A DNA stretch of 64,000 nt, from the NCBI GenBank assembly GCA_963828705.1, contig CAWHGA010000032.1, positions 7,058 through 71,057 on the forward strand, in the 5' to 3' direction. The stretch's first letter is position 1, and the number at the start of each line of letters is the position of its first letter. The notes below the pieces were generated by a model. The model had not been told where the DNA came from. It saw only the letters and a program-made list of their open reading frames with translations, and searched no databases. Positions 1-64,000 of this stretch are shown piece by piece. The DNA is from an uncultured delta proteobacterium. GTDB lineage: Bacteria > Desulfobacterota > Syntrophobacteria > Syntrophobacterales > Syntrophobacteraceae. The translations under genes were made by a program, and so were the position numbers.

Positions 1-277
1 GTGACCCGGTGGTCGGCTGTGGCGAACAACCTGCGGAGTGTTCCGATCACAGCGGCCGGTTCAAGGCAGCCAGCGGGCTCTGCTGTTGTCTGTGGTCAGT
101 ATGCGTCCTGAAACACTGGAGCGCAGGGCTCCACCCCTGTAGAGCCCGACAGCTCCGAACGTCTGCGCCGCAGCTGCCAGGAATTTTCGGATGGAGACTA
201 GCTAACACGGGTGGGAACCGCTGACAAGGATCAAACCATAGGTTCGTTGGATGACTGCGTGGACGTGAACCTGGCCA

Positions 278-1465
278 TTGGCTTTGGGAATAAGGCGCCG
301 ACTGATGATGGCTGCATCGATCCCGTCAAATGACGATCGCAAGCTGGCGTGGCTGACGTTGAAACTGCTGCCCGGCTTGGGGAGTCGTTCGCTACTGAGG
401 TTGGTCCGGCACTTTGGTTCACCGGAGGCGGTGCTCGGCGCGAAGGCTGCCGAAATCCACGGAGTGGCCGGACTGAGGCCGCATGCCGTGAAAGCGCTTC
501 TGGATCGCCAACCTTCACGCGATCCAGCGGCCGAGTGGCAGGTGCTTCAAAACCAGGGTTTTGGTCTGGTGTGCCTGGGCGATCCTGAATATCCGGTCAA
601 CCTGGCTGCCATCGCTGATCCCCCTGTGGTGCTCTATGCAGGTGGTTCCCTGGAACCCAGGGATTTAGTGGCTGTTGCCGTGGTCGGTTCGCGAGCGGCG
701 TCATCGCTGGGGATGGCCTTCACCGAAAGACTGAGCGCTGATTTGGCTCAATGCGGGGTGACTGTCGTCAGTGGTCTGGCGGTGGGGATTGACAGCGCGG
801 CTCATCGCGGCGCACTCCGGGCCCGCGGGCGAACCCTGGCGGTGCTTGGCTGTGGGCTGGATCAGGATTACCCGCGGGGCAACAGTGAGCTGCGGCAGCA
901 AATTCGGGATTCAGGAGCGCTGTTGACCGAATTCCCGCTGGGCATGCCGCCGGAAGCGGGTCATTTCCCAGCGCGCAATCGCATCATTAGCGGTTTGGCG
1001 CTGGGAGTTGTGGTGGTGGAAGCGGCCCAGCGCAGCGGCTCTCTGATCACCGCCCGGTTGGCTCTGGAGCAGGGTCGGGAAGTCTTTGCCGTCCCGGGGA
1101 TGGCTCGTCATTACCGCAGCGCTGGTGTTCATCAGCTGCTGCGCCAAGGCGCGAAGCTGGTAGAGACCGCGGAGGATATCCTCGAGGAGATTCGCCCAAT
1201 GATTCAGCGTAGCCCCGCTGCGCAGATTCCAATTGGTGCTTCTCCGGCTATTCCTGGCGGTTGTGCATCGCCGGAGCGTTTTACCGAAGAGGAAGCGAAG
1301 CTGTTGGCGGTTCTGCAGAGGGAGCCGCTTCATATCGATGAATTGGGTCAGGAGCTGCATTGGGCGGCGTCTCGAGTTGCTTCAGTATTGCTTTCATTGG
1401 AACTCAAAGGGGCCGTCCAGCAATTGCCGGGCAAGCATTTTGCCAGTATGCTGCAAGGGTGCTGA
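278..1465 (+). CDS. dprA: DNA-processing protein DprA (Smf family)
   Basis: 395-aa ORF with DprA core motifs (VVSGLAVGIDSAAHRGAL; SGSLITARLALEQGREVFAVPG) and a C-terminal winged-helix-like tail. It lies directly upstream of topA, a common synteny. The exact start is uncertain. Confidence 0.85.
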   Translation: MALGIRRRLMMAASIPSNDDRKLAWLTLKLLPGLGSRSLLRLVRHFGSPEAVLGAKAAEIHGVAGLRPHAVKALLDRQPSRDPAAEWQVLQNQGFGLVCLGDPEYPVNLAAIADPPVVLYAGGSLEPRDLVAVAVVGSRAASSLGMAFTERLSADLAQCGVTVVSGLAVGIDSAAHRGALRARGRTLAVLGCGLDQDYPRGNSELRQQIRDSGALLTEFPLGMPPEAGHFPARNRIISGLALGVVVVEAAQRSGSLITARLALEQGREVFAVPGMARHYRSAGVHQLLRQGAKLVETAEDILEEIRPMIQRSPAAQIPIGASPAIPGGCASPERFTEEEAKLLAVLQREPLHIDELGQELHWAASRVASVLLSLELKGAVQQLPGKHFASMLQGC

Positions 1466-1521
1466 AACCATTGTGATGGTCAAAGGTAGCCGAAGGCGAG
1501 ACGTGTAACAGGATTGGGTTT

Positions 1522-3991
1522 ATGTCAAAGTCGTTGTTGATTGTTGAATCCCCCACCAAAGCCAGGACTCTTTCGCGCTACCTGGGCAAGGATTTCCTGG
1601 TAAAAGCCTCGGTTGGCCATGTCAAAGATCTGCCTAAGAACAAGTTGGGAATTGATCTGGAAAACCAGTTTCAGCCTGAATACCAGGTGATTCGCGGCAA
1701 GAAGACGATTATCAAGGAACTCAGACAGGCGGTTGGCCAGGTGGATGCCGTCTACCTGGGTTCTGACCCGGACCGGGAAGGGGAGGCCATTGCCTGGCAT
1801 ATCTCCGAGGAGATTGAAGCTCAGGGCAAACCGGTCCATCGCGTGCTTTTCCATGAGCTGACCAAAAAGGCCATACAAGATGCCCTGGCCCATCCGCGGG
1901 ACCTGAACCGGTCGCTGTTTGAGGCGCAGCAGTCACGGCGCGTTTTAGACCGGCTGGTCGGTTACCTGATTTCACCGTTGCTCTGGAAAAAGGTAAAACC
2001 GGGGTTGAGTGCTGGGCGGGTGCAGTCGGTGGCTTTGCGCCTGATATGCGAGCGGGAACGGGAAATCCATCGATTTGAACCGGAAGAGTTTTGGAGCATC
2101 ACCACGCGGTTGAGTACGCGGTCTGTTGCGGATCCGTGCGAGGAAACTGGTCAACTGCCGCCGGACGCCTTCGATGCGCGTCTGTGGCGCTGCCAGAAGC
2201 ACAAATGCAAGGTGACCAATCAGGAGCAGGCGCAAAGCATCGTCGAAGCCTTGCGCTCCAGCGCCTTCCAGATAGCCAAGGTGGAGCGCAAGACCCAGCG
2301 CCGTCATCCAGTTCCGCCTTTCATCACCAGCACGCTGCAGCAAGAAGCCGCTCGCAGGCTACGCTATACCGCCAAACGGACCATGGCTATTGCCCAGCAG
2401 TTATACGAAGGGGTGGATCTCGGTAAAGAAGGAGCCGTGGGTTTGATCACCTATATGCGGACCGATTCCACCCGGCTCTCCGACGAGTCCATCGAGGCGG
2501 TGCGCGGCTACATCGGTGAGACTTGGGGCAAACAATATCTGCCTGGGAAGCCGAATTTTTTCAAGAACCGCAAAAATGTCCAGGATGCACACGAGGCCAT
2601 TCGCCCCACCGATGTGAACCGCAAACCCGAAGCTGTAGCGCGGTATCTGACCAAGGAGCAACTGGCGCTCTACACGCTCATCTGGAAACGCTTTGTGGCC
2701 TGCCAGATGGCGCCGGCTTTGATTGACCAAACCACGGTGGATGTGGTTGCCGGCGCCTACACCTTGCGAGCCACGGGTTCTGTGGTGCAGTTCCCCGGGT
2801 TTCTGGTGCTCTATGAAGAAACCCGCGAGAATGGTGAAAATGGTAAAGAAGCTGAAGGGTTTCTGCCCGACCTCAAGGAAGGGCAGGTCCTGACCTTGCT
2901 CGGTATTGTTCCCAAACAGCATTTCACCCAACCCCCGGCACGCTTCAGCGAAGCCAGTCTCATCAAGGAATTGGAAGAGCGCGGCATTGGCCGGCCCAGT
3001 ACCTACGCTTCCATTCTTTCCACCATCGTCGATAAGGAATATGTCACTCAGGACAAGCAGCGCCTGGGTCCCACCGAATTGGGTTTCATCATCAACGATC
3101 TGCTGGTGGATCACTTTCCCAATATCGTCAACGCTGAGTTCACCGCCAAGATGGAAGAGAGCCTGGATGGTATCGAGGTGGGTCAGCAATCCTATCTGCA
3201 GCTTCTGGAGGAGTTCTATCAGCAGTTTGCCGTGACCCTCGAAGCGGCCAAGGTAAACATGCGAAACATCAAGAGCGTGGGACTGGCGACCGATCTGGAC
3301 TGCCCCAAGTGTCAGCGTCAGCTGCACGTCCGCTGGAGTCGCAATGGGCCATTTGTCTCCTGTTCCGCCTATCCAGAATGTGATTTTGCTTCTGACTATG
3401 AGCGCGATGACAAGGGGCAAATCCGCTTGTTGAGAACCTCTGTCGAAGCCGAAGAGTGCGACAAATGCGGTCGCGCCATGGTGCTGAAGCGTGGCCGCTA
3501 CGGGTCCTTTTTGGCCTGCAGTGGTTATCCCGACTGCAAGAATACCCGTCCGCTGCCGGGTACAGAAGCCAAACCCGCGGGCGGTGCATCACCGCAGACG
3601 ACGGATCAGACCTGTGATAAGTGCGGGGGGCGGTTTCTTGTCAAACAAAGCCGTTTTGGCATTCCCTTCCTGGCCTGTGAGAAATATCCGAAATTGTAAG
3701 AACACCCGGCCGATTACTACCGGTGTTCCGTGCCCGACCAAAGACTGCGATGGCGAATTGATCGAGCGGGCGACCAAGAAGGGTCGCCGCTTTTTCGGCT
3801 GCGGCCGCTATCCGACATGCCGCACCGCGTTCTGGGATCAGCCCGTGCGGGAATCGTGCCCGCAGTGCGGATCGCCGGCGATGCTGCAGAAATTCAGCAA
3901 GCGAAGTGGTCCGAAACTGGTTTGTCCGAATCCGGACTGCAAATACCAGCAGGCCATGGAACAACCGCCTGACGCAGCCCCGACTGAGTAA
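1522..3991 (+). CDS. topA: DNA topoisomerase I; reading frame broken once (+1) at the AAA run 3691-3693
   Basis: ORF 1522..3699 starts with a Toprim motif (LLIVESPTKARTL), carries the type IA core and C4 zinc ribbons, and ends ...ACEKYPKL*. The next frame (ORF 3491..3991) continues NCKNTRPITTG..., mirroring the preceding ribbon ACSGYPDCKNTRP. Removing one A restores EKYPNCKNTRP. Confidence 0.9.
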
Positions 3992-4164
3992 CCGTTTGCC
4001 ACAGAGCAGCAGGAGCAAGCTATTATAGATGAACAGGTACCGTCCACTGATTCAAACTTGCCTGGTGGCCTCCATCAACTCTCTGATGGTGCCTTGCACC
4101 TGACGTTATGTTCCTCGAAATGTTGCGACCGGTGCGATGGGCTTGCAGGGCTACAAACCTGGAC

Positions 4165-4307
4165 ATGGATGGACACGGATAAAGGCGACACGGATGAGCA
4201 CCTCAGAGATCGAATGCTGAATCGATTATCACCTTCCGCGGTTTTCTCGACCCCCTCTCTGATTGTGATTCCATCAAGAACCATCCGTGTTTTCCGTGTG
4301 ATCCGTA
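4165..4307. repeat. Imperfect inverted repeat built from ACACGGAT / ATCCGTGT units (small REP/MITE-like element)
   Basis: Left arm is atggatggacacggataaaggcgacacggatga (4165-4197). Right arm is ccatccgtgttttccgtgtgatccgta (4281-4307), roughly its reverse complement. The element is intergenic between topA and pilD. Confidence 0.35.
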
Positions 4308-4424
4308 GCTGGTCCTAACGCTGCTGTGTGGTTTTGGTCGCGGCCGGATAGCCGCGCTGCACTCTCGGTGGCAAATGGTAGCGAGACTGATGCATAATGA
4401 CAGGTGTTCCCAAGGAGGGTGGTG

Positions 4425-5216
4425 GTGATCGATCCTGCTGAATACGTGGTTTTCTGGCAAATCGTGATGTTTGTTTTTGGGTGCTGTCTCGGCAGTTTCT
4501 TCAATGTGGTCATCTATCGTCTACCCCATGGCAATTCCATTGTCTCCCCGGGGTCCCATTGTCCCCAGTGCCAGGTAGCCATCCCCGCCTTTGACAACAT
4601 TCCGTTGCTGAGTTACTTGCTGCTGCGAGGTCGTTGTCGCAGCTGCGGGCTACGCATTTCCTGGCGTTACCCATTGATCGAATTGCTGGCCGGAGTGATG
4701 GTCCTGCTGCTGTTCCGCCGTTATGGCTGGCAGGGGCAGTTCTTTGTCGAGCTGTTCTTCAGCAGTTGCCTCCTGGTGGTTTTTTTCATTGACCTGGACA
4801 CCTACCTGATTCCAGACGTTATCTCTCTGCCGGGAATTGTCGTTGGGTTTGCCGCCTCCCTCTTTCTGACACCCCGCCTAACCTGGCTCGATTCGTTGGC
4901 GGGGATCCTGTTGGGCGGCGGGCTTTTCTATGCCATTGCTCTCGGCTACAAGTGGTTTCGAGGTCAGGAAGGGCTGGGCGGGGGCGATATCAAACTGCTT
5001 GCCATGATTGGGGCTTTCCTTGGTTGGACCGGGGTCGTCTTTACCATCTTGTTGAGTTCCGTGACCGGGGCGGCGGTAGGTCTTGTTGCGATGCGCCGCA
5101 GCCAGAAGGGACTTTCCACCATGCTGCCCTTTGGCCCTTTTCTGGTGCTGGGAGCCATATGCTATTTGTTCTGGGGGGAGGCCTTCTTGAGTTGGTATTG
5201 GGGAATCGCATCGTAA
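4425..5216 (+). CDS. pilD: Type IV prepilin leader peptidase / N-methyltransferase (peptidase A24, PilD family)
   Basis: Motifs CLGSFFNVVIYRLP and CPQC...CRSC (zinc-binding), plus GGGDIKLLAMIGAFLGW. A strong SD (AAGGAGG, 4411-4417) favours a GTG start at 4422/4425 over the ORF-track start at 4404. Confidence 0.85.
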   Translation: MIDPAEYVVFWQIVMFVFGCCLGSFFNVVIYRLPHGNSIVSPGSHCPQCQVAIPAFDNIPLLSYLLLRGRCRSCGLRISWRYPLIELLAGVMVLLLFRRYGWQGQFFVELFFSSCLLVVFFIDLDTYLIPDVISLPGIVVGFAASLFLTPRLTWLDSLAGILLGGGLFYAIALGYKWFRGQEGLGGGDIKLLAMIGAFLGWTGVVFTILLSSVTGAAVGLVAMRRSQKGLSTMLPFGPFLVLGAICYLFWGEAFLSWYWGIAS

Positions 5217-5389
5217 CCATTCATTTTTCTTTAATGGACCTGCCGCTTATGCCGAAGGAGTGATCACTTGCCATTAGTATTGTGAATGGAGTCGAGTGAG
5301 CGCCGGGCAACGGGATGGTGGGGGATAAGTTGCCGGATGGTTTGGCGCGGGCAAACGGATTATCATGAATCTGGTGGCGTTGCTTAAGA

Positions 5390-6193
5390 ATGACACAGAA
5401 GCGTTTGTTCCACGACGAACCCATTGTGGACAAGGATGAAATCCTGGTGCGTGGTTCCGCTGCACATCACCTGACGACCGTTCTTCGGGTCAAACGAGGC
5501 GAGCGGATCGAAGTCCGTGACGGTCTGGGTTCGGCTTGGTTGGGAGAGGTGTCAGGGCTGGGCACCGATGGGGTTACGGTTCGAAGGTTGCACCAGCAAA
5601 GCCTGATGCAGGAATCTCCGCTGAGCTTGACCCTGGCGCTGGCGTATGCACGTTCGGACCGAATGGAATTGGTTCTGCGTCAGGCTACCGAACTGGGAGT
5701 GACCCGTGTGGTTCCTTTCCGTGCTGCCAGAAGTCAATATGGCTTAAGCGATGTGCAACTGAATCAGCGGACCGTGCGCTGGGAACGCATCGCCCGGGAA
5801 GCACTGCGGCAAAGTGGCCGTACCAGGCTGCCCAGCATCGAACCCATGGCGGATGTGGATACGCTTCTTGCCAACCTGTCGAAATGGGGGTGCATTGGTG
5901 ATGATTGCCTGTGCATACTGGCTTGGGAGGGGGAACGTCAGCAGGGCTTGCTGTCGGTGTGGAAGGATTGCCCGCAGTGTGTCCAGGTGATAGTGGTCGT
6001 AGGTCCTGAGGGGGGATTTACCCCGCGGGAGGCGGAGCTTTTCCGTACGTCTCGGTTTCGCTCGGTGTCTTTGGGACCGCGCACTTTGCGCCTGGAAACT
6101 GCGGCAACGGCACTGCTCGCCACAACCCAGCTGCTGTGGGGAGACTTGTCAAAGCAAATCACCGACTCACGTGCTGATCCCAAAAACGCATGA
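5390..6193 (+). CDS. rsmE: 16S rRNA (uracil1498-N3)-methyltransferase RsmE
   Basis: 267-aa ORF with a PUA-like N-terminus (HHLTTVLRVKRGERIEVRDG) and a SPOUT C-terminus (VVVGPEGGFTPREAELF ... SLGPRTLRLETAA). Confidence 0.85.
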   Translation: MTQKRLFHDEPIVDKDEILVRGSAAHHLTTVLRVKRGERIEVRDGLGSAWLGEVSGLGTDGVTVRRLHQQSLMQESPLSLTLALAYARSDRMELVLRQATELGVTRVVPFRAARSQYGLSDVQLNQRTVRWERIAREALRQSGRTRLPSIEPMADVDTLLANLSKWGCIGDDCLCILAWEGERQQGLLSVWKDCPQCVQVIVVVGPEGGFTPREAELFRTSRFRSVSLGPRTLRLETAATALLATTQLLWGDLSKQITDSRADPKNA

Positions 6194-6335
6194 CAAGCTA
6201 TCAAAGATGAATTATAATCGTAACTTAAAATAGAGAGCAGGTGTTTGGAATGACCAATGTCGGAGCGTCGCATGTCATGCAGTCTCTCACCTCTGCGCCC
6301 GGCACATTTGATCTTCCTTCATAAGGAGTGGGCTC

Positions 6336-7070
6336 ATGAAGTGTGTAAAATGCGGCTACATCAGTTTTGATCATCTTGCGGTGTGCAAGAAATGCGGTGT
6401 CAACCTAAATCAAGCCCGGTCAGGTTTGGGCTTTGCTGATTCGAAGCCCGAACCACCCTCATATCTCAGAGCGTTGGTGGACGAAGGCGGTCCCGCCGGG
6501 TCAGAAGCCGCCGGACGACGGCCAGGCTCAGTTGGGGATGCCGCTATGCAGATCAAACAGGCGGTGGCTGAGGCGCCTACGGTTCAGTTCGATTCCATGG
6601 GCGATCCGCAAACAGCTCAAGCTGCCGCAACCGTAGCCAAAACCCACGATGTGTGGGCGGCGGACTCGAAGTGGTTGGGCATGGATGCTGCTACCCACAA
6701 GTCCATTGCGGGGGACATGCCCGATGTGGACGACCTGATTTTGGAACTGGTGGATGATGAGCCGCCGGCTCGCGCCCACGTTGGTGATGTCTCCGGGCAG
6801 ACCGATTCGGACAAGGATAGATATTCCTTGGACTTCGATGCAGAAGAGTCGTTGGACGATCTGGCGTTGGATGACTTTTCCCACGGGCCTGATGGTCTGC
6901 ACCTTGCCGAACCCATCTCCGACCTGGATTCGTTCGCCAAACCGGTGACCAAACCTGCAGAACCGTCCTCGGAATTGGAAGATGACCTGGATGACTTGGT
7001 GCTGGAATTGGGTGATGACAATCTGGACCTTGCCGATCTGGAGTTGGGTGAGGCGCCGGCAAACCGGTAG
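6336..7070 (+). CDS. Hypothetical protein: N-terminal zinc ribbon and a long acidic low-complexity tail
   Basis: MKCVKCGYISFDHLAVCKKCG (CxxC...CxxC), followed by a D/E-rich region with a repeated DDL(I/V)LEL(V/G)DD motif. No family recognised. Confidence 0.5.
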   Translation: MKCVKCGYISFDHLAVCKKCGVNLNQARSGLGFADSKPEPPSYLRALVDEGGPAGSEAAGRRPGSVGDAAMQIKQAVAEAPTVQFDSMGDPQTAQAAATVAKTHDVWAADSKWLGMDAATHKSIAGDMPDVDDLILELVDDEPPARAHVGDVSGQTDSDKDRYSLDFDAEESLDDLALDDFSHGPDGLHLAEPISDLDSFAKPVTKPAEPSSELEDDLDDLVLELGDDNLDLADLELGEAPANR

Positions 7071-7132
7071 CACCTCGAGATCGACAGATGTTCCAGAAAA
7101 CCGTCCGCAAGGCGGTAATATAGAGAAAGTCC

Positions 7133-7161
7133 TTGACAGGGTTGTGATTCTTCTGTAGGTT
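7133..7161 (+). promoter_or_regulatory. Sigma70-like promoter for tRNA-Phe
   Basis: TTGACA (7133-7138), 17-nt spacer, TAGGTT (7156-7161). The tRNA begins at 7174. Confidence 0.4.
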
Positions 7162-7173
7162 GCGCCCGTTCGT

Positions 7174-7249
7174 GGCGAGGTAGCTCAGTCGGTAGAGCAG
7201 TGGACTGAAAATCCTCGTGTCCGGTGTTCGATTCACCGCCTCGCCACCA
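7174..7249 (+). tRNA. tRNA-Phe (anticodon GAA), CCA encoded
   Basis: Hand-folded cloverleaf: acceptor GGCGAGG/CCTCGCC, D arm GCTC-AGTCGGTA-GAGC, anticodon loop CTGAAAA, T arm CGGTG-TTCGATT-CACCG, discriminator A plus CCA. There is one T-T mismatch in the anticodon stem. Confidence 0.93.
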
Positions 7250-7303
7250 CTTTAAAGACCCTGGAAATGAAGGACTTATCCAGTCCCAAGGGTTCCAAGC
7301 AAA

Positions 7304-7328
7304 AGCCCGCCAAAAGCGGGCTTTTTTT
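7304..7328 (+). terminator. Rho-independent terminator downstream of tRNA-Phe
   Basis: Stem AGCCCGC / GCGGGCT with a 5-nt loop, followed by T7 (7322-7328). Confidence 0.7.
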
Positions 7329-7372
7329 GGTTTGATCCCAGCACCGGAGAATCGCTGCCTGAATCCACGATC

Positions 7373-8485
7373 ATGAAACCCATCCTTATCAACCGACGTA
7401 CCCTCATCGTCGAAGGCTTGTTGCGTTGGTTTGCGGCCAACCAGCGCTCCCTACCCTGGCGCCAGCGCTATTTACCCTACGAAATCTGGATTTCAGAAGT
7501 AATGCTTCAACAGACCCAGACGAAAACCGTCCTCCCGTACTATCAGTGCTGGATGGAGCGTTTTCCCGATGTGCGGAGTATTGCCGAGGCGTCGGAGCAG
7601 GAGGTGCTCAAATACTGGGAGGGGATGGGCTACTATTTGCGGGCCAGGAATATCCTGCGAGCGGCAAGGATTCTTGTAGATCAGTATGGCGGCAATGTCC
7701 CGGATGATTACCAGGCGATCTGCAGGCTACCCGGAATTGGACGTTACACTGCGGCGGCCATTATGAGTCTGGCTTTCAATCGCGATTACGGCGTTGTGGA
7801 CGGCAATGTCGAGCGGGTCTTTGCGCGCTTGTTCAACCTCGATGAACCTGTTAAGAGCAAAGAGAGCCAGGGCTTCATTCGAGAGATGGTACAGCGGTTG
7901 ATGCCCCAAGGACGGGCCAGGGACTACAACCAGGCCATCATGGAGTTGGGGGCCGTCATTTGTGTGCCCAGAAGGCCTGTTTGCCGAGACTGCCCCCTGA
8001 TGGATTGTTGCGACAGCAATCGGCTTGGGATTGTCAGCCAACGCCCAGTACCGGGTGTCAAAAAGGCTACGGTGCCGATTAAGGTGGTCCTTGGGGTCCT
8101 GGTTCATGACGGGCAGGTGCTCATTCAAAAACGTCCGGACACTGGTCTGATGGCCGGCCTTTGGGAGTTCCCCGGGGGTAAGCTGGAAAGCGGTGAAACT
8201 CCCCAACAGGCACTCAAGCGAGAATTCCTGGAAGAGCTGGGTCTACCGGTCGATCCGGTCCGGAAACTGGCTGTGATCAAGCATCAGTACACATCCTTTC
8301 GGGTCGAACTGCACTGCTTTCTGTGCCGCTTTTCCCATCGGCCCCGGTCCATACGGCTCAATGCCGCTGTTCAATCCCGCTGGGTGAGCCCGGATGAACT
8401 CCAGCAGTACCCCTTTCCTGCGGCCAACCGCAAACTGATCACCATGTTGGCCGAAATACCCGGATCCCGGGACTTCTGGGCATAA
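7373..8485 (+). CDS. mutY: A/G-specific adenine DNA glycosylase MutY (HhH-GPD, 4Fe-4S cluster loop, C-terminal NUDIX-like domain)
   Basis: Motifs WISEVMLQQTQ and LPGIGRYTAAAI, the Cys cluster CVPRRPVCRDCPLMDCC, and a C-terminal MutT-like domain (GLWEFPGGKLESGE). Confidence 0.9.
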   Translation: MKPILINRRTLIVEGLLRWFAANQRSLPWRQRYLPYEIWISEVMLQQTQTKTVLPYYQCWMERFPDVRSIAEASEQEVLKYWEGMGYYLRARNILRAARILVDQYGGNVPDDYQAICRLPGIGRYTAAAIMSLAFNRDYGVVDGNVERVFARLFNLDEPVKSKESQGFIREMVQRLMPQGRARDYNQAIMELGAVICVPRRPVCRDCPLMDCCDSNRLGIVSQRPVPGVKKATVPIKVVLGVLVHDGQVLIQKRPDTGLMAGLWEFPGGKLESGETPQQALKREFLEELGLPVDPVRKLAVIKHQYTSFRVELHCFLCRFSHRPRSIRLNAAVQSRWVSPDELQQYPFPAANRKLITMLAEIPGSRDFWA

Positions 8486-8785
8486 GAGACCCGCCCGGCA
8501 TGTTCTTGTCATGCGCCGTGCGCGTCTCAAGCATTGGAATCGGTGATCGGTTACAATCGGTGCAGGGGGCTTCGGTTCAAGCCGCTCGCTTTCCGGGTAC
8601 TTCAAACGGCGGCTGCGCGCCGAGAAGGGTTCCTCATGCTTTCTAGAACCATGGAGACTATGGCAAGAACACGATGCTATCACATCCCGGCGTCATTGAT
8701 TGTCCATAACGCCTTGAGAATACTGGGTTTCAGTCGGCGCTGCAATGCCACAAACGCTGGTGCGACGGGTTCTGCCGCCGCCCGC

Positions 8786-9979
8786 ATGGTTCTGATCGGT
8801 TGGTGGTTGCTGCTCATGACAGCCGGTTGTGCCACACTGCCGCAGGAGACTGATCAGCACTTGCAGTTGCAGGGTTCTGACCATGATTTGCAGATCGGCG
8901 AGATCGTCAATACGAGTTCCGGAGCGGTGATCACTTTTCCCGATCTGCTCAACGAACTTGCGCTGCAACAGGTGGTCTATGTCGGTGAAACTCACAGCAG
9001 CGCAGCCGACCATGAGGTTCAGCGACGCATCTTGGAAGGGCTATACGGACGCAACCGTGACCTGGTGGTGGCCATGGAAATGTTCCCCCGGTCGGTTCAG
9101 CCCTGGCTGGACCGCTGGTCTCGGGGGGAGCTTGGGGAGGTGGAATTCCTCCAGGGGGTCGACTGGGAGCACAACTGGGGCTTTCCGGTGGGGCTCTACC
9201 GGCCTTTATTGGATTATTGCGCTACCAACCACATTCCCATCCTGGGGCTGAACGCTCCCTCGCCCATTGTCAGGGCCATCGCCCAGCGCGGTCTTGGTGG
9301 ACTGGAATCGGAACAACGGGCTCAGGTGGCCGAGGTATTTGACTTCAGCGATGAAAAGCACCGCACCGCCATCCGCGCACAATATGACCGGCATATGGCC
9401 ATGCATGGCGGGGTGGGGAGTTTCGAACGTTTCTATGAAGCCCAGTTGGCCTGGGAAGAAACCATGGCTGAAACTGTGGCTGACCAGTTCATCAGTTGCA
9501 GCCGCCGGAAGCCGCCGCAGATTGTAGTGTTTGCCGGCAATGGCCACGTGGAATACCGATACGGAATCCCGGCCAGGGCCTTTCGTCGTTTTCCGCACGC
9601 CTTCAAGACCGTCGTTCCAGTCCCCTGGAACAGCGCCGAGCGCACCCTGGATCCGGCCTTGGCTGATTATTTCTGGATTACCGATCCCTCGGAAATGTCG
9701 CATGGCCATCGCGGGCGTCTTGGGGTTCGCGTCGAATCATTGGCGGCGGGCAAGGGTGTCCGGATCGCGGCGGTAATGCCCGGTGGACCGGCCGCACAGG
9801 CGGGAATCAAGCCTGGTGACATCTTGGTCAGGATCGATGATACACCGATTTCAGGCCTGGAAGATGTTCACCAAGCGTTGGCATTTCAGCAACCGCGCAT
9901 AAGGGCCAGCCATCGAGTCTTACTCCAACGCGACGGCACCGACGTGCAACTTTCCATAGTGATTCCTAAGGAGCCCTGA
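8786..9979 (+). CDS. ChaN-family (haem-binding/Tiki-like) lipoprotein with C-terminal PDZ domain
   Basis: Internal ATG at 8786 gives MVLIGWWLLLMTAGC, a lipobox-like signal. The ChaN-like region contains VVYVGETHSSAADHEVQRRILEGL. The C-terminus is PDZ-like (GVRIAAVMPGGPAAQAGIKPGDILVRIDD). The upstream 84 codons of the ORF-track entry look non-coding. Confidence 0.7.
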   Translation: MVLIGWWLLLMTAGCATLPQETDQHLQLQGSDHDLQIGEIVNTSSGAVITFPDLLNELALQQVVYVGETHSSAADHEVQRRILEGLYGRNRDLVVAMEMFPRSVQPWLDRWSRGELGEVEFLQGVDWEHNWGFPVGLYRPLLDYCATNHIPILGLNAPSPIVRAIAQRGLGGLESEQRAQVAEVFDFSDEKHRTAIRAQYDRHMAMHGGVGSFERFYEAQLAWEETMAETVADQFISCSRRKPPQIVVFAGNGHVEYRYGIPARAFRRFPHAFKTVVPVPWNSAERTLDPALADYFWITDPSEMSHGHRGRLGVRVESLAAGKGVRIAAVMPGGPAAQAGIKPGDILVRIDDTPISGLEDVHQALAFQQPRIRASHRVLLQRDGTDVQLSIVIPKEP

Positions 9980-10011
9980 CCGCTTCTCCATCTAGCTTTC
10001 TGGAAAAGCCC

Positions 10012-10041
10012 TTGACAGGATATCCTCGGTTTTCTATGGTG
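10012..10041 (+). promoter_or_regulatory. Sigma70-like promoter of the aromatic amino-acid operon leader
   Basis: TTGACA (10012-10017), 18-nt spacer, TATGGT (10036-10041). An SD (AAGGGGAG, 10053-10060) and the leader ATG at 10066 follow. Confidence 0.5.
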
Positions 10042-10065
10042 TTTGGCACGAAAGGGGAGTCACCA

Positions 10066-10134
10066 TGTACGTTGCAACCGGCTTTTATTTTTATTGCGGT
10101 TTTTTGTATGCCACCGGGTGGCCCGCCCTTTGAG
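10066..10134 (+). CDS. 22-codon aromatic-rich leader peptide MYVATGFYFYCGFLYATGWPAL (putative attenuation leader)
   Basis: Hand translation gives 8 of 22 codons as Phe, Tyr or Trp. A good SD sits 6 nt upstream. The ORF lies between the promoter and an intrinsic terminator, immediately upstream of the aro/pheA genes. It is too short for the ORF track. Confidence 0.6.
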
Positions 10135-10160
10135 TCAGCTATGTGACTGAATGCGACCAA

Positions 10161-10190
10161 AAGCCGCGGGTTCAACCCCGCGGCTTTTTT
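10161..10190 (+). terminator. Intrinsic terminator (putative attenuator) between the leader peptide and aroB'
   Basis: Stem GCCGCGGG (10163-10170), loop ttcaac, stem CCCGCGGC, followed by T6 (10185-10190). It sits 27 nt after the leader stop codon. Confidence 0.75.
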
Positions 10191-10237
10191 CATTCCGGAG
10201 CCAGGGATTGTATTTGGTTGGTAAGAAGTTGGAATCG

Positions 10238-11248
10238 ATGTGCCGAGGTGAAGCGGTGAAAGAGGTATGGGTCAGGTTGGACCAGTGGTCGAAGGAGATC
10301 GTGACGGCGGCCTTGGAAGCGGGCGCCGACGCGCTGGTGATCCCGCCCGGCTGGCAGGAACGCATCAAAGAGCTGGGGCGAATCGTCACGGTGAGCGAAG
10401 ACGGCGACCTGAAACCCGGCCAGGACATCTTCTTCGAGAAACTGGCCGACCCGGAAGACGAAGCGCGCATCGCCAGGCTGCTCCGTACCGTGCCCGTGGT
10501 CATTGACCAGCCCCGCTGGGAAGTGATCCCCCTGGAAAACCTGGTGGCCGGCGGTGGCCGGCTGCTGGTGACGGTGGATGCCCTCGAAGGGTTGGAACTG
10601 GCAATGGGCATTCTGGAAAAGGGCGTGGCGGGAGTGGTTATTCGCGCTGTCGATGTCCCCGGGGTGAAAGCCATGGTGGCTCGAGTCAAAGCCGGTGTCG
10701 AAAGGGTTGAGCTGCACCTGGCCACGGTGGAAAAAGTGTTGCCGGTGGGGATGGGGGATCGGGTATGTGTTGATACCTGCACCTCGATGAAAGATGGTGA
10801 AGGGATGCTGGTGGGCAATTTCAGCCATTTCCTCTTTCTGGTCCAGGCGGAAACGCGCTGCAGTCCCTATGTGGCGCCGCGTCCGTTCCGCGTCAATGCC
10901 GGGGCGCTGCATGCCTATGTGCGCACACCGGATGGCCGAACCCGCTACCTGAGTGAACTGGAAAGCGGCCATGCGGTGCTCGTGACCGATGCCTCCGGCA
11001 ACACCCAACCGGCGGTGGTGGGCCGCGCCAAGATCGAACGACGCCCGTTGTTGTTGGTGAGCGCCGTCTGTGAAGGGGTCACCGGCTCCCTGGTGGTGCA
11101 GAATGCGGAAACCATCAGGCTGGCCGGCCCGGGCGGCGAACCCCGTTCGGTGGCCGCACTGCAGCCAGGAGATGAAGTGCTGGTAATGCTCGATGAAAGC
11201 GGACGCCACTTCGGTATCAAGGTCCAAGAAACCATTTGGGAGCGATAA
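10238..11248 (+). CDS. 3-dehydroquinate synthase II (archaeal-type DHQS, AroB')
   Basis: Motifs KEVWVRLDQWSKEIVTAALEAGADALV, GDRVCVDTCTSMKDGEGMLVG, PYVAPRPFRVNAGALHAYV, TRYLSELESGH and KIERRPLLLV match my memory of the DHQS-II family. The start must lie after the terminator (ATG 10238 or GTG 10256). Confidence 0.85.
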   Translation: MCRGEAVKEVWVRLDQWSKEIVTAALEAGADALVIPPGWQERIKELGRIVTVSEDGDLKPGQDIFFEKLADPEDEARIARLLRTVPVVIDQPRWEVIPLENLVAGGGRLLVTVDALEGLELAMGILEKGVAGVVIRAVDVPGVKAMVARVKAGVERVELHLATVEKVLPVGMGDRVCVDTCTSMKDGEGMLVGNFSHFLFLVQAETRCSPYVAPRPFRVNAGALHAYVRTPDGRTRYLSELESGHAVLVTDASGNTQPAVVGRAKIERRPLLLVSAVCEGVTGSLVVQNAETIRLAGPGGEPRSVAALQPGDEVLVMLDESGRHFGIKVQETIWER

Positions 11249-11250
11249 CG

Positions 11251-12411
11251 GTGAACGACAATTTGCAGAAACAGCTTACCGGCTTGCGCGACGCCATCGA
11301 TCGCATCGATCAACAGCTGCTTCGCCTGCTGAACGAACGCATGGAACAGGCCAAGGAAATCGGCCGGATCAAAGCGGACGCCGGTTCGCCGTCCTTCGAT
11401 CCGAGCCGCGAAGAAGCCATTTATGCGCGGTTGTCCAGGGGCAATCCGGGACCGCTGAGCGATGATGGGCTGCGTTCCATCTACCGCGAAATCCTGGCCG
11501 CTTCCCGAGTGCTGCAGCATCCCCTGGAAGTGGCGTTTCTGGGACCGGAATGGACCTATTCCCATCTTGCCGCCCGTTCCCTGTTCGGCCATTCCGCCAG
11601 CTATGTGCCGTTACCCACTCTCGAGGATGTCTTTGACCAGCTGGTCAAGGGGCTGGTGCATGTGGCCATCGCCCCCATCGAGAATTCCCTGGAAGGCGGC
11701 GTGACCCGCACCATGGACCTGCTTTACGAATGCGAAGCCCAGGTGGTCCGGGAGTGTTACCTGGAGGTCGCCCATTACCTGGCCGGCAAGGCCGCTTCGC
11801 TGGAGGAGGTGGAGCGCGTCTACGCTCATCCGCAGACCCTGGGGCAATGTCGTCACTGGTTGCTTCATAACCTGCGCCAGGCGGTCCTGCGCGAATGCAG
11901 TTCCACCGCTGAAGCGGCCCGGCTGTCACAGGAAGACCCCACCGGTGCAGCCATCTGCAATCTGTTTGCGGCCCATCACTACGGGCTAAATATCCTGGCT
12001 GCCCGGATCGAAGATCAACCTGGCAATATCACCAGGTTTTTTGCTTTGGCCCAGCATTTCAACCCGCCCACCGGCCATGACAAGACTTCGATCCTGTTTG
12101 CCGTGCCGGATCGACCGGGTGCCCTCCAATATGCCCTGGAACCCTTCACCCAGCATGGGCGCAATATGACGCGGATCGAATCCCGGCCCAGCCGAATCTC
12201 CGCCTGGCACTACCTGTTTTATGCCGACATCGAAGGCCATCGCGACGATCCGGCCATCCGCCAGAGTCTCGAGGATCTGGAGAAACGTGTTACCTTCCTG
12301 AAGGTGTTGGGTTCTTATCCACGCAGCGATCCATTTCGGCCCATCCGTTTCCAGATGGAACAGGTGGCGCCGGTGATGCGGTTGGCTACGGCCGAACCGG
12401 CCAAGGTGTGA
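11251..12411 (+). CDS. pheA: Bifunctional chorismate mutase / prephenate dehydratase (P-protein) with ACT domain
   Basis: N-terminal CM_2 helix region (LRDAIDRIDQQLLRLLNERMEQAKEIGRIK). The PDT core contains VAFLGPEWTYSHLAA and AIAPIENSLEGGV. The ACT-like region has TSILFAVPDRPGALQYAL and TRIESRP. GTG start at 11251, preceded by GGGAG. Confidence 0.9.
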   Translation: MNDNLQKQLTGLRDAIDRIDQQLLRLLNERMEQAKEIGRIKADAGSPSFDPSREEAIYARLSRGNPGPLSDDGLRSIYREILAASRVLQHPLEVAFLGPEWTYSHLAARSLFGHSASYVPLPTLEDVFDQLVKGLVHVAIAPIENSLEGGVTRTMDLLYECEAQVVRECYLEVAHYLAGKAASLEEVERVYAHPQTLGQCRHWLLHNLRQAVLRECSSTAEAARLSQEDPTGAAICNLFAAHHYGLNILAARIEDQPGNITRFFALAQHFNPPTGHDKTSILFAVPDRPGALQYALEPFTQHGRNMTRIESRPSRISAWHYLFYADIEGHRDDPAIRQSLEDLEKRVTFLKVLGSYPRSDPFRPIRFQMEQVAPVMRLATAEPAKV

Positions 12412-12417
12412 GATCCG

Positions 12418-13111
12418 ATGAGTAACGCCGGAAAATTCTGCGGATGCCTGATGAATGCGGAACCGCAGCACCTGCTGACATTCCTGCAGGATCCCGAAGT
12501 GGACCTGCTGGAATGGCGTCTGGACGCTTTTATCGCCCATCAGGGCTGGTCCAGGACCCGAGAGATGTTGGCCCTGCTCGGTTCGGATCGGCGCCGACCG
12601 ATACTGGTCACCAACCGGCCCGAGCGCCAAGGGGGCATGTTTGTCGGTTCCGAGACCGAACGATTGGCCGTCCTGGCGGAAGCCGTGGCGGCCGGTGCCG
12701 ACTGGGTGGACCTGGAAGATGACGTGGACACGCCTGTTCGTCGGCAGGTTCCACCAACTGGGTGCCAGAGTGCTGGTCTCTCACCATGATTTCTCTCAGA
12801 CGCCGGGACTCGGAGAACTGCAAGCCATCGCCCGAGAATTGGTGGTCGATGCCGACTGCATCAAGATCGTCACTTTCGCCAATAACCCCGAGGATTGCCT
12901 GCGGGTGTTGCAGTTGATCCCGTGGGGGCGGGAAACGCTTGGGGCGGATGTCATCGCCTTTTGCATGGGGGCCGCTGGCCGCTGGAGCCGGGTGGTGAGC
13001 TTGCTGCTCGGCAGTCCCTGGACTTATGTGAGCCTGCAGGCCGGACTGGAAGCGGCACCAGGGCAATACTCCGTCACCGAAATCCGGACTCTTCTGGAGA
13101 TGCTCGCATGA
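12418..13111 (+). CDS. aroD: 3-dehydroquinate dehydratase type I; frame broken once (+1) near 12727-12737
   Basis: ORF 12418..12789 (...AGADWVDLEDDVD...) and ORF 12641..13111 (...LFVGRFHQLGARVLVSHHDFSQTP...IKIVTFA...) together form one AroD-like protein. The stop overlaps the aroE start (ATGA). Confidence 0.8.
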
Positions 13112-13929
13112 TGCGTGTGGTGCAAAGCGATTTGTTTGCCGTCATCGGCCACCCGGTGGCCCATTCCCTGAGCCCGGTTATGATGAATGCCGCTTTTGCC
13201 GTTCTGGATCTGCCCGCTCATTATCTGGCGTTGGAGGTCGATGAACTGGCGTCGGCCCTGCGGCTGCTGGCCGATATCGGTGTGCGCGGCCTAAGCGTCA
13301 CCATCCCTCACAAGGAAATCGCCTGTCAGCAAGCGCTGAAACTGGATGACACGGCCCGGGCCATCGGTGCCGTTAACACCCTGCGGTGCGTGAATGATCC
13401 CGTCGGCTGGGAAGGGATCAATACCGATTGGCTGGGGGCGGTGCGAGCCCTTCAGCAGGTGACATCCCTTCCCGGCAAACGAGCCCTGGTGATCGGCGCC
13501 GGTGGTTCGGCGCGCGCCGTGGTCTACGGCCTCAAGCGCGAAGGAGCGGCGGTGAGCGTCACCAATCGCACGCCGGAACGCGGCGAATCACTGGCCGCCG
13601 CTTTCCAAGCCGAGTTCGTGTCCCTGGCTGAAGTCCCTCGGCAGCGTTTCGATATCCTCGTGCAATGCACCTCGGTGGGTCTGACCGGGGGAGCGATTTC
13701 CGAGGTGTTACCGCCATCGGTCTTCCATCCCGAAATGGTGGTCATGGATCTGGTCTATCGACCGCTGTGGACCCCCTTTCTGCTGGCGGCCCGGGGCGCC
13801 GGTTGCGTCACCGTTTCCGGCCTCGATATGCTGCTGTTACAGGGTGCGGCGCAGTTCGAATGGTGGTTGCAACGGCCGGCGCCCATAGCATCAATGAAAG
13901 ATGCCCTGTTGCAAAAGTTGGGGCAGTGA
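13108..13929 (+). CDS. aroE: Shikimate 5-dehydrogenase
   Basis: Motifs FAVIGHPVAHSLSPVMMNAAF, LSVTIPHK, GAVNTL, NTDWLG and VIGAGGSARAVVYGL. Confidence 0.9.
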   Translation: MMRVVQSDLFAVIGHPVAHSLSPVMMNAAFAVLDLPAHYLALEVDELASALRLLADIGVRGLSVTIPHKEIACQQALKLDDTARAIGAVNTLRCVNDPVGWEGINTDWLGAVRALQQVTSLPGKRALVIGAGGSARAVVYGLKREGAAVSVTNRTPERGESLAAAFQAEFVSLAEVPRQRFDILVQCTSVGLTGGAISEVLPPSVFHPEMVVMDLVYRPLWTPFLLAARGAGCVTVSGLDMLLLQGAAQFEWWLQRPAPIASMKDALLQKLGQ

Positions 13930-13965
13930 GAGTGTGAGGCCGTGTATCGCGCCACATACAGCTAG

Positions 13966-13985
13966 GGGCAATTCATGAATTGCCC
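13966..13985. repeat. Perfect 20-bp palindrome GGGCAATTCATGAATTGCCC (REP-like unit)
   Basis: Read directly from the sequence, 37 nt after the aroE stop. No T-run follows. Confidence 0.7.
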
Positions 13986-14120
13986 TTACATCTGGCTTCA
14001 CGGCGACTTCCTAATTGGCTGCAGTGGCAAACCTCACGGTTGACGCCAAAACAGTTATAAGGTGAGTTTCTACATCCGCTGGTTGGCAATAGGAACTGTC
14101 CAAACATAACCATTGCGGAC

Positions 14121-14331
14121 GTTGCGTTTCATTGCATTCAATGCAACCTACTATTCTGTCAGCTTTGTTTTGCAGGCTCGGTGACTAGGCCTGGATTCCC
14201 GCGCAGGCGGGAATCCAGGTGTTTATAAGGTTCACTGGACCCGCGCCTGCGCGGGGGTGACATTCTATACCCGTCGAAACTATTTTGGTGGAGCACTACG
14301 GTAGGTCGTGTTGAATGCAATGAAACGCGAC
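14121..14331. mobile_element. MITE-like element (about 211 bp) with roughly 31-bp terminal inverted repeats, inserted between aroE and aroA
   Basis: Left TIR is GTTGCGTTTCATTGCATTCAATGCAACCTAC (14121-14151). Right TIR (14301-14331) has reverse complement GTCGCGTTTCATTGCATTCAACACGACCTAC. The core carries two REP-like hairpins. There is no coding capacity. Confidence 0.6.
14190..14255. repeat. REP-like hairpins inside the MITE core
   Basis: CCTGGATTCCCGC-GCAG-GCGGGAATCCAGG (14190-14219) and CCCGCGC-CT-GCGCGGG (14240-14255). The same motifs recur at 15.9-16.06 kb and 42.5 kb. Confidence 0.7.
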
Positions 14332-14411
14332 ACAAAAATCACGGCGAAATGGCATACTTATTGTTGGGCGGCTCCTTAGATCCTGAGGTTCTGAAGAGTG
14401 AGTAGACAAGG

Positions 14412-15684
14412 ATGATCCAAACCATAACACCCGTTGACGGTCTACGGGCGCGAGTGCGCCTGCCGGGCTCCAAGTCGGTCACCCACCGAGCGCTCCTGAT
14501 GGCGGCTTTGGCCGAGGGTGAAAGCCTGGTGCGCAATCCGCTTCGCGCCGAAGATACGTTGCTAACCGGCCACGCCCTGGTACAGCTTGGAGTACAGCTC
14601 GATCTGGGAAGACAACGCCGTGCGCGTGCGTCCCCCGAGGGTGCGCTGGAGCCAGCCGCCGGGGCCGATCCATCTGGGCAACAGCGGCACCAGCACGCGA
14701 TTGTTGGCGGGTCTCCTGGCGGCCGGTTGCGGGCGCTTCGTGGTGGACGGCACGGCGCGGTTGCGCGAACGCCCCATCGGCCCGGTGCTGCAGGCCCTGG
14801 CCGGACAGGGGGTAAGCTGCCGCTATCTGGGTGAAGCCGGCTATCCGCCTGTGGAAATCGAGGCCCGAGGGCTTCAGGGCGGCGATATCGAAATCGATGC
14901 CCGCCAGAGTTCGCAGTTTCTTTCCGCTGTTTTGCTGGTGGCGCCGTGTGCGCCGCGAGACATGGTGGTGAGCTGGCTGGAACCTCTGGCCTCGGCTCCC
15001 TATGTGCACCTGACACTCGCCATGTTGGGACAATGGGGGATTGAGTACCAGTGGTTGGGTCCCAACCGGGTCCTCATCCCGGCCCCCCAGATCTATCGAG
15101 CCCAAGAATACCTGGTGGAAGGGGATTGCTCGTCAGCATCCTACTGGTGGGCGGCGGCTGCGGTGACCGGGGGCGACATCCACACATCACCGGTTGGGAT
15201 CGACGCGCTTCAGGGCGATTGCCGCTTCCTGGGAATCCTCGAACGCATGGGTTGTACCGTGCGTTGGGAGGAAGAAGGCGTCCGCGTGCTGGGACCAGAA
15301 AGGCTCCAGGCTCTTGACCTGGATATGAACGCCATGCCTGACACGGTGCCGACTCTGGCCGTGGTGGCGGCCTTCGCCGACGGTGCTACCCGAATCCGCA
15401 ACGTGGGTCATCTGCGCATCAAGGAATCGGACCGGATCGCCGTGGTTGCGGAGGAACTGACCAAACTTGGGATTGCCGTCGAAGAACTGCCGGATGGCCT
15501 GGTGATTCAGGGCGGCGGCGCGCATGGTGCGGCCGTTGAAGCCCACGATGACCACCGCATTGCCATGGCATTTGCCGTTGCTGGACTGCGTGTTCCTGGA
15601 ATCACCATCCATGGGGCCGAAGCAGTGGCCAAATCCTACCCCACCTTCTGGGATGAATTCACCAGACTCGGAGAAGCATCCTGA
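14412..15684 (+). CDS. aroA: 3-phosphoshikimate 1-carboxyvinyltransferase (EPSP synthase); frame broken once (+1) near 14598-14606
   Basis: ORF 14412..14834 starts LPGSKSVTHRALLMAALAEGES...LLTGHALVQLGVQL. ORF 14587..15684 continues ...WEDNAVRVRPP...LGNSGTSTRLLAGLLA...RERPIG...KESDR...DHRIAMAFAV. Confidence 0.85.
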
Positions 15685-15848
15685 CAGCCGCTGATCCCTG
15701 GCGGTAAACCCCTTGCCGCAGATGATCCCCAGCCATAAGGGCAGGCCTCACCACCAACGGAAAACCAGCACGTAACGGGCGCAGAGCACCGTTCGCGCTG
15801 AATACAGCGCCACAGAATAATGTGTCCGAAATACTGCCCATTCCGCTC

Positions 15849-16059
15849 GTCATTCCCGCGAACCGCCATGGTCTATGGGGGGCCGCAACGAAACATGAAG
15901 GTCACCCGGGTCACCCCCATGTCATTCCCGCGCAGGCGGGAATCCAGAGAAATAGCCTGGATAACGGCTTTCGCCGGTATGACAGAACGGATTTTCATAT
16001 GAAGGCGGGAATCCAGATGGATTGGGAAGCTTCTGGCCCCCCGCCTTCGCGGGGGTGAC
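15849..16059. repeat. Cluster of REP-like palindromic units (GTCATTCCCGCG..., GCGGGAATCCAG, CCGCCTTCGCGGGGGTGAC)
   Basis: Units were read directly. The first ~55 nt (GTCATTCCCGCGAACCGCCATGG...) are about 80% identical by eye to 42485-42540. The ORFs predicted across the cluster (VIPAQAGIQ-type peptides) are typical artefacts of such repeats. Confidence 0.7.
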
Positions 16060-16383
16060 GTAACGGATTACTGGTCATTTTATTGGGTGGACGTGTACCG
16101 AGCATCGAAGGGTGAGCAGGCCTTTCGCATGAGGCTCCAGTACGAAGAGTTCAGTTGCGGAGCACAAACGCCTGCAAGCAGGAAGAGCATGCGCACACCA
16201 CCGAGTCCGTGATATAGTGTTTGCAGCTCTCAGCGCTTTGCAGGCAACCTCGACCTCTGGGGAGGAGATGGGCGGGCCGGGCCCTCGGGAGGGTGTTTCA
16301 GACAACGCGGGGCGGCTACTGCAGCGGCATCTGCGCTTCTCTGAGAGGGTGTCCAAAAAGCCCGGCGGCAATTTGCCTCTGCC

Positions 16384-16452
16384 GTCACCCCGGTGAAAAC
16401 CGGGGTCCAGAAGTCTTGAAAAATCTGGATTCCGGCTTTCGCCGGAATGACG
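16384..16452. repeat. REP-like unit, second sub-family (CCGGGGTCCAGAAG...GGATTCCGGCTTTCGCCGGAATGACG)
   Basis: About 85% identical by eye to 22872-22938. Contains hairpins CCCCGG-tgaaaa-CCGGGG and ATTCCGGC-tttc-GCCGGAAT. Confidence 0.7.
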
Positions 16453-16640
16453 CTAATGTGATCCACGACGACTTTTTCGATATGCTAATGGGTCTTTTTG
16501 GGGCAGACACAACGAACACGGTCATGTGGATTTTTCAACCCAATGCTCGTCCATGAGGCACGGAGGATTGAACGGTTTCCGGTTGTGGCTGTAATGTGGC
16601 GGCTTCCGGGTCGATCGAGTCCAGATCAGGAGGGAATCTT

Positions 16641-16970
16641 ATGAAGAAACGTCTGAGGAAAAAGAAACGAATCGGGGAGTTCCAGGAATTTGGGTTTGAT
16701 GTGATGTACACGGCCCGCGACGAATTGTCGGAAGAAGAACGGGAGAGCCTGCTGTGGTCGTTTGTTGAGGGCGCCATTGAGGCCAACGATTTGGCTGGCG
16801 GCGGTGGTGGTGACAAGACCGTCGGACTGTTCGTGATTTCCAACAAATCGCGTGGTTCAGTCACCGAAGATCAACGTCTGGCTGTCCAGAAGTGGCTGGA
16901 AGGCGAGTCGCGGATCGCGTCGTTCGAAGTGCGCCCGTTGGTGGACGCCTGGTATGGCCCCATCGAATAG
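16641..16970 (+). CDS. yggL: YggL-family (DUF469) 50S ribosome-binding protein
   Basis: MKKRLRKKKRIGEFQEFGFDV... and ...QKWLE...PLVDAWYG resemble E. coli YggL (RRLRKKMHIDEFQELGF...RKWLE...DVWW). SD AGGAGGG at 16628-16634. Confidence 0.8.
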   Translation: MKKRLRKKKRIGEFQEFGFDVMYTARDELSEEERESLLWSFVEGAIEANDLAGGGGGDKTVGLFVISNKSRGSVTEDQRLAVQKWLEGESRIASFEVRPLVDAWYGPIE

Positions 16971-16973
16971 GGG

Positions 16974-18489
16974 ATGAACAAGGAAGAACCATTGCGGCGA
17001 AAGCTCTCACGCCCTTACGCCTCATGGATTTTCACCCAAACAGGCTGGTGGCTGCTGCCGGTGCTGCTTCTGGCGCCTTTGTTTCTGGCTGATGCCGCGC
17101 CAGTCGATCAACCGGGCGGCGATTGGGCCAAGCGCCTTCAGCCGCTGCAACACGCCGCTCGTCAGGTGGCGATTCAGGTGGTCTCCCTTCCGGACCGGCG
17201 CCTGGTTTATGCGCATCAGGCCAACCGGCGCCTGATGCCGGCTTCTGTGGTCAAGATTCTCGTCAGTTATGCGGCATTGAAGGAATTGGGCTCGTATCAT
17301 CATTTCACCACCGAGGTCTGGAGCCGGCAGGTGGTGCGCGATGGTGTCCTGGCTGGCGATATCTGGATAAAGGGCAGCGGCGATCCCTTTCTGGTGCCGG
17401 AGAAGCTCTATCTGCTTGGGCAAAAGATCAGAGAGGCCGGAATTCATCGCATCGATGGCGGGATCGGGGTCGACAACGGCTATCTCCGCGCCTCTGTGGA
17501 AAAGATCTGCCTGGATGGCCAGTGCGATCGTGCCTACAATCCGGTGATCACAGCGACCACCCTCGATTTTAATACACTCACCTTGCAGCTTCGCCCCTCA
17601 AGCCGTCCTGGCGTGCCCGTGACGGTGGAGGTCTTTCCGCACGGCGACTACGCCGTGGTGGACAACCAAGTCGGAAGGGGCGATGCCCAGGCGGGTGAAA
17701 GCGGGATTCAGGTGCATTCGGCCGGAGTGACCGCAGATGGCCGTGAACGTTACCGACTCACCGGGAGTCTTGCCGCCAAGTCTGGCTGAAGCCATCGAAG
17801 TGCGGGTGAATGTGAACGACCCGGTGAGCTTCTTCGCGCGCTCCCTCAAGTGCCTGCTGGGCGAGATCGGGGTCGAAGTGCGAGGTGGAATCCTGCCTGC
17901 CGGCTCGGTGCCGAGTGGCGCGCGCAAATTGACCGAATACACCTCCCCACCTCTGAAAGACATCCTGTACGGCCTCAATCGTTACAGCAACAATTTCATG
18001 GCGGAGCTGCTGCTGCGGGTGCTGGGTGCGGAAATCAAGGGATTGCCCGGCAGTGCCGAAAAAGGCCTGGAAGTGTTGGGCGAGACGCTCGCTGCCCTCG
18101 GCGTGCCCGGTACAGAACTGGAACTGGACGGTGGCTCGGGGTTGAGTCGCCGCTGCCGGGTGAGCGCTCAGGCTCTGTGTTCGGTGTTGGTGGCCGCTTA
18201 CCATGATCCGGAAATTGGGCCGGAGTTCATGGCCTCTCTGGCTACGGGCGGGGAAGAGGGGACCCTGCGGCGCCGTGGCAAACGCTTGACCAATCCGGCC
18301 TCGATTCGAGGCAAAACCGGCTCGCTCAGTGACGTGATAGGATTCGCCGGTTATGTTAGCGCTCCCGGCGGCGGGACCCATGCCGTTGTCATCCTGCTCA
18401 ACGAGGTTCATAAGCCGGCCGAAGCCAAAGCGGCCATTGACCGTTTCCTGTCATGGTTGGCTGGGATTCGCAGTTCTGGAGAGCAGTGA
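16974..18489 (+). CDS. dacB: D-alanyl-D-alanine carboxypeptidase/endopeptidase PBP4 (peptidase S13); frame broken once (+1) near 17780-17788
   Basis: ORF 16974..17789 carries a signal sequence and the SxxK motif (PASVVKI). ORF 17737..18489 carries YSNNFMAE (SxN) and RGKTGSL (KTG). The two join at ...RYRLTGSLAAKS / AEAIEVRVNVNDP. Confidence 0.8.
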
Positions 18490-18943
18490 GGGTAGCGCCC
18501 ATAGGGAAAAGAAACGGGTGGATCATACCCGCACCGATCCGCGCGCTACGTGTCCATTGCTTGGCTGCGCCCAAGGCCGTCCTTAGAAAGCCGCGTCGGA
18601 TTATGGCGAGTTACAAACACCCCGCCTTGTAGCTGATTCACGCTTAGCTGGTCAGGCTGAAAAACCGCATAAGCGTTGAAATGTGGAAGGACTATAGAGT
18701 CTTCAATGCAGCGGGACTGCTCCACGAGTGGCGGAAGAAGTGGGCGGCATATCTACCGCAACCCAGCTAGCCCATGAGACAAAAGAAGTTGTTTTATCTC
18801 ATGTTTTTCCGCCAAAGCCCCGTAAGTCCGCGTGTTTCCTGGGGTGCCCAAACGCCAACATTGGACAAAATGATGAGAAGGCGAGACGGCTTGACCGCTG
18901 CACTATTTTGTTATAACATATGGTGTAACGAGGAGGTGCTGTT

Positions 18944-19168
18944 ATGCGTGCTACCGTGACACAAATTGGCAATTCAACCGGCGTTATCCTGCCGAAGGAG
19001 GCCGCTGCCCGCCTCAAGGTGAAGAAAGGCGACAGCGTGTTTTTAACGGAAACACCTGATGGTTATGCCGTCACGCCCTACGATCCGGAATTTGAGGCAC
19101 AAATGGAAGCGGCACGGCGCGGTATGGCTAAGTACCGTAATGCCCTGCATGAGCTTGCCAAGAAATGA
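18944..19168 (+). CDS. AbrB/MazE/SpoVT-fold antitoxin (partner of Doc)
   Basis: The swapped-hairpin motif TQIGNSTGVILPKEAAARLKVKKGD. The gene overlaps the doc start (ATGA). Confidence 0.8.
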   Translation: MRATVTQIGNSTGVILPKEAAARLKVKKGDSVFLTETPDGYAVTPYDPEFEAQMEAARRGMAKYRNALHELAKK

Positions 19169-19561
19169 CTTGGCGCTGGCTCCTCGAGGGGGTTGTCATT
19201 GCCATGCACGGCGAACAAATTGCCGAGCATGGCGGAAGCCTTGGTATCCGTGATGCCGGTCTGTTGTCATCAGCCCTTGCACGTCCGCAAAACCAAGTGG
19301 CTTATGGCGAGCCGTCGGTGTTTGATCTGGCTGCCGCCTATGCGTTCGGCATCATTCGGAACCATCCTTTTGTGGATGGCAACAAGCGCACAGGTTTTCT
19401 TACCGCCTATGTCTTTCTTGATCTCAATGGATGGGAACTGATGTCATCAGAAGCTGAAGCCGTGGCCGCTGTGCTGGCTTTGGCAGACAGGCGAAATGGA
19501 TGAAGCTGGTTTTGCGGACTGGCTTAAAACCAAGTCCGTCATTCGGGCGGCGCAGGAATAA
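19165..19561 (+). CDS. doc: Death-on-curing (Doc, Fic-fold) toxin; frame broken once (+1) near 19486-19492
   Basis: Fic/Doc motif HPFVDGNKRTG. The ORF stops at ...LADRRNG*, but the next frame reads GEMDEAGFADWLKTKSVIRAAQE*, a typical Doc C-terminus. Confidence 0.8.
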
Positions 19562-19564
19562 CAA

Positions 19565-19660
19565 GTGAACGACCGAAAACACCTTACAGCGCTTGAGGTG
19601 GACAACCTTCTTGCCGCGACTCAGGGGGCAGACCGCGAACGTAGGCCGAACAATCCCTGA
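19565..19660 (+). pseudogene. Possible N-terminal stump of a tyrosine recombinase/integrase
   Basis: The 31-codon ORF VNDRKHLTALEVDNLLAATQGADRERRPNNP* resembles the start of small FimB/XerC-like recombinases (R-K-x-L-T-x-x-E-V-x-x-L-L). Too short to be sure. Confidence 0.3.
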
Positions 19661-20274
19661 TGATTCCCGTTGATGAGCAGGTCAAGGTAGAAGCCCGCCT
19701 GATTCGAGGGACGCTACCGAAATCCGCTGTCATTTGCCACCCCCACCCGCTCTATGGTGGTAGCATGGACAACAACGTGGTGCTGGCGGCTCAAGCGATA
19801 TTCCAGCGGCTAGGGTGGAACGCGGTGCGCTTCAATTTCCGGGGGGTGGGCCGAAGCAGCGGACAGCACGCCGATGGCATGGGTGAACGCGCGGATCTCA
19901 AGGCGGTTTGCCGGTTCTTGCGAAGCCAACCGGGAGAGCCGGACGTGCCGCCGGATAAGGCTGGTATTCTTTGCCTGGTGGGCTACTCCTTTGGCGCCTG
20001 GGTGGCCATGGGTGCCGTTAATGATGGGCTGACCGCCGACTCGCTCATTCTCGTCTCGCCGCCGTTGGATTTCATGCGGTTCGATGGTTTGCAGTTGCCG
20101 CCCATTCCCTGCCTCATCACCCTGGGGGAGCGCGATGACTTCTGCCGAGTAGCCTCGCTTCGCCACTGGCTGGAATGCCAGCCGCAAACAGGCATCCAGC
20201 GGCAGGTGACCACTTTCTCCGGGGTGGATCATTTCTACTGCGGGCCGGGAAGGGCTGCTGCAGGAGGAAATTAG
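19660..20274 (+). CDS. Alpha/beta-fold hydrolase (COG2945-like)
   Basis: Motifs AVICHPHPLYGGSMDNNVV and the nucleophile elbow GYSFGAW. Confidence 0.7.
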   Translation: MIPVDEQVKVEARLIRGTLPKSAVICHPHPLYGGSMDNNVVLAAQAIFQRLGWNAVRFNFRGVGRSSGQHADGMGERADLKAVCRFLRSQPGEPDVPPDKAGILCLVGYSFGAWVAMGAVNDGLTADSLILVSPPLDFMRFDGLQLPPIPCLITLGERDDFCRVASLRHWLECQPQTGIQRQVTTFSGVDHFYCGPGRAAAGGN

Positions 20275-20514
20275 AGGGTTTTTGCAGGGTCCGGGATAGT
20301 CTTCATCCGGTTGGACTGATCCATGCTCTTTCGTTCAAGAAATGGGCTCCAATTTATGAACAGGCCTTTTCCTGAGTTCGGAAAAAGCGCCCGACCCAGA
20401 TACTCCCTTGTGACAAGAAGCGCAAGGAGCGGTATCTGATTGAAACCGGAAGGGGGAACCCCTCCAGGTCGTTCGGACCAGTCTCGGGAAAATCTGGGAT
20501 CTTCCGGTTAAGAA

Positions 20515-20943
20515 TCAGGGCTTAACGGTCACCGTCTTCAGATGTTCCCCGAATTCCCTATCGACTCGAGTCACATGGTTCTTATACCAATTTATGACAA
20601 AATCAATAAGTTCGCTTGGAGTCATATCATTTGTATCAAAGAGCTTCTCTTCCAGTTCAAATACTGTTTTAATGAAGTTATCGTGCTCGCGCTTGTGGTC
20701 GAAAAATTTTGGATATTTATATTTTATCATGTATTTTTCTTCAGTAAAGAAGTGGTTAAATGCGTATTCTCTCAACTTAAGGATATCAGTATAAATCTTA
20801 AGTTTGTCTTTTTCGTCAATAACACTTGTTGCCGAACTGGAATAAATGTCGTAGGTTTTATTAAGCATATCAAGAAATGTTTTGTGCTGTTTATCAATCT
20901 CGTCGATTCCGATGCAATATTTTTCGTGCCATAAAAATGACAT
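20515..20943 (-). CDS. Hemerythrin-like metal-binding protein (bacteriohemerythrin)
   Basis: W.EKYCIGIDEIDKQHK...H...FFTEEKYM...YPKFFDHKREHDNF matches the hemerythrin His/Glu ligand pattern. The gene is conspicuously AT-rich relative to its flanks. Confidence 0.85.
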   Translation of the reverse strand: MSFLWHEKYCIGIDEIDKQHKTFLDMLNKTYDIYSSSATSVIDEKDKLKIYTDILKLREYAFNHFFTEEKYMIKYKYPKFFDHKREHDNFIKTVFELEEKLFDTNDMTPSELIDFVINWYKNHVTRVDREFGEHLKTVTVKP

Positions 20944-21189
20944 AAGCCTCCTCCATGTTATTCATACCAATGTCAAGGTTGTCATATACTGTCTATTTTA
21001 GACAATAACCGATGGGAAAAACCTTATCAAGCTGATCGTTCCAATGAGGCAAACGCTCATTACAGAGCACACGAGAGCACGGAGAAAAGGGATTGACGGC
21101 TCCTAACTGTTGCGGGCTGCAGCAGGTTCTTTGGGAGAGCTTTTTCTGCAGCCATTCCCCGTGTTCTCTGTGCTCACTGTGGTGAACGG

Positions 21190-21528
21190 TCACTCAAGTT
21201 CCGACTCCATTTCGTCAAATACATCTTCGATCTCATACAGAAGCCGGTCAACCAACGCGAGATTCCAGTTGGCCATGCTTTCTTCAACGCTCTTGTGGAT
21301 CTTCAGGAGTTTTTCTCTATGTCGGAGGAGCACTTCTCTGAGTGGTGTTCCCTCAAAGCGATACAAAAGCTGATCGAACTGACCCACCAGTTCATAGAGT
21401 GAGGGATCCCTGCTCACCAGATCCGAATCCAGATACCCCAAATGACGCGCCAGTTTATGGTAGGTCCCTTGCAGGCCTTTTTGATAGTAAGGGCGTACGG
21501 TAACCGTAAGCTGCATATATTTGCTCAT
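21190..21528 (-). CDS. Hypothetical protein (112 aa)
   Basis: A clean ORF with codon usage distinct from the antisense frames. No family recognised. Confidence 0.45.
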   Translation of the reverse strand: MSKYMQLTVTVRPYYQKGLQGTYHKLARHLGYLDSDLVSRDPSLYELVGQFDQLLYRFEGTPLREVLLRHREKLLKIHKSVEESMANWNLALVDRLLYEIEDVFDEMESELE

Positions 21529-21947
21529 GCTGGTCTCCCTTTCCCTGTCGGTCCTATTTGATTTCTGATCTTGGTTTTTAAAATTCCTCGAACCATGAGG
21601 AGCATACGCAGCGCGCCGGTTGAGTCTGTGCCTGCGAAACGGTTTTGTTCAACCAAGGATTGTGGGGCCAACCGAGCGGCATCAGCTTGCATGCGGTGTC
21701 ACTTGCCGATAAACTTGCTCAGCCACAGGATGATCCAAACCAAAATGATGCCGCCCCACACCCGCTTGGTATTCTCTTGGATGGGTTCATTTGTTCCAAT
21801 GAGCATGAGGGATAGAAGGTTTCGTAGTCGGCACCAACGGTTTCTGCCAGCGCGCACAGATGTCAACAAGCCAGGTGGGCGACTTCGTACGATTCGCCCT
21901 GCTCCGCAGCGACGAACAGTCGTTGCTATGACGGCGGTGAATGTTCT

Positions 21948-22757
21948 TTAATCGCGAAGAGCGGTACTGAAAAACTCGTGTGCCATTCCGTTCAGCTCAT
22001 CGCGGCATTCCACGTGCAAGGCATGGCCAGCCCTCGGGATTTCCGTCAGCAGGGCGCCGGGAATCAAGCGCGCCAGTGTGGTGGCATTCGCTGGCGGCAC
22101 CAGCATATCGGCGGTGCCGGTCAACACCCGAGTGGGGATGGCCAGACGCCCCAAGCGGTCGCAACAATCAAAGGTGCGAATGGCATCGACCTGACTGTGG
22201 AAGGCATGGGGGGGCTGGAGGGGTGCGCTCAACTGCGCCTGTCGGTAGAGCTCGACCCTTTCTGGGTGCGCCTCCAGGAAATGGGCACTGAAAAAGAACG
22301 GCAGATTCTTGTCGACGATTTGTTCGATCGAAAGTCCTTCGTTGTTGACGAATCGAGCCAGGATCTCGGGGTTGGGTGAGATCCGTTTGCTGCCGCCACA
22401 ATGAGTACAGCCCAACACCAGAGCGTCAATCCGATCTCCCGCCAGGAGCGCCAGTTCCTGGGCGATCATGCCGCCCATGGAAAGCCCCAGAACGAAGGTT
22501 CTGGCTACTTGGAGGTGGTCCAGCAGGCCCAACAGATCAGCAGCAAATTGGTTGATTCGGTAGGGTCCCGGTGGCATGCCGGATCGGCCCGCACCCCGGT
22601 TGTCCACGGCAATGACGTGGTAATGCCGGGCAAAGAAGGGGACTTGCCCAAACCAGGACCAGGTGCCGCCTCCCAGTCCGCTGACGAGCAGCAGGTCCGG
22701 GCCGTCCCCGGCCAGTTGGTAATGGAGTCGGATGTCGTTGCTTTCGCAGTAAGGCAT
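21948..22757 (-). CDS. Alpha/beta hydrolase (haloalkane dehalogenase/esterase-like fold)
   Basis: An internal start MPYCESNDIRLHYQLAGDGPDLLLVSGLGGG, the nucleophile elbow GLSMGG, and a C-terminal GH pair (RAGHALHVE). The upstream 74 codons of the ORF-track entry run through a REP unit and are rejected. Confidence 0.8.
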   Translation of the reverse strand: MPYCESNDIRLHYQLAGDGPDLLLVSGLGGGTWSWFGQVPFFARHYHVIAVDNRGAGRSGMPPGPYRINQFAADLLGLLDHLQVARTFVLGLSMGGMIAQELALLAGDRIDALVLGCTHCGGSKRISPNPEILARFVNNEGLSIEQIVDKNLPFFFSAHFLEAHPERVELYRQAQLSAPLQPPHAFHSQVDAIRTFDCCDRLGRLAIPTRVLTGTADMLVPPANATTLARLIPGALLTEIPRAGHALHVECRDELNGMAHEFFSTALRD

Positions 22758-22871
22758 GATATTCCTCGATGATGGTGAACAATCCCTCAGACGATGGTGA
22801 TTGTGCCAGTGTGTCGGTGTGCTAATCCCAATACAGTTGACTTGGGTAAATTCACGTCGTCCCACACCGTC

Positions 22872-22938
22872 TCTCCGGCGCAAGCCGGGGTCCAGAAGTG
22901 CTCGAAAAGACCGGATTCCGGCTTTCGTCGGAATGACG
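22872..22938. repeat. REP-like unit, second sub-family
   Basis: TCCGGCGCAAGCCGGGGTCCAGAAGTGCTCGAAAAGACCGGATTCCGGCTTTCGTCGGAATGACG. Compare 16384-16452. Confidence 0.7.
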
Positions 22939-23234
22939 AACAGGGCCTGCCCCGGACACGATCCGAGGGGCTCCCACATTAAGGTCAGAATTGGAGCTAA
23001 CCCGCTGCACGGGTAAGCATCCTATTCATATGGTATGGATGGGTGTACTGTAAGGGCGGGTTCCAGTCAACGGTTTGACGGTTCTTTCTCGGGTCGCTTG
23101 GACTGTTGGATTGCTGTTGCTCCTCGCAGGATTGTGTAATATCTTGAGAAATTAGCAGATGCGTGATCGTGTCCACAATGAACAACCTCAGCCGGTTCTT
23201 ATTTGGTTGTAGGCAAAGAAAGGAGCTGAATCCC

Positions 23235-23924
23235 ATGAGGTCGATCGTTCCAAGGTGTTTCCTCCTGTTGATTTTTTTGGCACTTTGTCTGTGGGCCATT
23301 CCGGTTTTTGCCGGAAGCTCTGAAGACGGAAAGGTCGAACAGGCTACTGGGGTCTTGGGGGAAATCATGGCCATCCCCGAAGATTCGATCCCGCCTTCCC
23401 TCCTGCAGAGTGCTCGCGGTATAGTGATCATCCCGGGACTGGTCAAGATCGGGTATCTCGTAGGAGGCCGCTATGGCACCGGGGTTTTGATGGTGCGGGA
23501 CCGAAAGGGGAACTGGAGCAATCCCAGTTTCGTGTATCTCGGCGGCGGCAGCTTCGGCTTGCAGATTGGGGTGCAATCCACCGACGTGATCCTGGTCTTT
23601 CGAACCCGACGCAGCATCGACAATATCAAGCGCGGCAAGTTCACCCTTGGGGCTGATGCTGCGGTAGCCGCCGGTCCGGTAGGACGGCGCGCGGAAGCCT
23701 CCACCGATATTCAGCTCAAGGCTGAGATCCTTTCCTATTCCCGCAGCCGCGGGCTGTTTGCCGGAGTCTCCCTGGAAGGCGCCGTTCTTGGCATCGACGA
23801 TGATAGCAATCGGGAATTCTACGGCCGTAGCATTACTGCCGGGGAAATCTTGGAAGGCAAGGTGCCGAAGGTCCCTGAAGCAGCCGGCCGTTTGCGCAAA
23901 ACACTTGATAAAATCAGCCGTTAG
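23235..23924 (+). CDS. Secreted SYLF (Ysc84/DUF500) lipid-binding domain protein
   Basis: Signal peptide MRSIVPRCFLLLIFLALCLWAIPVFA. SYLF-like motifs GIVIIPGLVKIGYLVGGRYGTGVL, GGGSFGLQIG and LGADAAVAAGPVGR. SD AAGGAG upstream. Confidence 0.8.
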   Translation: MRSIVPRCFLLLIFLALCLWAIPVFAGSSEDGKVEQATGVLGEIMAIPEDSIPPSLLQSARGIVIIPGLVKIGYLVGGRYGTGVLMVRDRKGNWSNPSFVYLGGGSFGLQIGVQSTDVILVFRTRRSIDNIKRGKFTLGADAAVAAGPVGRRAEASTDIQLKAEILSYSRSRGLFAGVSLEGAVLGIDDDSNREFYGRSITAGEILEGKVPKVPEAAGRLRKTLDKISR

Positions 23925-24075
23925 AGCGGCGCATGTGCACATGCTATTGGGATGTGAGATTATCGGGCTATCCGCTGCGCGACAGGGTGCGCCTCCGCTC
24001 TTTGTTGTGCGAGAAGCTGAATCAAAGGCATGAGATGATAGGGAGGGCCGTCACCAGAAGGTTCTGCAACACATT

Positions 24076-24297
24076 TTGATGAAGAAGGGAGATGCCAACG
24101 TCCCCTTCGATGGATTGTGCCAGCTTCTGCACCAGCTGGGCTTCGAGTGGCGGATCAAGGGTGACCACCATATCTTCCCAAAGAAAGGGGTGGAGGAAAT
24201 CGTTAACCTGCAGTCAAAGGGGACGAAGCCGAAACCCTATCAAGTGAAGCAGGTCGGGGATCTTGTTGTCCGATACGGCCTGAAGCTGGAGGAGTAG
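24076..24297 (+). CDS. hicA: HicA-like mRNA interferase toxin
   Basis: F..LCQLLHQLGFEWRIKGDHHIFPK...KPKPYQVKQV matches the HicA pattern (G-[SD]-H-H-I-F). It lies directly upstream of hicB. The start (TTG 24076 or ATG 24079) is uncertain. Confidence 0.7.
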   Translation: MMKKGDANVPFDGLCQLLHQLGFEWRIKGDHHIFPKKGVEEIVNLQSKGTKPKPYQVKQVGDLVVRYGLKLEE

Positions 24298-24300
24298 CCT

Positions 24301-24513
24301 ATGGGCTGGAAATACGAAATGATCGTCTACTGGAGCAATGAAGACCAGGCTTATATCGTTGAGGTTCCGGAACTACCCGGTTGTATGGCCGATGGGCCGA
24401 CTTATCAAGAAGCCGTTTGCAATGCTGAGTTGATCATCGGCGAGTGGATTGAAACGGCACAAGAGCTTGGTAAACCCATTCCCGAGCCCAGAGGGAAGTT
24501 GATGTACGCCTGA
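24301..24513 (+). CDS. hicB: HicB-family antitoxin (UPF0150 fold only, no obvious DNA-binding tail)
   Basis: YIVEVPELPGCMADGPTYQEAVCNAELIIGEWIE is the classic HicB N-domain. Confidence 0.8.
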   Translation: MGWKYEMIVYWSNEDQAYIVEVPELPGCMADGPTYQEAVCNAELIIGEWIETAQELGKPIPEPRGKLMYA

Positions 24514-24938
24514 CCATCAGCCGGGAAGGGCGCAACCCACTTTTTGAAACGTCTCGATCATCCTGGTCAGCAACGGAATCAGTTCTACCGGCGATTCTGG
24601 CATCCGCCAACTCGGATGCTACGGGATGATCCTGTAGCGCTCTAATTCCTCTTTGCCCGCCTTTTTCCATCAGTTTCTTCCAACTCCTTCCAAAGGTGAA
24701 TTCCAAGTTAAAGTTTCCTGTCAATCCGGGTCTGCACCATGCCGATCGCGAGATAATCGCTTAGATAGCCGGGTATGACCGTGCTTCAAGCCATGGGTTG
24801 GCTGAAATAGCCTGTGTGATGGGGTTTGTTGGAGTATAAATTAGTCCCGTTAAAGGTTCAGATATAGTCATTTTTGAATACCCCTCCAGATTTTTCTGGG
24901 GTATCGTTGTTTTTGCGACTTCTATTTCTGAATTGCGC

Positions 24939-24966
24939 TTGACATGCTCGAGCCTGCGCGTAGAAT
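24939..24966 (+). promoter_or_regulatory. Sigma70-like promoter upstream of the oxidoreductase operon
   Basis: TTGACA (24939-24944), 16-nt spacer, TAGAAT (24961-24966). Confidence 0.5.
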
Positions 24967-25014
24967 GACAACCCTGCGCAATCATGGAACGACCAAAGAT
25001 TGGGGATGGTTTTT

Positions 25015-25347
25015 ATGAAATACTGGCGAGTGCCTCTGGATGTCGATGAGGTTCTGGTTTCTCGCGGGATCGTGCACATTGTCGAGGAACGCTGCAAAGG
25101 GTGTGGCTACTGTATTGCCTACTGCCCGCGGGATGTGTTGGAACTGTCCAACCGCTTCAACAGTAAAGGGTATCACCCTCCTGCCGTTAAGAAACCGGAC
25201 GATTGCGTCAATTGTCATTACTGCGAAATCATCTGTCCGGATTTCGCCATCTTTTCGGTGGAAACACCACCGGCATCGCAAGCCGGCGCCGGCGGTTTGA
25301 TTGCTGGCCACCCTTGGGGCGGCGACCGCGGGAAAGCTTTGTTCTGA
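25015..25347 (+). CDS. 2-oxoacid:ferredoxin oxidoreductase delta subunit (2x[4Fe-4S] ferredoxin, KorD-like)
   Basis: CKGCGYCIAYCP and CVNCHYCEIICP. First gene of the four-gene set. Confidence 0.8.
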   Translation: MKYWRVPLDVDEVLVSRGIVHIVEERCKGCGYCIAYCPRDVLELSNRFNSKGYHPPAVKKPDDCVNCHYCEIICPDFAIFSVETPPASQAGAGGLIAGHPWGGDRGKALF

Positions 25348-25508
25348 GGCCTCAGTTTCTGCGACGGCCATATAGCCGGTGCGGCGGCAAGCGTCGGCCC
25401 GGTCCCGGCGGTGGATACGGCCCGGTCGAGGTTGCCGATGGGAATGGAGTGCTTTTCTTGCGTGATTCCAGGTGATCTTTTTCGGTCCTGGCGGAGTGAA
25501 AGGTTCGT

Positions 25509-26654
25509 ATGAAACCAGCAGTTCTTACCGGAGAACATTTCATCACCGGGGATGAGGCCTGCGCTGAAGGCGCATTGGCGGCCGGATGTCGTTTCTTCGG
25601 TGGCTATCCCATCACGCCGGCGACTGAAATTGCTGAACACATGGCGGCACGTCTCCCCGATGTGGGCGGAACCTTCATCCAGATGGAGGACGAAATCGCA
25701 GCCATGGCTGCGGTTTTGGGAGCGTCCTGTGCCGGGGTCAAGAGTATGACCGCAACGTCGGGACCCGGTTTCAGTCTGATGATGGAAAACCTTGGGCTGG
25801 GGATCTGCACCGAAACCCCCTGCGTGGTGGTCAATGTCCAGCGTGCCGGGCCATCCACCGGTTTGCCCACGCTGGGGGCTCAGGGCGACATGATGCAGGC
25901 GCGCTGGGGATCGCATGGCCACTACGAAATCATCGCTCTGGCTCCGGCATCGCCGCAGGAGATCTTTTATCAGACCATTCTGGCGTTCAACCTCAGTGAG
26001 GCCTACCGGACCCCGGTGCTGATCATGGCCGATGAAGTGGTGGGGCATCTCAGCGAACGAGTGGTCATTCCCGAGGCTGAAGCCATCAGGACGGTTTCCC
26101 GACCCCGGGCCAAGGGCCGCAAGGATCGTTTCAAACCCTTTCAGGCAGGTCCCAACGGTGTGGCGCCCATGGCCAATGCTGGCGATGGCTATGCGGTCCA
26201 TATTACCGGGCTGACCCACGACGAACGCGGCTATCCGGCCATGTCGGCGGAGGCCCATGTCGAGATGCTGGAACGGCTCACCGGGAAAATCCGGCGCAAT
26301 CTCCATGATATCATCCATACCGAGCGGTACCGTCTCGACGATGCCGACATTGCCATCGTTTCTTATGGGGTTTCGTCGCGAAGCAGCCTGGCGGCGGTGG
26401 ACGAAGCTCGCGATATGGGGATCAAGGTTGGGTTGCTGCGGCTCATTACTGTCTGGCCGTTTCCGGAACAACAAGTCCGAGCCTTGGCTGAGCGTGTGCG
26501 CGGCTTGGTGACGGTGGAAATCAACCTGGGCCAGATCCATCTGGAAGTGGAGCGCTGCGCGGCCGGCAAAGCTCCGGCCTATCTGGTGGGCCATGCGGGC
26601 GGCGCGGTGATTTCTCCCGACCAGATTATAGAGACCCTAAAAGGGATTGGGTGA
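25509..26654 (+). CDS. 2-oxoacid:ferredoxin oxidoreductase alpha subunit (KorA-like)
   Basis: Motifs GDEACAEGALAAGCRFFGGYPITPATEI, MEDEIAAMAAVLGAS and TATSGPGFSLM. Confidence 0.9.
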   Translation: MKPAVLTGEHFITGDEACAEGALAAGCRFFGGYPITPATEIAEHMAARLPDVGGTFIQMEDEIAAMAAVLGASCAGVKSMTATSGPGFSLMMENLGLGICTETPCVVVNVQRAGPSTGLPTLGAQGDMMQARWGSHGHYEIIALAPASPQEIFYQTILAFNLSEAYRTPVLIMADEVVGHLSERVVIPEAEAIRTVSRPRAKGRKDRFKPFQAGPNGVAPMANAGDGYAVHITGLTHDERGYPAMSAEAHVEMLERLTGKIRRNLHDIIHTERYRLDDADIAIVSYGVSSRSSLAAVDEARDMGIKVGLLRLITVWPFPEQQVRALAERVRGLVTVEINLGQIHLEVERCAAGKAPAYLVGHAGGAVISPDQIIETLKGIG

Positions 26655-26837
26655 TGTCCCACAAGGCTCGAAGTGATCGGGAGGGCGGAAACCCTCCCCT
26701 ACGTGTTACGCAACACAACCCAAATGCAGGGGTGCTGCCTCTAAGAGCCGCCCAAAAGAATTGTCCCCGCTGCCTCAGACTCGTCGAGGACGGGTTTGAG
26801 CGGAGAATCTGGTATTAGCGGTGGTATGGGAGGATTC

Positions 26838-27692
26838 ATGGAAAAGACCAAGGGGCGAGTAGAACATCCGCTTGATCGGCTGCTCCGAACCGATCGCATT
26901 CCGCACATCTGGTGCCCGGGGTGCGGGATCGGCACGGCGTTTTCGGCGACCCTGGTGGCCATGCAAAACGCCGGGATCGACTTGCAGAAGACCGTCATGG
27001 TTTCCGGGATCGGCTGTTCCGGCCGCGGTGCCGGGTACGTCAAGCTGGATTCCTATCATACCACTCATGGGCGGGCCATCCCTTTCGCCACTGGCATGAA
27101 ACTCGGCAATCCCGAACTCAACGTGGTGGTGTTCAGCGGCGACGGTGATCTGTTTGCCATCGGCGGCAACCATTTCATTCATGCTGCGCGCCGCAACATC
27201 GACCTCACCGTGATCTGCGTCAACAACCTGAACTACGGCATGACCGGTGGGCAGGTGGCGGCCACCACTCCCCACATGGCCAAGACCACCACGACGCCTC
27301 GCGGCAATCACGAACAGCCCTTCAGTCTGCCACTGCTGGCCTTCGCTTCCGGGGCCACCTACGTGGCGCGTTGGACCATGCTGCACACCCGGGACCTCAC
27401 CAAGAGCGTCGAAGAAGCCCTGCAGCGCCGCGGTTTTTCCTTCATCGAGGTGTTGGCGCCCTGTCCCACGGGCTATGGACGCCGCAACAAGGAGAAGCCC
27501 CTCGATAGCCTCAAGCTCTATCAGGAACGCACCATCATCCGTAATGGTGCTCATCCCACCGAGGTGACCCTGGATTTCGAGCATGGCATCACCCTGGGCA
27601 ACTTTATCGATATCGAACGGCCTACCTGCATCGAGTCCTACGACCGCACCTGCCGTCCCTATCCAGTTTTGGAGGAAAGGAAGGCGTCATGA
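26838..27692 (+). CDS. 2-oxoacid:ferredoxin oxidoreductase beta subunit (TPP-binding, KorB-like)
   Basis: Motifs WCPGCGIG, GIGCSGR and GDGDLFAIGGNHFIHAARRN. ATG at 26838 after GGGAGG. Confidence 0.9.
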   Translation: MEKTKGRVEHPLDRLLRTDRIPHIWCPGCGIGTAFSATLVAMQNAGIDLQKTVMVSGIGCSGRGAGYVKLDSYHTTHGRAIPFATGMKLGNPELNVVVFSGDGDLFAIGGNHFIHAARRNIDLTVICVNNLNYGMTGGQVAATTPHMAKTTTTPRGNHEQPFSLPLLAFASGATYVARWTMLHTRDLTKSVEEALQRRGFSFIEVLAPCPTGYGRRNKEKPLDSLKLYQERTIIRNGAHPTEVTLDFEHGITLGNFIDIERPTCIESYDRTCRPYPVLEERKAS

Positions 27693-28315
27693 TGACACTC
27701 GCGACGGTGTCGGCAACCACGACAGCCGGCTTGCGCCGGGAAATCATCTTCACCGGTTTTGGCGGGCAGGGCATTGTGCTGGCCGGGCGCATTGTGGGCG
27801 AAGCCGCCAGCCTGGGTGATCACCGGGAAAGTACTCTGACTCAGTCCTATGGCCCGGAAGCCCGCGGCGGTGCCTGCAGTGCTCATGTGATCATAGCCGA
27901 CGGCACTATCCACTACCCCTATGTGCGCCGGCCCGACATCCTGGTGTGCATGTCCCAGGGGGGCTACGACAAATTCGGTGACCTGCTTAAGGACAACGGC
28001 ATTCTCCTCACCGATGAAGACCTGGTAGCGTCGGTGAACCCTTCGGCAGGCACTCAGTTCTTTCCGATTCCCGCAACCCGTATGGCTGAGGAACAGGGCC
28101 GCAAAATGATGGCCAACATCGTCATGGTGGGGTTCTTTACTGCGGTTACCGGCGTCCTGTCCATCGAATCGGCACGCGCAGCAGTGGCCGCGGCGGTGCC
28201 CAAGAATACCATCGACATGAATCTGAACGCTTTCACCAAGGGCCACGACTACGGGCTGGCTGTTCTCAAGGGGCGGATGAAGAAAGCGGAAGGCAAAAAA
28301 GGAGCCCGCGGATGA
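27689..28315 (+). CDS. 2-oxoacid:ferredoxin oxidoreductase gamma subunit (KorC-like)
   Basis: Motifs GFGGQGIVLAGRIVGEAA and SYGPEARGGA. The start overlaps the korB-like stop. Confidence 0.9.
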   Translation: MMTLATVSATTTAGLRREIIFTGFGGQGIVLAGRIVGEAASLGDHRESTLTQSYGPEARGGACSAHVIIADGTIHYPYVRRPDILVCMSQGGYDKFGDLLKDNGILLTDEDLVASVNPSAGTQFFPIPATRMAEEQGRKMMANIVMVGFFTAVTGVLSIESARAAVAAAVPKNTIDMNLNAFTKGHDYGLAVLKGRMKKAEGKKGARG

Positions 28316-31300
28316 AGACGCCCAAGGAACGCCTCTATCGAGTGTTGGTGCTGGGTGCCACCCCGGCTGGTATCGCTGCCACCAACAAGCTGGGGGAACT
28401 TGGCATCCCGGTGACGCTGGTCGATCCCGAAGCCGATCTCAATGCCAAACTGGCGCGTGAGGAATGGCGCCTGAGTTCGGGTGTGACACTGAACTATGCA
28501 CTGCGGCCGGGGTTGCTCCGAATCCTGCGCAACCGCAGCATCCGCACGGTGATGCCCGGTGAGCTGCGTTCCCTGAAGCACAGCACCCAGGGTTTTGCCG
28601 CCCGTCTCAAAGTCCCGCCCGGTTATGTGGACCCCGAACGCTGCACCCTCTGCGGTCGTTGCCAGACCGTTTGCCCGGCGATTACCGCCGATGGCTCTCG
28701 GGCGATCCATCTGAACGGACGCCAGGCTCTGCCCGGTCGGGCGATTCTGGACAAGCGCCAGCAGCCGCTCTGTCAGGCCAACTGCCCCCTGGGTGTCAAC
28801 GCTCAGGCCTATCTGGCCCTGAGCCGCCAGGGTTTATTTGCCGAAGCTCTGGAAGTGGTCCGCCGCGACAACGTGCTGCCGGGGATCTGCGGGCGAATCT
28901 GCACCCATCCGTGTGAAACCGCCTGCCGCCGTGGGGAGCTCGATGAGCCCCTGGCGATTCGGGATATCAAGCGGTTTTTAGCCGATTTTGAATTGACTCA
29001 AGAGAGCCCGGCTGAAAGCGCCGGTACCGGGCAGCGACCTCTGACCGGAACGGTCCCTTCCCCATTGGGGCGCCGTGCCGTCGAGAAGGCCGCCGTCGCC
29101 GTGATCGGATCTGGTCCGGCCGGATTGGCTGCGGCGTCTGATCTGGCGCGGTTCGGTTACGATGTGACGGTCATCGAGAAGGAAGCCGAGCTGGGCGGGA
29201 TGCTTCGCTACGGCATTGGTCCCTACCGGCTGCCGCGCGCTATCCTGGATCGCGAAATCGCTGCCATCGGCGCTTTGGGCGTGGCTTTTCAGACTTCGGT
29301 GTCGTTGGACCTGCAAAATGACCTGGCTGAACTTGGCAAACGTTATGCCGCCATCGTTGTCGCCACCGGCACCTGGAAAGACCGGCGCCTTGGAGTCCCC
29401 GGCGAAGACCTTGACGGTGTCGAAGGCGGTGTCGCTTTTCTTGCTCGCCTGTATCGCGGGGAAGTACTTGAACTCAAGGAGAAGGTCGCGGTCATCGGCG
29501 ACGGCAATGCCGCCTATGATTTGGCGCGGGCGCTGGCGAGGATTGGCGCTGACGTAACCATCGTCTCTTGGTTTCCGGAAGAACTGATTCCGGCTGATCC
29601 TGAAGAAGTGGTGGCGGCCCGCGAGGAAGGCATTGCGCTTATCGACAGTGCCCAGGTGGTCGGTTTTGTCGGTGACGGTGGGCGGCTGAGCCGCTTGCGG
29701 TGCGTCCCGACCCAACCCGGGAAGCCGGATGCCCAGGGGATTCCCTGGCCCGTGCCAGTGGCCGGTGGTGAACCCTTCGAACTTGGCCTTCGATCGGGCT
29801 TTCGTGGCCATCGGCCAGGTGGGCAATGCCGCGGTCCTCGCCTCCCCGGATGGACTACAGGTTACCCCGCGCGGTTTTATCGCCGTCGATGACGGCCTGC
29901 GCACCGGGGTTTCCGGCGTCTATGCCGCCGGGGATGCGGTTACCGGGCCGTCTTCGGTGGTGTGGGCCATGGCTTCCGGACGGCAGGCGGCTGGTGCCGT
30001 GCATCGCCAGCTGAGCGGCGAAGACCTGCCGCCGGGTTTGACCAGCCGCCCCGGCGAGCGCGATTTTTGCGCTATTCCGGCCGATCTGCCGTCGGTCGCG
30101 CGCACACACATGCCGGAACGCCAGGCAGCAACCCGCTGCGCGGGTTTCGCTGAAGTGGCCCTGGGGTTGACCGAAACCCAGGTGTTGGCGGAAAGTGCCC
30201 GTTGCCTGCAGTGTGGGGTTTGTTCCGAGTGCCTCCAGTGCCTGGATGCCTGTGGAACGGTGGCGGCCATCCGGCACGACGATCGTGAGACGGAACTGGT
30301 TGAACAGGCGGGGGTGGTGATCGTCGCCGATCCGGCGCTGACCCTGGGGATCAGGGGCGATGACGTGATCCGCGCCTACAGCACCAAGGCCGCCCGAGAC
30401 GACGCCCATGCCATGATGCTGCGGGGGTTTGCCGCCGCGGCCGAAGCCATGCACTTGCTGGGCGGCAGTTCCCAGCGGCTTAAGGGGCACGGACTGGTTT
30501 TCGCCCCGCCCGACCCGCAGCTCACCGATGAACTCCGCCTGGGGGTGTTTGTCTGTCGCTGCAATGACTCGTTTGGCTGGGCTGGGGAACTGGATGATTA
30601 CCTGAGCGGGCTTCGCGCCCGTCCCGAAGTCCTGGTGGCCGACACCGTGATGTCTGCCTGCACACCCGACGGCACTGCCGCCATGGTCCGTACCATCCGC
30701 GAAAAGAACCTGAGCCGGGTGGTTTTGGCGTCCTGCGTGTGTTGCCCGCTGGATTTTGTCTGCACGGCCTGCACTGATCAGCGCAGTCGGCTAAAAGACG
30801 CACTCTTCAACGGCACCGGCATCCCTCGCGCCATGGTGGAAACCTGCAACGTGCGAGGTGAAGTGCTGCGCTGGCTGGAGGAGGATGAAGCGTTTGCGGT
30901 GGAACGTTTCACCGGGCTGCTGGACCGTTCCATCAACCGTGCGCAGTCGCTCAAGACGCTGCCGGCCCCGGCGCGGCCCTATAACTTTGCCACTGCGGTC
31001 ATCGGGGTTTCGGAAGCGGCCGTCAAGAGCGCTCTGACACTGGCCGATGCCGGTATGGAGGTGTTCTTGTTCGGCACCCCCGACCAGCCTCTGGAAGAGA
31101 CCCTGGTTCATGCCAACATCCGCAGCTTTGACGGGTCGTCGGTCAAGGGGCTGCGTGGTACGGTGGGAAACTTCCAGGTGGTGGTGGCAATGGACGGGGT
31201 TGAGCAGACCATTCAGGTGGGGGCGGTGATCCTCGGCGAACAGTCCCGGCGCCGCATCCCGTATTTGCCCCAAGCCGGCCTGCCGCCGCGTCTGGTGGAA

Positions 31301-31717
31301 TCCTCCATGCAACAGAAGGGAGTGACCGGAATTCCGTTTTTCTATCCGGGTGCTACTTCCATTCCCGGATTGTTCCTGGCCAACCCGCCGGGTATCCAGG
31401 TGTCGCAACGGGTCAAGGGGGCGGCGGCGGCGATTCTGGTGGCCACCGTCATGCCGCGGAAGCCTCGGCAGAATAAGGGCTATACCGTGGTGGTCAGCGA
31501 GGCGCAATGCCGGGGCTGTGGCCGGTGCATCCAGGCCTGTCCCTACCAGGCCGTGTTCTTCCGCCGCAACGCCGTGGGCGGTATGACTTCAGTGGTGGAT
31601 GAAGCGCTCTGCAAAGGCTGTGGCAACTGTATATCGGTTTGTCCGAGCAATGCGGCGGATAGTCCCTATCGCGATCAGAACTACCTGGAACAAATGATCG
31701 AAGAGATACTCGCTTAG
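28312..31717 (+). CDS. Large multidomain flavo-iron-sulfur oxidoreductase (GltD-like NAD(P)H module fused to an HdrA-like/ferredoxin module; HdrL-type); frame broken once (+1) near 29783-29790
   Basis: Rossmann motif VLVLGATPAGIAA. GltD-like motifs CQANCPLGVNAQAY, CTHPCETACRRG, VAVIGSGPAGLAAASDL and GVYAAGDAV. The C-terminus has CRGCGRCIQACP and CKGCGNCISVCP. ORFs 28312..29892 and 29729..31717 join at ...GEPFEL/AFDRAFVAIGQ. Confidence 0.75.
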
Positions 31718-31789
31718 CGTGAGGGCGTTCAGCGCGGCCGCAGCTTGTAGCTTGCAGCAAACAAATGATTGAAGAGAACCTGGTGTAGC

Positions 31790-32338
31790 ATGGACAACCT
31801 CAAGATCGTCGTATTCTTGTGCAACTGGGGGCCGCACGCCGCCTTCCAGACGCTTCAGGACACCTGTTGTGCCATCCCGCGGGAAGTGCGAATGGTACGC
31901 ATCCCCTGCACGGGGCGGATCAGCAAGTCGCTGCTGTTCAAGGCTTTTGAAATGGGGGCCGACGGCGTCGCTCTGATCGGCTGCCAAGAAGGCACCTGCC
32001 GCTACGGCAGCGGCACCGACAACGCCACTCACAACGTCGAACCCACGCGCGGCATTCTGCAGATGCTGGGGATGGGTAAGGAGCGGCTGCGTTGGGTAAC
32101 GTTCCTGCCTGAAGACACTGCCGGGCTGCTGAGCTTTTTGCAGGATTTTCGAAAAGATGTGCAGACTCTGGGGAAGAACCCGGCGGTGCCGGCGATACGG
32201 ACAGCGACAGCGGGGAGCGAATCGCCGCAGGAGATACCCCGCCTTGGCGATGGACCCGACGGGGACGGCCGCCATGGCATTTCACCGTCCCGTCGCCCCC
32301 ACGCCCTCGCAGCCTGGCGCCCTCGCGGCTCTCGATGA
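31790..32338 (+). CDS. MvhD-like (methyl-viologen-reducing hydrogenase delta subunit family) protein
   Basis: VVFLCNWGPH...IPCTGRIS...GADGVALIGCQEGTCRY. The 3' end overlaps the next ORF, so the end is uncertain. Confidence 0.75.
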   Translation: MDNLKIVVFLCNWGPHAAFQTLQDTCCAIPREVRMVRIPCTGRISKSLLFKAFEMGADGVALIGCQEGTCRYGSGTDNATHNVEPTRGILQMLGMGKERLRWVTFLPEDTAGLLSFLQDFRKDVQTLGKNPAVPAIRTATAGSESPQEIPRLGDGPDGDGRHGISPSRRPHALAAWRPRGSR

Positions 32339-33497
32339 GCCCACCCGGAGACTTTTGAGCGCCCACGACATTTACGCTTGCCAGGACTGCGGCAAATGTT
32401 CTTCGGCCTGTCCCATCACCCTGGTGGGCAAGCCGTTCTCGCCCCGGGCTATGGCCGGGAGGATTATTGCCGGCGGAGTGTCCGATCCGTTGGTGGATGC
32501 CGACATCTGGTCGTGCCTTACGTGCGGTCTGTGCCATGATCGTTGTCCATCGGCGATCGATTTCCCGGAGTTTATCCGGGAACTGCGGGCGTTGGAATGT
32601 TCCGGCGGGAGCAGTGCGCATGAAGCCCACGGCGGCTTCTTCCAATCGCTGATGCGGACCATGACTTCGCCGGATCTTCCCGTCCGGCATTGGGACTGGC
32701 TTCCCGAGGATGTCCGCACCGATCCGCAAAGCAAGATGCTGTTCTTTGGTGGCTGCGCCCCCTACTTTGACATCTTTTTTCGACAGCACCTCGGGGTCCA
32801 GACCAGTGATATCCTGGTGGACAGTCTGCGGTTGCTCAACTTTTTCGACATCACACCGGCGCTGCTTCCCGACGAACGCTGCTGCGGCCACGACCTGCTG
32901 TGGTCCGGGGACCGGGAGAATTTCCGGAAGCTGGCGCGACTCAACGTCGAAGCCATTGCCGATCTGGGCGTGGAACAAGTGGTCACCGCCTGCCCCGAAT
33001 GTTTCCGAACCCTCGGGCACGACTACCGGGAGCTGGGTCTGGAATTGCCTTTCGGCGTGACCCATCTGTATGAACTCCTGGAACGCGAAATCGACAAAGG
33101 CGCCATTGCCTTTGAGCGTCTCGATCGGCGCCTCACCTTCCAGGACCCGTGCCGCTTGAGTCGTGTGGGGAAGACGGCGGGGGGCGGTGCCGAACTGCCG
33201 CGAAAGCTCCTCCAGCGGCTACAGCCCAAGGCCTATCGGGAAATGGCCGACAGCGGCGTGTCGGCCCTGTGCTGTGGCAATTGCGCCTGGACCGGCTGCG
33301 ATGCCTACAGCAAGGCGCTCCAGGTCAAACGGCTGCGACAGGCACGGGAAACCGGCAGTGACCTCTTGGTGACCGCCTGCCCTAAATGCCAGATCCATCT
33401 GCGTTGTGCCATGGAAGATCCCTTCTGCGGGGACGAGATTCGAATGGAGATGCAGGACCTCGCTACGGTCCTGGCCCGAACGATTCACTGGAAGTGA
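32274..33497 (+). CDS. HdrC/HdrB-like fusion (2x[4Fe-4S] and two CCG cysteine-rich domains)
   Basis: CQDCGKCSSACP and CLTCGLCHDRCP are HdrC-like. ERCCGHD and ALCCGNCAW are CCG motifs and HdrB-like. The start (32250 or 32274) is uncertain. Confidence 0.8.
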   Translation: MAFHRPVAPTPSQPGALAALDEPTRRLLSAHDIYACQDCGKCSSACPITLVGKPFSPRAMAGRIIAGGVSDPLVDADIWSCLTCGLCHDRCPSAIDFPEFIRELRALECSGGSSAHEAHGGFFQSLMRTMTSPDLPVRHWDWLPEDVRTDPQSKMLFFGGCAPYFDIFFRQHLGVQTSDILVDSLRLLNFFDITPALLPDERCCGHDLLWSGDRENFRKLARLNVEAIADLGVEQVVTACPECFRTLGHDYRELGLELPFGVTHLYELLEREIDKGAIAFERLDRRLTFQDPCRLSRVGKTAGGGAELPRKLLQRLQPKAYREMADSGVSALCCGNCAWTGCDAYSKALQVKRLRQARETGSDLLVTACPKCQIHLRCAMEDPFCGDEIRMEMQDLATVLARTIHWK

Positions 33498-33523
33498 AAT
33501 GAGAGAGGAAAGAAGAACTCACC

Positions 33524-35911
33524 ATGGGAAGTTCTGAGCACTTGACGGCGGACGGGACGCGCATTGGCGTTTATGTGTGCCACTGCGGCCACAACATCGC
33601 CAAAACCGTGGACTGTTCGCAAGTGGCCGCCGGCGCCGCCGGTTTGGAGGACGTAGTGGTGGCCCGGGATGTCCCCTATGCCTGTTCAGGACCCGGCCAA
33701 AACAGCATCAAGGAAGACATTGCCGCCAACCAGTTGGACCGGGTGGTGGTGGTGGCGTGTTCACCGCGACTGCATGAACCCACCTTCCGTCAGATGCTGC
33801 AGGGGGCGGGACTCAACCCCTATCTCCTGGAAATGGCCAACATCCGGGAGCACTGCAGTTGGGTGCACATGAACGAACCGCAAGAGGCAACCGCCAAGGC
33901 GGCCGATCTGACCCGCATGGCGGTGGCCCGGGTACGGCAGCTTAGGCCGCTCACTGGCGAGCGCCTGGCGCTGACCAAGCGCACCCTGGTGATCGGTGGC
34001 GGGGTGGCCGGCATTCAGGCGGCCCTGGACCTGGCCGACAACGGCTACGATGTGGTGCTGATCGAAAGGAAACCTTCCATTGGCGGCACCATGGCACAGC
34101 TTGATAAGACCTTTCCCACCATGGACTGCTCCATCTGAATTCTGGGGCCGAAGATGACGGATGTCGGTCGACATCCCCGGATCAAGCTCTACACGCTGAG
34201 CGAAGTGGTGGACGTTAAGGGTCAGGTGGGCAATTTTGACGTCAAGATCCGCAAAAAAGCCCGTTACGTGGACGAAAAGGAATGCACGGCCTGCGGCGAA
34301 TGTTCCAAGGTCTGCCCGGTGGTGCGCCCCGATGAATTCAACCTCGGGCTGTCGTCGCGTAAGGCCATCTTTTCGCCGTTCCCACAGGCGGTGCCGTCGG
34401 CCTATGTGCTCAATGCCAACGAATGCCTCGGCCACAACCCGGCCGTGTGCGCCAAGTGCGTGGAAGTCTGCGAGCGTGGCTGCATCAACTTCCACATGTC
34501 TGATGAAGAGATCGTCGAACGGGTGGGGAGCATCGTGGTGGCTACCGGGTTAGAACCCTACGACCCCACGGCCATGGACGAATACGGTTACACCAGGTTT
34601 GAAAACGTGGTGACCAGCCTGGAATTCGAACGGTTGGTCAATGCCGGCGGTCCCAGCAAAGGGGAGGTGATCCGGCCGTCGGACCGCAAGCGGCCCCGTT
34701 CCATCGGCTTTATCCAGTGCGTCGGTTCGCGCGCGGCGCACAAGGGTCATGCTTATTGTTCCAACGTTTGCTGCATGAACACCGTGAAAAGCACTCTGGT
34801 GCTTAAGGAAAACTATCCGGACATGGAAGTCCGGGTGTTCTACATCGACATGCGGGCTTTTGGGAAGGGTTTCGAAGATCTCTACAAACGCAGCCGGCGG
34901 CTCGGGGTGCATTACGTGCGAGGGCTTCCGGGGACGGTGGAGCAAAAACCCGACGGGGGCCTTCGGGTGAGTGTGGAAAACACCGCCAGCGGCGTCATCG
35001 AGACCTATGACCTGGATATGCTGGTGCTGGCCATCGGGGTGGAACCAGCCAAGAGCACCCAGAAACTCCAGGAAATGCTGGGGTTGCAGCTGACTTCCGA
35101 TGGGTTCTACCTGGAAGCCCATCCCAAGCTGCAGCCGGTGGATGCGGCCACGCGGGGGATCTTTTTTGCGGGCTGCGCGGAAAGCCCCAAGGACATCAAG
35201 GAAAGCGTGACCCAGGCGTCCGCGGCGGCAGCCCGCGCCATCCGGTTGATGCACCGGGGCGAAATCCTGACCGAACCGATCACCTCGGAAGTGATCGCCG
35301 AACACTGCAAATCCTGCGGCAAATGCGCCGAAGTGTGCCCCTACAATGCCATCACCGTGGATGTGAAGAAAAAGACCGCGGCCGTGGTCAATACCGCTGC
35401 CTGCGCCGGATGTGGGACCTGCGCCGCGGAATGCCCCTTTGGCGCCATCACCATGAACCACTTCACCGACGTCCAGATCCTGGAGCAGGTGGATGAGTTG
35501 CTGGCGGAATCCCCGCAGGAAAAAATCCTGGGGTTTGCCTGCAACTGGTGCAGCTATGCCGGAGCCGATTACGCCGGGGTTTCACGCCTGCAGTACCCGC
35601 CCAATGTGCGCCTCATCCGCACCATGTGTTCCGGGCGGGTGGACGAGGACTTCATCTGGCACGCCTTCGCCAAAGGGGCTCCGGTGGTGCTGGTGAGCGG
35701 CTGTCACATCGGCGATTGCCACTACATCAACGCCAACCACTGGACCGAAAAGCGGGTCAAAAAGGTGCACAAGAAGATGGCTAAACTGGGTATCCGGCCG
35801 GAGCGGCTGCAACTGGAATGGATCAGCGCCGCCGAAGGGATTCGCTTCGCCAACATCATGGCCCGCATCGAAAAGCTGCGGCAGACTGTCACCTCCGGAA
35901 GAAATCGCTGA
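33524..35911 (+). CDS. hdrA: Heterodisulfide reductase subunit A with in-frame UGA (selenocysteine) at 34136-34138 and a C-terminal MvhD-like domain
   Basis: ORFs 33524..34138 and 34154..35911 are in the same frame. Read-through gives DKTFPTMDCSI-U-ILGPKMTDVGRHP, which aligns with the conserved HdrA D-C-S-x-C-I-L-x-P-K motif. Other motifs are GGGVAGIQAALDLA, CTACGECSKVCP, CKSCGKCAEVCP and CAGCGTCAAECP. The tail is MvhD-like (FACNWCSYAGAD...SGCHIGDCHY). Confidence 0.85.
34159..34176 (+). promoter_or_regulatory. SECIS-like hairpin (7-bp stem, GGUC tetraloop) downstream of the hdrA UGA
   Basis: GGAUGUC-GGUC-GACAUCC, with the loop starting 27 nt after the UGA. The loop sequence is the same as the apical GGUC loop of the E. 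coli fdhF SECIS, as I remember it. Confidence 0.6.
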
Positions 35912-36060
35912 AACCATTCGTATTCTCAGCAATGGCCAGCAGGCAGATGAATAGCGTGGTGGGCCGGGAGGACGGCTGGCAGCAGGCCGCCCCCTCCCGC
36001 TTCCTGCCAAAACGCTACTTGTTTGGGTTTGCATTTTTCGTTCGGCATAATCAACAGACC

Positions 36061-36108
36061 CACCACCAAGGCATCAAGACGCAAAGGATTCCAAGTGCCT
36101 TGGTGGTG
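36061..36108. repeat. Perfect 13-bp inverted repeat CACCACCAAGGCA ... TGCCTTGGTGGTG (22-nt spacer)
   Basis: Read directly. It lies between the hdrA 3' end and the TA island. No T-run follows. Confidence 0.6.
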
Positions 36109-36226
36109 ACTTCGCAAAACAAGATCTCATTCTCATCGAAGACGACTCAACTGCTTCCACTATCCGCAATCCGCCACCTTGGTTCCTGAACGTGTGACAG
36201 TCTCCGGTCGAGCCAGTCATTAGTGC

Positions 36227-36255
36227 TTGACATGGCGTACGGCATGCCGTACCAT
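36227..36255 (+). promoter_or_regulatory. yefM-yoeB promoter with overlapping 16-bp palindromic operator GTACGGCATGCCGTAC
   Basis: TTGACA (36227-36232). The palindrome spans 36237-36252. The -10-like TACCAT is at 36250-36255. GTAC half-sites are reminiscent of known YefM operators. Confidence 0.5.
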
Positions 36256-36287
36256 CTTGAGACACAACCAGAAGGGGATATTCTGCC

Positions 36288-36530
36288 ATGGCTACATTCT
36301 CGGCTACAGAAGCACGGGCGAAGCTATATCGACTGATCGATGAGGCCGCTTCTTCCCACGAACCCATCCTCATTACTGGCAAACGCAGCAATGCGATCCT
36401 TATCTCGGAGGACGACTGGCGCTCTATTCAGGAGACCCTTCACCTGCTGTCGGTTCCCGGTATGCGGGATTCCATCATCGATGGGCTCAACACACCTGTT
36501 ACCGAGTGCTCCGAAAAACTGGACTGGTGA
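36288..36530 (+). CDS. yefM: Phd/YefM-family antitoxin
   Basis: MATFSATEARAKLYRLIDEAASSHEPILITGKRSNAILISEDDWRSIQETLHLLS is a canonical YefM sequence. Confidence 0.9.
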   Translation: MATFSATEARAKLYRLIDEAASSHEPILITGKRSNAILISEDDWRSIQETLHLLSVPGMRDSIIDGLNTPVTECSEKLDW

Positions 36531-36796
36531 TGGTGAGGTGGCGTGTTGTTTTCACCAAACAGGCCCAGAAGGATGCCAGGAAGATCTCGAGTTCTGGGCT
36601 CAAGCCCAAGGTCGCGCAGCATCTCTTACTTCTTCGTGACAACCCCTATCAAGTCCCCCCAGTCTACGAGAAACTCGTGGGCGACCTCACTGGAGCTTAT
36701 TCCCGCCGCATCAACATCCAGCATCGGCTGGTCTATCAAGTCCTGGATGACGAACGGGTGGTCAAGATCATTCGGATGTGGACTCATTACGAGTGA
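36530..36796 (+). CDS. yoeB: Txe/YoeB-family toxin (RelE fold)
   Basis: ...LLLRDNPYQVPPVYEKLVGDLTGAYSRRINIQHRLVYQV...VKIIRMWTHYE. The start overlaps the yefM stop. Confidence 0.9.
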   Translation: MVRWRVVFTKQAQKDARKISSSGLKPKVAQHLLLLRDNPYQVPPVYEKLVGDLTGAYSRRINIQHRLVYQVLDDERVVKIIRMWTHYE

Positions 36797-36963
36797 GAAC
36801 TCTGGTCTTCCGCGAGCAATGCTTTGCCATCGTATCAAAGCGTGGTGGCAGTATCGCCAGCAGGGCAGTGCATTGAGAGTTGAGGCGGCTTGGCGAGGCC
36901 ACTCAGTTGGCTCGGAAGGACATTGACCAAGACCGGCTCATTCGCTTGGGAGTCGGCACCATA

Positions 36964-36975
36964 ACGGCATGCCGT
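36964..36975. repeat. Second, orphan copy of the operator core ACGGCATGCCGT
   Basis: The identical 12-bp palindrome occurs about 170 bp downstream of yoeB. Confidence 0.5.
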
Positions 36976-37111
36976 ATTTGGGGTCCTCTGCACACAACCT
37001 TCTGCTGATGTATACTTATCAAGGATTAAAAGCTACATTTCTGAATGACTGAAAATTCGGGCTGAGCAGTGTCTCAAGCTCATCTCGATACTCCGTGGCG
37101 TGCCCTCGCGT

Positions 37112-37432
37112 TCAGGCGGGCAATTCATCTTGCAAAAGATGGCGCGACCGGAAAGTAACGTTCACTTCAACGTCCTCATCAAGTTTTCCGAGTATCGTAA
37201 TCATGCGATCAAGCGTAAAGCGTCCAAGCTTCGCGTTGCGAATGCGCGAAAACTCCGAATGCGCTACGCCCGTTAGTCTTTCGGCCTCGCGTGTTGATAG
37301 ACCACGCTCGTCAAGCGTGCGTATGATCTTCGCTGCAAGAATGGCGCGAGCCTGTTCAACACCGGCGTTAACGCGGCCAAAGTCACGAAAAGCATTGCCA
37401 CTGCCGCGAATGAGTTCAAGGTCGTTGTTCAT
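37112..37432 (-). CDS. XRE-family HTH antitoxin (HigA-like)
   Basis: GSGNAFRDFG...ILAAKIIRTLDERGLSTREAERLTGVAHSEFSRIRNAKLGRFTLDRMITIL is typical of antitoxins paired with Gp49/HigB-like toxins. Confidence 0.75.
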   Translation of the reverse strand: MNNDLELIRGSGNAFRDFGRVNAGVEQARAILAAKIIRTLDERGLSTREAERLTGVAHSEFSRIRNAKLGRFTLDRMITILGKLDEDVEVNVTFRSRHLLQDELPA

Positions 37433-37545
37433 TGTAAAGCCTCCCTTAATCGTTTCAGGCGGTCGCGGATAGGGTCAACCTCCATCTTGGGTGTCTTAAT
37501 TCCAGCTTTGGATTTCTTCTGAAAGGCGTGAATAACCCAAGGGGG
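37429..37545 (-). pseudogene. C-terminal stump of a Gp49/HigB (RelE-superfamily) toxin
   Basis: Hand translation of the minus strand gives PPWVIHAFQKKSKAGIKTPKMEVDPIRDRLKRLREALQ*, preceded by an in-frame TAG. The stop overlaps the antitoxin ATG (ATGA). Only about 38 codons remain. Confidence 0.55.
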
Positions 37546-37778
37546 CTATCCAGTTCGCTCAAGTTGCCTCAGGATTCGACCATGACAACGCCAGTTGTTC
37601 AAGGAAGGAAGGTTGCCAGCTGATGTGAAGCGGATGGAACACCCGCCCATTGCAAGCTCTTTGGCCACCATGCCTGGAAGAGATAGAATCCACGGTCATT
37701 TGCACAGCAGCATCGGTCGTCGAGCTTATCGTGTTTAAACGAAGGTATTCGCCGTGAGCGAGCGAACGTGATCACTTT

Positions 37779-38150
37779 CTAGCTTATGGCTGACACAGCA
37801 CATGAACTTGAGCGAAATGGATAGCCCCTTAACCCAAATATCAGTGCCGATCTTAACAGCGTAGATGACCCGGAAAGCGTCCCCTCGATGCCGGAGCGCA
37901 ATTTCGAACACGCCACCAGAAGATAGCCGTTGCCAAGAAGCTTTGCGCTGTCACCGTCAAGGTCCTGGCTTGTCTGGACGCCAGGCGGATCGCTAGCCTC
38001 GATGGTTGGTTTCTGAAGAGCTGGGTTCTGATCGAGATAGTTCTCGAAGTTTTCGGTCACGCCGATAGGGGCCGCTTCAATTTTTCCTCTGGTCCTCTGA
38101 TTTCTCCCGCAAGACATCATCAAAATCCTTGACAGGAGAAATACTTTCAC
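37779..38150 (-). CDS. Hypothetical ORF (weak)
   Basis: ORF-track entry only. No recognisable motifs, and it lies in a lower-GC region. Confidence 0.25.
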   Translation of the reverse strand: MKVFLLSRILMMSCGRNQRTRGKIEAAPIGVTENFENYLDQNPALQKPTIEASDPPGVQTSQDLDGDSAKLLGNGYLLVACSKLRSGIEGTLSGSSTLLRSALIFGLRGYPFRSSSCAVSAIS

Positions 38151-38157
38151 CTAATAT
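38129..38157 (+). promoter_or_regulatory. Sigma70-like promoter upstream of the 38273 ORF/lexA pair
   Basis: TTGACA (38129-38134), 17-nt spacer, TAATAT (38152-38157). Confidence 0.45.
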
Positions 38158-38272
38158 TCACCTTACTTATGAAGTGGACTAACCGCAGCACCACGCCAGA
38201 ACGCCGGTAGTTATAAACCGCCTAACCAAAGGCTTTCCGGCATGATCAGAGGATTCTTACTGGAGGATAAAG

Positions 38273-38941
38273 ATGGGCGCCAACCTTTACGCATTGAGAA
38301 AAAAGGCTGTGATGGTACTCAGTTCGGACGGCAACCGGGAAACGGTCCACTTGCTCCAGCTTTCAGTTGAGCACGCCCTCTCACAGGATTCTCAGAGGAT
38401 GGTCGACGTTGCGTTAAGACATGCCAGTAAGGAATGGGAGGACTGCAAAGAGCTCCCCAGGCTTGTCGTTCTGGTGGAAGGCGATGGAGTACCTCGGCCT
38501 GGCTCTCCGATTTTTGGATGGCATTTTTGCAAACGTGGATACTGCTTTGATCATGAACTGCCGGCTCCTTTGGGATATCTGGGCGACAGGGAACTGGGGG
38601 GATATCTCTTTCGTACAATACAAGAGCAAGCGCACTTGAACGATCTTGACACGGCACGGCATATAGATGAAGGCAGGGCCAAGGTTTACAAGGATTTTTG
38701 GAAAGGTAAGCTGTTTGAGTCCGGAGAGGAATTCTTGAGATCCCGAGAGCGACATTTGCGGTCACAAGGCAAGGAGAGAAGGCCTCAAAGAGAGTCCCAG
38801 CCTTTCCTGCCCCCAAGGCTCGCAAAGATTTTTACCCTGATCAGGTTCATAGAGAGAAAAGGCAACAGTGCCTCACCCGCAGATCTGCACTTCTTGGGAT
38901 GTTTAAAAGACAAGGCATCTCAGCTCGGCCATCTTCAGTAG
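38273..38941 (+). CDS. Hypothetical protein (222 aa) directly upstream of lexA
   Basis: A clean ORF with no family recognised. It is co-directional with lexA, separated by a 75-nt gap. Confidence 0.5.
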   Translation: MGANLYALRKKAVMVLSSDGNRETVHLLQLSVEHALSQDSQRMVDVALRHASKEWEDCKELPRLVVLVEGDGVPRPGSPIFGWHFCKRGYCFDHELPAPLGYLGDRELGGYLFRTIQEQAHLNDLDTARHIDEGRAKVYKDFWKGKLFESGEEFLRSRERHLRSQGKERRPQRESQPFLPPRLAKIFTLIRFIERKGNSASPADLHFLGCLKDKASQLGHLQ

Positions 38942-39015
38942 ACGCAAAAGATGTTCTGGTTGGTTTTCCCCATGACGAGAAGTAGGATGTTGCTCTATTG
39001 GAAAAAGGAGGCTGT

Positions 39016-39615
39016 ATGGGGCTCACACCGGCACAGGAAAAGGTTTACCAGTTTGTCCGGAACTTCATTCTCCTGCATGGATATGCACCCTCTTACGAGG
39101 AAATCCGCACTCATCTGGGGTTTCGATCCTTAAACGCCGTCTACAAGCACCTAAGAGCAATAGAAGAGCGCGGATTCCTCAAAATCCCTGGGAGTAATCG
39201 AAAACGTGCTCTCGAGCTTATGCCTTTACACACTGGGGCCGCATCCATTCCATTCCTGGGAATAGTTGCAGCCGGAACTCCCATTGAGGCAGTTGAGATC
39301 CCGGAGTCCGTCGAAGTGCCAGAGAGTTTCCTCGGAAATGGCAATAACTTTGCCCTGCGGGTCCGGGGAGATTCCATGATCGAGGAAGGAATCCGCGAGG
39401 GAGATATCCTGATCATCGCCAAGAAATCCCATGCTGAGAACGGCCAAACCGTTGTGGCTCTGGTTCGAGGCGAGGCAACCGTAAAGAAATTCTATCACCA
39501 GGGTGGGGAGGTTGAACTGAGGCCTGCAAACAGCCAAATGCAACCTATCCGAGCAGCTGGAACCGATGTTGAGATTGTTGGAACAGTAGTCGGCCTGTTG
39601 CGCCACTATCGCTAG
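39016..39615 (+). CDS. lexA: LexA repressor (wHTH and S24 autopeptidase)
   Basis: LTPAQEKVYQFVRNFILLHGYAPSYEEIRTHLGFRSLNAVYKHLRAIEERGFL. The Ser/Lys dyad context is RVRGDSMIEEGI and GEATVKKF. SD AAAGGAGG upstream of ATG 39016. Confidence 0.9.
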   Translation: MGLTPAQEKVYQFVRNFILLHGYAPSYEEIRTHLGFRSLNAVYKHLRAIEERGFLKIPGSNRKRALELMPLHTGAASIPFLGIVAAGTPIEAVEIPESVEVPESFLGNGNNFALRVRGDSMIEEGIREGDILIIAKKSHAENGQTVVALVRGEATVKKFYHQGGEVELRPANSQMQPIRAAGTDVEIVGTVVGLLRHYR

Positions 39616-39853
39616 ACGATCTTTCGGAGTTCTTAAGGACGGAACTGGCTGTTCTGTGCAGACAGAATACCATGCAGGGCGGACCCGCACTGAAACCAGT
39701 GACCACACAGATTCAATCCTTGCGCCTCGCTACGCTCGCCTTTAGTCGCCTCCAGCGTACTCGGTTGTGAACAGCGGTCTCTCATCGGGAAAGCCTTTTT
39801 CATGAATGCTACTTCCCCCACCCTCGACACTGATTTAACACAGGGAAGGCGTC

Positions 39854-40214
39854 TCAGTCACATTGGCACAGGGGGGTGGCCGTCGTCGTGGAATTCATTG
39901 ACCCGCCGCGAGTCGTGAAACAGGGCGAACAACGCGACCACATCGCGGTCGGCCCCGTTGGTCTCAGCCACACGTAATCCGTTCTACCAATCACCCGCGC
40001 CCAGTGGAACAGCTCCGTGGTCGCCCCGAACGGGCAGAGTGTAGCCGCGGAGGATCTCGACCATGATGGCAGCCATGTCATGCAAGCGATTCACCTCCAC
40101 CGCGTAACGCTGGGCATAAGCGGCACCCAACCACGCCGCCGATGCGCCCAAAGAAATGCTGCCAAATTCCCCAGTGTGGTTGGGTGTCTGCTTCCAATTG
40201 CTAGATCCAATCAC
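39854..40214 (-). pseudogene. Decayed fragment of an HD-like phosphohydrolase-family gene (several frame and stop disruptions)
   Basis: Minus-strand pieces ...ELFHWARVI.. and ..NGLRVAETNGADRDVVALFALFHDSRRVNEFHDDGH.. lie in different frames and are interrupted by TAG. Family assignment is from memory only. Confidence 0.3.
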
Positions 40215-40636
40215 GCGCAGCCTTCTGGTGCCTTGATCACTGGCTTGTCATTCGTTGGATCGGCAGAAGGTTCCCCAAAGAAATGCACTGCCTGGTATAC
40301 CCACCACGCCCTCAGTGAACTCATTCCATCTTCCTCACAGATCTTCTGAAGCAACCGATCCGCCACTTCTCGATAGGTTCCTTCGTCAAGAAGACGTTCA
40401 CGCATGAGCTGATAAAGTGCATCGTGGACCAGAGATCCCCGCATGAAGTTTAGGGTGTCAATCGTCGGTCCAGAGGGACCGTCCCATGCGTAGCCCTTCT
40501 TGATGGTCAGAATCCCGTCCGTTGTCAGCGCTAGATAATCTGTGTCAATTGGAATCGGCGGCTTTATACTGATTCGCAGGGTGTAGCTTTCTTTGAGCTG
40601 GTATTTATAGCCAGCCCTATACGCGATGCATTCCAT
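40211..40636 (-). CDS. DUF1353-domain protein (phage-associated family)
   Basis: The GYAWDGPSGPTIDT... and SLVHDALYQL motifs. It lies downstream of the tail-fibre-like gene on the same strand. Confidence 0.7.
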   Translation of the reverse strand: MECIAYRAGYKYQLKESYTLRISIKPPIPIDTDYLALTTDGILTIKKGYAWDGPSGPTIDTLNFMRGSLVHDALYQLMRERLLDEGTYREVADRLLQKICEEDGMSSLRAWWVYQAVHFFGEPSADPTNDKPVIKAPEGCA

Positions 40637-40971
40637 ATGCGTTTCCCTCAAGCGTTTGGCCGGATCGCATCCGACGACTTAGGTTCGTAGGCCCCAAGCA
40701 CGCGGCGAAGTTGTTAAATATACGATGATTATTGAACATGAATCTCAATCGGTATCCCTATCTGTAAGGAAGGTGCTGAAAACAGGGTGGTGATCCGAAA
40801 CCTGTTTCGCCTGGCTTGGGCTCAAACCGAAGGCCTCATTGAACCTGAAGGCCCCCTACCCATTGCAGCATGGCAGCGTTCTGGGAAGTGCCCCGTACAG
40901 ACCGCCATACCGTGGTGGTGTGGGGACTGGGGGAACCCGCCAGCTATCCGTTACAGCCATTCTTGCTCGGC

Positions 40972-42356
40972 TCACTGGGCTATCCGGGCCAACCTCCCAT
41001 CTGCACCGGATTCCCTGAGCCGCTTCACTTCGGTTTTGAGATCTGACAGTTCTTGCATGAGTTCTTGATTGACCTGCTGCTGTGCCTCTGGATGGCTTCC
41101 TGCTGTCCTTGATGGCCTCCTGCTGCTCTTTAACGGTGACCTGCTGTTCTTTGACCACCTTGGTCAAAACGGCCACCACGTCCATGGGACTCATTCCCTT
41201 GCGGTCCTTGGTGGCCACCAGCTCCGGCACATCCTCGGCGATGAACCCCACGTGCCGTTCATCTTCCCCGGCCTTGTATTTGAATGTCACCGGGTTCAGA
41301 CCTGCAAGCGTCTTCACGGCGGCGTCAGCACCCAACTCCGCGATGTCGTCCTTGTACTCCCGGCTGGAGGCATCGGTCCAGGCTCCCCCTGCCGACACAT
41401 AGGCTCCATTGGCCATATGCAGGGGATAACTGGGGGCTACCCCGAACCCTACTTTGCCATCATATTTCAGATGCATTCTGGTGGTCGCGTCGCAGACAGT
41501 GCCGACCGGGCAGTTGCTCCTGGTCATCACGCGGTAGCCCATGGCCCCCGAGCCTGCAATCACCGCCTTGAGATCCGATGATTTCTGCACCCAGCCGCCA
41601 TTCACCTCGTCCCACACCGCCCCCGATGACAAGAAGAAATTGTTCTCCCCATTCGATGTGATCCAGCCACCGGTATCGGTGCCGTCGAGCGAAAAGTGCA
41701 GCTGGGACTTGGAGATCCCGCCCCCCGACACATCCACGCCATAGGAAGGGAGAAGGCCTATCCCCAGGGAGCCGTCGAGTTGCAATTTCCGCGTGTCGAA
41801 TTCCCCGTAGATGAAGGGATCGGTGCAATGCACCACCAGAATAGCAGTTGTCGATGTAGAGTTTGTTGGAGCCGGTTTCGCTGTATCCTGCATCATAGCC
41901 CAGAAAAACATTCCGAGATCCTGTGGTGTTAGAGATCCGGCAGAGCGCCCGATGAAACTATTGGTCCCAGTGGTGTTACAGTATCCGGCAGATGCCCGAT
42001 GAAACTATTGTCGTACCCAGTGGTGTTAGAGTATCCGGCATGATGACCCGATGAAACTATTGTCGTACCCAGTGGTGTTATAGTATCCGGCACATGCCCG
42101 ATGAAACTATTGCAGTACCCAGTGGTGTTAGAGTATCCGGCATATGACCCGATGAAACTATTGTAGCTCCCAGTGGTGTTAGAGTATCCGGCATATACCC
42201 GATGAAGGTATCGTAGTGATCTCCAGCTGGGAGACTGTGTGCAGCGTCCAATCCAAGCCACGTATCGGTGTCGGCCTCGGAATACGCCCATGCTCTCCCC
42301 GTCGATGCGATCAGCATCAGTCCTGCCACTGCCAGCAATAGAATCGTCTTTCTCAT
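40972..42356 (-). pseudogene. Secreted tail-fibre-like protein with GYSNTTG-x3-FIG repeats and a C-terminal S74 intramolecular-chaperone domain; multiply frame-broken
   Basis: Start at 42356 after GGGAGGAA. Signal peptide MRKTILLLAVAGLMLIASTGRAWA. Repeats AGYSNTTGSYNSFIG follow. Pieces NVFLGYDAGYSETGSNKLYIDN, PFIYGEFDTRKLQLDG and the S74-like SSREYKDDIAEL...NPVTFKYK...ERHVGFIAEDVPELV...MDVVAVLTKVVKEQQ, plus the coiled-coil end ...LKTEVKRLRES...IAQ*, lie in at least 5 alternating frames (ORFs 42078..42440, 41929..42291, 41460..41828, 40856..41911). Confidence 0.7.
41925..42215. repeat. Tandem repeat array, six units of 47-52 nt (coding repeat of the tail-fibre-like gene)
   Basis: The landmark CCCGATGAA recurs at 41948, 41995, 42047, 42097, 42148 and 42198, giving spacings of 47, 52, 50, 51 and 50 nt. 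Confidence 0.85.
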
Positions 42357-42484
42357 GGTGTTCCTCCCTTTCATCGTTGATAGACCAGTGGATGCCGAAC
42401 CCAAATCAATTGACCTCATCTTGATGGCACTGAAAAGCACCTGACTCAGAGGGTGTCTAAAAACGCTGAATAAGTGCCCTTGTC

Positions 42485-42583
42485 GTCATTGCCGCGAACC
42501 GCCATGGCCTTAAGAGGGCCACAACGAACCAGGAAAGTCGTCATTCCCGCGCAGAGCCTGCCCCAGCGAAGGGAGGGGGTGAC
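42485..42583. repeat. REP-like cluster (first sub-family)
   Basis: GTCATTGCCGCGAACCGCCATGGCC...GTCATTCCCGCGCAG...GGGAGGGGGTGAC. Compare 15849-16059. Confidence 0.7.
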
Positions 42584-43215
42584 GATAAGAGGGGCTTTTG
42601 GGGCACCCTCCTAGAGTTTTTGCCGCGTGAAGCCGACGCGAGAAGCCGAGTTGAACTGAACCGCTGAGCGGTGGGAAGACACTGGGATTGGGGATATGGA
42701 GAATCAGCAGCCGACTCGCGCTTACTCGGCCACATTGTGCATGGTTATCGCCATCGGCGCAAGGATGGAGTGGGGCTGGGGGTGAGAGCTGGGGTCTGCT
42801 GACCGGTGGCTGCCTCCAAACCCGGTCATATTGAGCAAAAGTGCCTCTCGTAGAACCGTAAAACTGAACATGACTTGGGAGGGTAAGGGGTTGGTATGGT
42901 ATTGGGGACAGCGTGTTGTGTTGCGGTTCTCCCAGAGGGGGATTCAGTCGGGCCGGCTCGGAACCAAGCCTATGATTCGGATATGTTGCCCCCTCAGTCC
43001 GCGAAGTGGAAAACGCCATATGGGAGAGATCATCTGATTTTATTTAGAAAGAAAGATATAGTGTGGTTCGGTTTCCGGCTGGACTCTGCAATCTATAGAT
43101 CGGTAGGGGGCCTCTTTTCGAACTCGCCCTACCGGTAAGCTTTCATGCTGTATTGTAGATACACTCCTTGAGCGGGTATTGATTTTTTCCGTCCATCAAA
43201 AGTCAGCAACAGACT

Positions 43216-43243
43216 TGAAACAAAACTGATTATTGTTCGTCTA
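43216..43243 (+). promoter_or_regulatory. ECF-type promoter motif upstream of the ECF sigma gene (possible autoregulation)
   Basis: TGAAAC (43216-43221), 16 nt, CGTCTA (43238-43243). Caveat: the -10 lies only about 15 nt from the ATG, so the SD (43246-43253) would sit at the very 5' end of the transcript. Confidence 0.35.
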
Positions 43244-43257
43244 ATGGGAGGAGTCCG

Positions 43258-43827
43258 ATGGAAAATCCGGTGAACGGGGTCCAGGAAGAGCCCGGGCTTG
43301 CCCTGCCCCGCTCCGACGATCACGAAGCCTTCACCCTGTTCTACCGGCAGACAGCCGCCGGCATTTATGCCTACCTGTACCGTCTCTGTGGTTGCCCGCA
43401 CTTGGCCGAAGACCTTTTGCAGGAAACCTTTCTGGCGGTCTTCAGGGGTTTGGCTGATTTCAAGGCCCGGTCGTCGCCGCGGACATGGTTGTACGCAATT
43501 GCCACCAATAAGTTCCGCGACCATTGCCGAAACAGATGGGGGAAGGTCGAATTGGATTCAGAATCGCTCGAAGCGCTGCCTTCTTCCGGGCCCGTGCCCC
43601 TGGAAGAGGTAATACAAAGGGAAGAATCCCGGCGGATACACGAGGCAATTCTGGCCCTTCCTCCGGAGCTGAGGACCGCCTTGCTGCTGGTTCGCTTCGA
43701 GGAGCTGAAATACCTGGAGGCGGCGCAGATTCTCGGGACCACACTGTCAACGGTCCGCATGCGGGTCCATCGTGCCCATTGCATATTGGCGCAAACGCTG
43801 GGGGAGACAAGCCATGGACAGAGATGA
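43258..43827 (+). CDS. ECF (group 4) sigma-70 family RNA polymerase sigma factor
   Basis: Region 2 contains AEDLLQETFLAVFRGLADF and RTWLYAIATNKFRDHCR. Region 4 contains LPPELRTALLLVRFEELKYLEAAQILGTTLSTVRMRVHRA. Confidence 0.9.
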   Translation: MENPVNGVQEEPGLALPRSDDHEAFTLFYRQTAAGIYAYLYRLCGCPHLAEDLLQETFLAVFRGLADFKARSSPRTWLYAIATNKFRDHCRNRWGKVELDSESLEALPSSGPVPLEEVIQREESRRIHEAILALPPELRTALLLVRFEELKYLEAAQILGTTLSTVRMRVHRAHCILAQTLGETSHGQR

Positions 43828-44122
43828 GATCTTGCACCTGGTGACCGATGCACTCTGCGGCGAACTGGACGGGGAAGGAGAGGCACAAATGCAGGCCGCC
43901 CTGGCGGCCGACCCGGCCCTTGCCGCAGAAGCCAGGCGACTGGAGAGGATCTGGCAACGGCTCGGGAAGGTCTTGGACGAAGAACAACAGGAGCAGGCCG
44001 TTCTTACCCGCGTTTTCGATCGGATCGTCGAGCAGCACCACGCTGAACTCTCGGATGAAGAACTTGAGCAGGCCGCCGGCGGTATCTCCTCGATGCCGGA
44101 TGGCGAGCAGATAAAAAGATGA
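43814..44122 (+). CDS. Small soluble protein in the anti-sigma position, ending in a double-glycine (NHLP/Nif11-type) leader motif followed by a 12-aa tail
   Basis: The gene overlaps the sigma gene by 14 nt. The protein is MDRDEILHLVTDALCGELDGEGEAQMQAALAADPALAAEARRLERIW...AELSDEELEQAAGG|ISSMPDGEQIKR. Its C-terminal motif nearly matches the precursor's ELSEEQLSQAAGG. No hydrophobic segment is present. Confidence 0.6.
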   Translation: MDRDEILHLVTDALCGELDGEGEAQMQAALAADPALAAEARRLERIWQRLGKVLDEEQQEQAVLTRVFDRIVEQHHAELSDEELEQAAGGISSMPDGEQIKR

Positions 44123-45294
44123 ATCCCTCTGCGCCACTGCGGGAGAACCTTGAACGGCGCGAGCGCTTTCGGCGCAAGGTGCTTGTTTCCCTGGGCGCCA
44201 CAGGCAGCGAAATCGACAAACTGCTCGGGTATGGTTGCAGCCGTTTCGTCGGCAGGGAAGCTCCTTCCCTCCCCCTCGCCGATGAGCCCTTTGTCCGCGC
44301 GTGGCATGACTACGCGGAAGAGGCGGCCGGGCGCGGCGTTTTTCCGGTCCTGCGGGAAAAGCTGGTTCAGCTTCGCTTCCCGATCCGTGAAGGGATCAGT
44401 CGCGAGGATGGGTACCGGGCCGCAACCCTCAGGGGAAATCTCCCCGATCCCGAACAGACTGCCCTGGAACTCGCCGATCCCGAGGGGCTGAAGCTGTTCC
44501 TCCACGAAACCCCGGCCGGGACGATTCCGGTGCTTACGGTCCGGGACAGGAGTGATTTTACCGCCCTTTTATGTGCTCTGTCCATGCGCAACGAGCCGGT
44601 GCCGGTGCCGGAATCGAGGGGGGCGGCCATGATCTCCGGTCTGAACAACTGGGACCGGATCGCACGCCATCGTAGGGCCTGGGAGGCCGCCCACCCCTCC
44701 GAAGCAGCCGCGGACCAATGGCCGGCGGAATTCTCCCTTCTCATTGCGCACAGGGAACTCTACCAGGACCGGCTCATCATCCTGAACGAGGGCGGATACA
44801 GCGGCGTGCCGGCGGAAATGGTCGGCATGACGGATAAAGTCTGGCGCAGGGCGTCGCTCGTTATCCGCCTGGAGCATGAATGCGTCCACTATTTCACGAA
44901 GCGGGTGTTCGGCTCCATGAAAGATGCCATCCACGATGAATTCATTGCCGACTATGCAGGCATCGCCGCGGCCGCCGGCTCCTTTCGAGCCGACTGGTTC
45001 CTGCTTTTCATGGGCCTGGAAGACTTCCCGAACTACCGCCAGGGTGGCAGGCTGCAGAACTACCTGGGCAATCCGCAGCCCGACGCCGGGGTGTTCACCA
45101 TACTAAAGCGGCAGGTCAAGGAGGCTGCGGAGAATCTCGAACGCTTTGAGACAAGAATGCGGGCGGCCGAAGGCGCCGCCCGCCCCCGGCGCACCGAAAT
45201 GCTTTTGGCCCTGGCTGCCTTGCACATGGAAGAGTTGGCCTCGGCCGACGCGGGGAGGTTTATTGAAGAAGAGCTAATGGCTGTCGGCCACTGA
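44119..45294 (+). CDS. Hypothetical 391-aa protein with an HExxH motif (putative metallopeptidase)
   Basis: IRLEHECVHYF (HExxH) followed by HDEFIADYAG. The start is ATGA-coupled to the preceding ORF. No family recognised. Confidence 0.5.
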   Translation: MNPSAPLRENLERRERFRRKVLVSLGATGSEIDKLLGYGCSRFVGREAPSLPLADEPFVRAWHDYAEEAAGRGVFPVLREKLVQLRFPIREGISREDGYRAATLRGNLPDPEQTALELADPEGLKLFLHETPAGTIPVLTVRDRSDFTALLCALSMRNEPVPVPESRGAAMISGLNNWDRIARHRRAWEAAHPSEAAADQWPAEFSLLIAHRELYQDRLIILNEGGYSGVPAEMVGMTDKVWRRASLVIRLEHECVHYFTKRVFGSMKDAIHDEFIADYAGIAAAAGSFRADWFLLFMGLEDFPNYRQGGRLQNYLGNPQPDAGVFTILKRQVKEAAENLERFETRMRAAEGAARPRRTEMLLALAALHMEELASADAGRFIEEELMAVGH

Positions 45295-45415
45295 AGGGCA
45301 ATGAACCTTGAAACAAACCGGCTTTTTGTTCGTCCAAGAGTAAAGAGGCGGCGGTATCCCGGTACGTGCACGGGCGGGTGAGCAGACGTTTCAGTGACCC
45401 GAGAGAAGCATGACG

Positions 45416-45439
45416 GGAACACTAGGGCCGGCTGCCGTT
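45416..45439 (+). promoter_or_regulatory. ECF-type promoter motif upstream of the RiPP precursor
   Basis: GGAAC (45416-45420), 15 nt, CGTT (45436-45439), i.e. GGAAC-N16-GTT. It lies about 150 nt upstream of the precursor ATG. Confidence 0.45.
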
Positions 45440-45590
45440 CTCACACCCCGAGCGCGATTCGCTCCTTTGGCGGATGGGGGATACGTTATGAGTAGGCCGT
45501 ACTCGGGCGCCCGCGGTTGGGTGGCTCGCGACTGTAGGCGAAACGGCGTTGTTGGGAAGAACCTTACATTTTCACAAAAGGAGAAACAGC

Positions 45591-45959
45591 ATGAACGAGG
45601 AAGAGAAAGCGAAAGAACACGCGGAAGAGCAGGCCAAGAAGATGGAGCAGCTTATCGCCAAGACATGGGCGGACGAAGGGTTCAAGCAGAGGCTCATGTC
45701 TAACCCGGCGGCAGTGCTCAAGGAGGCCGGTGTGGAGGTACCCGAAAACGTCGAAGTGCGAGCGGTGGAGGACACCGACAAGGTATTTCACCTGGTACTG
45801 CCGCCGAAGCCCTCGGACGATGAACTTTCGGAGGAGCAGCTAAGCCAGGCGGCAGGCGGGCATCATCATGGGTGTGGTTGTGGGCATGGTTGTGGGTGTG
45901 GGGGTGGGTGTGGGTGTGTCGTCTTTTTTCCCGCGTGTCGTCGGCGTTGCTGTTGCTGA
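45591..45959 (+). CDS. NHLP (nitrile-hydratase-like leader peptide) family RiPP precursor; core HHHGCGCGHGCGCGGGCGCVVFFPACRRRCCC
   Basis: Leader ...LIAKTWADEGFKQRLMSNPAAVLKEAGVEVPENVEVRAVEDTDKVFHLVLPPKP...ELSEEQLSQAAGG is followed by a 32-aa core with 10 Cys and 4 His. SD AAAGGAG precedes ATG 45591. Confidence 0.85.
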   Translation: MNEEEKAKEHAEEQAKKMEQLIAKTWADEGFKQRLMSNPAAVLKEAGVEVPENVEVRAVEDTDKVFHLVLPPKPSDDELSEEQLSQAAGGHHHGCGCGHGCGCGGGCGCVVFFPACRRRCCC

Positions 45960-46197
45960 TGGCGCAGAGAGGCGAGCACTCACGATGGGGCTATCCCTTG
46001 CGCGATTTGCGATCCGGAAGTGTTGACATCTGACGCTGGCCGGGGGCCTCGGGGTAGCCTCGGCTCAGCGGAAGGGGGAGTGCGACGATCTGCAATTGTC
46101 TCAGGACAAAAACCAGATAACGCCAGGCACCTCCATTATGGGACTCCTGCCCATCGACTCCGGCCAAAGCCAGCAGGCCGGGGAGTCATGTACTACC

Positions 46198-56850: not shown

Positions 56851-57324
56851 TCGGATCTTTTGTGCCAAGTCTCTGTTTTAGTCCCTCACATCTTAATGCT
56901 GAATCCACGCCACTACGGTTTTCGCAAAACAGACTTGAACCTCATTCACCGTAACTTCTCAATAGGGGTAGGTGGACGCGAAAAAGCACGGGACAAGAGC
57001 AAATCTCCGTGCTATGCACAGAATCTATGAAACTAAGGATTGACATACCCAAAATCGCGGAAGAAGAGAAGAGCGAGCTCGTCGTCCTGCTGCTAGAGAT
57101 CATCAGGTCCCACGTCCCACAATATTTGACGCAGCCAGTCCCGTAATCTGATCCCGCATACCCTGCGATATCCGCATGCCCCCGCCTTCTTTACTTGCAT
57201 TATACCCCGCCTACCCATCACTTGGAGGGTTGCTATGGATTGCCACTGTGGTGAACTCGAGACACAGAGCTAGTTCGCCGGTTCCTCTAGTCCTTCAGCT
57301 GGCGTCCTGTGTGCTCCAGCCTGA

Positions 57325-57645
57325 TCACCCCGCCGCATCGATGAGCACGACGACGATGATAATGAATATGGAGTCACTCGCTTCTCCGATGGCAATGGAT
57401 GCCACGGCGGCGGCAACGAGAATGAATATCAACGGATTGAGCACCTGGTGAAGCAGAATGGCCCAAATGGTGGGGGGCTTTTTGGCGGGCAAAGCGTTGG
57501 GTCCGTAGAAGGTCAGTCGATGTGCGGCCTCTTCGTTACTCAGGCCTTTGGGGGTGCTTTGAAGCTTTCCGAAAATAGGCTGTTCGTCCAGGGTATGCCA
57601 TGGCACTTCACATAGCGTACTTGCACATTTCTTTTCCTCCACCAC
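57325..57645 (-). pseudogene. Orphan N-terminal fragment (about 106 codons) of a cation-transporting P-type ATPase
   Basis: WHTLDEQPIFGKLQSTPKGLSNEEAAHRLTFYGPNALPAKKPPTIWAILLHQVLNPLIFILVAAAVASIAIGE... is the typical Cation_ATPase_N plus TM1/2. It ends abruptly with no continuation in any frame. Confidence 0.65.
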
Positions 57646-57853
57646 GAGCCTCCTGCTCTCTTTCCTTTCAGTTCAACAGAGCCTTATGCCCGTTGAAGTC
57701 ATAGACGCGGCCTAAGAGCATTATATCGGCGGGAGAGCACCATGAACCGCGATGCCCGATTGGCAAGACCGACGCCCGATAAACCGTCCTTGAAAAATCC
57801 AGGCCAAGGGTGGTCAAAAACGCTTCTTTCTATCCTCCGTACATCGATGCGCT

Positions 57854-58393
57854 TCACTCCGCCTTTTCCGTTGGACATACGGATGAACCAGCCTTCTTCC
57901 CGGCTACTAACCAGTAGCCGATACTAAGAGCCAAGATTACGGCTCCGGTGGCATAGACATAATCCGGAGCCACTTTATCGAAATCAAAAATGATCACCTT
58001 CCGGGCAATGGCCATAAGAGCGGTGGCCATGACCAGCTTTACGTGGATCAGATCACTCCGGAGATACATGGTAATATTGATAAAGATTTCGATGGCGATC
58101 AGGACCGCCATGAAAGCGCCGAATGTCGCCAGAAGGTCATTGATGTTCAACAGCATGAAAGGTGGGGCCATCAACTGATTGTAAAGCATCCACACCACAT
58201 CGCCGATGCCCCACAGAATAACAGCCGTCATCAAGACGGCCATAATCCTGACCGCAAAATGGATGATACGTTGCAGAAACCCAATCAGGGGTTCACCGGC
58301 CTGCGCTTCCAGCCCCTGTGGGGCGATCATTTCCTTATCCATGCCGGTATTTCCTTCCTCGGGATGGTTGCTCCCTTGCCCAGTGTTCGACAT
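57854..58393 (-). CDS. psiE: PsiE-family (phosphate-starvation-inducible) membrane protein
   Basis: ...FAVRIMAVLMTAVILWGIGDVVW...LLATFGAFMAVLIAIEIFINI...IHVKLVMATALMAIARKVIIFDF. ATG at 58393 after AGGAGG. Confidence 0.7.
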   Translation of the reverse strand: MSNTGQGSNHPEEGNTGMDKEMIAPQGLEAQAGEPLIGFLQRIIHFAVRIMAVLMTAVILWGIGDVVWMLYNQLMAPPFMLLNINDLLATFGAFMAVLIAIEIFINITMYLRSDLIHVKLVMATALMAIARKVIIFDFDKVAPDYVYATGAVILALSIGYWLVAGKKAGSSVCPTEKAE

Positions 58394-58439
58394 AGTTCCT
58401 CCTTGTCGCTCCAATGATATTCTGCAGGATGCAGAAGCC

Positions 58440-60018
58440 CTATTTCCCCAGGCGACAGCCTTCCAGGGCAGTGCGCACCAGACCGGCTCCAGCCTGTTCA
58501 TACATGTTGTAGGCGGTACAGACCCCGAGGGCCGAGAGCTCCTCGACCTCTTCCGGATAAGCGGGCAATGGCCGCCACTTGGCAGTCAAAGCCGAAGTTG
58601 CGCAGCTGGTGAGCCGCGTACATGTTGCCCTGGTGATTGGGCATGGCCAGGATGACCAGTTCCAGCTGGATATCCTTGCGCAGCTTCAACCAGAACTCGG
58701 TATCGCAGGCATCGCCGAGTATCACATTGCGGCCCTGGCCGCGGTTGAAGTCCACCCGCTCCGGAGCATGTTCCACGCCGCAAATCTCCATCGCCGTATA
58801 TTTTCTGCAGTTCATCATAAGCCCCGGAGCCGATCCGGCCCATGCCCATGACCACGGCCTTTGCCGAACCAAGGTCGATGGGTGCATCGTGGGGATGGCA
58901 AAACCCGCGCTCAAAGCGGCGCAGCCACTGAAACATTCGGCGGTAGACAAACTCGGAATTGGTGCTCAAGGGTGCGGAAAGGGCAAAGCTGATGCTTATG
59001 GTCATGGCCATGACCAGGAGCCAATCTGCAGGCATAAGACCCTGGCCGACGGCAACGGCCGCCACGATCAACCCGAACTCGGAGTAGTTGGTCAGTGCTA
59101 GAGAGGCAAAAAGGCTCGTACGTGCTCGCAGCCCGAAGTGGTTGACAATGAAGTGATAGATGCCGGTCTTGATGGGCAGCACCAGGCAGAGCAGAACCGC
59201 AGCCATGAGCATGTCCCATGTCGGCAGTCCCTTCATGCCGATGGATAGAAAAAAGCCCACCAGCATCAACTCCTTGAAGCCGAACAGGGCCTTGGCCAAT
59301 TCCGATGCGCGCGGATGGCCGGCAATGAGCACGCCCACCACCAGCGCGCCCAGGTCCGGCTTCAGGCCGACCAGGGCAAAACCCTCGGCGCCCACTCCCA
59401 AGGCAATGAACAGGCCGCAGAGGATAAACAGCTCGCCGCGGCCCGCTATGTTCAACAATCGAAACAGCAATGGCCGCAGCAGCGGCAGGGCCAGAACGCT
59501 CAGAGCCCAGACGCTGGGGATTTTTCCCTCCGAGACGCTCAGGAAAAGAACGGCAAACAGGTCCTGCATGATCAGGATGCCGATGGCGATGCGGCCGTAA
59601 AACGCCGTCATATCACCTTTTCCTCCAGCACCTTGACCGCAAACACCGTGCTGGAAAAGGCAAGGGCAAAGCCCAGCACCAGGATTGTCCGCCGGGACAT
59701 TTCCATGAGCGGTATGGGGAACATCTGCTGCCCCAGCAGCAAGACGCCGCACATCAAGGCGGTGGTGATCAGAATCTGGGCCGTGGCGCTGGTCCAAATC
59801 TCCGCCTTGAGCAGACCGCGAACGTCCAGCTTCAGGCCGATGGAGAACAACAACAGAATGACGCCCAGGTCCGCTACTAAATCCAGCCCTTGGGGCTTGG
59901 CCAACCCGGCCATGTTGAAGGCAAATCCGGCCACCAGAAATCCGACCATGGGCGGCAGCCCGACCCGGGCCAGGGCCAGTCCAAAGCCAAAAGCAAAACT
60001 TACCAAAATGACGAGCAT
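58440..60018 (-). pseudogene. CPA2 (Kef/YbaL-type) monovalent cation:proton antiporter with C-terminal RCK/TrkA-N domain; at least 3 frame breaks
   Basis: The pieces are ORF 59608..60018 (MLVILVSFAFGFGLALARVGLPPMVGFLVAGF...), part of ORF 58586..60088 (GDMTAFYGRIAIGILIMQDLFAV...VVMGMGRIGSGAYDEL), ORF 58498..58950 (ICGVEHAPERVDF...VILAMPNHQGN), and a hand-translated tail YPEEVEELSALGV...LGK*. Breaks are near 59612-59625, 58783-58790 and 58556-58560. Confidence 0.7.
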
Positions 60019-60154
60019 GAGCTCCTCTTGCGAAGTCGGCGTGTGATGAGTCTAAAGGAGAAGCGTGAACCGGGTCAAAACCACCCATGGCCTCGGAGCT
60101 TCGAGCTACCAGGCTTTCCCGTATGTGTCGCTGATCAGCAGGAATCTCAGGTAG

Positions 60155-61479
60155 CTATTCCGTCGATTCCGGCAGTTCGAGCAGGAACCGCCATGCCGGG
60201 ACCACTTCGATGGTCCCGCCGACGGCATCGATCCGCTCGTCCTCGTTCCGGGTTACGATGGTTCCGATGCCAGGCCCAGTTCGGCCATCGCCTCACTCAA
60301 GGCCGCAGTCTCCCGTTTCCGCGTTTGCGGGTCTGCCAGGGACTCGCATACCTGGACCAGTATCCGCGGCCGGCCGCGCATCGGGACGATGAAATCGACC
60401 TCCCGGCCGGTCCTGGTCTTGTAATAGTGGATTTCCGGGTGAAGACGCCGGAGCGTGGTAAACACAAGGTTCTCAAGGAGATGGCCGGAGTTGACCAGAA
60501 TTCCGGACGATACCGATGTGACCAGCGCGTGATCGATGCAGTAGACCTTTTTCGGATTGGTGTTGCTGCGCGCAAGAGACGGGTCGAATAGGCGCACGGT
60601 GAACAGGAAATAGGCGTCCTCGAACCATTCCAGGTAATCCGACACCGCGGACTTTGGGAACCTTGTGGCCCAGCGACTTGAGATAGCCCGTGAGACTGTT
60701 GACGGAGTAAAGCGAGGACGTGTTGTCCACCAGCCGGTGGGCCAGGTCGCCTACCGCTCTGGGATGCGAAACGTCATGGCGTTCAACCAGATCCCGAAAC
60801 AGGATGGTGTGGAAATATTCCTGGTGGGTTTTGATCCTCAAGTGGCGCGGGAGGCCGGCGACCTCCGGGAAGCCGCCCGTCTCCCAGTATTCCTCGAAGG
60901 CCTTCTGAACGAGGAGCCGTTTCTTTGTGGACAGAGCGCCCGGGCTCTCGACGCCCTTATAGTCCAGGAATTCCTGGAAGAGAACGGGAACATCTCCCAT
61001 GAAAGCGCTCGCCGCGCATTTGCGTCGCTATCTCCGTGACAGCATCCCGGCGACGAACCGGTCAGATCACCTCGCATTTTTCGGTGCGCATCATGCGGTC
61101 GATGAAGGTTCCCAGCCCTCGGCGGCCTGAATCTCGTCGAAGAAACAGTAAACCGTCTCGGTGTTTTTTTTCTCCGGGAAGATGGAGTAATACGCCTCGG
61201 CGATCAGGCCGAGGTTGTCCTGGCGCAGGTTGTGGAGGCGGTCGTCGAAGAAGTTCAGGTACAGGATGTTCTGCGCGGGACCCCGCTGTCCAAGAGCCGC
61301 TGGATGACCTGGAACATGTACGTCGATTTGCCTCCCCGACGCACACCGATGCAGACGGCGGCCTTGCCGCGGACCGGCTCGATGCGCAAGCGCCGTGGAA
61401 CCCCGGTCTCCAGCCGGGTTTCCTGGAAGTCCAGGATGATGGATTTGAGCGTCTCTATCACAGGGATACTCCTGGCCAT
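60155..61479 (-). pseudogene. AAA-ATPase with DUF4143 domain (COG1373-like); at least 6 frame breaks
   Basis: The pieces are GVRRGGKSTYMFQ (Walker A), ...FFDEIQ... (Walker B, hand-read), LTGSS..., EIATQMRG, ALSWEMFPFS, QEFLDYKG...GGFPEV..., and KKVYCIDHALV...LLENLVFTTLRR...YYKTRTGREVDFIV, scattered over several frames. Confidence 0.65.
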
Positions 61480-61841
61480 AGGAATTTCCGGTTACTATCC
61501 AACCCGGGAAATAAAAATTACCGGTTGGTGTCGCTCGTTGTCAAGAAATATTCCCGGGTAGGCATGGTCGTCCCTGGGTTCAACAAGTCCCCCCCGCCGA
61601 CACTTTTTCTCTGCCTTCGGTGGATCCCCGGGGGTGGGCTTTCCCCGCCGCACGGCGCGAATCTCTCGTCGAGAAGGCCAAGAGAATAGCGCATGAAGCC
61701 CGCGGACCATAACAACCCCGCCGCTGTCTTCTCAGACCAGATTCGAATTGACGAAATCCCAATTGACGAGGTGTTTGATAAAGGAGTCGAGATAGTAGGC
61801 ATGCTCCCACAGATCCACTGTCAGCCAATGTACACGAAAAA

Positions 61842-64000
<2,159 letters not shown>

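Follow-up and report, generated by a model that had tools for sequence, protein, structure and literature searches.

Among described systems, the closest parallels to the leader reported here are those of Escherichia coli pheL and Corynebacterium glutamicum aroR. In pheL-pheA (Rfam Phe_leader, gamma-proteobacteria), an ORF with codons for the end product is followed by an intrinsic terminator directly upstream of the CM-PDT (pheA) unit, and its regulatory codons are for Phe only. The aroR leader peptide, which precedes the DAHP synthase gene aroF and acts through ribosome stalling, contains Phe-Tyr-Phe and is described as responding to Phe with no response to Tyr (Neshat et al. 2014, as cited in PMC11802643). 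A third point of comparison is provided by trpL of E. coli and of Sinorhizobium (rnTrpL, peTrpL), which has Trp regulatory codons and alternative 1:2, 2:3 and 3:4 helices, and whose terminated leader is a stable, structured small RNA.

The leader described here lies upstream of the operon aroB'-pheA-aroD-aroE-aroA in a 64,000-nucleotide stretch of DNA (the window) from an uncultured deltaproteobacterium. On the strength of its layout, of its conservation in relatives and of ribosome modeling, we consider it likely that this leader is a ribosome-mediated transcription attenuator of the operon that senses the supply of charged tRNA-Phe and tRNA-Tyr. By analogy, it would work most like pheL and aroR, but none of the Rfam leader families matches it in sequence or structure: Phe_leader, Trp_leader, His_leader, Leu_leader and Thr_leader gave no match at E ≤ 10 between 9000 and 11000, nor did the T-box, and over the whole window Rfam returned nothing except a tRNA at the gathering threshold. 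Homology to aroR is unlikely given the phylogenetic distance, and the comparison with aroR is one of functional description only, as given in the source cited above.

Table 1. Features of the leader region and operon, in coordinates of the window
Feature	Position	Strand	Details
ChaN-PDZ gene	8534-9979	+	Upstream neighbor, co-directional
Promoter	10012-10040	+	-35 TTGACA 10012-10017, 17-nt spacer, -10 TATGGT 10035-10040
Region 1 (5' strand of helix P1)	10051-10064	+	AAAGGGGAGUCACC; holds the leader SD and abuts the AUG
Leader SD	10054-10059	+	GGGGAG, 5 nt ahead of the ATG
Leader ORF	10065-10133	+	22 codons + UGA; peptide MYVATGFYFYCGFLYATGWPAL
Regulatory block, proposed ribosome stalling sites	10083-10109	+	Codons 7-15, F Y F Y C G F L Y
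Region 2 (switch strand)	10117-10131	+	GGUGGCCCGCCCUUU; its last base is the U that opens the UGA stop
Spacer hairpin P2 or P2'	10133-10157	+	P2 AGUCA/UGACU, 10133-10148; P2' GUCAGC...GCGAC, 10134-10157; from MFE folds and RNAalifold
Intrinsic terminator	10159-10190	+	5' arm AAAAGCCGCGGG 10159-10170, loop UUCAAC 10171-10176, 3' arm CCCGCGGCUUUU 10177-10188, T6 10185-10190
aroB' (3-dehydroquinate synthase II, DHQS II)	10256-11248	+	First gene of the operon; Pfam PF01959, E = 4.7e-115
Rest of operon	11236-15684	+	pheA, aroD, aroE, 480-nt insert, aroA
pheA (CM-PDT-ACT)	11236-12411	+	
aroD (DHquinase_I)	12418-13111	+	Frameshifted near 12729-12746 in this assembly
aroE (shikimate DH)	13108-13929	+	
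aroA (EPSP synthase)	14412-15684	+	Frameshifted near 14600 in this assembly; separated from aroE by the 480-nt insert

The downstream genes were identified as encoding DHQS II, CM-PDT-ACT, DHquinase_I, shikimate DH and EPSP synthase, in agreement with the gene order given in a preliminary description of this DNA, and the order is the same in relatives. The operon has pheA without tyrA. Its first gene, aroB', begins with a GTG 66 nt past the T-tract, and this start aligns with the ATG of a relative (L001). The promoter-like TTGACA/TATGGT pair noted in the preliminary description is present with a 10/12 match and is the sole sigma-70-like site in 9500-10800, where shuffled sequences average 0.3; across 10 lineages its -35 element is nearly invariant and its -10 element is conserved. 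From the terminator to aroB', the same scan found no further promoter-like site.

Following the promoter, the SD and the 22-codon ORF reported earlier are all present (10054-10133), including the 3 Phe, 4 Tyr and 1 Trp codons. Phe and Tyr make up 7 of 21 leader codons, compared with 5.6% in the genes of the window (binomial P = 1e-4). Ranked by aromatic fraction among the 2270 small ORFs in the window, the leader ORF is second, and the only one above it is the tail of a real gene. Outside the regulatory block, the Tyr at codon 2 (10068-10070) is also kept in most close relatives. The genome has no preference for C-ending Phe and Tyr codons, so that the U-ending Phe and Tyr codons of the leader are uninformative.

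The terminator hairpin itself is unambiguous. The GC-rich hairpin and T6 tract that had been noted previously form a 12-bp stem with 8 G-C core pairs and a folding energy of -22 kcal/mol; its core pattern has a single occurrence in the whole 64 kb, with none in shuffled sequences. The stem is 100% paired in the close clade, and the terminator is conserved in every lineage. A simple terminator scanner reported no sites despite this hairpin, which we attribute to its maximal stem taking up four of the six T's.

Two further helices are predicted upstream of the terminator. In MFE folds, region 1 pairs with region 2 to form helix P1 (-15.1 kcal/mol), which the RNAalifold consensus recovers independently. 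Across nine distinct close-clade sequences, 92% of the P1 cells are paired and six pairs survive one-sided changes, and in the MFE folds of three other leaders (L012, L014 and L016) the translation-start region pairs with the region of the stop codon in a comparable way. P1 is an upstream helix that, in these models, would sequester the switch strand in the untranslated leader, though its first strand is the ribosome-binding site (RBS) rather than the regulatory codons. The spacer hairpin P2 or P2' sits within the antiterminator loop and is compatible with both states; P2' shows one compensatory change, from C-G to U-A, in L006. Together, P1, P2 and the terminator give the terminated RNA a predicted folding energy of -42 kcal/mol.

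The preliminary description had proposed to look in relatives for a mini-ORF rich in aromatic codons, and this comparison provides the decisive evidence. We found 14 distinct leaders ahead of orthologous aroB' operons, all consisting of a promoter, an SD, a short Phe/Tyr-rich ORF and then a terminator, a layout that is kept while the peptide diverges. They represent the close clade and five divergent Syntrophobacteraceae-type lineages (about six lineages in all), and include a MAG labeled Syntrophobacter fumaroxidans and Desulforhabdus sp. TSK, whose leaders lie at L012:2778-2831 and L014:2786-2854, respectively; some of the relatives' ORFs use a TTG start, also with an SD. The nine distinct close-clade leaders (AroB' 76-80% identical) have a 22-codon ORF with 7-9 Phe/Tyr codons, and their aromatic block varies by interchange of Phe and Tyr and by synonymous changes. 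Between lineages, the peptides cannot be aligned apart from their 5-9 Phe and Tyr codons. The five divergent lineages, in which the upstream neighbor is a divergent rtcB, have the peptides MSVCGFFFYYCFTNRKR, MAGPVVFDIYFYYYFPGRGKRC, MSSMNYYRYCFCFGGGEMTL, MTNKSYFRYYYFSRYGVGETLQTCL and MPGRLFFYCYCFSICRRSRGPA, each followed by a terminator. Not counting the start codon, Phe and Tyr account for 24-43% of leader codons, where the genes of the window have 5.6% (P between 1e-4 and 5e-3 for every one of six lineages). A scan of the genome collection with the AroB' protein as query gave only two loci, of which one belongs to an unrelated Spirochaete that has aroA' immediately upstream. A metagenome scan for the pattern of region 2 plus terminator gave only four, one of them (L021) a chance match.

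The leader unit always lies directly upstream of aroB' and in the same orientation, while the upstream neighbor varies (ChaN-PDZ, rtcB or MurJ). The islands conserved across 10 lineages are limited to the promoter, the SD, a TA inside the aromatic block, region 2 and the terminator. A variant that is identical in three independent assemblies (L007-9) carries a 1-nt deletion that changes the C-terminal frame and shifts the stop by 12 nt. The aromatic block alone keeps its frame, and the nucleotide motif is unchanged; selection therefore acts on the Phe and Tyr codons and on the RNA rather than on the peptide. There are exceptions: one lineage (L010/L011) keeps the promoter, region 2 and terminator and has lost the aromatic codons and the stop codon, L024 is without a leader and L025 is ambiguous.

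Region 2 has two predicted alternatives, pairing either with region 1 in P1 or with the 5' arm of the terminator through CCCGC (10122-10126) and UUU (10129-10131). A segment at 10122-10131 had been said to pair partly with this arm; the pairing holds, with 5 + 3 bp flanking a 2x2 mismatch, and its position is off by one, the strand being GCCCGCCCTTT at 10121-10131. A 20-nt block at region 2 is identical in nine close sequences except for one C/U difference, and all 10 lineages compared share the motif G(G/A)CC(C/U)GC at the stop codon without variation; this motif can pair either with the 5' arm of the terminator or with the RBS of the leader itself. The geometry is likewise consistent, with region 2 lying -19 to +4 nt from the stop codon, 12-28 nt past the last core Phe/Tyr codon and 34-41 nt before the arm, and in most leaders region 2 is the best or near-best partner of the arm. 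Between lineages, the pyrimidine of the motif and the purine of the arm combine as C:G, U.G or U:A, which amounts to one or two events only; within the close clade the antiterminator pairs never vary and there is no covariation.

We modeled the leaders with a ribosome masking part of the RNA. With the ribosome stalled on Phe or Tyr codons, the model has region 2 available for the arm in 12 of 12 leaders, and with the ribosome at the stop codon the arm would be left free (0 to -6.6 kcal/mol). Applied to E. coli pheL, the model reproduced the validated behavior, which resembles that predicted here: the antiterminator with a stalled ribosome, the terminator with the ribosome at the stop, and the upstream helix plus terminator with no ribosome. 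The helices are computed at -15.1 kcal/mol for P1, about -10 to -12 for the antiterminator (-17.6 as a fragment MFE) and -22 for the terminator. In trp leaders the energies are of a similar order, the 2:3 helix being markedly weaker than the 3:4 helix. Against shuffled controls, the stability of the antiterminator is not better than chance (z = -1.6 to +0.75), and we dropped the thermodynamic argument as evidence after this control. The 8-bp antiterminator of pheL does clear this control (z = -2.5 to -4.7), and the helix proposed here, with z about -1 against -3 to -4.7, is much the weaker of the two. The antiterminator segment of the preliminary description, CCCGCCCUUU, is one of three conserved islands in the transcribed leader, with a stability not above that of the shuffles. 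A second candidate strand, GCGGUUUUUU at codons 11-14 (10096-10105), can form pairs with the stretch AAAAGCCGC in the arm, and this pairing is as stable as that of region 2 in the window, L020 and L012; as an antiterminator it was rejected, not being general across lineages.

Taken with the models, the layout suggests how the leader would operate. Transcription would start near 10047 from the strong sigma-70-type promoter, and a ribosome would load at the leader SD. When Phe and Tyr are plentiful, the ribosome would reach the UGA (10131-10133) and cover region 2 while the polymerase makes the terminator; with region 2 covered, the hairpin at 10159-10188 would form and transcription would end in the T-tract with a leader RNA of some 140 nt. 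When Phe or Tyr is scarce, we infer that the ribosome would stall on codons 7-15 with its 3' edge just upstream of CCCGC, leaving region 2 to win the arm (GCGGG + AAG) as an antiterminator and allowing the polymerase to enter aroB'. If the ORF is free of ribosomes, region 2 would pair with the SD and start region in P1, which would serve as an anti-antiterminator and close the RBS, making termination the default. One point against the scheme is that region 1 coincides with the RBS and not with the regulatory codons. A ribosome stalled early in the block would cover neither strand of P1, and P1 would then have to be excluded sterically.

This scheme agrees with the earlier proposal of a Phe/Tyr-sensing attenuator for an aro operon, which the retention of the layout and of Phe and Tyr codons in relatives supports strongly and the conserved switch segment also supports, and departs from it as follows. 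The preliminary description had the leader working exactly as in pheL and trpL; the anti-antiterminator strand is instead the leader's SD and start region, not the regulatory codons. The proposed sensing of Trp we reject: the single UGG lies in the switch strand, within the conserved RNA motif; no distant lineage has it, and the frameshifted variant L007 has lost it. It would also make an implausible sensor, as a ribosome paused there would cover the antiterminator strand. The leader differs in this respect from trpL, and it differs from pheL in mixing Phe and Tyr codons, in a switch strand that overlaps or precedes the stop codon rather than following it, and in heading an operon that begins with an archaeal-type DHQS II and includes common-pathway genes. 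As far as aroR is described in PMC11802643, the two share a mixed Phe/Tyr leader peptide, a shikimate-pathway operon and ribosome stalling; aroR belongs to a different phylum, has three aromatic codons rather than 5-9 and controls aroF rather than aroB'-pheA-aroDEA.

Attenuation might proceed as proposed with Phe alone as the effective signal, the Tyr codons being passengers of a U/A-rich stretch. The operon has pheA and no tyrA, the block is U-rich and UUU differs from UAU by one mutation, and in the same account of aroR only Phe limitation changed expression despite the Phe-Tyr-Phe sequence. We nevertheless regard this as unlikely, since every Phe/Tyr-rich lineage has at least two Tyr codons and at least one Phe codon, Tyr exceeds Phe in 10 of 14 leaders (L003, for instance, has 6 Y and 2 F, and L022 has 5 Y and 2 F), UAU and UAC are confined to the SD-linked frame, and the common-pathway genes of the operon are required for Tyr. 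If the signal were read not by a ribosome but by a riboswitch, a T-box-like tRNA sensor or a protein of the TRAP/PyrR kind, G(G/A)CC(C/U)GC would be a binding site and the ORF incidental. Such a switch would suit antiterminator energetics that are not above chance and a conservation of region 2 beyond what pairing energy alone would seem to need, but Rfam gives no match at E ≤ 10 to T-boxes, riboswitches or known leaders, the leaders share no conserved structured aptamer, only Phe/Tyr codon content being conserved from the SD to region 2, and the in-frame Phe/Tyr enrichment with SD and start codon in six lineages would go unexplained; we hold it to be highly improbable. Least credible of all is that the hairpin merely terminates the ChaN-PDZ gene and the mini-ORF arose by chance in a T-rich spacer. 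That gene is on the same strand in the close clade and no other terminator lies between 9979 and the hairpin; a near-consensus promoter, however, separates the two, the Phe/Tyr enrichment recurs independently, and the five lineages with a divergent rtcB upstream, which still have the promoter-ORF-terminator unit, contradict it.

The leader could instead be an independent small gene, for a 22-aa aromatic/hydrophobic micropeptide or an sRNA of about 140 nt, with the aro operon having its own promoter. It forms a full transcription unit of its own, promoter and terminator both being strong, its terminated RNA would be highly structured (P1 + P2 + T, -42 kcal/mol) with weak, sub-threshold Rfam matches to Hfq-type sRNAs that are driven by the terminator, and attenuator-derived sRNAs and trans-acting leader peptides are described in Sinorhizobium (as presented in PMC7298713 and PMC7968998). 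This seems very unlikely, however, for a peptide that is not conserved between lineages and whose C terminus is frameshifted in L007, in a unit that always adjoins aroB' in the same orientation though its upstream neighbor differs, with no promoter-like site between terminator and aroB' and with an enrichment in exactly the amino acids that the pathway produces. Returning to the attenuator, we can also envisage a distinct architectural variant in which, with its own RBS as the anti-antiterminator strand, the decision integrates translation initiation through a ribosome trapped in the P1 loop instead of direct occlusion of strand 1, and in which the abundant, tightly folded RNA of ~140 nt, possibly with the aromatic peptide, acts in trans as an sRNA. 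If true, such a combination would link other genes of syntrophic Desulfobacterota to Phe/Tyr status; we consider it unlikely, action in trans being known for rnTrpL and peTrpL and only conceivable here.

In the searchable literature we found no published leader-peptide attenuator in Syntrophobacter or the Deltaproteobacteria, including the papers of Naville, Korolev and Seliverstov; a prior prediction in subscription literature is possible. Rodionov 2004, on delta-proteobacteria, describes no aro/trp attenuator. The mechanism is a textbook one and alters no concept. Judged from sequence, the leader would extend classical leader-peptide attenuation to Syntrophobacteraceae-type Desulfobacterota and to an operon headed by an archaeal-type 3-dehydroquinate synthase II. 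As a clear example of a leader in which Phe codons and Tyr codons are both retained from lineage to lineage, it makes dual-amino-acid sensing testable, the sole characterized mixed leader, aroR, responding to Phe alone in the account available. In practical terms, the element marks the true start of the operon and offers a compact natural candidate for a Phe/Tyr-responsive part. In public gene calls, AroB' is often over-extended by 30-45 residues, across the terminator.

All of the elements listed in the preliminary description of the aroB' leader (promoter, SD, ORF, hairpin with its T-run and downstream genes) are found in the window, and we regard them as a real attenuator of conventional mechanism, well supported by comparison with relatives, with stalling and switching steps that we infer from the sequence. 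Between 9500 and 10800, the promoter is the sole sigma-70-like site (shuffle mean 0.3), and the core pattern of the terminator has a single match in the 64 kb and none in shuffled sequence. A consensus terminator scanner reported no terminators here, this hairpin included, a miss that we attribute to a limitation of the tool, whose maximal-stem rule absorbs four of the six T's; the terminator is present. Phe and Tyr make up 7 of the 21 leader codons as against 5.6% in the window's genes (P = 1e-4), and the ORF ranks second by aromatic content among 2270 small ORFs in the window, the first being the tail of a real gene.

To collect orthologous aroB' upstream regions, we used protein look-ups and one DNA-pattern scan. 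In the close clade, with AroB' identities of 76-80% and, as in the window, a ChaN-PDZ gene upstream, we observe nine distinct leaders including the window's own, every ORF being 22 codons long. The arrangement of promoter, SD, short ORF and terminator recurs in five lineages further away (AroB' identity 58-62%), which have a divergent rtcB upstream. The peptide sequences there are unrelated and once more rich in Phe and Tyr, a richness improbable in each leader singly (1e-4 to 5e-3); codons for both residues are kept in all five, and none of the five has a Trp codon. Conservation of the aromatic mini-ORF in relatives, which had been proposed as a check on the attenuator, thus holds across the nine close-clade leaders and the five distant lineages.

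Leader features in the window and leader peptides of related aroB' operons
Feature	Position	Details
Promoter TTGACA-17-TATGGT	10012-10040	10/12 positions match consensus
SD GGGGAG	10054-10059	5 nt upstream of ATG at 10065
Leader ORF	10065-10133	MYVATGFYFYCGFLYATGWPAL
Terminator hairpin AAAAGCCGCGGG/UUCAAC/CCCGCGGCUUUU	10159-10188	T-run 10185-10190; -22 kcal/mol
DHQS II (aroB')	10256-11248	first gene after leader
Close-clade peptide		MYAATNFYYYYGFVYGAGWPAL
Close-clade peptide		MYAATGLYFYYGFLYATGWPAL
Close-clade peptide		MYAATKYYFYYGFLYGTGWPAF
Close-clade peptide		MSAATAFYFYYGFLYGTGWPAF
Close-clade peptide		MYAATNFYYYYGSLYGAGWPAL
Close-clade peptides, TTG start		MYAAAYFHFYYGFFYGARWPAL, MYPAAYFYFYCGFSHGTRWPAL
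Close-clade frameshift variant	L007:2747-2941	same sequence in L008, L009
Peptide, L012 (S. fumaroxidans-labelled MAG)		MSVCGFFFYYCFTNRKR
Peptide, L014 (Desulforhabdus sp. TSK)		MAGPVVFDIYFYYYFPGRGKRC
Peptide, L016		MSSMNYYRYCFCFGGGEMTL
Peptide, L022		MTNKSYFRYYYFSRYGVGETLQTCL
Peptide, L023		MPGRLFFYCYCFSICRRSRGPA

The frameshift variant carries a 1-nt deletion in the T-run following the Gly-Phe codons. The deletion leaves the aromatic block, SAYTYFYYGF, in frame, alters the reading frame of the C-terminus and shifts the stop 12 nt downstream into the spacer hairpin; the underlying nucleotides GGTGGCCCGCCCTTTGAGTC are unchanged. Because it was found in three independent assemblies, it is a real variant, and it separates two constraints, one that holds the F/Y codons in frame and one that acts at the RNA level on the ORF's 3' end.

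Conservation over ten lineages is confined to five islands: promoter, SD, a TA in the aromatic block, terminator and region 2, the ORF-terminal motif G(G/A)CC(C/U)GC. In every leader, region 2 lies between -19 and +4 nt relative to the stop codon, follows the last core F/Y codon by 12-28 nt and precedes the terminator 5' arm, GCCGC(A/G)GG, by 34-41 nt; it is complementary to this arm as CCYGC:GCRGG. The Y and R positions covary as C:G, U.G or U:A, and C/A is never seen. An unbiased scan of the whole leader for the arm's best partner placed region 2 top in 10 of 15 leaders, and second or third in four of the remaining five. The antiterminator proposed from this pairing, at -10 to -12 kcal/mol in the window (-17.6 as the fragment MFE in the ribosome-masking run), overlaps the terminator at 10161-10170. 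Region 2 is also part of a 13-bp helix, P1 (10051-10064 with 10117-10131; -15.1 kcal/mol), whose 5' strand is the leader's own SD/start region. P1 is present in the MFE of most close-clade leaders and is recovered by RNAalifold; it is 92% paired, with six pairs kept via one-sided G-C/G-U changes plus one double change, and L012, L014 and L016 have similar start-region/stop-region helices in their MFE folds. Since P1 and the antiterminator both use C10122 and 10126-10131, they are mutually exclusive. Separately, GCGGUUUUUU (10096-10105, codons 11-14) resembles the terminator 3' arm and could form 9 bp with AAAAGCCGC of the 5' arm, possibly serving as a second antiterminator when the ribosome stalls on the earliest F/Y codons; the close-clade leaders (7-9 bp; L007 has UGGCUUUU) and L012 share this potential pairing, which the other lineages lack.

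To model ribosome position, we masked -15 to +15 nt around the P-site and folded the nascent transcript as far as the terminator loop. A ribosome placed on the F/Y block lets region 2 pair with the arm in 12 of 12 leaders tested (-13 to -20 kcal/mol, inner hairpin included), and one placed at the stop codon masks region 2 and leaves the arm essentially free (0 to -6.6 kcal/mol). The identical script gives textbook behaviour for E. coli pheL (NC_000913), our positive control. Dinucleotide-shuffled upstream segments pair with the arm about equally well (z = -1.6 to +0.75); the E. coli pheL antiterminator clearly beats its own shuffles (z = -2.5 to -4.7). The antiterminator is therefore backed by conservation, position and covariation rather than by energetics, and is the weakest link of the model.

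When charged tRNA-Phe and tRNA-Tyr are ample, the ribosome would reach the UGA and mask region 2, and the terminator would form. On Phe/Tyr shortage, a stall in codons 7-15 would let region 2 pair with the arm, and the polymerase would read through. At codons 13-15, the 3' edge of the stalled ribosome would fall at ~10113-10119, covering no more than the initial bases of the 3' strand of P1, with CCCGC left free. On a ribosome-free ORF, P1 is predicted to beat the antiterminator, making termination the default. A stall early in the block would leave both P1 strands uncovered, with P1 putatively excluded by a second ribosome on the RBS or by a steric block, in that a 13-bp helix should be unable to close round a ribosome filling 30 of the 52 loop nt. 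The preliminary description had also allowed for Trp sensing, which we reject, as a ribosome paused at the lone Trp codon, which is not conserved and lies inside region 2, would favour termination.

A stand-alone micropeptide or sRNA gene at this position is contradicted by the lack of peptide conservation, by a linkage to aroB' that is constant while upstream neighbours change and by the sigma-70-like scan of 9500-10800, which places no promoter downstream. Sensing by the RNA, as a riboswitch, as a T-box or via a protein, is likewise contradicted, with zero Rfam matches and an F/Y signal that is in frame, and the idea that the hairpin merely terminates the upstream gene does not hold in lineages that have rtcB as the neighbour. 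Within ribosome-mediated attenuation, Phe alone may be sensed and Tyr not, by analogy with aroR of C. glutamicum, the closest functional match, whose mixed Phe-Tyr-Phe leader is reported to respond to Phe and not Tyr (PMC11802643).

The window's leader belongs to none of the Rfam leader families and functionally matches the pheL/trpL class, to which it appears, from sequence, to be a well supported addition. It differs in that its own RBS serves as strand 1, in that it places the switch strand at or upstream of the stop codon and in that its operon is headed by an archaeal-type DHQS II. We found no description of such an attenuator in Deltaproteobacteria or Syntrophobacter in the searchable, openly readable literature.

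L010 (2715-2910) and L011 carry a natural 'mutant' leader that still has its promoter, GGCUGGCCCGCC motif and terminator and has lost the aromatic codons and the stop, so that the ORF extends to 54 codons and across the terminator. The pheA gene of this lineage is cut down to a 100-aa chorismate mutase; L023 has a CM-only gene too, yet keeps its F/Y leader, so pheA reduction and loss of aromatic codons are not strictly linked. L024 has a short spacer upstream of aroB', in which no leader was found. The most distant leader, that of L025 (2190-2420), is ambiguous between a GTG frame with just three aromatic residues (..AFYHYH..) and an ATG frame (MHQGAPCPKLIGHFTIITAVVSGIG) with UAA directly before CCCGC and pairing between its start and stop regions; regulatory codons in this lineage may differ.

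Downstream of DHQS II lie genes for CM-PDT-ACT (pheA), DHquinase_I, shikimate dehydrogenase and EPSP synthase, and the closest AroB' homologues are labelled Syntrophobacteraceae, Syntrophobacter fumaroxidans, Desulforhabdus or 'uncultured delta proteobacterium'. Two-frame splits affect aroD (12729-12746), aroA (about 14600) and a Peptidase_S13 gene (17737-17789), with comparable splits in relatives L001 (AroB') and L016 (RtcB). The window is probably long-read MAG sequence, and its splits look like assembly indel errors rather than pseudogenisation, so homopolymer lengths need caution; the leader's reading frame nonetheless holds up in several independent JGI and Logan assemblies. The longest AroB' ORF (10151-11248, 365 aa) starts after the leader stop, ahead of the terminator, and spans the hairpin. 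Many public homologues, P0015, P0048 and P0050 among them, are called at 361-383 aa versus about 330 aa, and the N-terminal extension of P0050 (L022) covers the leader terminator; these long calls look like over-extensions across the attenuator. The sole tRNA within the 64 kb, tRNA-Phe(GAA) at 7174-7249 (+), precedes mutY 2.8 kb 5' of the leader on the same strand, a proximity that is probably coincidence. Between aroE and aroA, which overlap in relative L003, lies a ~480-nt spacer (13930-14411) with 31-nt inverted-repeat arms (14121-14151 and 14301-14331, 87% complementary) and additional hairpins (14190-14255), which may be a MITE-like insertion within the attenuated operon.

Follow-up and report, generated by a model that had tools for sequence, protein, structure and literature searches.

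An in-frame UGA in an HdrA2-type gene of an uncultured Syntrophobacteraceae bacterium: a probable selenocysteine codon followed by a conserved bacterial SECIS-type hairpin

The locus considered here raises the question of whether an hdrA reading frame that is interrupted by a TGA represents one gene, two genes or a broken one. In the window (the whole 64,000-nucleotide stretch of DNA analysed), an ORF of 204 aa at 33524..34138 is closed by the TGA at 34136-34138, and an ORF of 585 aa at 34154..35911 follows it in the same frame; the coordinates thus bear out the earlier note, which had described an hdrA split at this TGA with both parts in one frame. Translation across the TGA gives ...MDCSI*ILGPKMTDVGRHP..., from which the junction can indeed be read as DCSI-U-ILGPK. 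The interpretation we favor, at a probability of roughly 0.93, is that positions 33524-35911 constitute one gene for a 795-residue HdrA2-type selenoprotein, the UGA being read as selenocysteine (Sec) by way of a downstream hairpin. The features on which the argument turns are collected in Table 1.

Table 1. Coordinates of the hdrA2 gene, its internal features and the neighboring cluster genes (positions in the window)
Feature	Position	Strand	Remarks
2-Oxoacid:ferredoxin oxidoreductase genes (delta, alpha, beta, gamma), cluster head	25000..28315	+	NCBIfam alpha, beta, gamma
HdrL-like gene: GltD/NfnB-type NAD(P)H oxidoreductase fused to HdrA-like part	28312..31717	+	NCBIfam
Stand-alone MvhD-like gene	31790..32200	+	NCBIfam VhuD, HdrA2 C-terminal region; same place in related loci
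HdrD/GlpC/TfrB-like Fe-S protein (HdrC- + HdrB-like)	32250..33497 (5' end provisional)	+	NCBIfam TfrB, LdhH, GlpC, HdrC
hdrA2, very probable selenoprotein gene	33524..35911	+	795 codons; UGA-Sec = codon 205; C-terminal MvhD/FlpD domain
C-S-I-U motif, Cys202 to Sec205	34127..34138	+	CxxC/U of thioredoxin-reductase-like domain
UGA-Sec, residue 205	34136..34138	+	HdrA counterparts: Cys197 (M. thermolithotrophicus), Sec197 (M. maripaludis)
Internal AUG, Met211	34154..34156	+	Taken by ORF finders and gene callers as start of 585-aa gene
Bacterial SECIS-type hairpin	34159..34176	+	7-bp stem 34159-34165/34170-34176; apical loop GGUC 34166-34169

With Cys written in place of Sec, the read-through protein scores 1198.8 bits against the NCBIfam HdrA2 model (NF040770; curated cut-off 1100), in a single unbroken match that runs from residue 13 to residue 790 and takes in model positions 1-772 of 777, and this places it within HdrA2; the halves on their own reach 319.5 and 845.9 bits, both below the cut-off. 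The alignment of 5ODC HdrA (E 1e-237; residues 12-660) is continuous over the junction and retains all of the Cys motifs, and 5ODC MvhD aligns at residues 665-780. Pfam domains FlpD, Fer4 and Pyr_redox_2 are found, and the complete HdrA2 domain set is present: an Fe-S domain at the N-terminus, an FAD domain resembling thioredoxin reductase, ferredoxin domains (inserted and C-terminal) and MvhD as a fusion. The predicted product is a subunit that would contain flavin and Fe-S clusters and bifurcate electrons within a heterodisulfide-reductase-like complex. The two ORFs flanking the TGA have GC3 values of 0.76 and 0.77, and among the 34 TGA-joined ORF pairs listed in the window only the hdrA pair has coding character on both sides.

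Within a gap-free block (query 115-217 against 5ODC_A 107-209), the UGA falls on Cys197. The motif D-C-S-x-C-I-L-x-P-K, which had been quoted as typical of HdrA proteins, can be found in solved structures (NDCSICILAPK in 5ODC, LDCSMCILAPK in 8RVU), and Cys occupies the UGA position in all 26 full-length homologues. The C-S-I-U motif is kept in 80/80 TGA sequences (81 were analysed, namely the window plus L001-L080), and the Cys-type locus L074 likewise has DCSI. With a UGA on a conserved Cys, Cys-containing homologues and other UGA-containing orthologues, the gene belongs with the HdrA selenoproteins, a family that is, as had been asserted, already known: it is established in bacteria (PMC1794560), and the M. 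maripaludis enzyme carries Sec197 (PMC13518236).

The hairpin proposed as the recoding signal, GGATGTC/GGTC/GACATCC, is present at 34159-34176, beginning exactly 20 nt past the TGA as had been described, and its nucleotides serve as the codons for T-D-V-G-R-H-P. Under the model of bacterial SECIS elements in PMC13188914 (Fig. 2A), the apical loop measures 3-9 nt, the upper stem measures 4-16 bp and the minimum free energy is no higher than -7.5 kcal/mol; the first two loop positions hold a G, and the base after it is usually G or U. Here the loop is the 4-nt GGUC, with GG at loop positions 1-2, the stem has 7 bp, the 27 nt between UGA and loop (34139-34165) lie within the distance allowed by that model, and the 18-nt hairpin folded alone gives -9.4 kcal/mol. 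The single-sequence fold of 60 nt does not differ significantly from shuffles (z = -0.48). Rfam yielded no SECIS-type match, only chance matches, either at the gathering threshold over the whole window or permissively over 34050-34300. The window contains a single copy of the 16-nt core of the hairpin, where chance would give 0.02. A lower stem, UCUGGGG/CCCCGGA, appears in both the MFE and the centroid folds; it was rejected, as the RNAalifold consensus retains the apical hairpin alone.

Scanning of two contig collections provided 83 loci, the best 80 from GTDB species representatives and 3 from metagenomes, and a TGA stands at the codon-205 position in 79 of the former and 2 of the latter (81/83 in total). 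The TGA-type GTDB loci have 68-85% protein identity, and TGA loci are distributed over Syntrophobacterales, Desulfobacterales, Desulfobulbales and Desulfatiglandales. Every one of the 81 TGA-type loci has the hairpin, with the 16-nt core at the same offset and one mismatch in L063. Across 80 TGA sequences, the window included, the loop is invariably GGTC, stem pair 6-13 covaries (UA 36, CG 35, UG 9, CA 0), and third-position entropy is 0-0.10 bit over four hairpin codons versus 0.5-1.9 bit at flanking synonymous codons; because the hairpin lies within the reading frame and its 18 nt double as T-D-V-G-R-H-P, these synonymous positions are frozen. In an alignment of 25 sequences, 97.1% of cells are paired, a value reached by none of 500 shuffles, and partners slid out of register give 23-58%. 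The metagenome scan for Cys-type controls (query P0023) returned 3 loci, 2 of them TGA-type, and Cys-type controls were fetched singly. A GGUC-loop hairpin was found in 0/8 Cys-type loci, seven of which encode the identical TDVGRHP peptide with varied codons.

Contigs from sediment metagenomes and metatranscriptomes also span the UGA and the hairpin; their variants, at 34141, 34144 and 34147, are in wobble positions, and none lies within the TGA or the hairpin. Zero raw reads of run X21 mapped, and the best sequencing run contains 47% of sampled words. Protein identity peaks at 92%, a value reached with metagenome fragments, the exact sequence being absent among the matches listed; in the database the nearest relatives belong to the Syntrophobacteraceae, one of them being Desulforhabdus with 86% identity.

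Gene callers would have translation stop at the UGA (34136) and start again at the AUG at 34154, to give two polypeptides. This AUG lies a mere 15 nt past the UGA, relatives are annotated as entries of 593-606 aa, and termination at UGA under selenium limitation is a known bacterial side reaction. We nonetheless regard two polypeptides as very improbable. Such a split would sever the FAD-binding thioredoxin-reductase domain and lose the HdrA-invariant Cys/Sec, neither half meets the HdrA2 cut-off, and all 26 full-length homologues noted above are single chains with Cys at the site. Met211 itself is conserved internally in Cys-type HdrA and in archaeal HdrA (as in "PKMVDV"), and the codons upstream of it are free at wobble sites, so that no conserved ribosome-binding site is maintained before it. 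On this comparison, Met211 is best taken as a conserved internal HdrA residue rather than a start codon.

The public record reflects the alternative nevertheless. Among the best 120 database matches, 94 are below full length, their commonest N-termini being MTD(V/A)GRHP, and the relatives' entries of 593-606 aa, which are C-terminal fragments, bear the product names "hypothetical protein" or "hydrogenase iron-sulfur subunit". Because the closest relatives are split into two ORFs in public records, the practical value of the present finding is in annotation repair: split hdrA annotations throughout the Thermodesulfobacteriota could be mended by searching for the 16-nt core GATGYCGGTCGRCATC with its start 21 nt past a TGA in a DCSI context, a marker both simple and specific.

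It might also be supposed that near-cognate or reassigned decoding places an amino acid other than Sec, such as Cys, Trp or Gly, at the UGA, and that the hairpin has another purpose, such as a pause site or regulatory element. In favor of this idea, the Sec machinery is known to insert Cys at UGA when selenium is scarce. On the other hand, UGA is the main stop codon of the window, where 14 of the 20 confident genes terminate with it, so that recoding in hdrA must be local and not a genome-wide reassignment; the hairpin fits all four SelB-type criteria and has the GGUC loop of fdhF; and the homologous residue has been identified experimentally as Sec197 in M. maripaludis (PMC13518236). We consider non-Sec read-through extremely unlikely. 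A nonsense mutation or miscalled base in a former TGC/TGT, leaving a dead or mis-assembled gene, draws some support from other broken genes in the window (hdrL, an ABC transporter and PBP4), which indicate that assembly or strain is imperfect, but is effectively refuted by conservation, the TGA being present in 81/83 loci of other species and always accompanied by the hairpin, which Cys-type genes lack, with both halves high in GC3 and at 68-85% protein identity to relatives and no variant at 34136-34138 in metagenome contigs, and its probability is negligible. The proposal of a Sec-HdrA in preference to two genes or a pseudogene is thus upheld by the UGA on Cys197, the HdrA2 score, the conserved TGA and a hairpin found with TGA only.

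The broken genes merit a word of their own. Frameshifts affect at least three other window genes, among them hdrL near 29782, the ABC transporter gene near 55513 and PBP4, and could reflect either decay of the cluster in this strain or assembly errors; the positions in doubt are 29782, about 55513 and about 17740-17790. The hdrL lesion is a one-base frameshift; relatives have a single ORF of 1121-1137 aa, and contigs from runs X1 and X2 (95-99% alike) are without one base at 29782. A second Sec site in the relatives' HdrL was considered and rejected, the apparent stops arising from cross-matching of the HdrA-like part to the hdrA gene.

How would the UGA be decoded? Following the established bacterial mechanism, the hairpin at UGA205 would be expected to bind SelB with Sec-tRNA(Sec), with insertion of Sec in place of termination; the strict pairing of hairpin and TGA among the loci, together with the covariation, lends this indirect support. 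None of selA, selB, selD or tRNA-Sec occurs within the 64-kb window (ARAGORN, tRNA-Phe only; NCBIfam on 40 ORFs), and the flanks of related loci, 0.99 Mb in all, contained no tRNA-Sec. Syntrophobacteraceae relatives are selenoprotein-rich (PMC1794560), and by analogy with them we assume that this organism decodes Sec.

The residue at issue, Cys/Sec197, is one whose part in HdrA electron bifurcation is debated, as a cluster ligand or as a selenenylsulfide relay. Cys197 of HdrA ligates the N-terminal cluster of the partner subunit (PMC9012536); for Sec197 of the M. maripaludis protein, an apparent Se-S bond is seen and a Cys-Sec selenenylsulfide has been proposed (PMC13518236). Carried over from this literature on archaeal HdrA, Sec205, as the final residue of C-S-I-U in the thioredoxin-reductase-like FAD domain, would, depending on conformational state, either ligate the [4Fe-4S] cluster of its partner's N-terminal domain or pair with the neighboring Cys as a disulfide/selenenylsulfide, the latter form being proposed to relay a low-potential electron between FAD and the partner [4Fe-4S].

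The gene belongs to a conserved cluster whose order is 2-oxoacid:ferredoxin oxidoreductase (POR), hdrL, mvhD, hdrD-like and hdrA; synteny of the genes for POR beta and gamma extends to 46-56 related loci, the delta subunit being assigned from ORF translation alone, and the HdrD-like gene, directly upstream of hdrA2, is syntenic in 75/80 related loci, its product being the probable disulfide-reducing partner. The arrangement corresponds to the HdrAL/POR cluster of S. fumaroxidans, Sfum_0012-0018 (PMC5947623). From this arrangement, electron bifurcation or confurcation may connect ferredoxin, NAD(P)H and the disulfide of a protein, for instance DsrC. CoM-S-S-CoB is not expected to be the substrate in a bacterium of the sulfate-reducer type.

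A further idea, which we put forward tentatively and think on balance unlikely, is that Sec205 may act on the co-encoded HdrL, besides or instead of serving a homodimer, by supplying its N-terminal Fe-S domain with the missing ligand or with a selenenylsulfide relay. In archaea, complementarity between Cys197 and the N-terminal domain has been described where HdrA paralogues are in tandem or fused (PMC9012536), a pattern that an HdrA2-HdrL pairing would fit. Were this so, one would have an asymmetric HdrA2-HdrL bifurcating core wired to the 2-oxoacid:ferredoxin oxidoreductase, its low-potential branch tuned by selenium, and the retention of Sec in 81/83 loci would reflect a functional need at the HdrA2-HdrL interface.

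It remains to set the gene and its hairpin beside known systems. The label "fdhF-like" given to the hairpin in the earlier note survives in part. The apical loop of E. coli fdhF is GGUC, as was stated and as can be read in MG1655 fdhF after codon 140, and the hdrA loop is identical to it; the stem differs, however, and lacks the bulged U, and the offset of the loop is 27 rather than 18 nt. Both hairpins are in frame and immediately 3' of the UGA, with SelB the presumed reader. Strictly defined, the fdhF type has a bulged U in the upper stem, a feature that E. coli SelB requires, and 11 nt from UGA to the minimal helix; the hdrA element, with a perfect 7-bp helix 20 nt from the UGA and no conserved lower helix, falls outside that type.

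Archaeal HdrA (M. thermolithotrophicus, PDB 5ODC; Methanococcus maripaludis) shares the fold and the cofactor-binding residues, and Sec occupies the homologous place in the CxxU of M. maripaludis. Archaeal SECIS elements sit in the untranslated region, not in frame. Their structure is unlike that of the bacterial ones (PMC13188914). MvhD is fused to HdrA here, unlike in these archaeal proteins, and the partners are POR, HdrL and an HdrD-like protein, as opposed to HdrBC with the Mvh/Vhu hydrogenase. HdrA2 of the M. acetivorans type (the HdrA-MvhD fusion of NF040770) has the same domain architecture; the present protein differs in having Sec, not Cys, at position 205 and a bacterial genomic context.

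The nearest precedent is deltaproteobacterial. Sec-HdrA is known in Syntrophobacter fumaroxidans, with 7 such genes, in Syntrophus aciditrophicus and in Desulfotalea psychrophila (Zhang et al., 2006; PMC1794560), and the family, the position of the Sec/Cys in DCSxC/U and the in-frame SECIS 3' of the UGA are the same as here. Deltaproteobacterial Sec-HdrA has thus been documented since 2006, and the gene in the window reveals no new principle. The 2006 paper placed its emphasis on a glpC-hdrA-frhD-frhG-frhA hydrogenase operon (PMC1794560); what differs in the present case is another, uncultured sediment organism, an HdrA-MvhD fusion and a POR-linked bacterial cluster in which Sec is kept almost without exception.

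The hdrA junction reads ...ATG GAC TGC TCC ATC TGA ATT CTG GGG CCG AAG ATG ACG GAT GTC GGT CGA CAT CCC..., and straight translation gives one 795-codon frame with this TGA as its sole internal stop (...FPTMDCSI*ILGPKMTDVGRHP...). The sequence and an ORF check bear out the earlier note, which had placed the codon between two ORFs of the same frame. Against the family model for HdrA2, the HdrA-MvhD fusion (NCBIfam NF040770, cut-off 1100 bits), the N-terminal ORF scores 319.5 bits over model positions 1-192 and the C-terminal ORF 845.9 bits over positions 199-772, both below the cut-off, whereas the read-through protein covers positions 1-772 as one stretch with 1198.8 bits. Because only the joined protein passes and the halves fail, the TGA cuts one domain of one HdrA2 member. 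Pfam finds FAD/NAD Rossmann signatures upstream of the TGA, and ferredoxin domains with a C-terminal FlpD (MvhD) domain downstream. In the PDB, residues 12-660 of the read-through protein align without a break with HdrA of Methanothermococcus thermolithotrophicus (5ODC_A, E 1e-237), and residues 665-780 with MvhD (5ODC_D). Within a gap-free block (query 115-217, 5ODC_A 107-209), UGA codon 205 falls on Cys197 of N-D-C-S-I-C-I-L-A-P-K; read-through does restore the HdrA motif, as had been claimed.

Positions of hdrA elements and other features in the window
Feature	Position	Strand	Remarks
aroA ORF	14587-15684		first 55 model positions absent
PBP4 (D-Ala-D-Ala carboxypeptidase)	16974-18489		two overlapping ORFs, model positions 4-191 and 186-397
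hdrL-like gene	28312-31717		two overlapping ORFs, different frames, shift near 29782
HdrA-like part of HdrL	30530-31100		HdrA-type N-terminal domain
hdrA N-terminal ORF	33524..34138		204 aa; frame shared with C-terminal ORF
TGA in hdrA	34136-34138	+	direct sequence reading
hdrA C-terminal ORF	34154..35911		585 aa; frame shared with N-terminal ORF
Inverted repeat GGATGTC / GACATCC, loop GGTC	34159-34176		20 nt past TGA; from sequence
Region directly 3' of hdrA	36000-43500		G+C falls from ~0.61 to 0.49-0.57; few long ORFs
LexA repressor	38998-39615		
ORF	40856-41911	-	no NCBIfam match; one example of the unassigned ORFs 3' of hdrA
Sigma-factor-like ORF	43258-43827		by eye only
Thiazole/oxazole-modified peptide (TOMM) maturation cluster	46340-56850		leader-binding cyclodehydratase protein, YcaO/SagD-type protein, SagB dehydrogenase, then two NHLP-type bacteriocin export ABC transporters
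NHLP-bacteriocin export ABC transporter (TIGR03797)	53955-56850		two ORFs, different frames, break near 55513

Elsewhere in the window TGA is a normal stop, terminating 14 of the 20 confidently identified genes, and of 34 TGA-joined ORF pairs found by a scan only the hdrA pair has coding-like GC3 on both sides (0.76, 0.77). For these two reasons the recoding of UGA is local, as a SECIS-dependent event predicts. A GTDB scan with one genome per species gave, as its best 80 loci (68-85% identity), homologues from Syntrophobacteraceae, Desulfobacterales, Desulfobulbus, Desulfatiglandales, Desulfosoma and others. The homologous codon is TGA in 79 of these, in the identical context DKTFPTMDCSI*ILGPK, and TGC in a single locus (L074); among three additional metagenome loci, two carry TGA as well. 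Neither a nonsense mutation nor a sequencing error can account for a stop kept across bacterial orders in an otherwise conserved gene.

Among the best 120 matches from a search over 5.8 billion proteins, only 26 are full-length (780-822 aa, identity to the query no higher than 79%), and all 26 have Cys at the UGA-equivalent position. The remaining 94 are closer (83-92% identical) and less than full length (584-620 aa), and their commonest N-termini, MTD(V/A)GRHP, are what a gene caller produces on restarting at the Met five codons past a stop. For three cultured or named relatives, Desulforhabdus amnigena, Desulforhabdus sp. TSK and Syntrophobacteraceae bacterium DRH4, public records annotate the C-terminal fragment of ~599 aa only. 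Since such fragments are named 'hypothetical protein' (two, from Desulforhabdus) or 'hydrogenase iron-sulfur subunit' (one), the selenoprotein is systematically mis-annotated in relatives.

The hairpin GGAUGUC-GGUC-GACAUCC was confirmed where the earlier note had put it. By itself it is statistically ordinary (in this G+C-rich DNA, comparison with dinucleotide shuffles gives the 60-nt fold a z of -0.48, not significant), and the case for it therefore rests on cross-sequence comparison. Across 80 TGA sequences (79 loci plus the window), third positions of flanking codons show free variation where the amino acid is invariant, with entropies of 0.5-1.9 bit (Ile as ATT/ATC/ATA, Lys as AAA/AAG, Leu, and all four codons of Gly and Pro), whereas within the hairpin the values are 0.10 bit for GAT and 0 for GYC, GGT and CAT. 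All 80 have GGTC as the loop, and the sole variable stem pair covaries (U-A 36, C-G 35, U-G 9, C-A 0), its C-G form combining a Val-to-Ala change in the protein with a synonymous CGA-to-CGG. RNAalifold on 25 diverse sequences gives the hairpin as the only consensus structure; 97.1% of its cells are paired, a value reached by 0/500 shuffles, as against 23-58% with slid partners. The window contains the 16-nt core GATGYCGGTCGRCATC a single time (0.02 expected by chance), and 80 of the TGA-type loci have it exactly once, always starting 21 nt past the TGA; L063 has one mismatch to it. As judged from these alignments, the hairpin is selected as RNA.

Eight Cys-type loci served as controls (L074, L081, L084-L089). 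Seven encode T-D-V-G-R-H-P unchanged, with varying codons (GTG/GTT, GGA/GGG/GGC/GGT, CGT/CGC/CGG/CGA, CAC/CAT), and the GGUC-loop hairpin is found in none of the eight, as opposed to all 82 TGA-type sequences (81 loci and the window); the Cys-type loci fold locally to -2.8 to -5.0 kcal/mol at best, the TGA-type loci to -7.1 to -11.5 kcal/mol. Because the same peptide occurs in Cys-type loci without the hairpin, its nucleotide conservation tracks the TGA and is no by-product of protein conservation. One Cys-type locus (TGT, L081:2634-2700) carries a degenerate copy, AGATGTTGGACGACATCC, with loop GGAC and -4.8 kcal/mol; it may be what remained of a SECIS when Sec was converted to Cys, a type of change that PMC1794560 describes.

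The bacterial SECIS consensus (PMC13188914) has a loop of 3-9 nt on a stem of 4-16 bp, a G within the first two loop positions, 16-37 nt from UGA to loop and a free energy of -7.5 kcal/mol or below. The hdrA hairpin agrees on all four counts (4-nt loop, 7-bp stem, GG start, 27 nt, -9.4 kcal/mol), and from this structural match we infer that it would work like a bacterial SECIS. In E. coli MG1655 fdhF, where the UGA is codon 140, the apical loop is indeed GGUC and begins 18 nt past the UGA; 'fdhF-like' in the earlier note thus holds for the loop, but not for the hdrA spacing (9 nt longer) or for the helix, which lacks the bulged U and a conserved lower stem.

With the TGA kept across orders, the hairpin co-occurring with it and an HdrA2 score reached only when joined, the reading as a Sec-HdrA, not two genes or a pseudogene, is supported; Sec would be inserted at the UGA, SelB bound and a selenoprotein made. 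ARAGORN finds tRNA-Phe only and no tRNA-Sec in the 64-kb window, NCBIfam no selA, selB or selD among 40 window ORFs, and in 0.99 Mb flanking the related loci there is no tRNA-Sec either. By analogy with Syntrophobacter fumaroxidans, which has 31 selenoprotein genes, 7 of them HdrA (PMC1794560), lineage argues strongly for Sec decoding. The window segment also occurs in freshwater-sediment, wetland and soil metagenomes, in related strains rather than the source organism, since the best run holds only 47% of sampled words. UGA and hairpin are covered by contigs from a metatranscriptome and two DNA runs; these have variants at 34141, 34144 and 34147, the Ile, Leu and Gly wobble sites, and none in the TGA or 34159-34176, a pattern that agrees with the Sec/SECIS reading but is weak evidence for it.

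Other genes in the window are broken. In relatives hdrL is a single ORF (1121-1137 aa), and two sediment metagenomes yield contigs, 95-99% alike, with one base fewer at 29782; the shift reflects either an indel in the assembly or a frameshift specific to the strain. The TIGR03797 halves match model positions 1-244 and 244-686, a split of the kind that one A too many in ...ATCAATAGCCATC... would produce. Together with PBP4 and aroA, these cases suggest an indel-prone assembly or several pseudogenes. The region directly 3' of hdrA may be an acquired island.

The window protein belongs to the HdrA2 family and to the long-known HdrA selenoprotein family, and hdrA is thus a further member of an already known group; its practical use lies in repairing the widespread split annotations of Sec-HdrA2. 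POR-linked HdrA2 nearly always has Sec at position 197, whose part in the mechanism is debated. In the HdrA dimer, Cys197 of one HdrA is a ligand of the N-terminal [4Fe-4S] cluster of its partner (PMC9012536). In the M. maripaludis Hdr-Vhu-Fwd assembly, a 2026 cryo-EM structure, the same residue is Sec197, with density in one conformational state for a selenium-sulfur bond to the adjacent Cys, proposed as a relay between FAD and cluster A3, a role its authors call unresolved (PMC13518236). BamE of class II benzoyl-CoA reductase is described as having a similar CxxC disulfide (bioRxiv 10.64898/2026.04.10.717634). The window protein shares the CxxU motif of M. maripaludis HdrA as C202-S-I-U205.

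Its gene stands last in a cluster of 2-oxoacid:ferredoxin oxidoreductase (delta, alpha, beta, gamma), hdrL (a GltD/NfnB-type and an HdrA-like part), mvhD, hdrD/GlpC-like and hdrA2, syntenic in most of the 80 GTDB loci and corresponding to the HdrAL/POR cluster of S. fumaroxidans, Sfum_0012-0018 (PMC5947623). The natural reading would be a flavin-based bifurcating or confurcating complex joining ferredoxin, NAD(P)H and a disulfide. When the HdrA-like part of HdrL is aligned to hdrA of three GTDB loci (L007, L009, L012), the DKTFPTMDCSIU loop is deleted, and HdrL therefore lacks the Cys/Sec197 equivalent held by HdrA2, a complementarity that resembles the one reported for tandem archaeal HdrA paralogues.

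What the first reader, a model, noticed from the sequence alone, without database searches (positions are those of the whole stretch)
43814..44122. Anti-sigma-position protein that ends in a double-glycine leader motif: possible export- or cleavage-coupled sigma release
Seen: the 102-aa ORF overlaps the ECF sigma gene by 14 nt, which is the classic anti-sigma position. It has no hydrophobic segment. It ends ...AELSDEELEQAAGG followed by only 12 residues (ISSMPDGEQIKR). The precursor 1.5 kb downstream ends its leader with ELSEEQLSQAAGG.

Established: C39-domain ABC exporters cleave after GG-type leaders. FlgM is an anti-sigma factor that is inactivated by export through its cognate secretion machine.

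Inference: this protein could be recognised by the locus's own C39 exporter, so that export or cleavage frees the sigma factor in a FlgM-like feed-forward. Alternatively it could be a second precursor, releasing a 12-aa signal peptide that merely sits in the anti-sigma slot. Either option would be unusual.
Basis: partly seen in the sequence, partly recalled or inferred. Interest (0 to 1): 0.85.

Follow-up and report, generated by a model that had tools for sequence, protein, structure and literature searches.

The report
Anti-sigma factor carrying an exporter cleavage signal
A small soluble anti-sigma-type protein ends in the same double-glycine cleavage signal that the neighbouring peptide exporter uses on its toxin precursors, and this design is conserved in two unrelated bacterial lineages, which suggests a not-yet-described switch linking gene activation to exporter activity.

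Summary
ORF 43814-44122 encodes 102 aa, overlaps the ECF sigma gene by 14 nt, has no hydrophobic segment, and ends ELSDEELEQAAGG|ISSMPDGEQIKR.

The motif is not fortuitous:
- It is the most conserved stretch of a roughly 30-member family; 29 of 30 members keep the full C39 recognition consensus L(-12)x3E(-8)L(-7)xxA(-4)xGG.
- A short, Cys-free tail of 8-20 aa always follows it.
- The N-terminal 1-75 residues resemble anti-sigma domains, not NHLP or Nif11 leaders.
- A non-homologous Bacillota family next to a different ECF sigma carries the same C-terminal signal (13 of 13 members).

In both families the order sigma, GG-tailed protein, DUF7005 is fixed. DUF7005 is a HExxH protein with no PDB fold match. 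Wherever enough contig was available, the triad lies in a cluster with double-glycine-leader precursors and a C39 exporter.

An ECF promoter (TGAAAC-N16-CGTC) sits before the sigma operon and the precursor gene, here and in relatives.

Best reading: a "pseudo-precursor" anti-sigma whose cleavage by the exporter's C39 domain frees the sigma factor; DUF7005 may then degrade the remnant. Binding, cleavage and release are all untested. I found no paper describing such a system.

The parts
43216..43241 (+). ECF-type promoter P1 (TGAAAC-N16-CGTC) in front of the sigma / anti-sigma / DUF7005 operon
   Evidence: This is one of only two exact matches in the 64 kb window. It shares the extended identity CTTGAAACAAA..TTGTTCGTC.AA with P2. 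The same motif lies upstream of the sigma gene in L007, L096 and L097.
43258..43827 (+). ECF sigma factor, 189 aa
   Evidence: Pfam Sigma70_r2 E 6e-19 and Sigma70_r4_2 E 1e-14; TIGR02937 E 3e-25.
43814..44035 (+). Small protein, residues 1-74: anti-sigma-domain-like helical region (H3-14, H20-32, H34-52, H56-74)
   Evidence: NCBIfam PRK13920 anti-sigmaE N-terminal region, E 6.9e-8 for residues 5-76; 19 of 24 family members hit it. AF2 pLDDT is above 90 for residues 1-50. 11 of the 19 listed Foldseek matches are ECF anti-sigma chains, although all have E > 1. The zinc ligands HxxxCxxC are absent.
44045..44083 (+). Small protein, residues 78-90, ELSDEELEQAAGG: double-glycine C39 recognition and cleavage signal with L79(-12), E83(-8), L84(-7), A87(-4), G89 and G90
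   Evidence: Most conserved window of the family, 3.54 bits per column. Present in 29 of 30 members. Matches the end of the CTB bacteriocin and Nif11 leader models. A helix is predicted at residues 81-87. The consensus is taken from PMC6363468.
44084..44122 (+). Small protein, residues 91-102, ISSMPDGEQIKR, plus stop: short hydrophilic tail, predicted disordered
   Evidence: pLDDT is below 50 for residues 94-102. A tail of 8-20 aa is always present, with no Cys. P1' is I, V, T or L in 26 of 29 members. It is the least conserved region.
44119..45294 (+). DUF7005 protein, 391 aa, with invariant H253-E254-x-x-H257 and D273-E274; candidate metallo-enzyme translationally coupled (ATGA) to the small protein
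   Evidence: Pfam PF22541 E 5.6e-137. The invariant residues come from a 121-sequence alignment. AF2 pLDDT 95 and pTM 0.92, with no PDB fold match at E < 1. It is a conserved member of NHLP/Nif11 export cassettes in 80 genome loci.
45309..45334 (+). ECF-type promoter P2 in front of the NHLP precursor and the TOMM genes
   Evidence: The second exact TGAAAC-N16-CGTC match in the window. The motif is conserved at the equivalent position in L006, L088, L091/L094 and L096/L097.
45591..45959 (+). NHLP-leader TOMM precursor: 90-aa leader ending ELSEEQLSQAAGG, then a Cys/Gly-rich 32-aa core
   Evidence: TIGR03793 E 2e-26; sequence.
46340..50045 (+). TOMM maturation genes: C-D cyclodehydratase (46340-48591) and SagB dehydrogenase (48626-50045). 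Both appear frameshifted in this window.
   Evidence: TIGR03882, TIGR03604 and TIGR03605. The frame switches relative to L096 are shown.
50263..51708 (+). cNMP-binding transport-associated protein (50263-50832) and NHLP-system HlyD protein (51058-51708)
   Evidence: TIGR03896 E 3e-41 and TIGR03794 E 6e-63.
51705..53897 (+). C39-peptidase ABC exporter (PCAT); C39 domain at residues 16-144 with Q21, C27, H100 and D116
   Evidence: TIGR03796 at 1112 bits; Peptidase_C39 E 2e-37. Catalytic residues.
53955..56850 (+). Second ABC subunit (TIGR03797 type), frameshifted near 55515

Best explanation
The 102-aa protein is a soluble ECF anti-sigma factor built like a precursor peptide. Residues 1-~75 form an anti-sigma-type helical domain that holds the co-translated sigma factor. 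Residues 78-90 are a complete double-glycine recognition and cleavage signal for the cluster's own C39 ABC exporter. Residues 91-102 are a short disposable 'cargo'.

Proposed mechanism:
1. The sigma factor transcribes its own operon (promoter at 43216) and the NHLP precursor/TOMM operon (promoter at 45309).
2. When the exporter's cytoplasmic C39 domain is present and not occupied by real precursors, it cuts the anti-sigma after G90.
3. The remnant ending in ...AAGG is then removed, plausibly by the always-adjacent HExxH protein DUF7005 acting as a leader-clearing enzyme.
4. The sigma factor is released.

Precursor synthesis would thus track exporter availability. Real precursors compete for the same C39 site and so feed back negatively.

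Shown here: the gene architecture, motif conservation, promoter sharing, the conserved triad, and the competence of the C39 active site.

Inferred: sigma binding, cleavage, the role of DUF7005, and the regulatory logic.
For: - Anti-sigma position with a 14-nt overlap.
- Anti-sigma-domain similarity: PRK13920 at E 7e-8 with 19 of 24 members; NF052375 with 17 of 24; zf-HC2 with 4 of 24.
- The AF2 three-helix core has pLDDT above 90, and anti-sigma factors from sigma complexes dominate the Foldseek list: RslA TM 0.68 at 2.8 A, plus RsiW, MucA, RskA and ChrR.
- The GG motif is the most conserved segment. It is present in 29 of 30 members and always followed by a tail.
- It fits L(-12)x3E(-8)L(-7), a hydrophobic -4 and GG. 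The last 13-14 leader residues suffice for cleavage by LahT150 (PMC6363468).
- The motifs are nearly identical to those of the cognate precursors in six loci.
- A catalytically complete C39 domain is encoded in the locus.
- The same full locus organisation occurs in L096 and L097.
- An independent Bacillota family has a non-homologous N-terminal region and a different ECF sigma (25% identity) but the same LDxVAGG|I tail signal. Its synteny HlyD, PCAT, ABC2, sigma, small protein, DUF7005, NHLP was seen in all four loci examined.
- The ECF promoter is conserved before sigma and precursor operons in at least six loci.
Against:
- Removing 12 C-terminal residues does not by itself inactivate an N-terminal anti-sigma domain, so an extra, unproven degradation step is needed.
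- Anti-sigma similarity is below every curated family cut-off, and the Foldseek E-values are above 1.
- DUF7005 also occurs in most export cassettes without any sigma module, so its adjacency may only mark a cassette boundary. HExxH proteins in RiPP clusters can be alpha-ketoglutarate oxygenases rather than proteases (PMC12636437).
- The Bacillota tail (INxHRGYPPEE) is well conserved, which hints that the tail itself has a function.
- Three cluster genes in this window are frameshifted, so this particular copy may be inactive.
Confidence: 0.5

Rival explanations
1. Docking sensor without cleavage. The GG-leader helix tethers the anti-sigma (or the sigma/anti-sigma complex) to the C39 domain, or to DUF7005, in competition with real precursors. 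Sigma is released or sequestered by partner switching rather than by proteolysis.
For: The hydrophobic -4, -7 and -12 positions that mediate C39 binding are conserved (PMC6363468). This reading needs no extra degradation step. DUF7005 is always adjacent.
Against: The two glycines, which are needed for the narrow catalytic pocket rather than for the distal binding groove, are kept in 29 of 30 and 13 of 13 members. No member ends at GG; a tail of at least 8 aa is always present. Both points fit a scissile site.
Confidence: 0.2
2. DUF7005, not the exporter, acts on the GG-tailed protein. It would be a cytoplasmic metalloprotease dedicated to GG-leader peptides that directly degrades or processes the anti-sigma.
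For: Strict sigma, small protein, DUF7005 adjacency with overlapping genes in both families. Invariant HExxH-x16-E. DUF7005 is found throughout GG-leader export cassettes.
Against: The fold has no match to known peptidases and no family annotation. The motif is the textbook C39 signal. DUF7005 is mostly found without any sigma module.
Confidence: 0.15
3. Second precursor. The protein is mainly a carrier for a short exported peptide (ISSMPDGEQIKR here) that acts as a signal, and it does not regulate the sigma factor.
For: The tail is always present. P1' is aliphatic in 26 of 29 and 13 of 13 members. The tail is well conserved in the Bacillota family (INxHRGYPPEE). GG-leader pheromones such as ComC are a known kind.
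Against: An N-terminal-only profile hits none of the many NHLP and Nif11 precursors among 23,643 ORFs, yet the full proteins hit anti-sigma models. In this family the tail is the least conserved part, with variable length and no Cys. No kinase or receptor gene flanks the cluster. The protein is always coupled to an ECF sigma gene.
Confidence: 0.1
4. Fortuitous motif in an ordinary small anti-sigma factor.
For: Acidic, Ala-rich helical proteins can produce ELxxxL..AAGG-like strings by chance.
Against: It is conserved in 29 of 30 plus 13 of 13 proteins from two non-homologous families, and it is the most conserved segment.
Confidence: 0.02

Closest known systems
FlgM / sigma-28 (flagellar type III export of an anti-sigma factor)
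   Same: The activity of an anti-sigma factor is tied to the state of the secretion machine whose substrates the sigma factor controls.
   Different: FlgM is exported whole and is unrelated in sequence. Here only the 12-aa tail could be exported, the machine is a C39 ABC exporter, and the signal is a cleavage motif. There is no FlgM family hit.
BtrA (BspR) / BtrS of Bordetella: a T3SS-secreted antagonist of an ECF sigma factor (PMC10732220)
   Same: An ECF sigma factor is controlled by an antagonist that is a substrate of the secretion system.
   Different: The secretion system differs (T3SS with chaperone). BtrA has no double-glycine signal, no cleavage, and no link to peptide natural products.
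Regulated proteolysis of ECF anti-sigma factors (RseA, RsiW, RsiV)
   Same: A site-specific cut starts the destruction of the anti-sigma domain and releases sigma. A follow-up protease removes the remnant.
   Different: Those are membrane proteins cut by DegS, PrsW or signal peptidase and then by RasP or RseP and ClpXP. Here the protein is soluble, and the proposed first protease is the cytoplasmic C39 domain of an exporter.
Double-glycine leader peptides processed by C39 exporters (ComC/ComAB; NHLP and Nif11 precursors; LahT, PMC6363468)
   Same: The same L(-12)x3E(-8)L(-7)xxV/A(-4)xGG signal, a predicted two-turn helix, a cognate exporter in the locus, and 90 residues before GG, as in the neighbouring NHLP leader.
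   Different: The 'leader' is an anti-sigma-type domain rather than an NHLP or Nif11 domain. The 'core' is short, hydrophilic and poorly conserved.
Small soluble anti-sigma factors such as RsrA
   Same: About 100 aa, cytoplasmic, with an anti-sigma helical domain, encoded next to its ECF sigma.
   Different: RsrA senses redox through Zn and Cys ligands. Here the HxxxCxxC ligands are replaced (A, D, L), and the input module is a C-terminal cleavage signal.

Membership tests
ECF anti-sigma factor (class I anti-sigma domain) | Encoded directly downstream of, and co-transcribed with, an ECF sigma gene | tested here: met
   14-nt overlap in the window. The same arrangement is seen in L003-L007, L094 and L096/L097.
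ECF anti-sigma factor (class I anti-sigma domain) | Sequence similarity to the anti-sigma domain | tested here: inconclusive
   PRK13920 at E 6.9e-8 over residues 5-76, but 32 bits against a 225-bit whole-protein cut-off. 19 of 24 members hit it, 17 of 24 hit NF052375, and 4 of 24 hit Pfam zf-HC2. An N-terminal-only profile gives no significant PDB sequence hit.
ECF anti-sigma factor (class I anti-sigma domain) | Three- to four-helix anti-sigma fold | tested here: inconclusive
   AF2 helices at 3-14, 20-32, 34-52 and 56-74. 11 of the 19 Foldseek matches are anti-sigma chains from sigma complexes, but all have E > 1.
ECF anti-sigma factor (class I anti-sigma domain) | Zinc-binding HxxxCxxC motif (ZAS subclass only) | tested here: not met
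   The corresponding positions read A-x3-D-x2-L (AALAADPAL). It is therefore not a ZAS member.
ECF anti-sigma factor (class I anti-sigma domain) | Physical binding to, and inhibition of, the cognate sigma factor | not testable with these tools
Double-glycine-leader substrate of a C39 ABC exporter | Consensus L(-12)-x3-E(-8)-L(-7)-x2-hydrophobic(-4)-x-G-G | tested here: met
   L79, E83, L84, A87, G89 and G90. Present in 29 of 30 members. The consensus comes from PMC6363468.
Double-glycine-leader substrate of a C39 ABC exporter | Cognate exporter with a catalytically complete C39 domain in the same cluster | tested here: met
   TIGR03796 at 1112 bits, with Q21, C27, H100 and D116. Also present in L010, L017, L096-L100.
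Double-glycine-leader substrate of a C39 ABC exporter | Residues C-terminal to GG (cargo) | tested here: met
   A tail of 8-20 aa in all 29 members, and 11 aa in all 13 Bacillota members.
Double-glycine-leader substrate of a C39 ABC exporter | Actual cleavage after GG by the C39 domain | not testable with these tools
   This needs an in vitro assay or mass spectrometry.
NHLP / Nif11 RiPP precursor | N-terminal NHLP or Nif11 leader domain | tested here: not met
   TIGR03798 matches only residues 74-90. The profile of residues 1-72 hits no precursor among 23,643 ORFs from 87 loci rich in such precursors. The Nif11 PDB hit (9zn4, E 0.0012) disappears once the GG region is removed.
NHLP / Nif11 RiPP precursor | Core peptide with conserved modifiable residues (Cys, Ser or Thr for TOMM) | tested here: not met
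   No Cys occurs in any tail of this family. The tail is the least conserved region.
FlgM-type exported anti-sigma factor | Homology to FlgM, and export of the whole protein | tested here: not met
   No FlgM family hit. C39 exporters export only the part after GG (PMC6363468).

The most novel reading that the evidence does not exclude
One small protein is both an anti-sigma factor and a pheromone precursor. Cleavage by the C39 exporter frees the sigma factor inside the cell and at the same time exports the conserved tail (ISSMPDGEQIKR here; INxHRGYPPEE in Bacillota) as an extracellular signal. DUF7005 would be a new-fold enzyme that clears GG-terminated leaders, including the anti-sigma remnant. 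This would be the first sigma switch driven by a type I / C39 exporter, and it would give DUF7005 a function.
Probability: 0.12. Interest if true: 0.92.

Novelty: new variant of a known kind. Interest (0 to 1): 0.78.

Why it matters
If correct, this adds a new input mechanism to ECF sigma signalling: a soluble anti-sigma factor disguised as a substrate of a peptide exporter. The cell would then make toxic or costly peptide precursors only when its exporter can take them.

It would also explain how many cryptic NHLP, Nif11 and other double-glycine peptide clusters are switched on. That is a practical obstacle in natural-product discovery, because deleting the small gene or mutating GG should activate or lock such clusters.

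It gives a first functional handle on DUF7005. This family has more than 1,600 members at about 50% identity across phyla, no PDB fold match, and sits in most of these export cassettes.

The hypothesis can be tested directly with three purified proteins and one reporter.

Tried and rejected
- The first metagenome scan with the wide alignment failed for lack of a conserved stretch. The narrower alignment gave only 6 loci.
- The PDB profile hit to a Nif11 protein suggested the whole protein might be a Nif11-like leader. I rejected this because the hit vanishes when residues 73-102 are removed.
- Foldseek of DUF7005 against the PDB gave nothing below E = 1. A PDB sequence profile also gave nothing. 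NCBIfam returned no family, including the alpha-ketoglutarate HExxH family.
- Rfam found nothing in 43000-46400. The terminator and sigma-70 promoter scans were at background level.
- I looked for a receptor or kinase for a putative 12-aa signal in the flanks. I found only LexA, DUF1353, a tail-fibre chaperone domain, PsiE, a Na/H exchanger and a P-type ATPase.
- Literature searches for DUF7005, NHLP with ECF sigma, anti-sigma with a C39 or peptidase-containing ABC transporter, and anti-sigma with double-glycine returned nothing relevant.
- P0012 initially looked like a GG-less homologue. It is a truncated copy beside a transposase gene, in a locus that lacks DUF7005.
Full report
**1. Observation.**

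ORF 43814-44122 (+) encodes 102 aa: MDRDEILHLVTDALCGELDGEGEAQMQAALAADPALAAEARRLERIWQRLGKVLDEEQQEQAVLTRVFDRIVEQHHAELSDEELEQAAGG|ISSMPDGEQIKR.
- It overlaps the ECF sigma gene 43258-43827 by 14 nt. That gene matches Sigma70_r2 at E 6e-19 and r4_2 at E 1e-14.
- A GGGGAGA ribosome-binding site precedes it.
- It has no hydrophobic segment; the highest Kyte-Doolittle 19-mer mean is 0.39.
- The next ORF, 44119-45294, starts within its stop codon (ATGA) and is a DUF7005 protein (E 5.6e-137).
- Downstream lies a complete NHLP-type TOMM cluster:
  - precursor 45591-45959 (TIGR03793), whose 90-aa leader ends ELSEEQLSQAAGG;
  - cyclodehydratase and SagB dehydrogenase;
  - cNMP-binding protein (TIGR03896) and HlyD (TIGR03794);
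  - the C39 ABC exporter (TIGR03796, 1112 bits) and a second ABC subunit.

**2. The GG motif is not chance.**

Word-indexed and exhaustive protein searches found about 35 relatives of 98-123 aa at 28-94% identity.
- In a 30-sequence alignment, the most conserved 13-residue window is exactly residues 78-90. It scores 3.54 bits per column, against 3.10 for the best N-terminal window and 1.8 for the tail.
- 29 of 30 members carry L(-12)x3[E/D/Q](-8)L(-7)xx[A/V](-4)xGG. All 29 have a tail of 8-20 aa after GG. The tails contain no Cys, are rich in D, P, K and E, and have I, V, T or L at P1' in 26 of 29 cases.
- The only close homologue lacking the motif (P0012) is truncated and lies beside a transposase gene, in a locus that lacks DUF7005.
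- The motif equals the published C39 recognition consensus: Leu-12, Glu-8 and Leu-7, a hydrophobic -4, and GG.
- In that work, residues -4 to -11 form a two-turn helix, and the last 13-14 leader residues suffice for cleavage by LahT150 (PMC6363468).
- AF2 predicts a short helix at residues 81-87 (positions -10 to -4) and a disordered tail.
- In six loci the small protein's motif is almost identical to that of its cognate precursor(s).
- The window's C39 domain has Q21, C27, H100 and D116.

**3. The N-terminal part is anti-sigma-like, not leader-like.**

- 19 of 24 members hit the N-terminal region of NCBIfam anti-sigmaE PRK13920 (best E 6.9e-8). 17 of 24 hit NF052375 'anti-sigma factor', and 4 of 24 hit Pfam zf-HC2. 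12 of 24 hit a bacteriocin leader model, but only at the C-terminal motif.
- AF2 gives helices 3-14, 20-32 and 34-52 with pLDDT above 90, and helix 56-74 at about 75.
- Foldseek E-values are all above 1, as expected for a 50-residue helical core. Even so, 11 of the 19 listed matches are ECF anti-sigma chains solved in complex with their sigma factors:
  - RslA (TM 0.68, 2.8 A over 56 columns);
  - RsiW, MucA, RskA and ChrR.
- The zinc ligands of the ZAS subclass are absent.
- A PDB profile hit to a Nif11 protein (E 0.0012) is explained by the GG region. A profile of residues 1-72 finds only family members among 23,643 ORFs from 87 loci full of NHLP and Nif11 precursors, and the Nif11 hit disappears.

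The protein is therefore a chimera: an anti-sigma-type domain followed by a double-glycine signal and a short tail.

**4. Conserved module and regulon.**

- Every contig long enough to show the neighbours, apart from the decayed P0012 loci, has sigma, small protein and DUF7005 in that order with overlapping genes.
- L096 and L097 reproduce the whole window organisation, including the C39 exporter.
- The module also fronts other double-glycine peptide clusters:
  - a short GG-leader precursor in L006;
  - a Nif11 precursor with two radical-SAM genes in L093;
  - NHLP precursors with radical-SAM genes in L094.
- TGAAAC-N16-CGTC occurs with no mismatch only twice in the 64 kb window. One site is 43216, before the sigma gene; the other is 45309, between DUF7005 and the precursor. 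The two share the extended identity CTTGAAACAAA..TTGTTCGTC.AA.
- The same TGAAACAAA-N11-TTCGTCTAAGAG motif lies before sigma genes and/or precursor operons in L006, L007, L088, L091/L094 and L096/L097.
- In L091/L094 there are two sites, one of them on the minus strand before a radical-SAM plus NHLP operon.
- The sigma factor therefore very probably drives both its own operon and the precursor genes. This is inferred from promoter conservation and has not been measured.

**5. An independent second family.**

In Bacillota (L010, Desulfocucumis palustris L017, L098, L100) a different ECF sigma sits in the cluster. It is BldN-like (TIGR02952) and only 25% identical to the window's sigma.
- It is followed by a 103-125-aa protein whose N-terminal region shows no similarity to the first family or to known anti-sigma models. 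hhalign aligns only 20 columns around GG.
- Yet all 13 members end L..[ED]L[DE]xVAGG|I[ND]xxRxxPPEE, with a fixed 11-aa tail.
- Synteny is invariant: HlyD, C39 exporter, ABC2, sigma, small protein, DUF7005, NHLP precursor(s).

Two unrelated sigma-adjacent proteins acquired the same C-terminal signal in the same gene neighbourhood. This is the strongest argument that the signal serves sigma regulation.

**6. DUF7005.**

- More than 1,679 homologues were found, at about 50% identity across cyanobacteria, Desulfobacterota, Bacillota, Longimicrobia, Actinomycetota and others.
- H253-E254-x-x-H257, D273-E274 and D278 are invariant.
- The AF2 model is very confident (pLDDT 95, pTM 0.92), but no PDB structure matches at E < 1.
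- In 80 genome loci it is a regular member of the NHLP/Nif11 export cassette:
  - in cyanobacteria the order is DUF7005, cNMP protein, HlyD, PCAT, ABC2, with a MinD/ParA-like ATPase gene upstream in most loci;
  - most loci have no sigma module.
- Its basic role therefore belongs to export or maturation of GG-leader peptides, and the sigma/anti-sigma pair is an accessory module attached in front of it.
- Whether it is a peptidase is unknown. HExxH enzymes in RiPP clusters can be alpha-ketoglutarate oxygenases (PMC12636437), although DUF7005 does not hit that family.

**7. Mechanism.**

Best explanation (confidence about 0.5): a pseudo-precursor anti-sigma.
- The anti-sigma domain sequesters the sigma factor.
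- The exporter's cytoplasmic C39 domain recognises residues 79-90 and cuts after G90.
- The remnant is then cleared, plausibly by DUF7005 acting on GG-terminated leaders.
- The sigma factor then transcribes its own operon and the precursor operon.
- Because real precursors use the same C39 site, they would compete with the anti-sigma. Transcription would then be high when exporters are idle and damped when they are saturated.
- A whole-protein, FlgM-style export is unlikely, because these exporters translocate only what follows GG (PMC6363468).

Rival explanations:
- docking without cleavage (0.2);
- DUF7005 as the acting protease (0.15);
- a pure signal-peptide precursor (0.1);
- chance (0.02).

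Each can be distinguished with the cleavage, binding and reporter experiments listed under next steps.

**8. Comparison and novelty.**

- It works like secretion- or proteolysis-coupled anti-sigma systems: FlgM, BtrA/BtrS (PMC10732220), and RseA/RsiW/RsiV.
- It carries the signal of ComC, NHLP and Nif11 peptides.
- It is not a member of FlgM, ZAS, NHLP or Nif11 families.
- Full-text searches found no description of an anti-sigma factor with a double-glycine signal, of ECF control of NHLP clusters, or of DUF7005.
- The ECF reclassification paper mentions neither peptidases nor leader peptides anywhere in its main text (PMC7826278).
- I rate it a new variant of a known kind.

**9. Caveats.**

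- All functional steps are inferred.
- Anti-sigma assignment is sub-threshold by curated cut-offs.
- In this window three cluster genes are frameshifted relative to L096: the C-D cyclodehydratase near 47465, SagB near 49035, and ABC2 near 55515. This copy may be decaying, or the assembly may carry indel errors.
- The family-level inference does not depend on this copy.

Noticed in passing
window 46340-48591, 48626-50045, 53955-56850: Three genes of the cluster are frameshifted relative to the intact homologous locus L096. They are the C-D cyclodehydratase (frame switch near 47461-47470), the SagB dehydrogenase (near 49035) and the second ABC subunit (near 55515, an extra base in 'aatagcc'). 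Sigma, anti-sigma, DUF7005, precursor, HlyD and the C39 exporter are intact. The cause is either assembly indels or a decaying cluster.
   Followed up: partly
window 44119-45294; L008-L087: DUF7005 is a widespread member of NHLP/Nif11 export cassettes that, as far as I could find, has not been described. It has more than 1,679 homologues at about 50% identity across phyla, an invariant HExxH-x16-E, a very confident AF2 model (pLDDT 95) and no PDB fold match. In most cyanobacterial loci it lies between a MinD/ParA-like ATPase gene and the cNMP-binding protein gene.
   Followed up: partly
L010 9626-9970; L017 9524-9943; L098 10001-10327; L100 8351-8677: A second, non-homologous family of small proteins sits next to an ECF sigma gene in Bacillota. 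All members end LDxVAGG|I[ND]xxRxxPPEE, with a conserved 11-aa tail. They always lie between an ECF sigma (BldN-like) and DUF7005, downstream of HlyD, PCAT and ABC2.
   Followed up: partly
L088 9431-10261 (also L089, L001): In the decayed P0012 loci, the sigma gene and the truncated small-protein gene lie in one stop-free reading frame. This suggests a possible sigma/anti-sigma fusion produced by an indel, next to an AAA_14/DUF4143 gene and a DDE transposase.
   Followed up: no
L098 1794-2936; L100 308-1411; L094 18620-19786; L009 8703-9962; L052 8638-9879: A periplasmic-binding-protein gene lies next to the HlyD/PCAT/ABC2 export genes in L098, L100 and L094, where Pfam assigns it to Peripla_BP_5/6. 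Similar-looking ORFs, not scanned against Pfam, lie just upstream of DUF7005 in L009 and L052. Its role is unknown, and the window has no counterpart that I scanned.
   Followed up: no
window 45335-45590: The predicted transcript from the 45309 promoter carries an untranslated leader of about 250 nt before the NHLP precursor ATG. There is no Rfam match and no terminator-like site, and I did not analyse it further.
   Followed up: partly
window 40211-41911 (-): Just upstream of the cluster are a DUF1353 protein and a 351-aa protein with a Peptidase_S74 (endosialidase chaperone) domain. These are typical of phage tail-fibre genes. A LexA gene lies at 38998-39615.
   Followed up: no
L018 15740-16012: A Nif11-leader precursor in Stigonema has only a short hydrophilic, Cys-free core after GG (NRDGDKTKISIRQE). 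This resembles the tails of the anti-sigma-like proteins.
   Followed up: no

What the first reader, a model, noticed from the sequence alone, without database searches (positions are those of the whole stretch)
45591..45959. Precursor core is an alternating Gly-Cys tract capped by His3 and a CCC tail
Seen: after the AAGG cleavage motif the core reads HHHGCGCGHGCGCGGGCGCVVFFPACRRRCCC, which is 10 Cys and 4 His in 32 residues.

Established: YcaO/SagB pairs convert Cys to thiazoline and then thiazole.

Inference: full processing would give a Gly-thiazole polymer, i.e. regularly spaced 2-aminomethyl-thiazole units, with an N-terminal His cluster. That is a plausible metal-chelating or nucleic-acid/ribosome-binding scaffold. 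I do not recognise this core from characterised TOMMs.
Basis: partly seen in the sequence, partly recalled or inferred. Interest (0 to 1): 0.75.

Follow-up and report, generated by a model that had tools for sequence, protein, structure and literature searches.

The report
Cysteine-glycine-rich precursor of a thiazole peptide
This small gene encodes the precursor of a secreted peptide whose ten cysteines are probably turned into thiazole rings by neighbouring enzymes; it is an uncharacterised member of a class of bacterial peptide natural products known since 2010.

Summary
ORF 45591-45959 (+) encodes 122 aa: a 90-residue nitrile-hydratase-like leader (NHLP, TIGR03793, 91.5 bits) ending in AAGG, then HHHGCGCGHGCGCGGGCGCVVFFPACRRRCCC (10 Cys, 4 His, 32 aa). 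No other six-frame segment of the window exceeds 6 Cys per 32 aa.

Downstream on the same strand lie a fused heterocyclase (full-length homolog of TruD/LynD/MusD, E 1e-189), a CyaGox/ThcOx-type FMN oxidase (E 1e-82) and the NHLP-specific exporter with a C39 peptidase. The prediction of Cys-to-thiazole maturation, cleavage after GG and export therefore rests on strong homology.

Caveat: in this assembly the heterocyclase, oxidase and ABC2 genes each carry a 1-nt frameshift. Similar frameshifts split topA, PBP4 and an HdrA-like gene elsewhere, so they are probably assembly errors.

At least nine metagenomic relatives share the leader and have Gly/Cys/Arg/His-rich cores ending in CC, CCC or CRC. 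The His3 cap is not conserved. Cys/Gly repeat cores are an established theme in this class (microcin B17, heterocycloanthracin).

Verdict: a new, uncharacterised member of the NHLP-type linear azole peptides. Metal or nucleic-acid binding remains untested speculation.

Side finding: an ECF sigma, an anti-sigma carrying a double-glycine leader motif, and DUF7005 form a module that appears to control the operon.

The parts
43216..43241 (+). ECF-type promoter-like motif TGAAACAAA-N9-TGTTCGTC, 17 nt upstream of the sigma gene
   Evidence: One of only two matches in the 64-kb window, even allowing 3 mismatches (0.14 expected). Conserved in L001.
43258..43827 (+). ECF sigma factor (189 aa)
   Evidence: Sigma70_r2 and r4_2; TIGR02937. 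Conserved upstream of the precursor in L001, L002 and the P0004 contig.
43814..44122 (+). 102-aa soluble anti-sigma-like protein whose C-terminus carries a double-glycine leader motif (HHAELSDEELEQAAGG|ISSMPDGEQIKR)
   Evidence: NF010501 anti-sigmaE, residues 5-76, E 7e-8. Weak Nif11-leader and CTB-leader hits at residues 74-92. ELSD..L..AAGG is invariant or near-invariant in 14 homologs.
44119..45294 (+). DUF7005 protein (391 aa) with an invariant HExxH...DE...D signature
   Evidence: PF22541, 457 bits. Invariant H253, E254, H257, D273, E274, D278 in 30 sequences. AF2 pLDDT 92.9 with no PDB fold match. Adjacent to NHLP/Nif11-type exporters in 5 distant genomes.
45309..45334 (+). Second copy of the ECF-type promoter-like motif, 257 nt upstream of the precursor ATG
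   Evidence: Exact match to the pattern. Exact match at the equivalent place in L001. Invariant block in alignment A3.
45468..45590 (+). Conserved 5' untranslated region with the Shine-Dalgarno sequence AAGGAG
   Evidence: About 88% identical to L001, while the preceding 130 nt are not conserved. No Rfam family.
45591..45860 (+). NHLP leader (residues 1-90): no Cys, L79-x4-L84 recognition motif, ends in AAGG
   Evidence: TIGR03793, 91.5 bits. Aligns to the MprE7 leader NMR structure 8TB1, residues 12-90, E 5.5e-18. L(X)4L motif as in PatE/MprE7 (PMC12455567).
45861..45959 (+). Core peptide HHHGCGCGHGCGCGGGCGCVVFFPACRRRCCC plus stop codon
   Evidence: Family alignment A1.
45867..45918 (+). Degenerate tandem DNA repeat (6-nt and 18-nt periods) encoding (HGCGCG)x~3
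   Evidence: TRF.
46198..46219 (+). Stem-loop GGAGCCGAC-GATG-GTCGGCTCC in the precursor-heterocyclase spacer (possible processing or attenuation element)
   Evidence: The stem is conserved and the loop differs in L001.
46343..48591 (+). Fused E1-like/RRE + YcaO heterocyclase (about 750 aa), interrupted here by a 1-nt deletion between 47458 and 47459
   Evidence: TIGR03882 and TIGR03604. Colinear with the 749-aa L001 protein in two frames. The repaired protein matches TruD 4bs9 (E 3.5e-189, residues 7-750), LynD and MusD.
48626..50045 (+). SagB/ThcOx-type FMN azoline oxidase (about 472 aa), interrupted by a 1-nt insertion within 49034-49037
   Evidence: The repaired protein has HTH_57 + ThcOx + Nitroreductase and TIGR03605. 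It matches CyaGox 5lq4, E 1.4e-82, over its full length.
50263..50832 (+). cNMP-binding 'bacteriocin-type transport-associated' protein (probable start at 50293)
   Evidence: PF00027; TIGR03896. The 179-aa homolog in L001 aligns from 50293.
51058..51708 (+). Short (216 aa) NHLP-system HlyD-like secretion protein
   Evidence: TIGR03794, 213 bits against a cut-off of 156. Same length in L001 and L002.
51705..53897 (+). NHLP exporter ABC1 with an N-terminal C39 peptidase domain (catalytic Cys27 and His100 present)
   Evidence: TIGR03796, 1112 bits. Peptidase_C39, 1.8e-37. Sequence inspected.
53955..56850 (+). NHLP exporter ABC2 (about 964 aa with an N-terminal extension of about 278 aa), interrupted by a 1-nt insertion at 55515
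   Evidence: The repaired protein scores 954 bits against TIGR03797 over the full length 1-686/686. Frames established.

Best explanation
The ORF is the single precursor of an NHLP-type (proteusin-like) linear azole-containing peptide.

Inferred steps:
1. Residues 1-90 form a structured nitrile-hydratase-like leader. Its L79-x4-L84 motif docks onto the RRE of the fused TruD/LynD-type heterocyclase encoded next door.
2. That enzyme uses ATP to cyclodehydrate core cysteines to thiazolines.
3. The CyaGox/ThcOx-type FMN oxidase aromatises them to thiazoles.
4. The product would be a cationic peptide of Gly-thiazole units (2-aminomethylthiazole-4-carbonyl) with a C-terminal run of up to three contiguous thiazoles. 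Maximum 10 azoles: 3238.198 to 3037.936 Da.
5. The C39 peptidase domain of ABC1 cleaves after G89-G90. ABC1, ABC2 and the short HlyD-like protein export the core.
6. Transcription is probably driven by the adjacent ECF sigma factor, through a promoter motif shared by the sigma gene and the precursor.

The most likely role is a secreted antagonistic peptide (bacteriocin); the target is unknown.

Shown here: sequence, family memberships, synteny and a conserved core composition. Inferred only: every chemical step, the extent of cyclisation and the biological activity.
For: - Exact translation.
- NHLP leader above the curated cut-off, aligning to the solved MprE7 leader up to the GG. MprE leaders are processed by the YcaO MprC and the oxidase MprD to thiazoles, -20 Da each, and depend on the L(X)4L motif (PMC12455567).
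- Heterocyclase: full-length match to TruD, LynD and MusD at E about 1e-189, with the C-terminal NPNPMFF tail like TruD's NPTPMPF.
- Oxidase: full-length match to CyaGox with the WKY motif.
- Exporter genes all reach NCBIfam 'NHLP bacteriocin' equivalog cut-offs once repaired. The C39 catalytic Cys and His are present.
- The same gene order occurs in independent metagenome contigs at about 80% nucleotide identity. The core trio of precursor, fused CD and B also occurs in a Holophaga MAG.
- Nine close relatives keep the leader while the core varies in length and sequence. Composition is conserved: C 30%, G 29%, R 12%, net charge +2 to +8, and a CC/CCC/CRC terminus. This hypervariable pattern is described for TOMM/NHLP cores (PMC2887384).
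- The ECF-type motif is found only upstream of the sigma gene and of the precursor.
Against: - No chemical or expression data exist.
- In this assembly the heterocyclase, the oxidase and ABC2 are each split by a 1-nt frameshift. If these are real, this organism cannot make the product.
- No immunity gene is recognisable.
- Full conversion of 10 Cys, especially the contiguous CCC, is unproven. Per PMC12455567, MprC installs only 2-6 azolines per substrate.
- The bacteriocin role is by analogy only.
Confidence: 0.75

Rival explanations
1. The mature product is primarily a metal-binding peptide (metallophore, metal buffer or redox peptide). It would use His, thiazole or thiazoline nitrogens and/or unmodified thiols. 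For example, the free N-terminal His-His-His left after GG cleavage forms an ATCUN-type Cu(II)/Ni(II) site.
For: The core has 10 Cys and 4 His in 32 residues. After cleavage His would sit at position 3 of a free N-terminus (read from the sequence; ATCUN chemistry is from my own knowledge). Some relatives are also His-rich (P0008, P0125). Control by an ECF sigma would fit a stress response.
Against: - His at position 3 occurs in none of the 12 aligned relatives.
- Cys spacing is not conserved (CxC, CxxC, CxxxC, CPPC), and core length varies from 22 to 42 aa. That is the opposite of a conserved metal site.
- Thiazole formation removes the thiolates.
- The dedicated C39/ABC export system and the hypervariable core are bacteriocin-like (PMC2887384).
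- No metal-uptake or receptor genes lie in the cluster.
Confidence: 0.1
2. The locus is a decaying, non-functional gene cluster in this organism. The precursor is intact, but the heterocyclase, the oxidase and one exporter subunit are pseudogenes, so no thiazole peptide is made.
For: There are three 1-nt frameshifts relative to L001 (47458/9, 49034-37, 55515), none in a long homopolymer.
Against: - After single-base repair, all three proteins are full length with no further lesions. They score as well as intact homologs.
- Comparable frame splits occur outside the cluster, in topA (normally essential; my own knowledge), PBP4 and an HdrA-like gene.
- Overall that is about one per 10 kb across the window, which points to indel errors in the assembly.
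Confidence: 0.13
3. The Cys/Gly tract is a chance translation of a G/T-rich microsatellite, and the ORF is not a real RiPP precursor.
For: The core DNA is a degenerate hexamer repeat.
Against: It is in frame with a high-scoring NHLP leader and has a good RBS. The tail motif and the composition are conserved in relatives with different DNA. It has perfect synteny with maturation and export genes.
Confidence: 0.01

Closest known systems
NHLP-type TOMM clusters (Haft, Basu & Mitchell 2010, PMC2887384); experimentally, the MprE/MprC/MprD system (PMC12455567)
   Same: - Leader of about 80-90 aa related to the nitrile hydratase alpha subunit but lacking the CxxCSC site.
- GG cleavage site, followed by a hypervariable core rich in heterocyclisable residues.
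- Fused docking/cyclodehydratase plus FMN oxidase.
- TIGR03794/03796/03797 exporter and a cNMP-binding accessory protein.
- L(X)4L leader motif.
   Different: - The core is an extreme Gly/Cys/Arg/His low-complexity tract with a CC/CCC terminus, and no product from such a core has been characterised.
- There is a single precursor gene rather than the ten MprE paralogs.
- The HlyD-like protein is short (216 aa).
- An ECF sigma / anti-sigma / DUF7005 module lies upstream.
Cyanobactin pathway enzymes (PatD/TruD/LynD/MusD heterocyclases; PatG-oxidase/ThcOx/CyaGox)
   Same: The heterocyclase and the oxidase are full-length homologs (E 1e-189 and 1e-82). The leader carries a PatE-like ELSEExL motif.
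   Different: There are no PatA/PatG subtilisin-like proteases or macrocyclase, no PatE-type recognition sequences and no prenyltransferase. Leader removal is by a C39 ABC transporter, so a linear product is expected, not an N-to-C macrocycle.
Microcin B17
   Same: Gly-rich core in which Gly-Cys gives 2-aminomethylthiazole units, and adjacent heterocyclisable residues give 4,2-linked bis-azoles that are critical for activity (PMC6722960).
   Different: Microcin B17 has a 26-aa leader removed by TldD/E, a separate McbBCD synthetase, mixed oxazoles and thiazoles (4+4), and McbEFG export and immunity. The precursor is unrelated in sequence. Here there is no Ser or Thr in the core, and the thiazole density would be far higher.
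Heterocycloanthracin/sonorensin family and other Cys-repeat TOMM precursors (Haft 2009, PMC2674419)
   Same: Low-complexity Cys/Gly repeat core that varies between strains by insertion or deletion of repeat units. That paper already notes Cys-Xaa dipeptide repeats and Cys-Arg-Gly repeats in other predicted TOMM precursors.
   Different: The leader family is different: TIGR03601 is not among the families listed for the precursor. The period is mainly 2 (Gly-Cys) rather than 3 (Cys-Gly-Gly). The enzymes are of a different type and the host phyla differ.
NHLP-Burk (BMA_0021/0022) peptides
   Same: [quoted passage not shown] There is a weak TIGR03795 hit (E 0.007), and precomputed 'faint' PF27793 hits are on record for the relatives.
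   Different: NHLP-Burk peptides occur as tandem or fused pairs with a 15-aa leader insert. The score here is below that family's cut-off.

Membership tests
NHLP leader peptide family RiPP precursor (TIGR03793) | Profile score above the curated cut-off | tested here: met
   91.5 bits against a cut-off of 50.9, residues 14-90 matching profile positions 2-77 of 77.
NHLP leader peptide family RiPP precursor (TIGR03793) | Similar to the NHase alpha subunit but lacking the CxxCSC metal site | tested here: met
   NHase_alpha hit at residues 34-86. PDB NHase hits fall in two stretches flanking the deleted active-site region. The leader has 0 Cys.
NHLP leader peptide family RiPP precursor (TIGR03793) | Gly-Gly motif at the end of homology, followed by a hypervariable core | tested here: met
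   G89 and G90 are at least 90% conserved, and conservation stops there in A1.
NHLP leader peptide family RiPP precursor (TIGR03793) | Clusters with the NHLP-specific ABC/HlyD export system | tested here: met
   TIGR03794 at 213 bits and TIGR03796 at 1112 bits. TIGR03797 at 954 bits after repairing one frameshift.
TOMM / linear azole-containing peptide (LAP) | YcaO cyclodehydratase with an E1-like/RRE partner next to the precursor | tested here: met
   TIGR03882 plus TIGR03604. The fused protein matches TruD/LynD over its full length. The gene carries a 1-nt frameshift in this assembly.
TOMM / linear azole-containing peptide (LAP) | FMN-dependent SagB-type dehydrogenase | tested here: met
   TIGR03605 at 174 bits. 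Full-length match to CyaGox 5lq4. The gene carries a 1-nt frameshift in this assembly.
TOMM / linear azole-containing peptide (LAP) | Azol(in)e heterocycles actually present in the product | not testable with these tools
   Needs mass spectrometry of co-expressed or native peptide.
TOMM / linear azole-containing peptide (LAP) | Linear product, with no macrocyclase | tested here: met
   No PatA/PatG-type protease or other cyclase is among the cluster ORFs in 43.2-56.9 kb.
Cyanobactin | PatA and PatG subtilisin-like proteases, and a PatE-type precursor with recognition sequences | tested here: not met
   No such domains in the cluster. The precursor is NHLP-type. Only the heterocyclase and the oxidase are cyanobactin-like.
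Heterocycloanthracin/sonorensin (TIGR03601) | Family-specific leader profile | tested here: not met
   TIGR03601 is not among the NCBIfam families listed for the precursor at E <= 0.01. Only the repeat character of the core resembles this family.
Microcin B17 type | Separate McbB/C/D synthetase, short leader, McbEFG | tested here: not met
   McbC is only a distant hit of the oxidase (E 4e-7). The architecture and the leader differ.
Proteusin in the strict sense (polytheonamide-like) | NHLP leader plus radical-SAM epimerase or methyltransferases | tested here: not met
   The NHLP leader is present, but no radical-SAM gene is in the cluster. It qualifies only under the broad usage 'any NHLP-leader RiPP'.

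The most novel reading that the evidence does not exclude
The cluster makes a fully cyclised, cationic oligo(Gly-thiazole) strand. It would carry about six regularly spaced 2-aminomethylthiazole units and be capped by a C-terminal Arg3-tris-thiazole (bleomycin-bithiazole-like) tail. This would be a LAP scaffold with no characterised counterpart. Its conserved features (polythiazole, Arg/His, CC/CCC terminus) would define a new mode of binding to a polyanionic target such as DNA, rRNA or a topoisomerase-DNA complex, or in this His3-capped variant, a metal-dependent activity.
Probability: 0.25. Interest if true: 0.55.

Novelty: new member of a known kind. Interest (0 to 1): 0.35.

Why it matters
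No natural product from a Gly/Cys-repeat NHLP core has been characterised. The family is small but recurrent: 16 of 199 parsed NHLP cores have at least 20% Cys and at least 20% Gly.

The precursor and two enzymes form a compact set, all close to well-behaved, structurally characterised cyanobactin enzymes. That makes it an easy heterologous-expression target, and it could yield a very thiazole-dense linear peptide with a bleomycin-like polythiazole tail.

This is incremental for RiPP biology. The class, the chemistry and the export logic have been known since 2010. The core composition is an extreme version of a familiar theme, not a new principle.

The more original leads lie in the neighbourhood. 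One is an anti-sigma factor carrying the same double-glycine leader motif as the precursor. The other is DUF7005, a widely conserved HExxH protein with no known fold. Both appear tied to NHLP/Nif11 export systems.

Tried and rejected
1. Other precursors. A phmmer search of the leader against all six-frame segments found only this gene.

2. Organism identity and named relatives. The single genome-contig scan with the family alignment returned only distant NHLP genes (at most 56% identity). The cores of the best 26 were read, and none is a Gly-Cys repeat. The window's own genome is not in that collection, and the taxon stays unknown. The Hdr/Mvh-like genes suggest an anaerobe; that reading is my inference.

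3. Truncated HlyD and cNMP genes. I first suspected truncation because of partial profile coverage. I rejected this because the L001 and L002 homologs have the same lengths.

4. Cluster-specific pseudogenisation. This was down-weighted after finding split topA, PBP4 and HdrA-like genes elsewhere.

5. Sigma-70 promoter and intrinsic terminator scan around the precursor. No promoter was found, and there is no terminator after the precursor. An ECF-type motif was found by comparison instead.

6. Rfam search of 43.0-46.4 kb. No family matched the conserved 5' UTR. A two-sequence RNAalifold is too thin to claim a structure.

7. DUF7005. There was no PDB sequence hit and no significant Foldseek hit despite a pLDDT 92.9 model, so its protease nature rests only on the invariant HExxH/DE motif.

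8. ATCUN/His3 metal-site idea. It is not conserved in relatives and is kept only as a minor rival.

9. Literature searches. I searched for characterised Gly-Cys-repeat NHLP products, for DUF7005 and for anti-sigma factors with double-glycine motifs. Nothing relevant appeared among the papers listed.
Full report
**1. Observation**

Window 45591-45959 (+) is an ATG-to-TGA ORF of 122 codons. An AAGGAG ribosome-binding site sits 7-8 nt upstream. A 90-residue N-terminal part ends in ...ELSEEQLSQAAGG. It is followed by HHHGCGCGHGCGCGGGCGCVVFFPACRRRCCC: 32 aa with 10 Cys, 4 His, 9 Gly and 3 Arg, and no Ser, Thr, Asp or Glu.

This is not chance:
- It is the only six-frame segment of the 64-kb window with 7 or more Cys in 30 aa.
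- The runner-up 32-aa windows have 6 Cys.
- Twenty shuffles of the window gave maxima of 5-8.
- The binomial tail is 3.6e-10 per window at the local Cys frequency.

At the DNA level the tract is a degenerate tandem repeat at 45867-45918. The 6-nt period has 8.3 copies. The 18-nt unit CATGGGTGTGGGTGTGGG (HGCGCG) has 2.9 copies. The core of this particular gene therefore looks like a triplicated HGCGCG unit placed in front of a VVFFPACRRRCCC tail.

**2. What the gene is**

The N-terminal 90 residues are a nitrile-hydratase-like leader peptide:
- NCBIfam TIGR03793 scores 91.5 bits against a cut-off of 50.9, and Pfam NHase_alpha also hits.
- The leader aligns over residues 12-90, right up to the GG, with the NMR-solved MprE7 leader 8TB1 (E 5.5e-18). 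It also aligns with nitrile hydratase alpha subunits on either side of their deleted active-site region.
- The leader has no cysteine.
- It carries L79-S-E-E-Q-L84. This corresponds to the L(X)4L motif through which PatE binds the LynD RRE, and which MprE7 needs for processing by the YcaO MprC (PMC12455567).

**3. Neighbourhood**

All genes lie on the + strand:

| Coordinates | Gene |
|---|---|
| 43258-43827 | ECF sigma |
| 43814-44122 | 102-aa anti-sigma-like protein |
| 44119-45294 | DUF7005 |
| 45591-45959 | precursor |
| 46343-48591 | heterocyclase |
| 48626-50045 | oxidase |
| 50263-50832 | cNMP-binding 'bacteriocin transport-associated' protein |
| 51058-51708 | short HlyD-like protein |
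| 51705-53897 | ABC1 with C39 peptidase (TIGR03796, 1112 bits; catalytic Cys27 and His100 present) |
| 53955-56850 | ABC2 |

Flanking genes are unrelated to peptide biosynthesis: LexA and an S74-domain protein upstream, PsiE and a Na/H exchanger downstream.

**4. Comparison with relatives, and the frameshifts**

Two metagenome contigs (L001, 109 kb; L002) carry the same gene order at about 80% nucleotide identity over window 43131-56134. In them the heterocyclase is a single 749-aa fused protein, the oxidase is 473 aa and ABC2 is 964 aa.

In the window each of these three genes is split between two reading frames by a single-base indel:
- a deletion between 47458 and 47459;
- an insertion within 49034-49037;
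- an insertion at 55515.

After single-base repair all three are full length:
- The heterocyclase aligns end to end with TruD (4bs9, E 3.5e-189), LynD (4v1t) and MusD (7u58). This includes the C-terminal NPNPMFF, against TruD's NPTPMPF.
- The oxidase has the complete HTH_57 + ThcOx + nitroreductase architecture. It aligns over residues 1-470 with CyaGox (5lq4, E 1.4e-82), keeping the WKY motif.
- ABC2 scores 954 bits over the whole TIGR03797 model.

Equivalent frame splits occur elsewhere in the window:
- topoisomerase I (1522-3699 / 3491-3991);
- a PBP4-type carboxypeptidase (16974-17789 / 17737-18489);
- an HdrA-like oxidoreductase (28312-29892 / 29729-31717).

I therefore read the three cluster frameshifts as probable assembly indel errors rather than cluster decay. 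This cannot be proven without reads.

**5. The core family**

A search of 5.8 billion proteins returned no identical protein (best 85% identity over the leader; 70% over near-full length). It did return a tight group of metagenomic relatives, P0001-P0005 and P0007-P0009, with leaders 66-85% identical. Their cores are all Gly/Cys/Arg(/His)-rich. Examples:
- RCGCGCAGCGCRCGCGEGCSIGCLVIRPCC
- HCGGGHCGCGHGGCGGHHRCGCGGHRCGCGCGCGCVFIRPCC
- RCRCGSGPCGSGPCGRGPCGPPCDGSWGSYGCRRRCCC
- YWGCGCGGSYGSYGCYRRHCCC

Across the nine closest cores:
- the composition is C 30%, G 29%, R 12%, S 7%, P 6% and H 4%;
- net charge is +2 to +8;
- length is 22-42 aa;
- every core ends in CC, CCC or CRC.

The N-terminal His3 of the window peptide is unique to it. 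A profile search of 1.84 billion representatives found 8970 NHLP-like proteins. Among the 199 fetched sequences with a parsable core, 16 have at least 20% Cys and at least 20% Gly. These include long perfect repeats such as (CGGCGGR)n and (GCGRGCGGGCGC)n. A Holophaga MAG carries such a precursor next to a fused heterocyclase and an oxidase, but in a different export context.

So Gly/Cys-repeat NHLP cores are a recurrent, uncharacterised sub-theme. They appear to diversify by gain and loss of repeat units. Haft showed the same for Cys-Gly-Gly units in heterocycloanthracins. He also noted Cys-Xaa dipeptide and Cys-Arg-Gly repeats in other predicted thiazole bacteriocins (PMC2674419).

**6. Mechanism (inferred)**

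- The leader docks on the heterocyclase RRE.
- ATP-dependent cyclodehydration converts Cys to thiazoline.
- The FMN oxidase gives thiazoles.
- The C39 domain cleaves after GG, and ABC1/ABC2/HlyD-like export the core.

Each Gly-Cys would become a 2-aminomethylthiazole-4-carbonyl unit, as in microcin B17 (PMC6722960). CCC would become up to three directly linked thiazoles preceded by Arg3. MusD, one of the closest solved homologs, makes contiguous azoles (my own knowledge). The expected monoisotopic masses are 3238.198 Da unmodified and 3037.936 Da with ten thiazoles.

A hypervariable cationic core with a dedicated peptidase exporter is the bacteriocin pattern (PMC2887384). The target cannot be inferred. 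Metal binding is a minor rival, because neither the His cap nor any Cys spacing is conserved.

**7. Regulation (found while checking the surroundings)**

The motif TGAAACAAA-N9-TGTTCGTC has ECF-type -35 AAC and -10 CGT elements. It occurs exactly twice in the window: 17 nt upstream of the sigma gene and 257 nt upstream of the precursor. The chance expectation is 0.14 even with 3 mismatches allowed. The same two places carry it in L001. The ECF sigma therefore probably drives both its own operon and the precursor/maturation operon.

The 102-aa protein after the sigma gene matches anti-sigma N-terminal domains (E 7e-8). It ends in HHAELSDEELEQAAGG|ISSMPDGEQIKR, which is essentially the precursor's leader end and cleavage site. 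This motif is invariant or near-invariant in 14 homologs.

In Desulfocucumis palustris, an unrelated NHLP/radical-SAM cluster has the same sigma / small protein / DUF7005 arrangement. There the small protein ends in GELDRVAGG|INQHRDRPPEE, and the local precursor has DSVAGG. This suggests that the anti-sigma factor is recognised by the same peptidase/exporter or RRE as the precursor. That would be export-coupled control loosely analogous to FlgM; the analogy is my own and is untested.

DUF7005 has these properties:
- at least 46% identity across phyla among the 30 sequences aligned;
- invariant HExxH...DE...D;
- a confident AF2 model (pLDDT 92.9) with no PDB fold match;
- a position next to HlyD/C39-ABC/ABC2 exporters in five distant genomes, whatever the modification chemistry.

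**8. Comparison and verdict**

The locus meets every testable defining feature of an NHLP-type TOMM/LAP cluster (Haft 2010). Its enzymes are of the cyanobactin type, consistent with the grouping of NHLP and cyanobactin D proteins by Cox et al. (PMC4603692). It is not a cyanobactin, because it has no PatA/PatG. It is also not a heterocycloanthracin or a microcin B17-type system.

No characterised product with such a core was found in the literature searched. It is therefore a new, uncharacterised member of a known kind. The functional speculation is untested, and the 'unusual' composition is an extreme form of a familiar TOMM theme.

Interest is moderate to low for the core itself. The regulatory module is the more original lead.

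Noticed in passing
window 43814-44122 (+); also L001 8258-8566 and L083 7587-7973: A 102-aa soluble anti-sigma-like protein ends in a double-glycine leader motif (AELSDEELEQAAGG plus a 12-aa tail) almost identical to the precursor's cleavage region. The motif is invariant or near-invariant in 14 homologs. It recurs, matched to the local precursor's VAGG, in a Desulfocucumis NHLP/radical-SAM cluster. The anti-sigma may be a substrate or decoy of the C39 exporter or of the RRE (export-coupled sigma activation). No paper mentioning this appeared among the search results listed.
   Followed up: partly
window 43216-43241 and 45309-45334 (+); L001 7660-7685 and 9763-9788: The ECF-type promoter-like motif TGAAACAAA-N9-TGTTCGTC occurs exactly twice in 64 kb: upstream of the ECF sigma gene and upstream of the precursor. 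Both copies are conserved in a relative at about 80% nucleotide identity.
   Followed up: yes
window 44119-45294 (+): DUF7005 is highly conserved across phyla (at least 46% identity among the 30 sequences aligned). It has invariant H253-E-x-x-H257 and D273, E274, D278. Its AF2 model (pLDDT 92.9) has no significant PDB fold match. In 5 of 5 distant genomes checked it lies beside HlyD + C39-ABC + large ABC2 exporters of NHLP/Nif11 systems. It may be a new metallopeptidase family tied to these exporters, for example for leader or anti-sigma degradation.
   Followed up: partly
window 47458/9, 49034-49037, 55515; also 1522-3991, 16974-18489, 28312-31717, possibly 12641-13929: Single-base frameshifts split many genes across the window, roughly one per 10 kb. 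They include topA, a PBP4-type peptidase and an HdrA-like gene, as well as three genes of the peptide cluster. This most likely reflects indel errors in the assembly.
   Followed up: partly
window 45468-45590 (+): The last ~120 nt of the long (~255 nt) 5' UTR of the precursor are about 88% conserved with L001, whereas the preceding part is not. There is no Rfam match. The two-sequence consensus fold has only 2 compensatory pairs.
   Followed up: partly
window 46198-46219 (+): A 9-bp GC-rich stem-loop (GGAGCCGAC-GATG-GTCGGCTCC) without a T-run lies in the 380-nt spacer between the precursor and the heterocyclase. The stem is conserved and the loop differs in L001. It may be an mRNA processing, stability or attenuation element that sets the precursor:enzyme ratio.
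   Followed up: partly
window 53955-54790 (+), ABC2 residues 1-278: The ABC2 exporter subunit has an N-terminal extension of about 278 aa with no Pfam hit, preceding the TIGR03797 region. ABC2 homologs in other loci are also 900-990 aa, so the extension is conserved. Its function is unknown.
   Followed up: no
proteins P0006 and P0064-P0116 (representative-library hits): Many of the best NHLP hits contain two to four tandem NHLP leader domains in one polypeptide before a single core. Others have (Cys-Ser)n cores (P0135) or (HHCGGGGG)n cores (P0125).
   Followed up: no
window 28312-33497 (+): HdrA-like, MvhD/FlpD and HdrB/C-like (CCG, 4Fe-4S) genes sit in a row. By my reading this suggests the host is an anaerobe with flavin-based electron bifurcation. 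Its taxon could not be determined.
   Followed up: no
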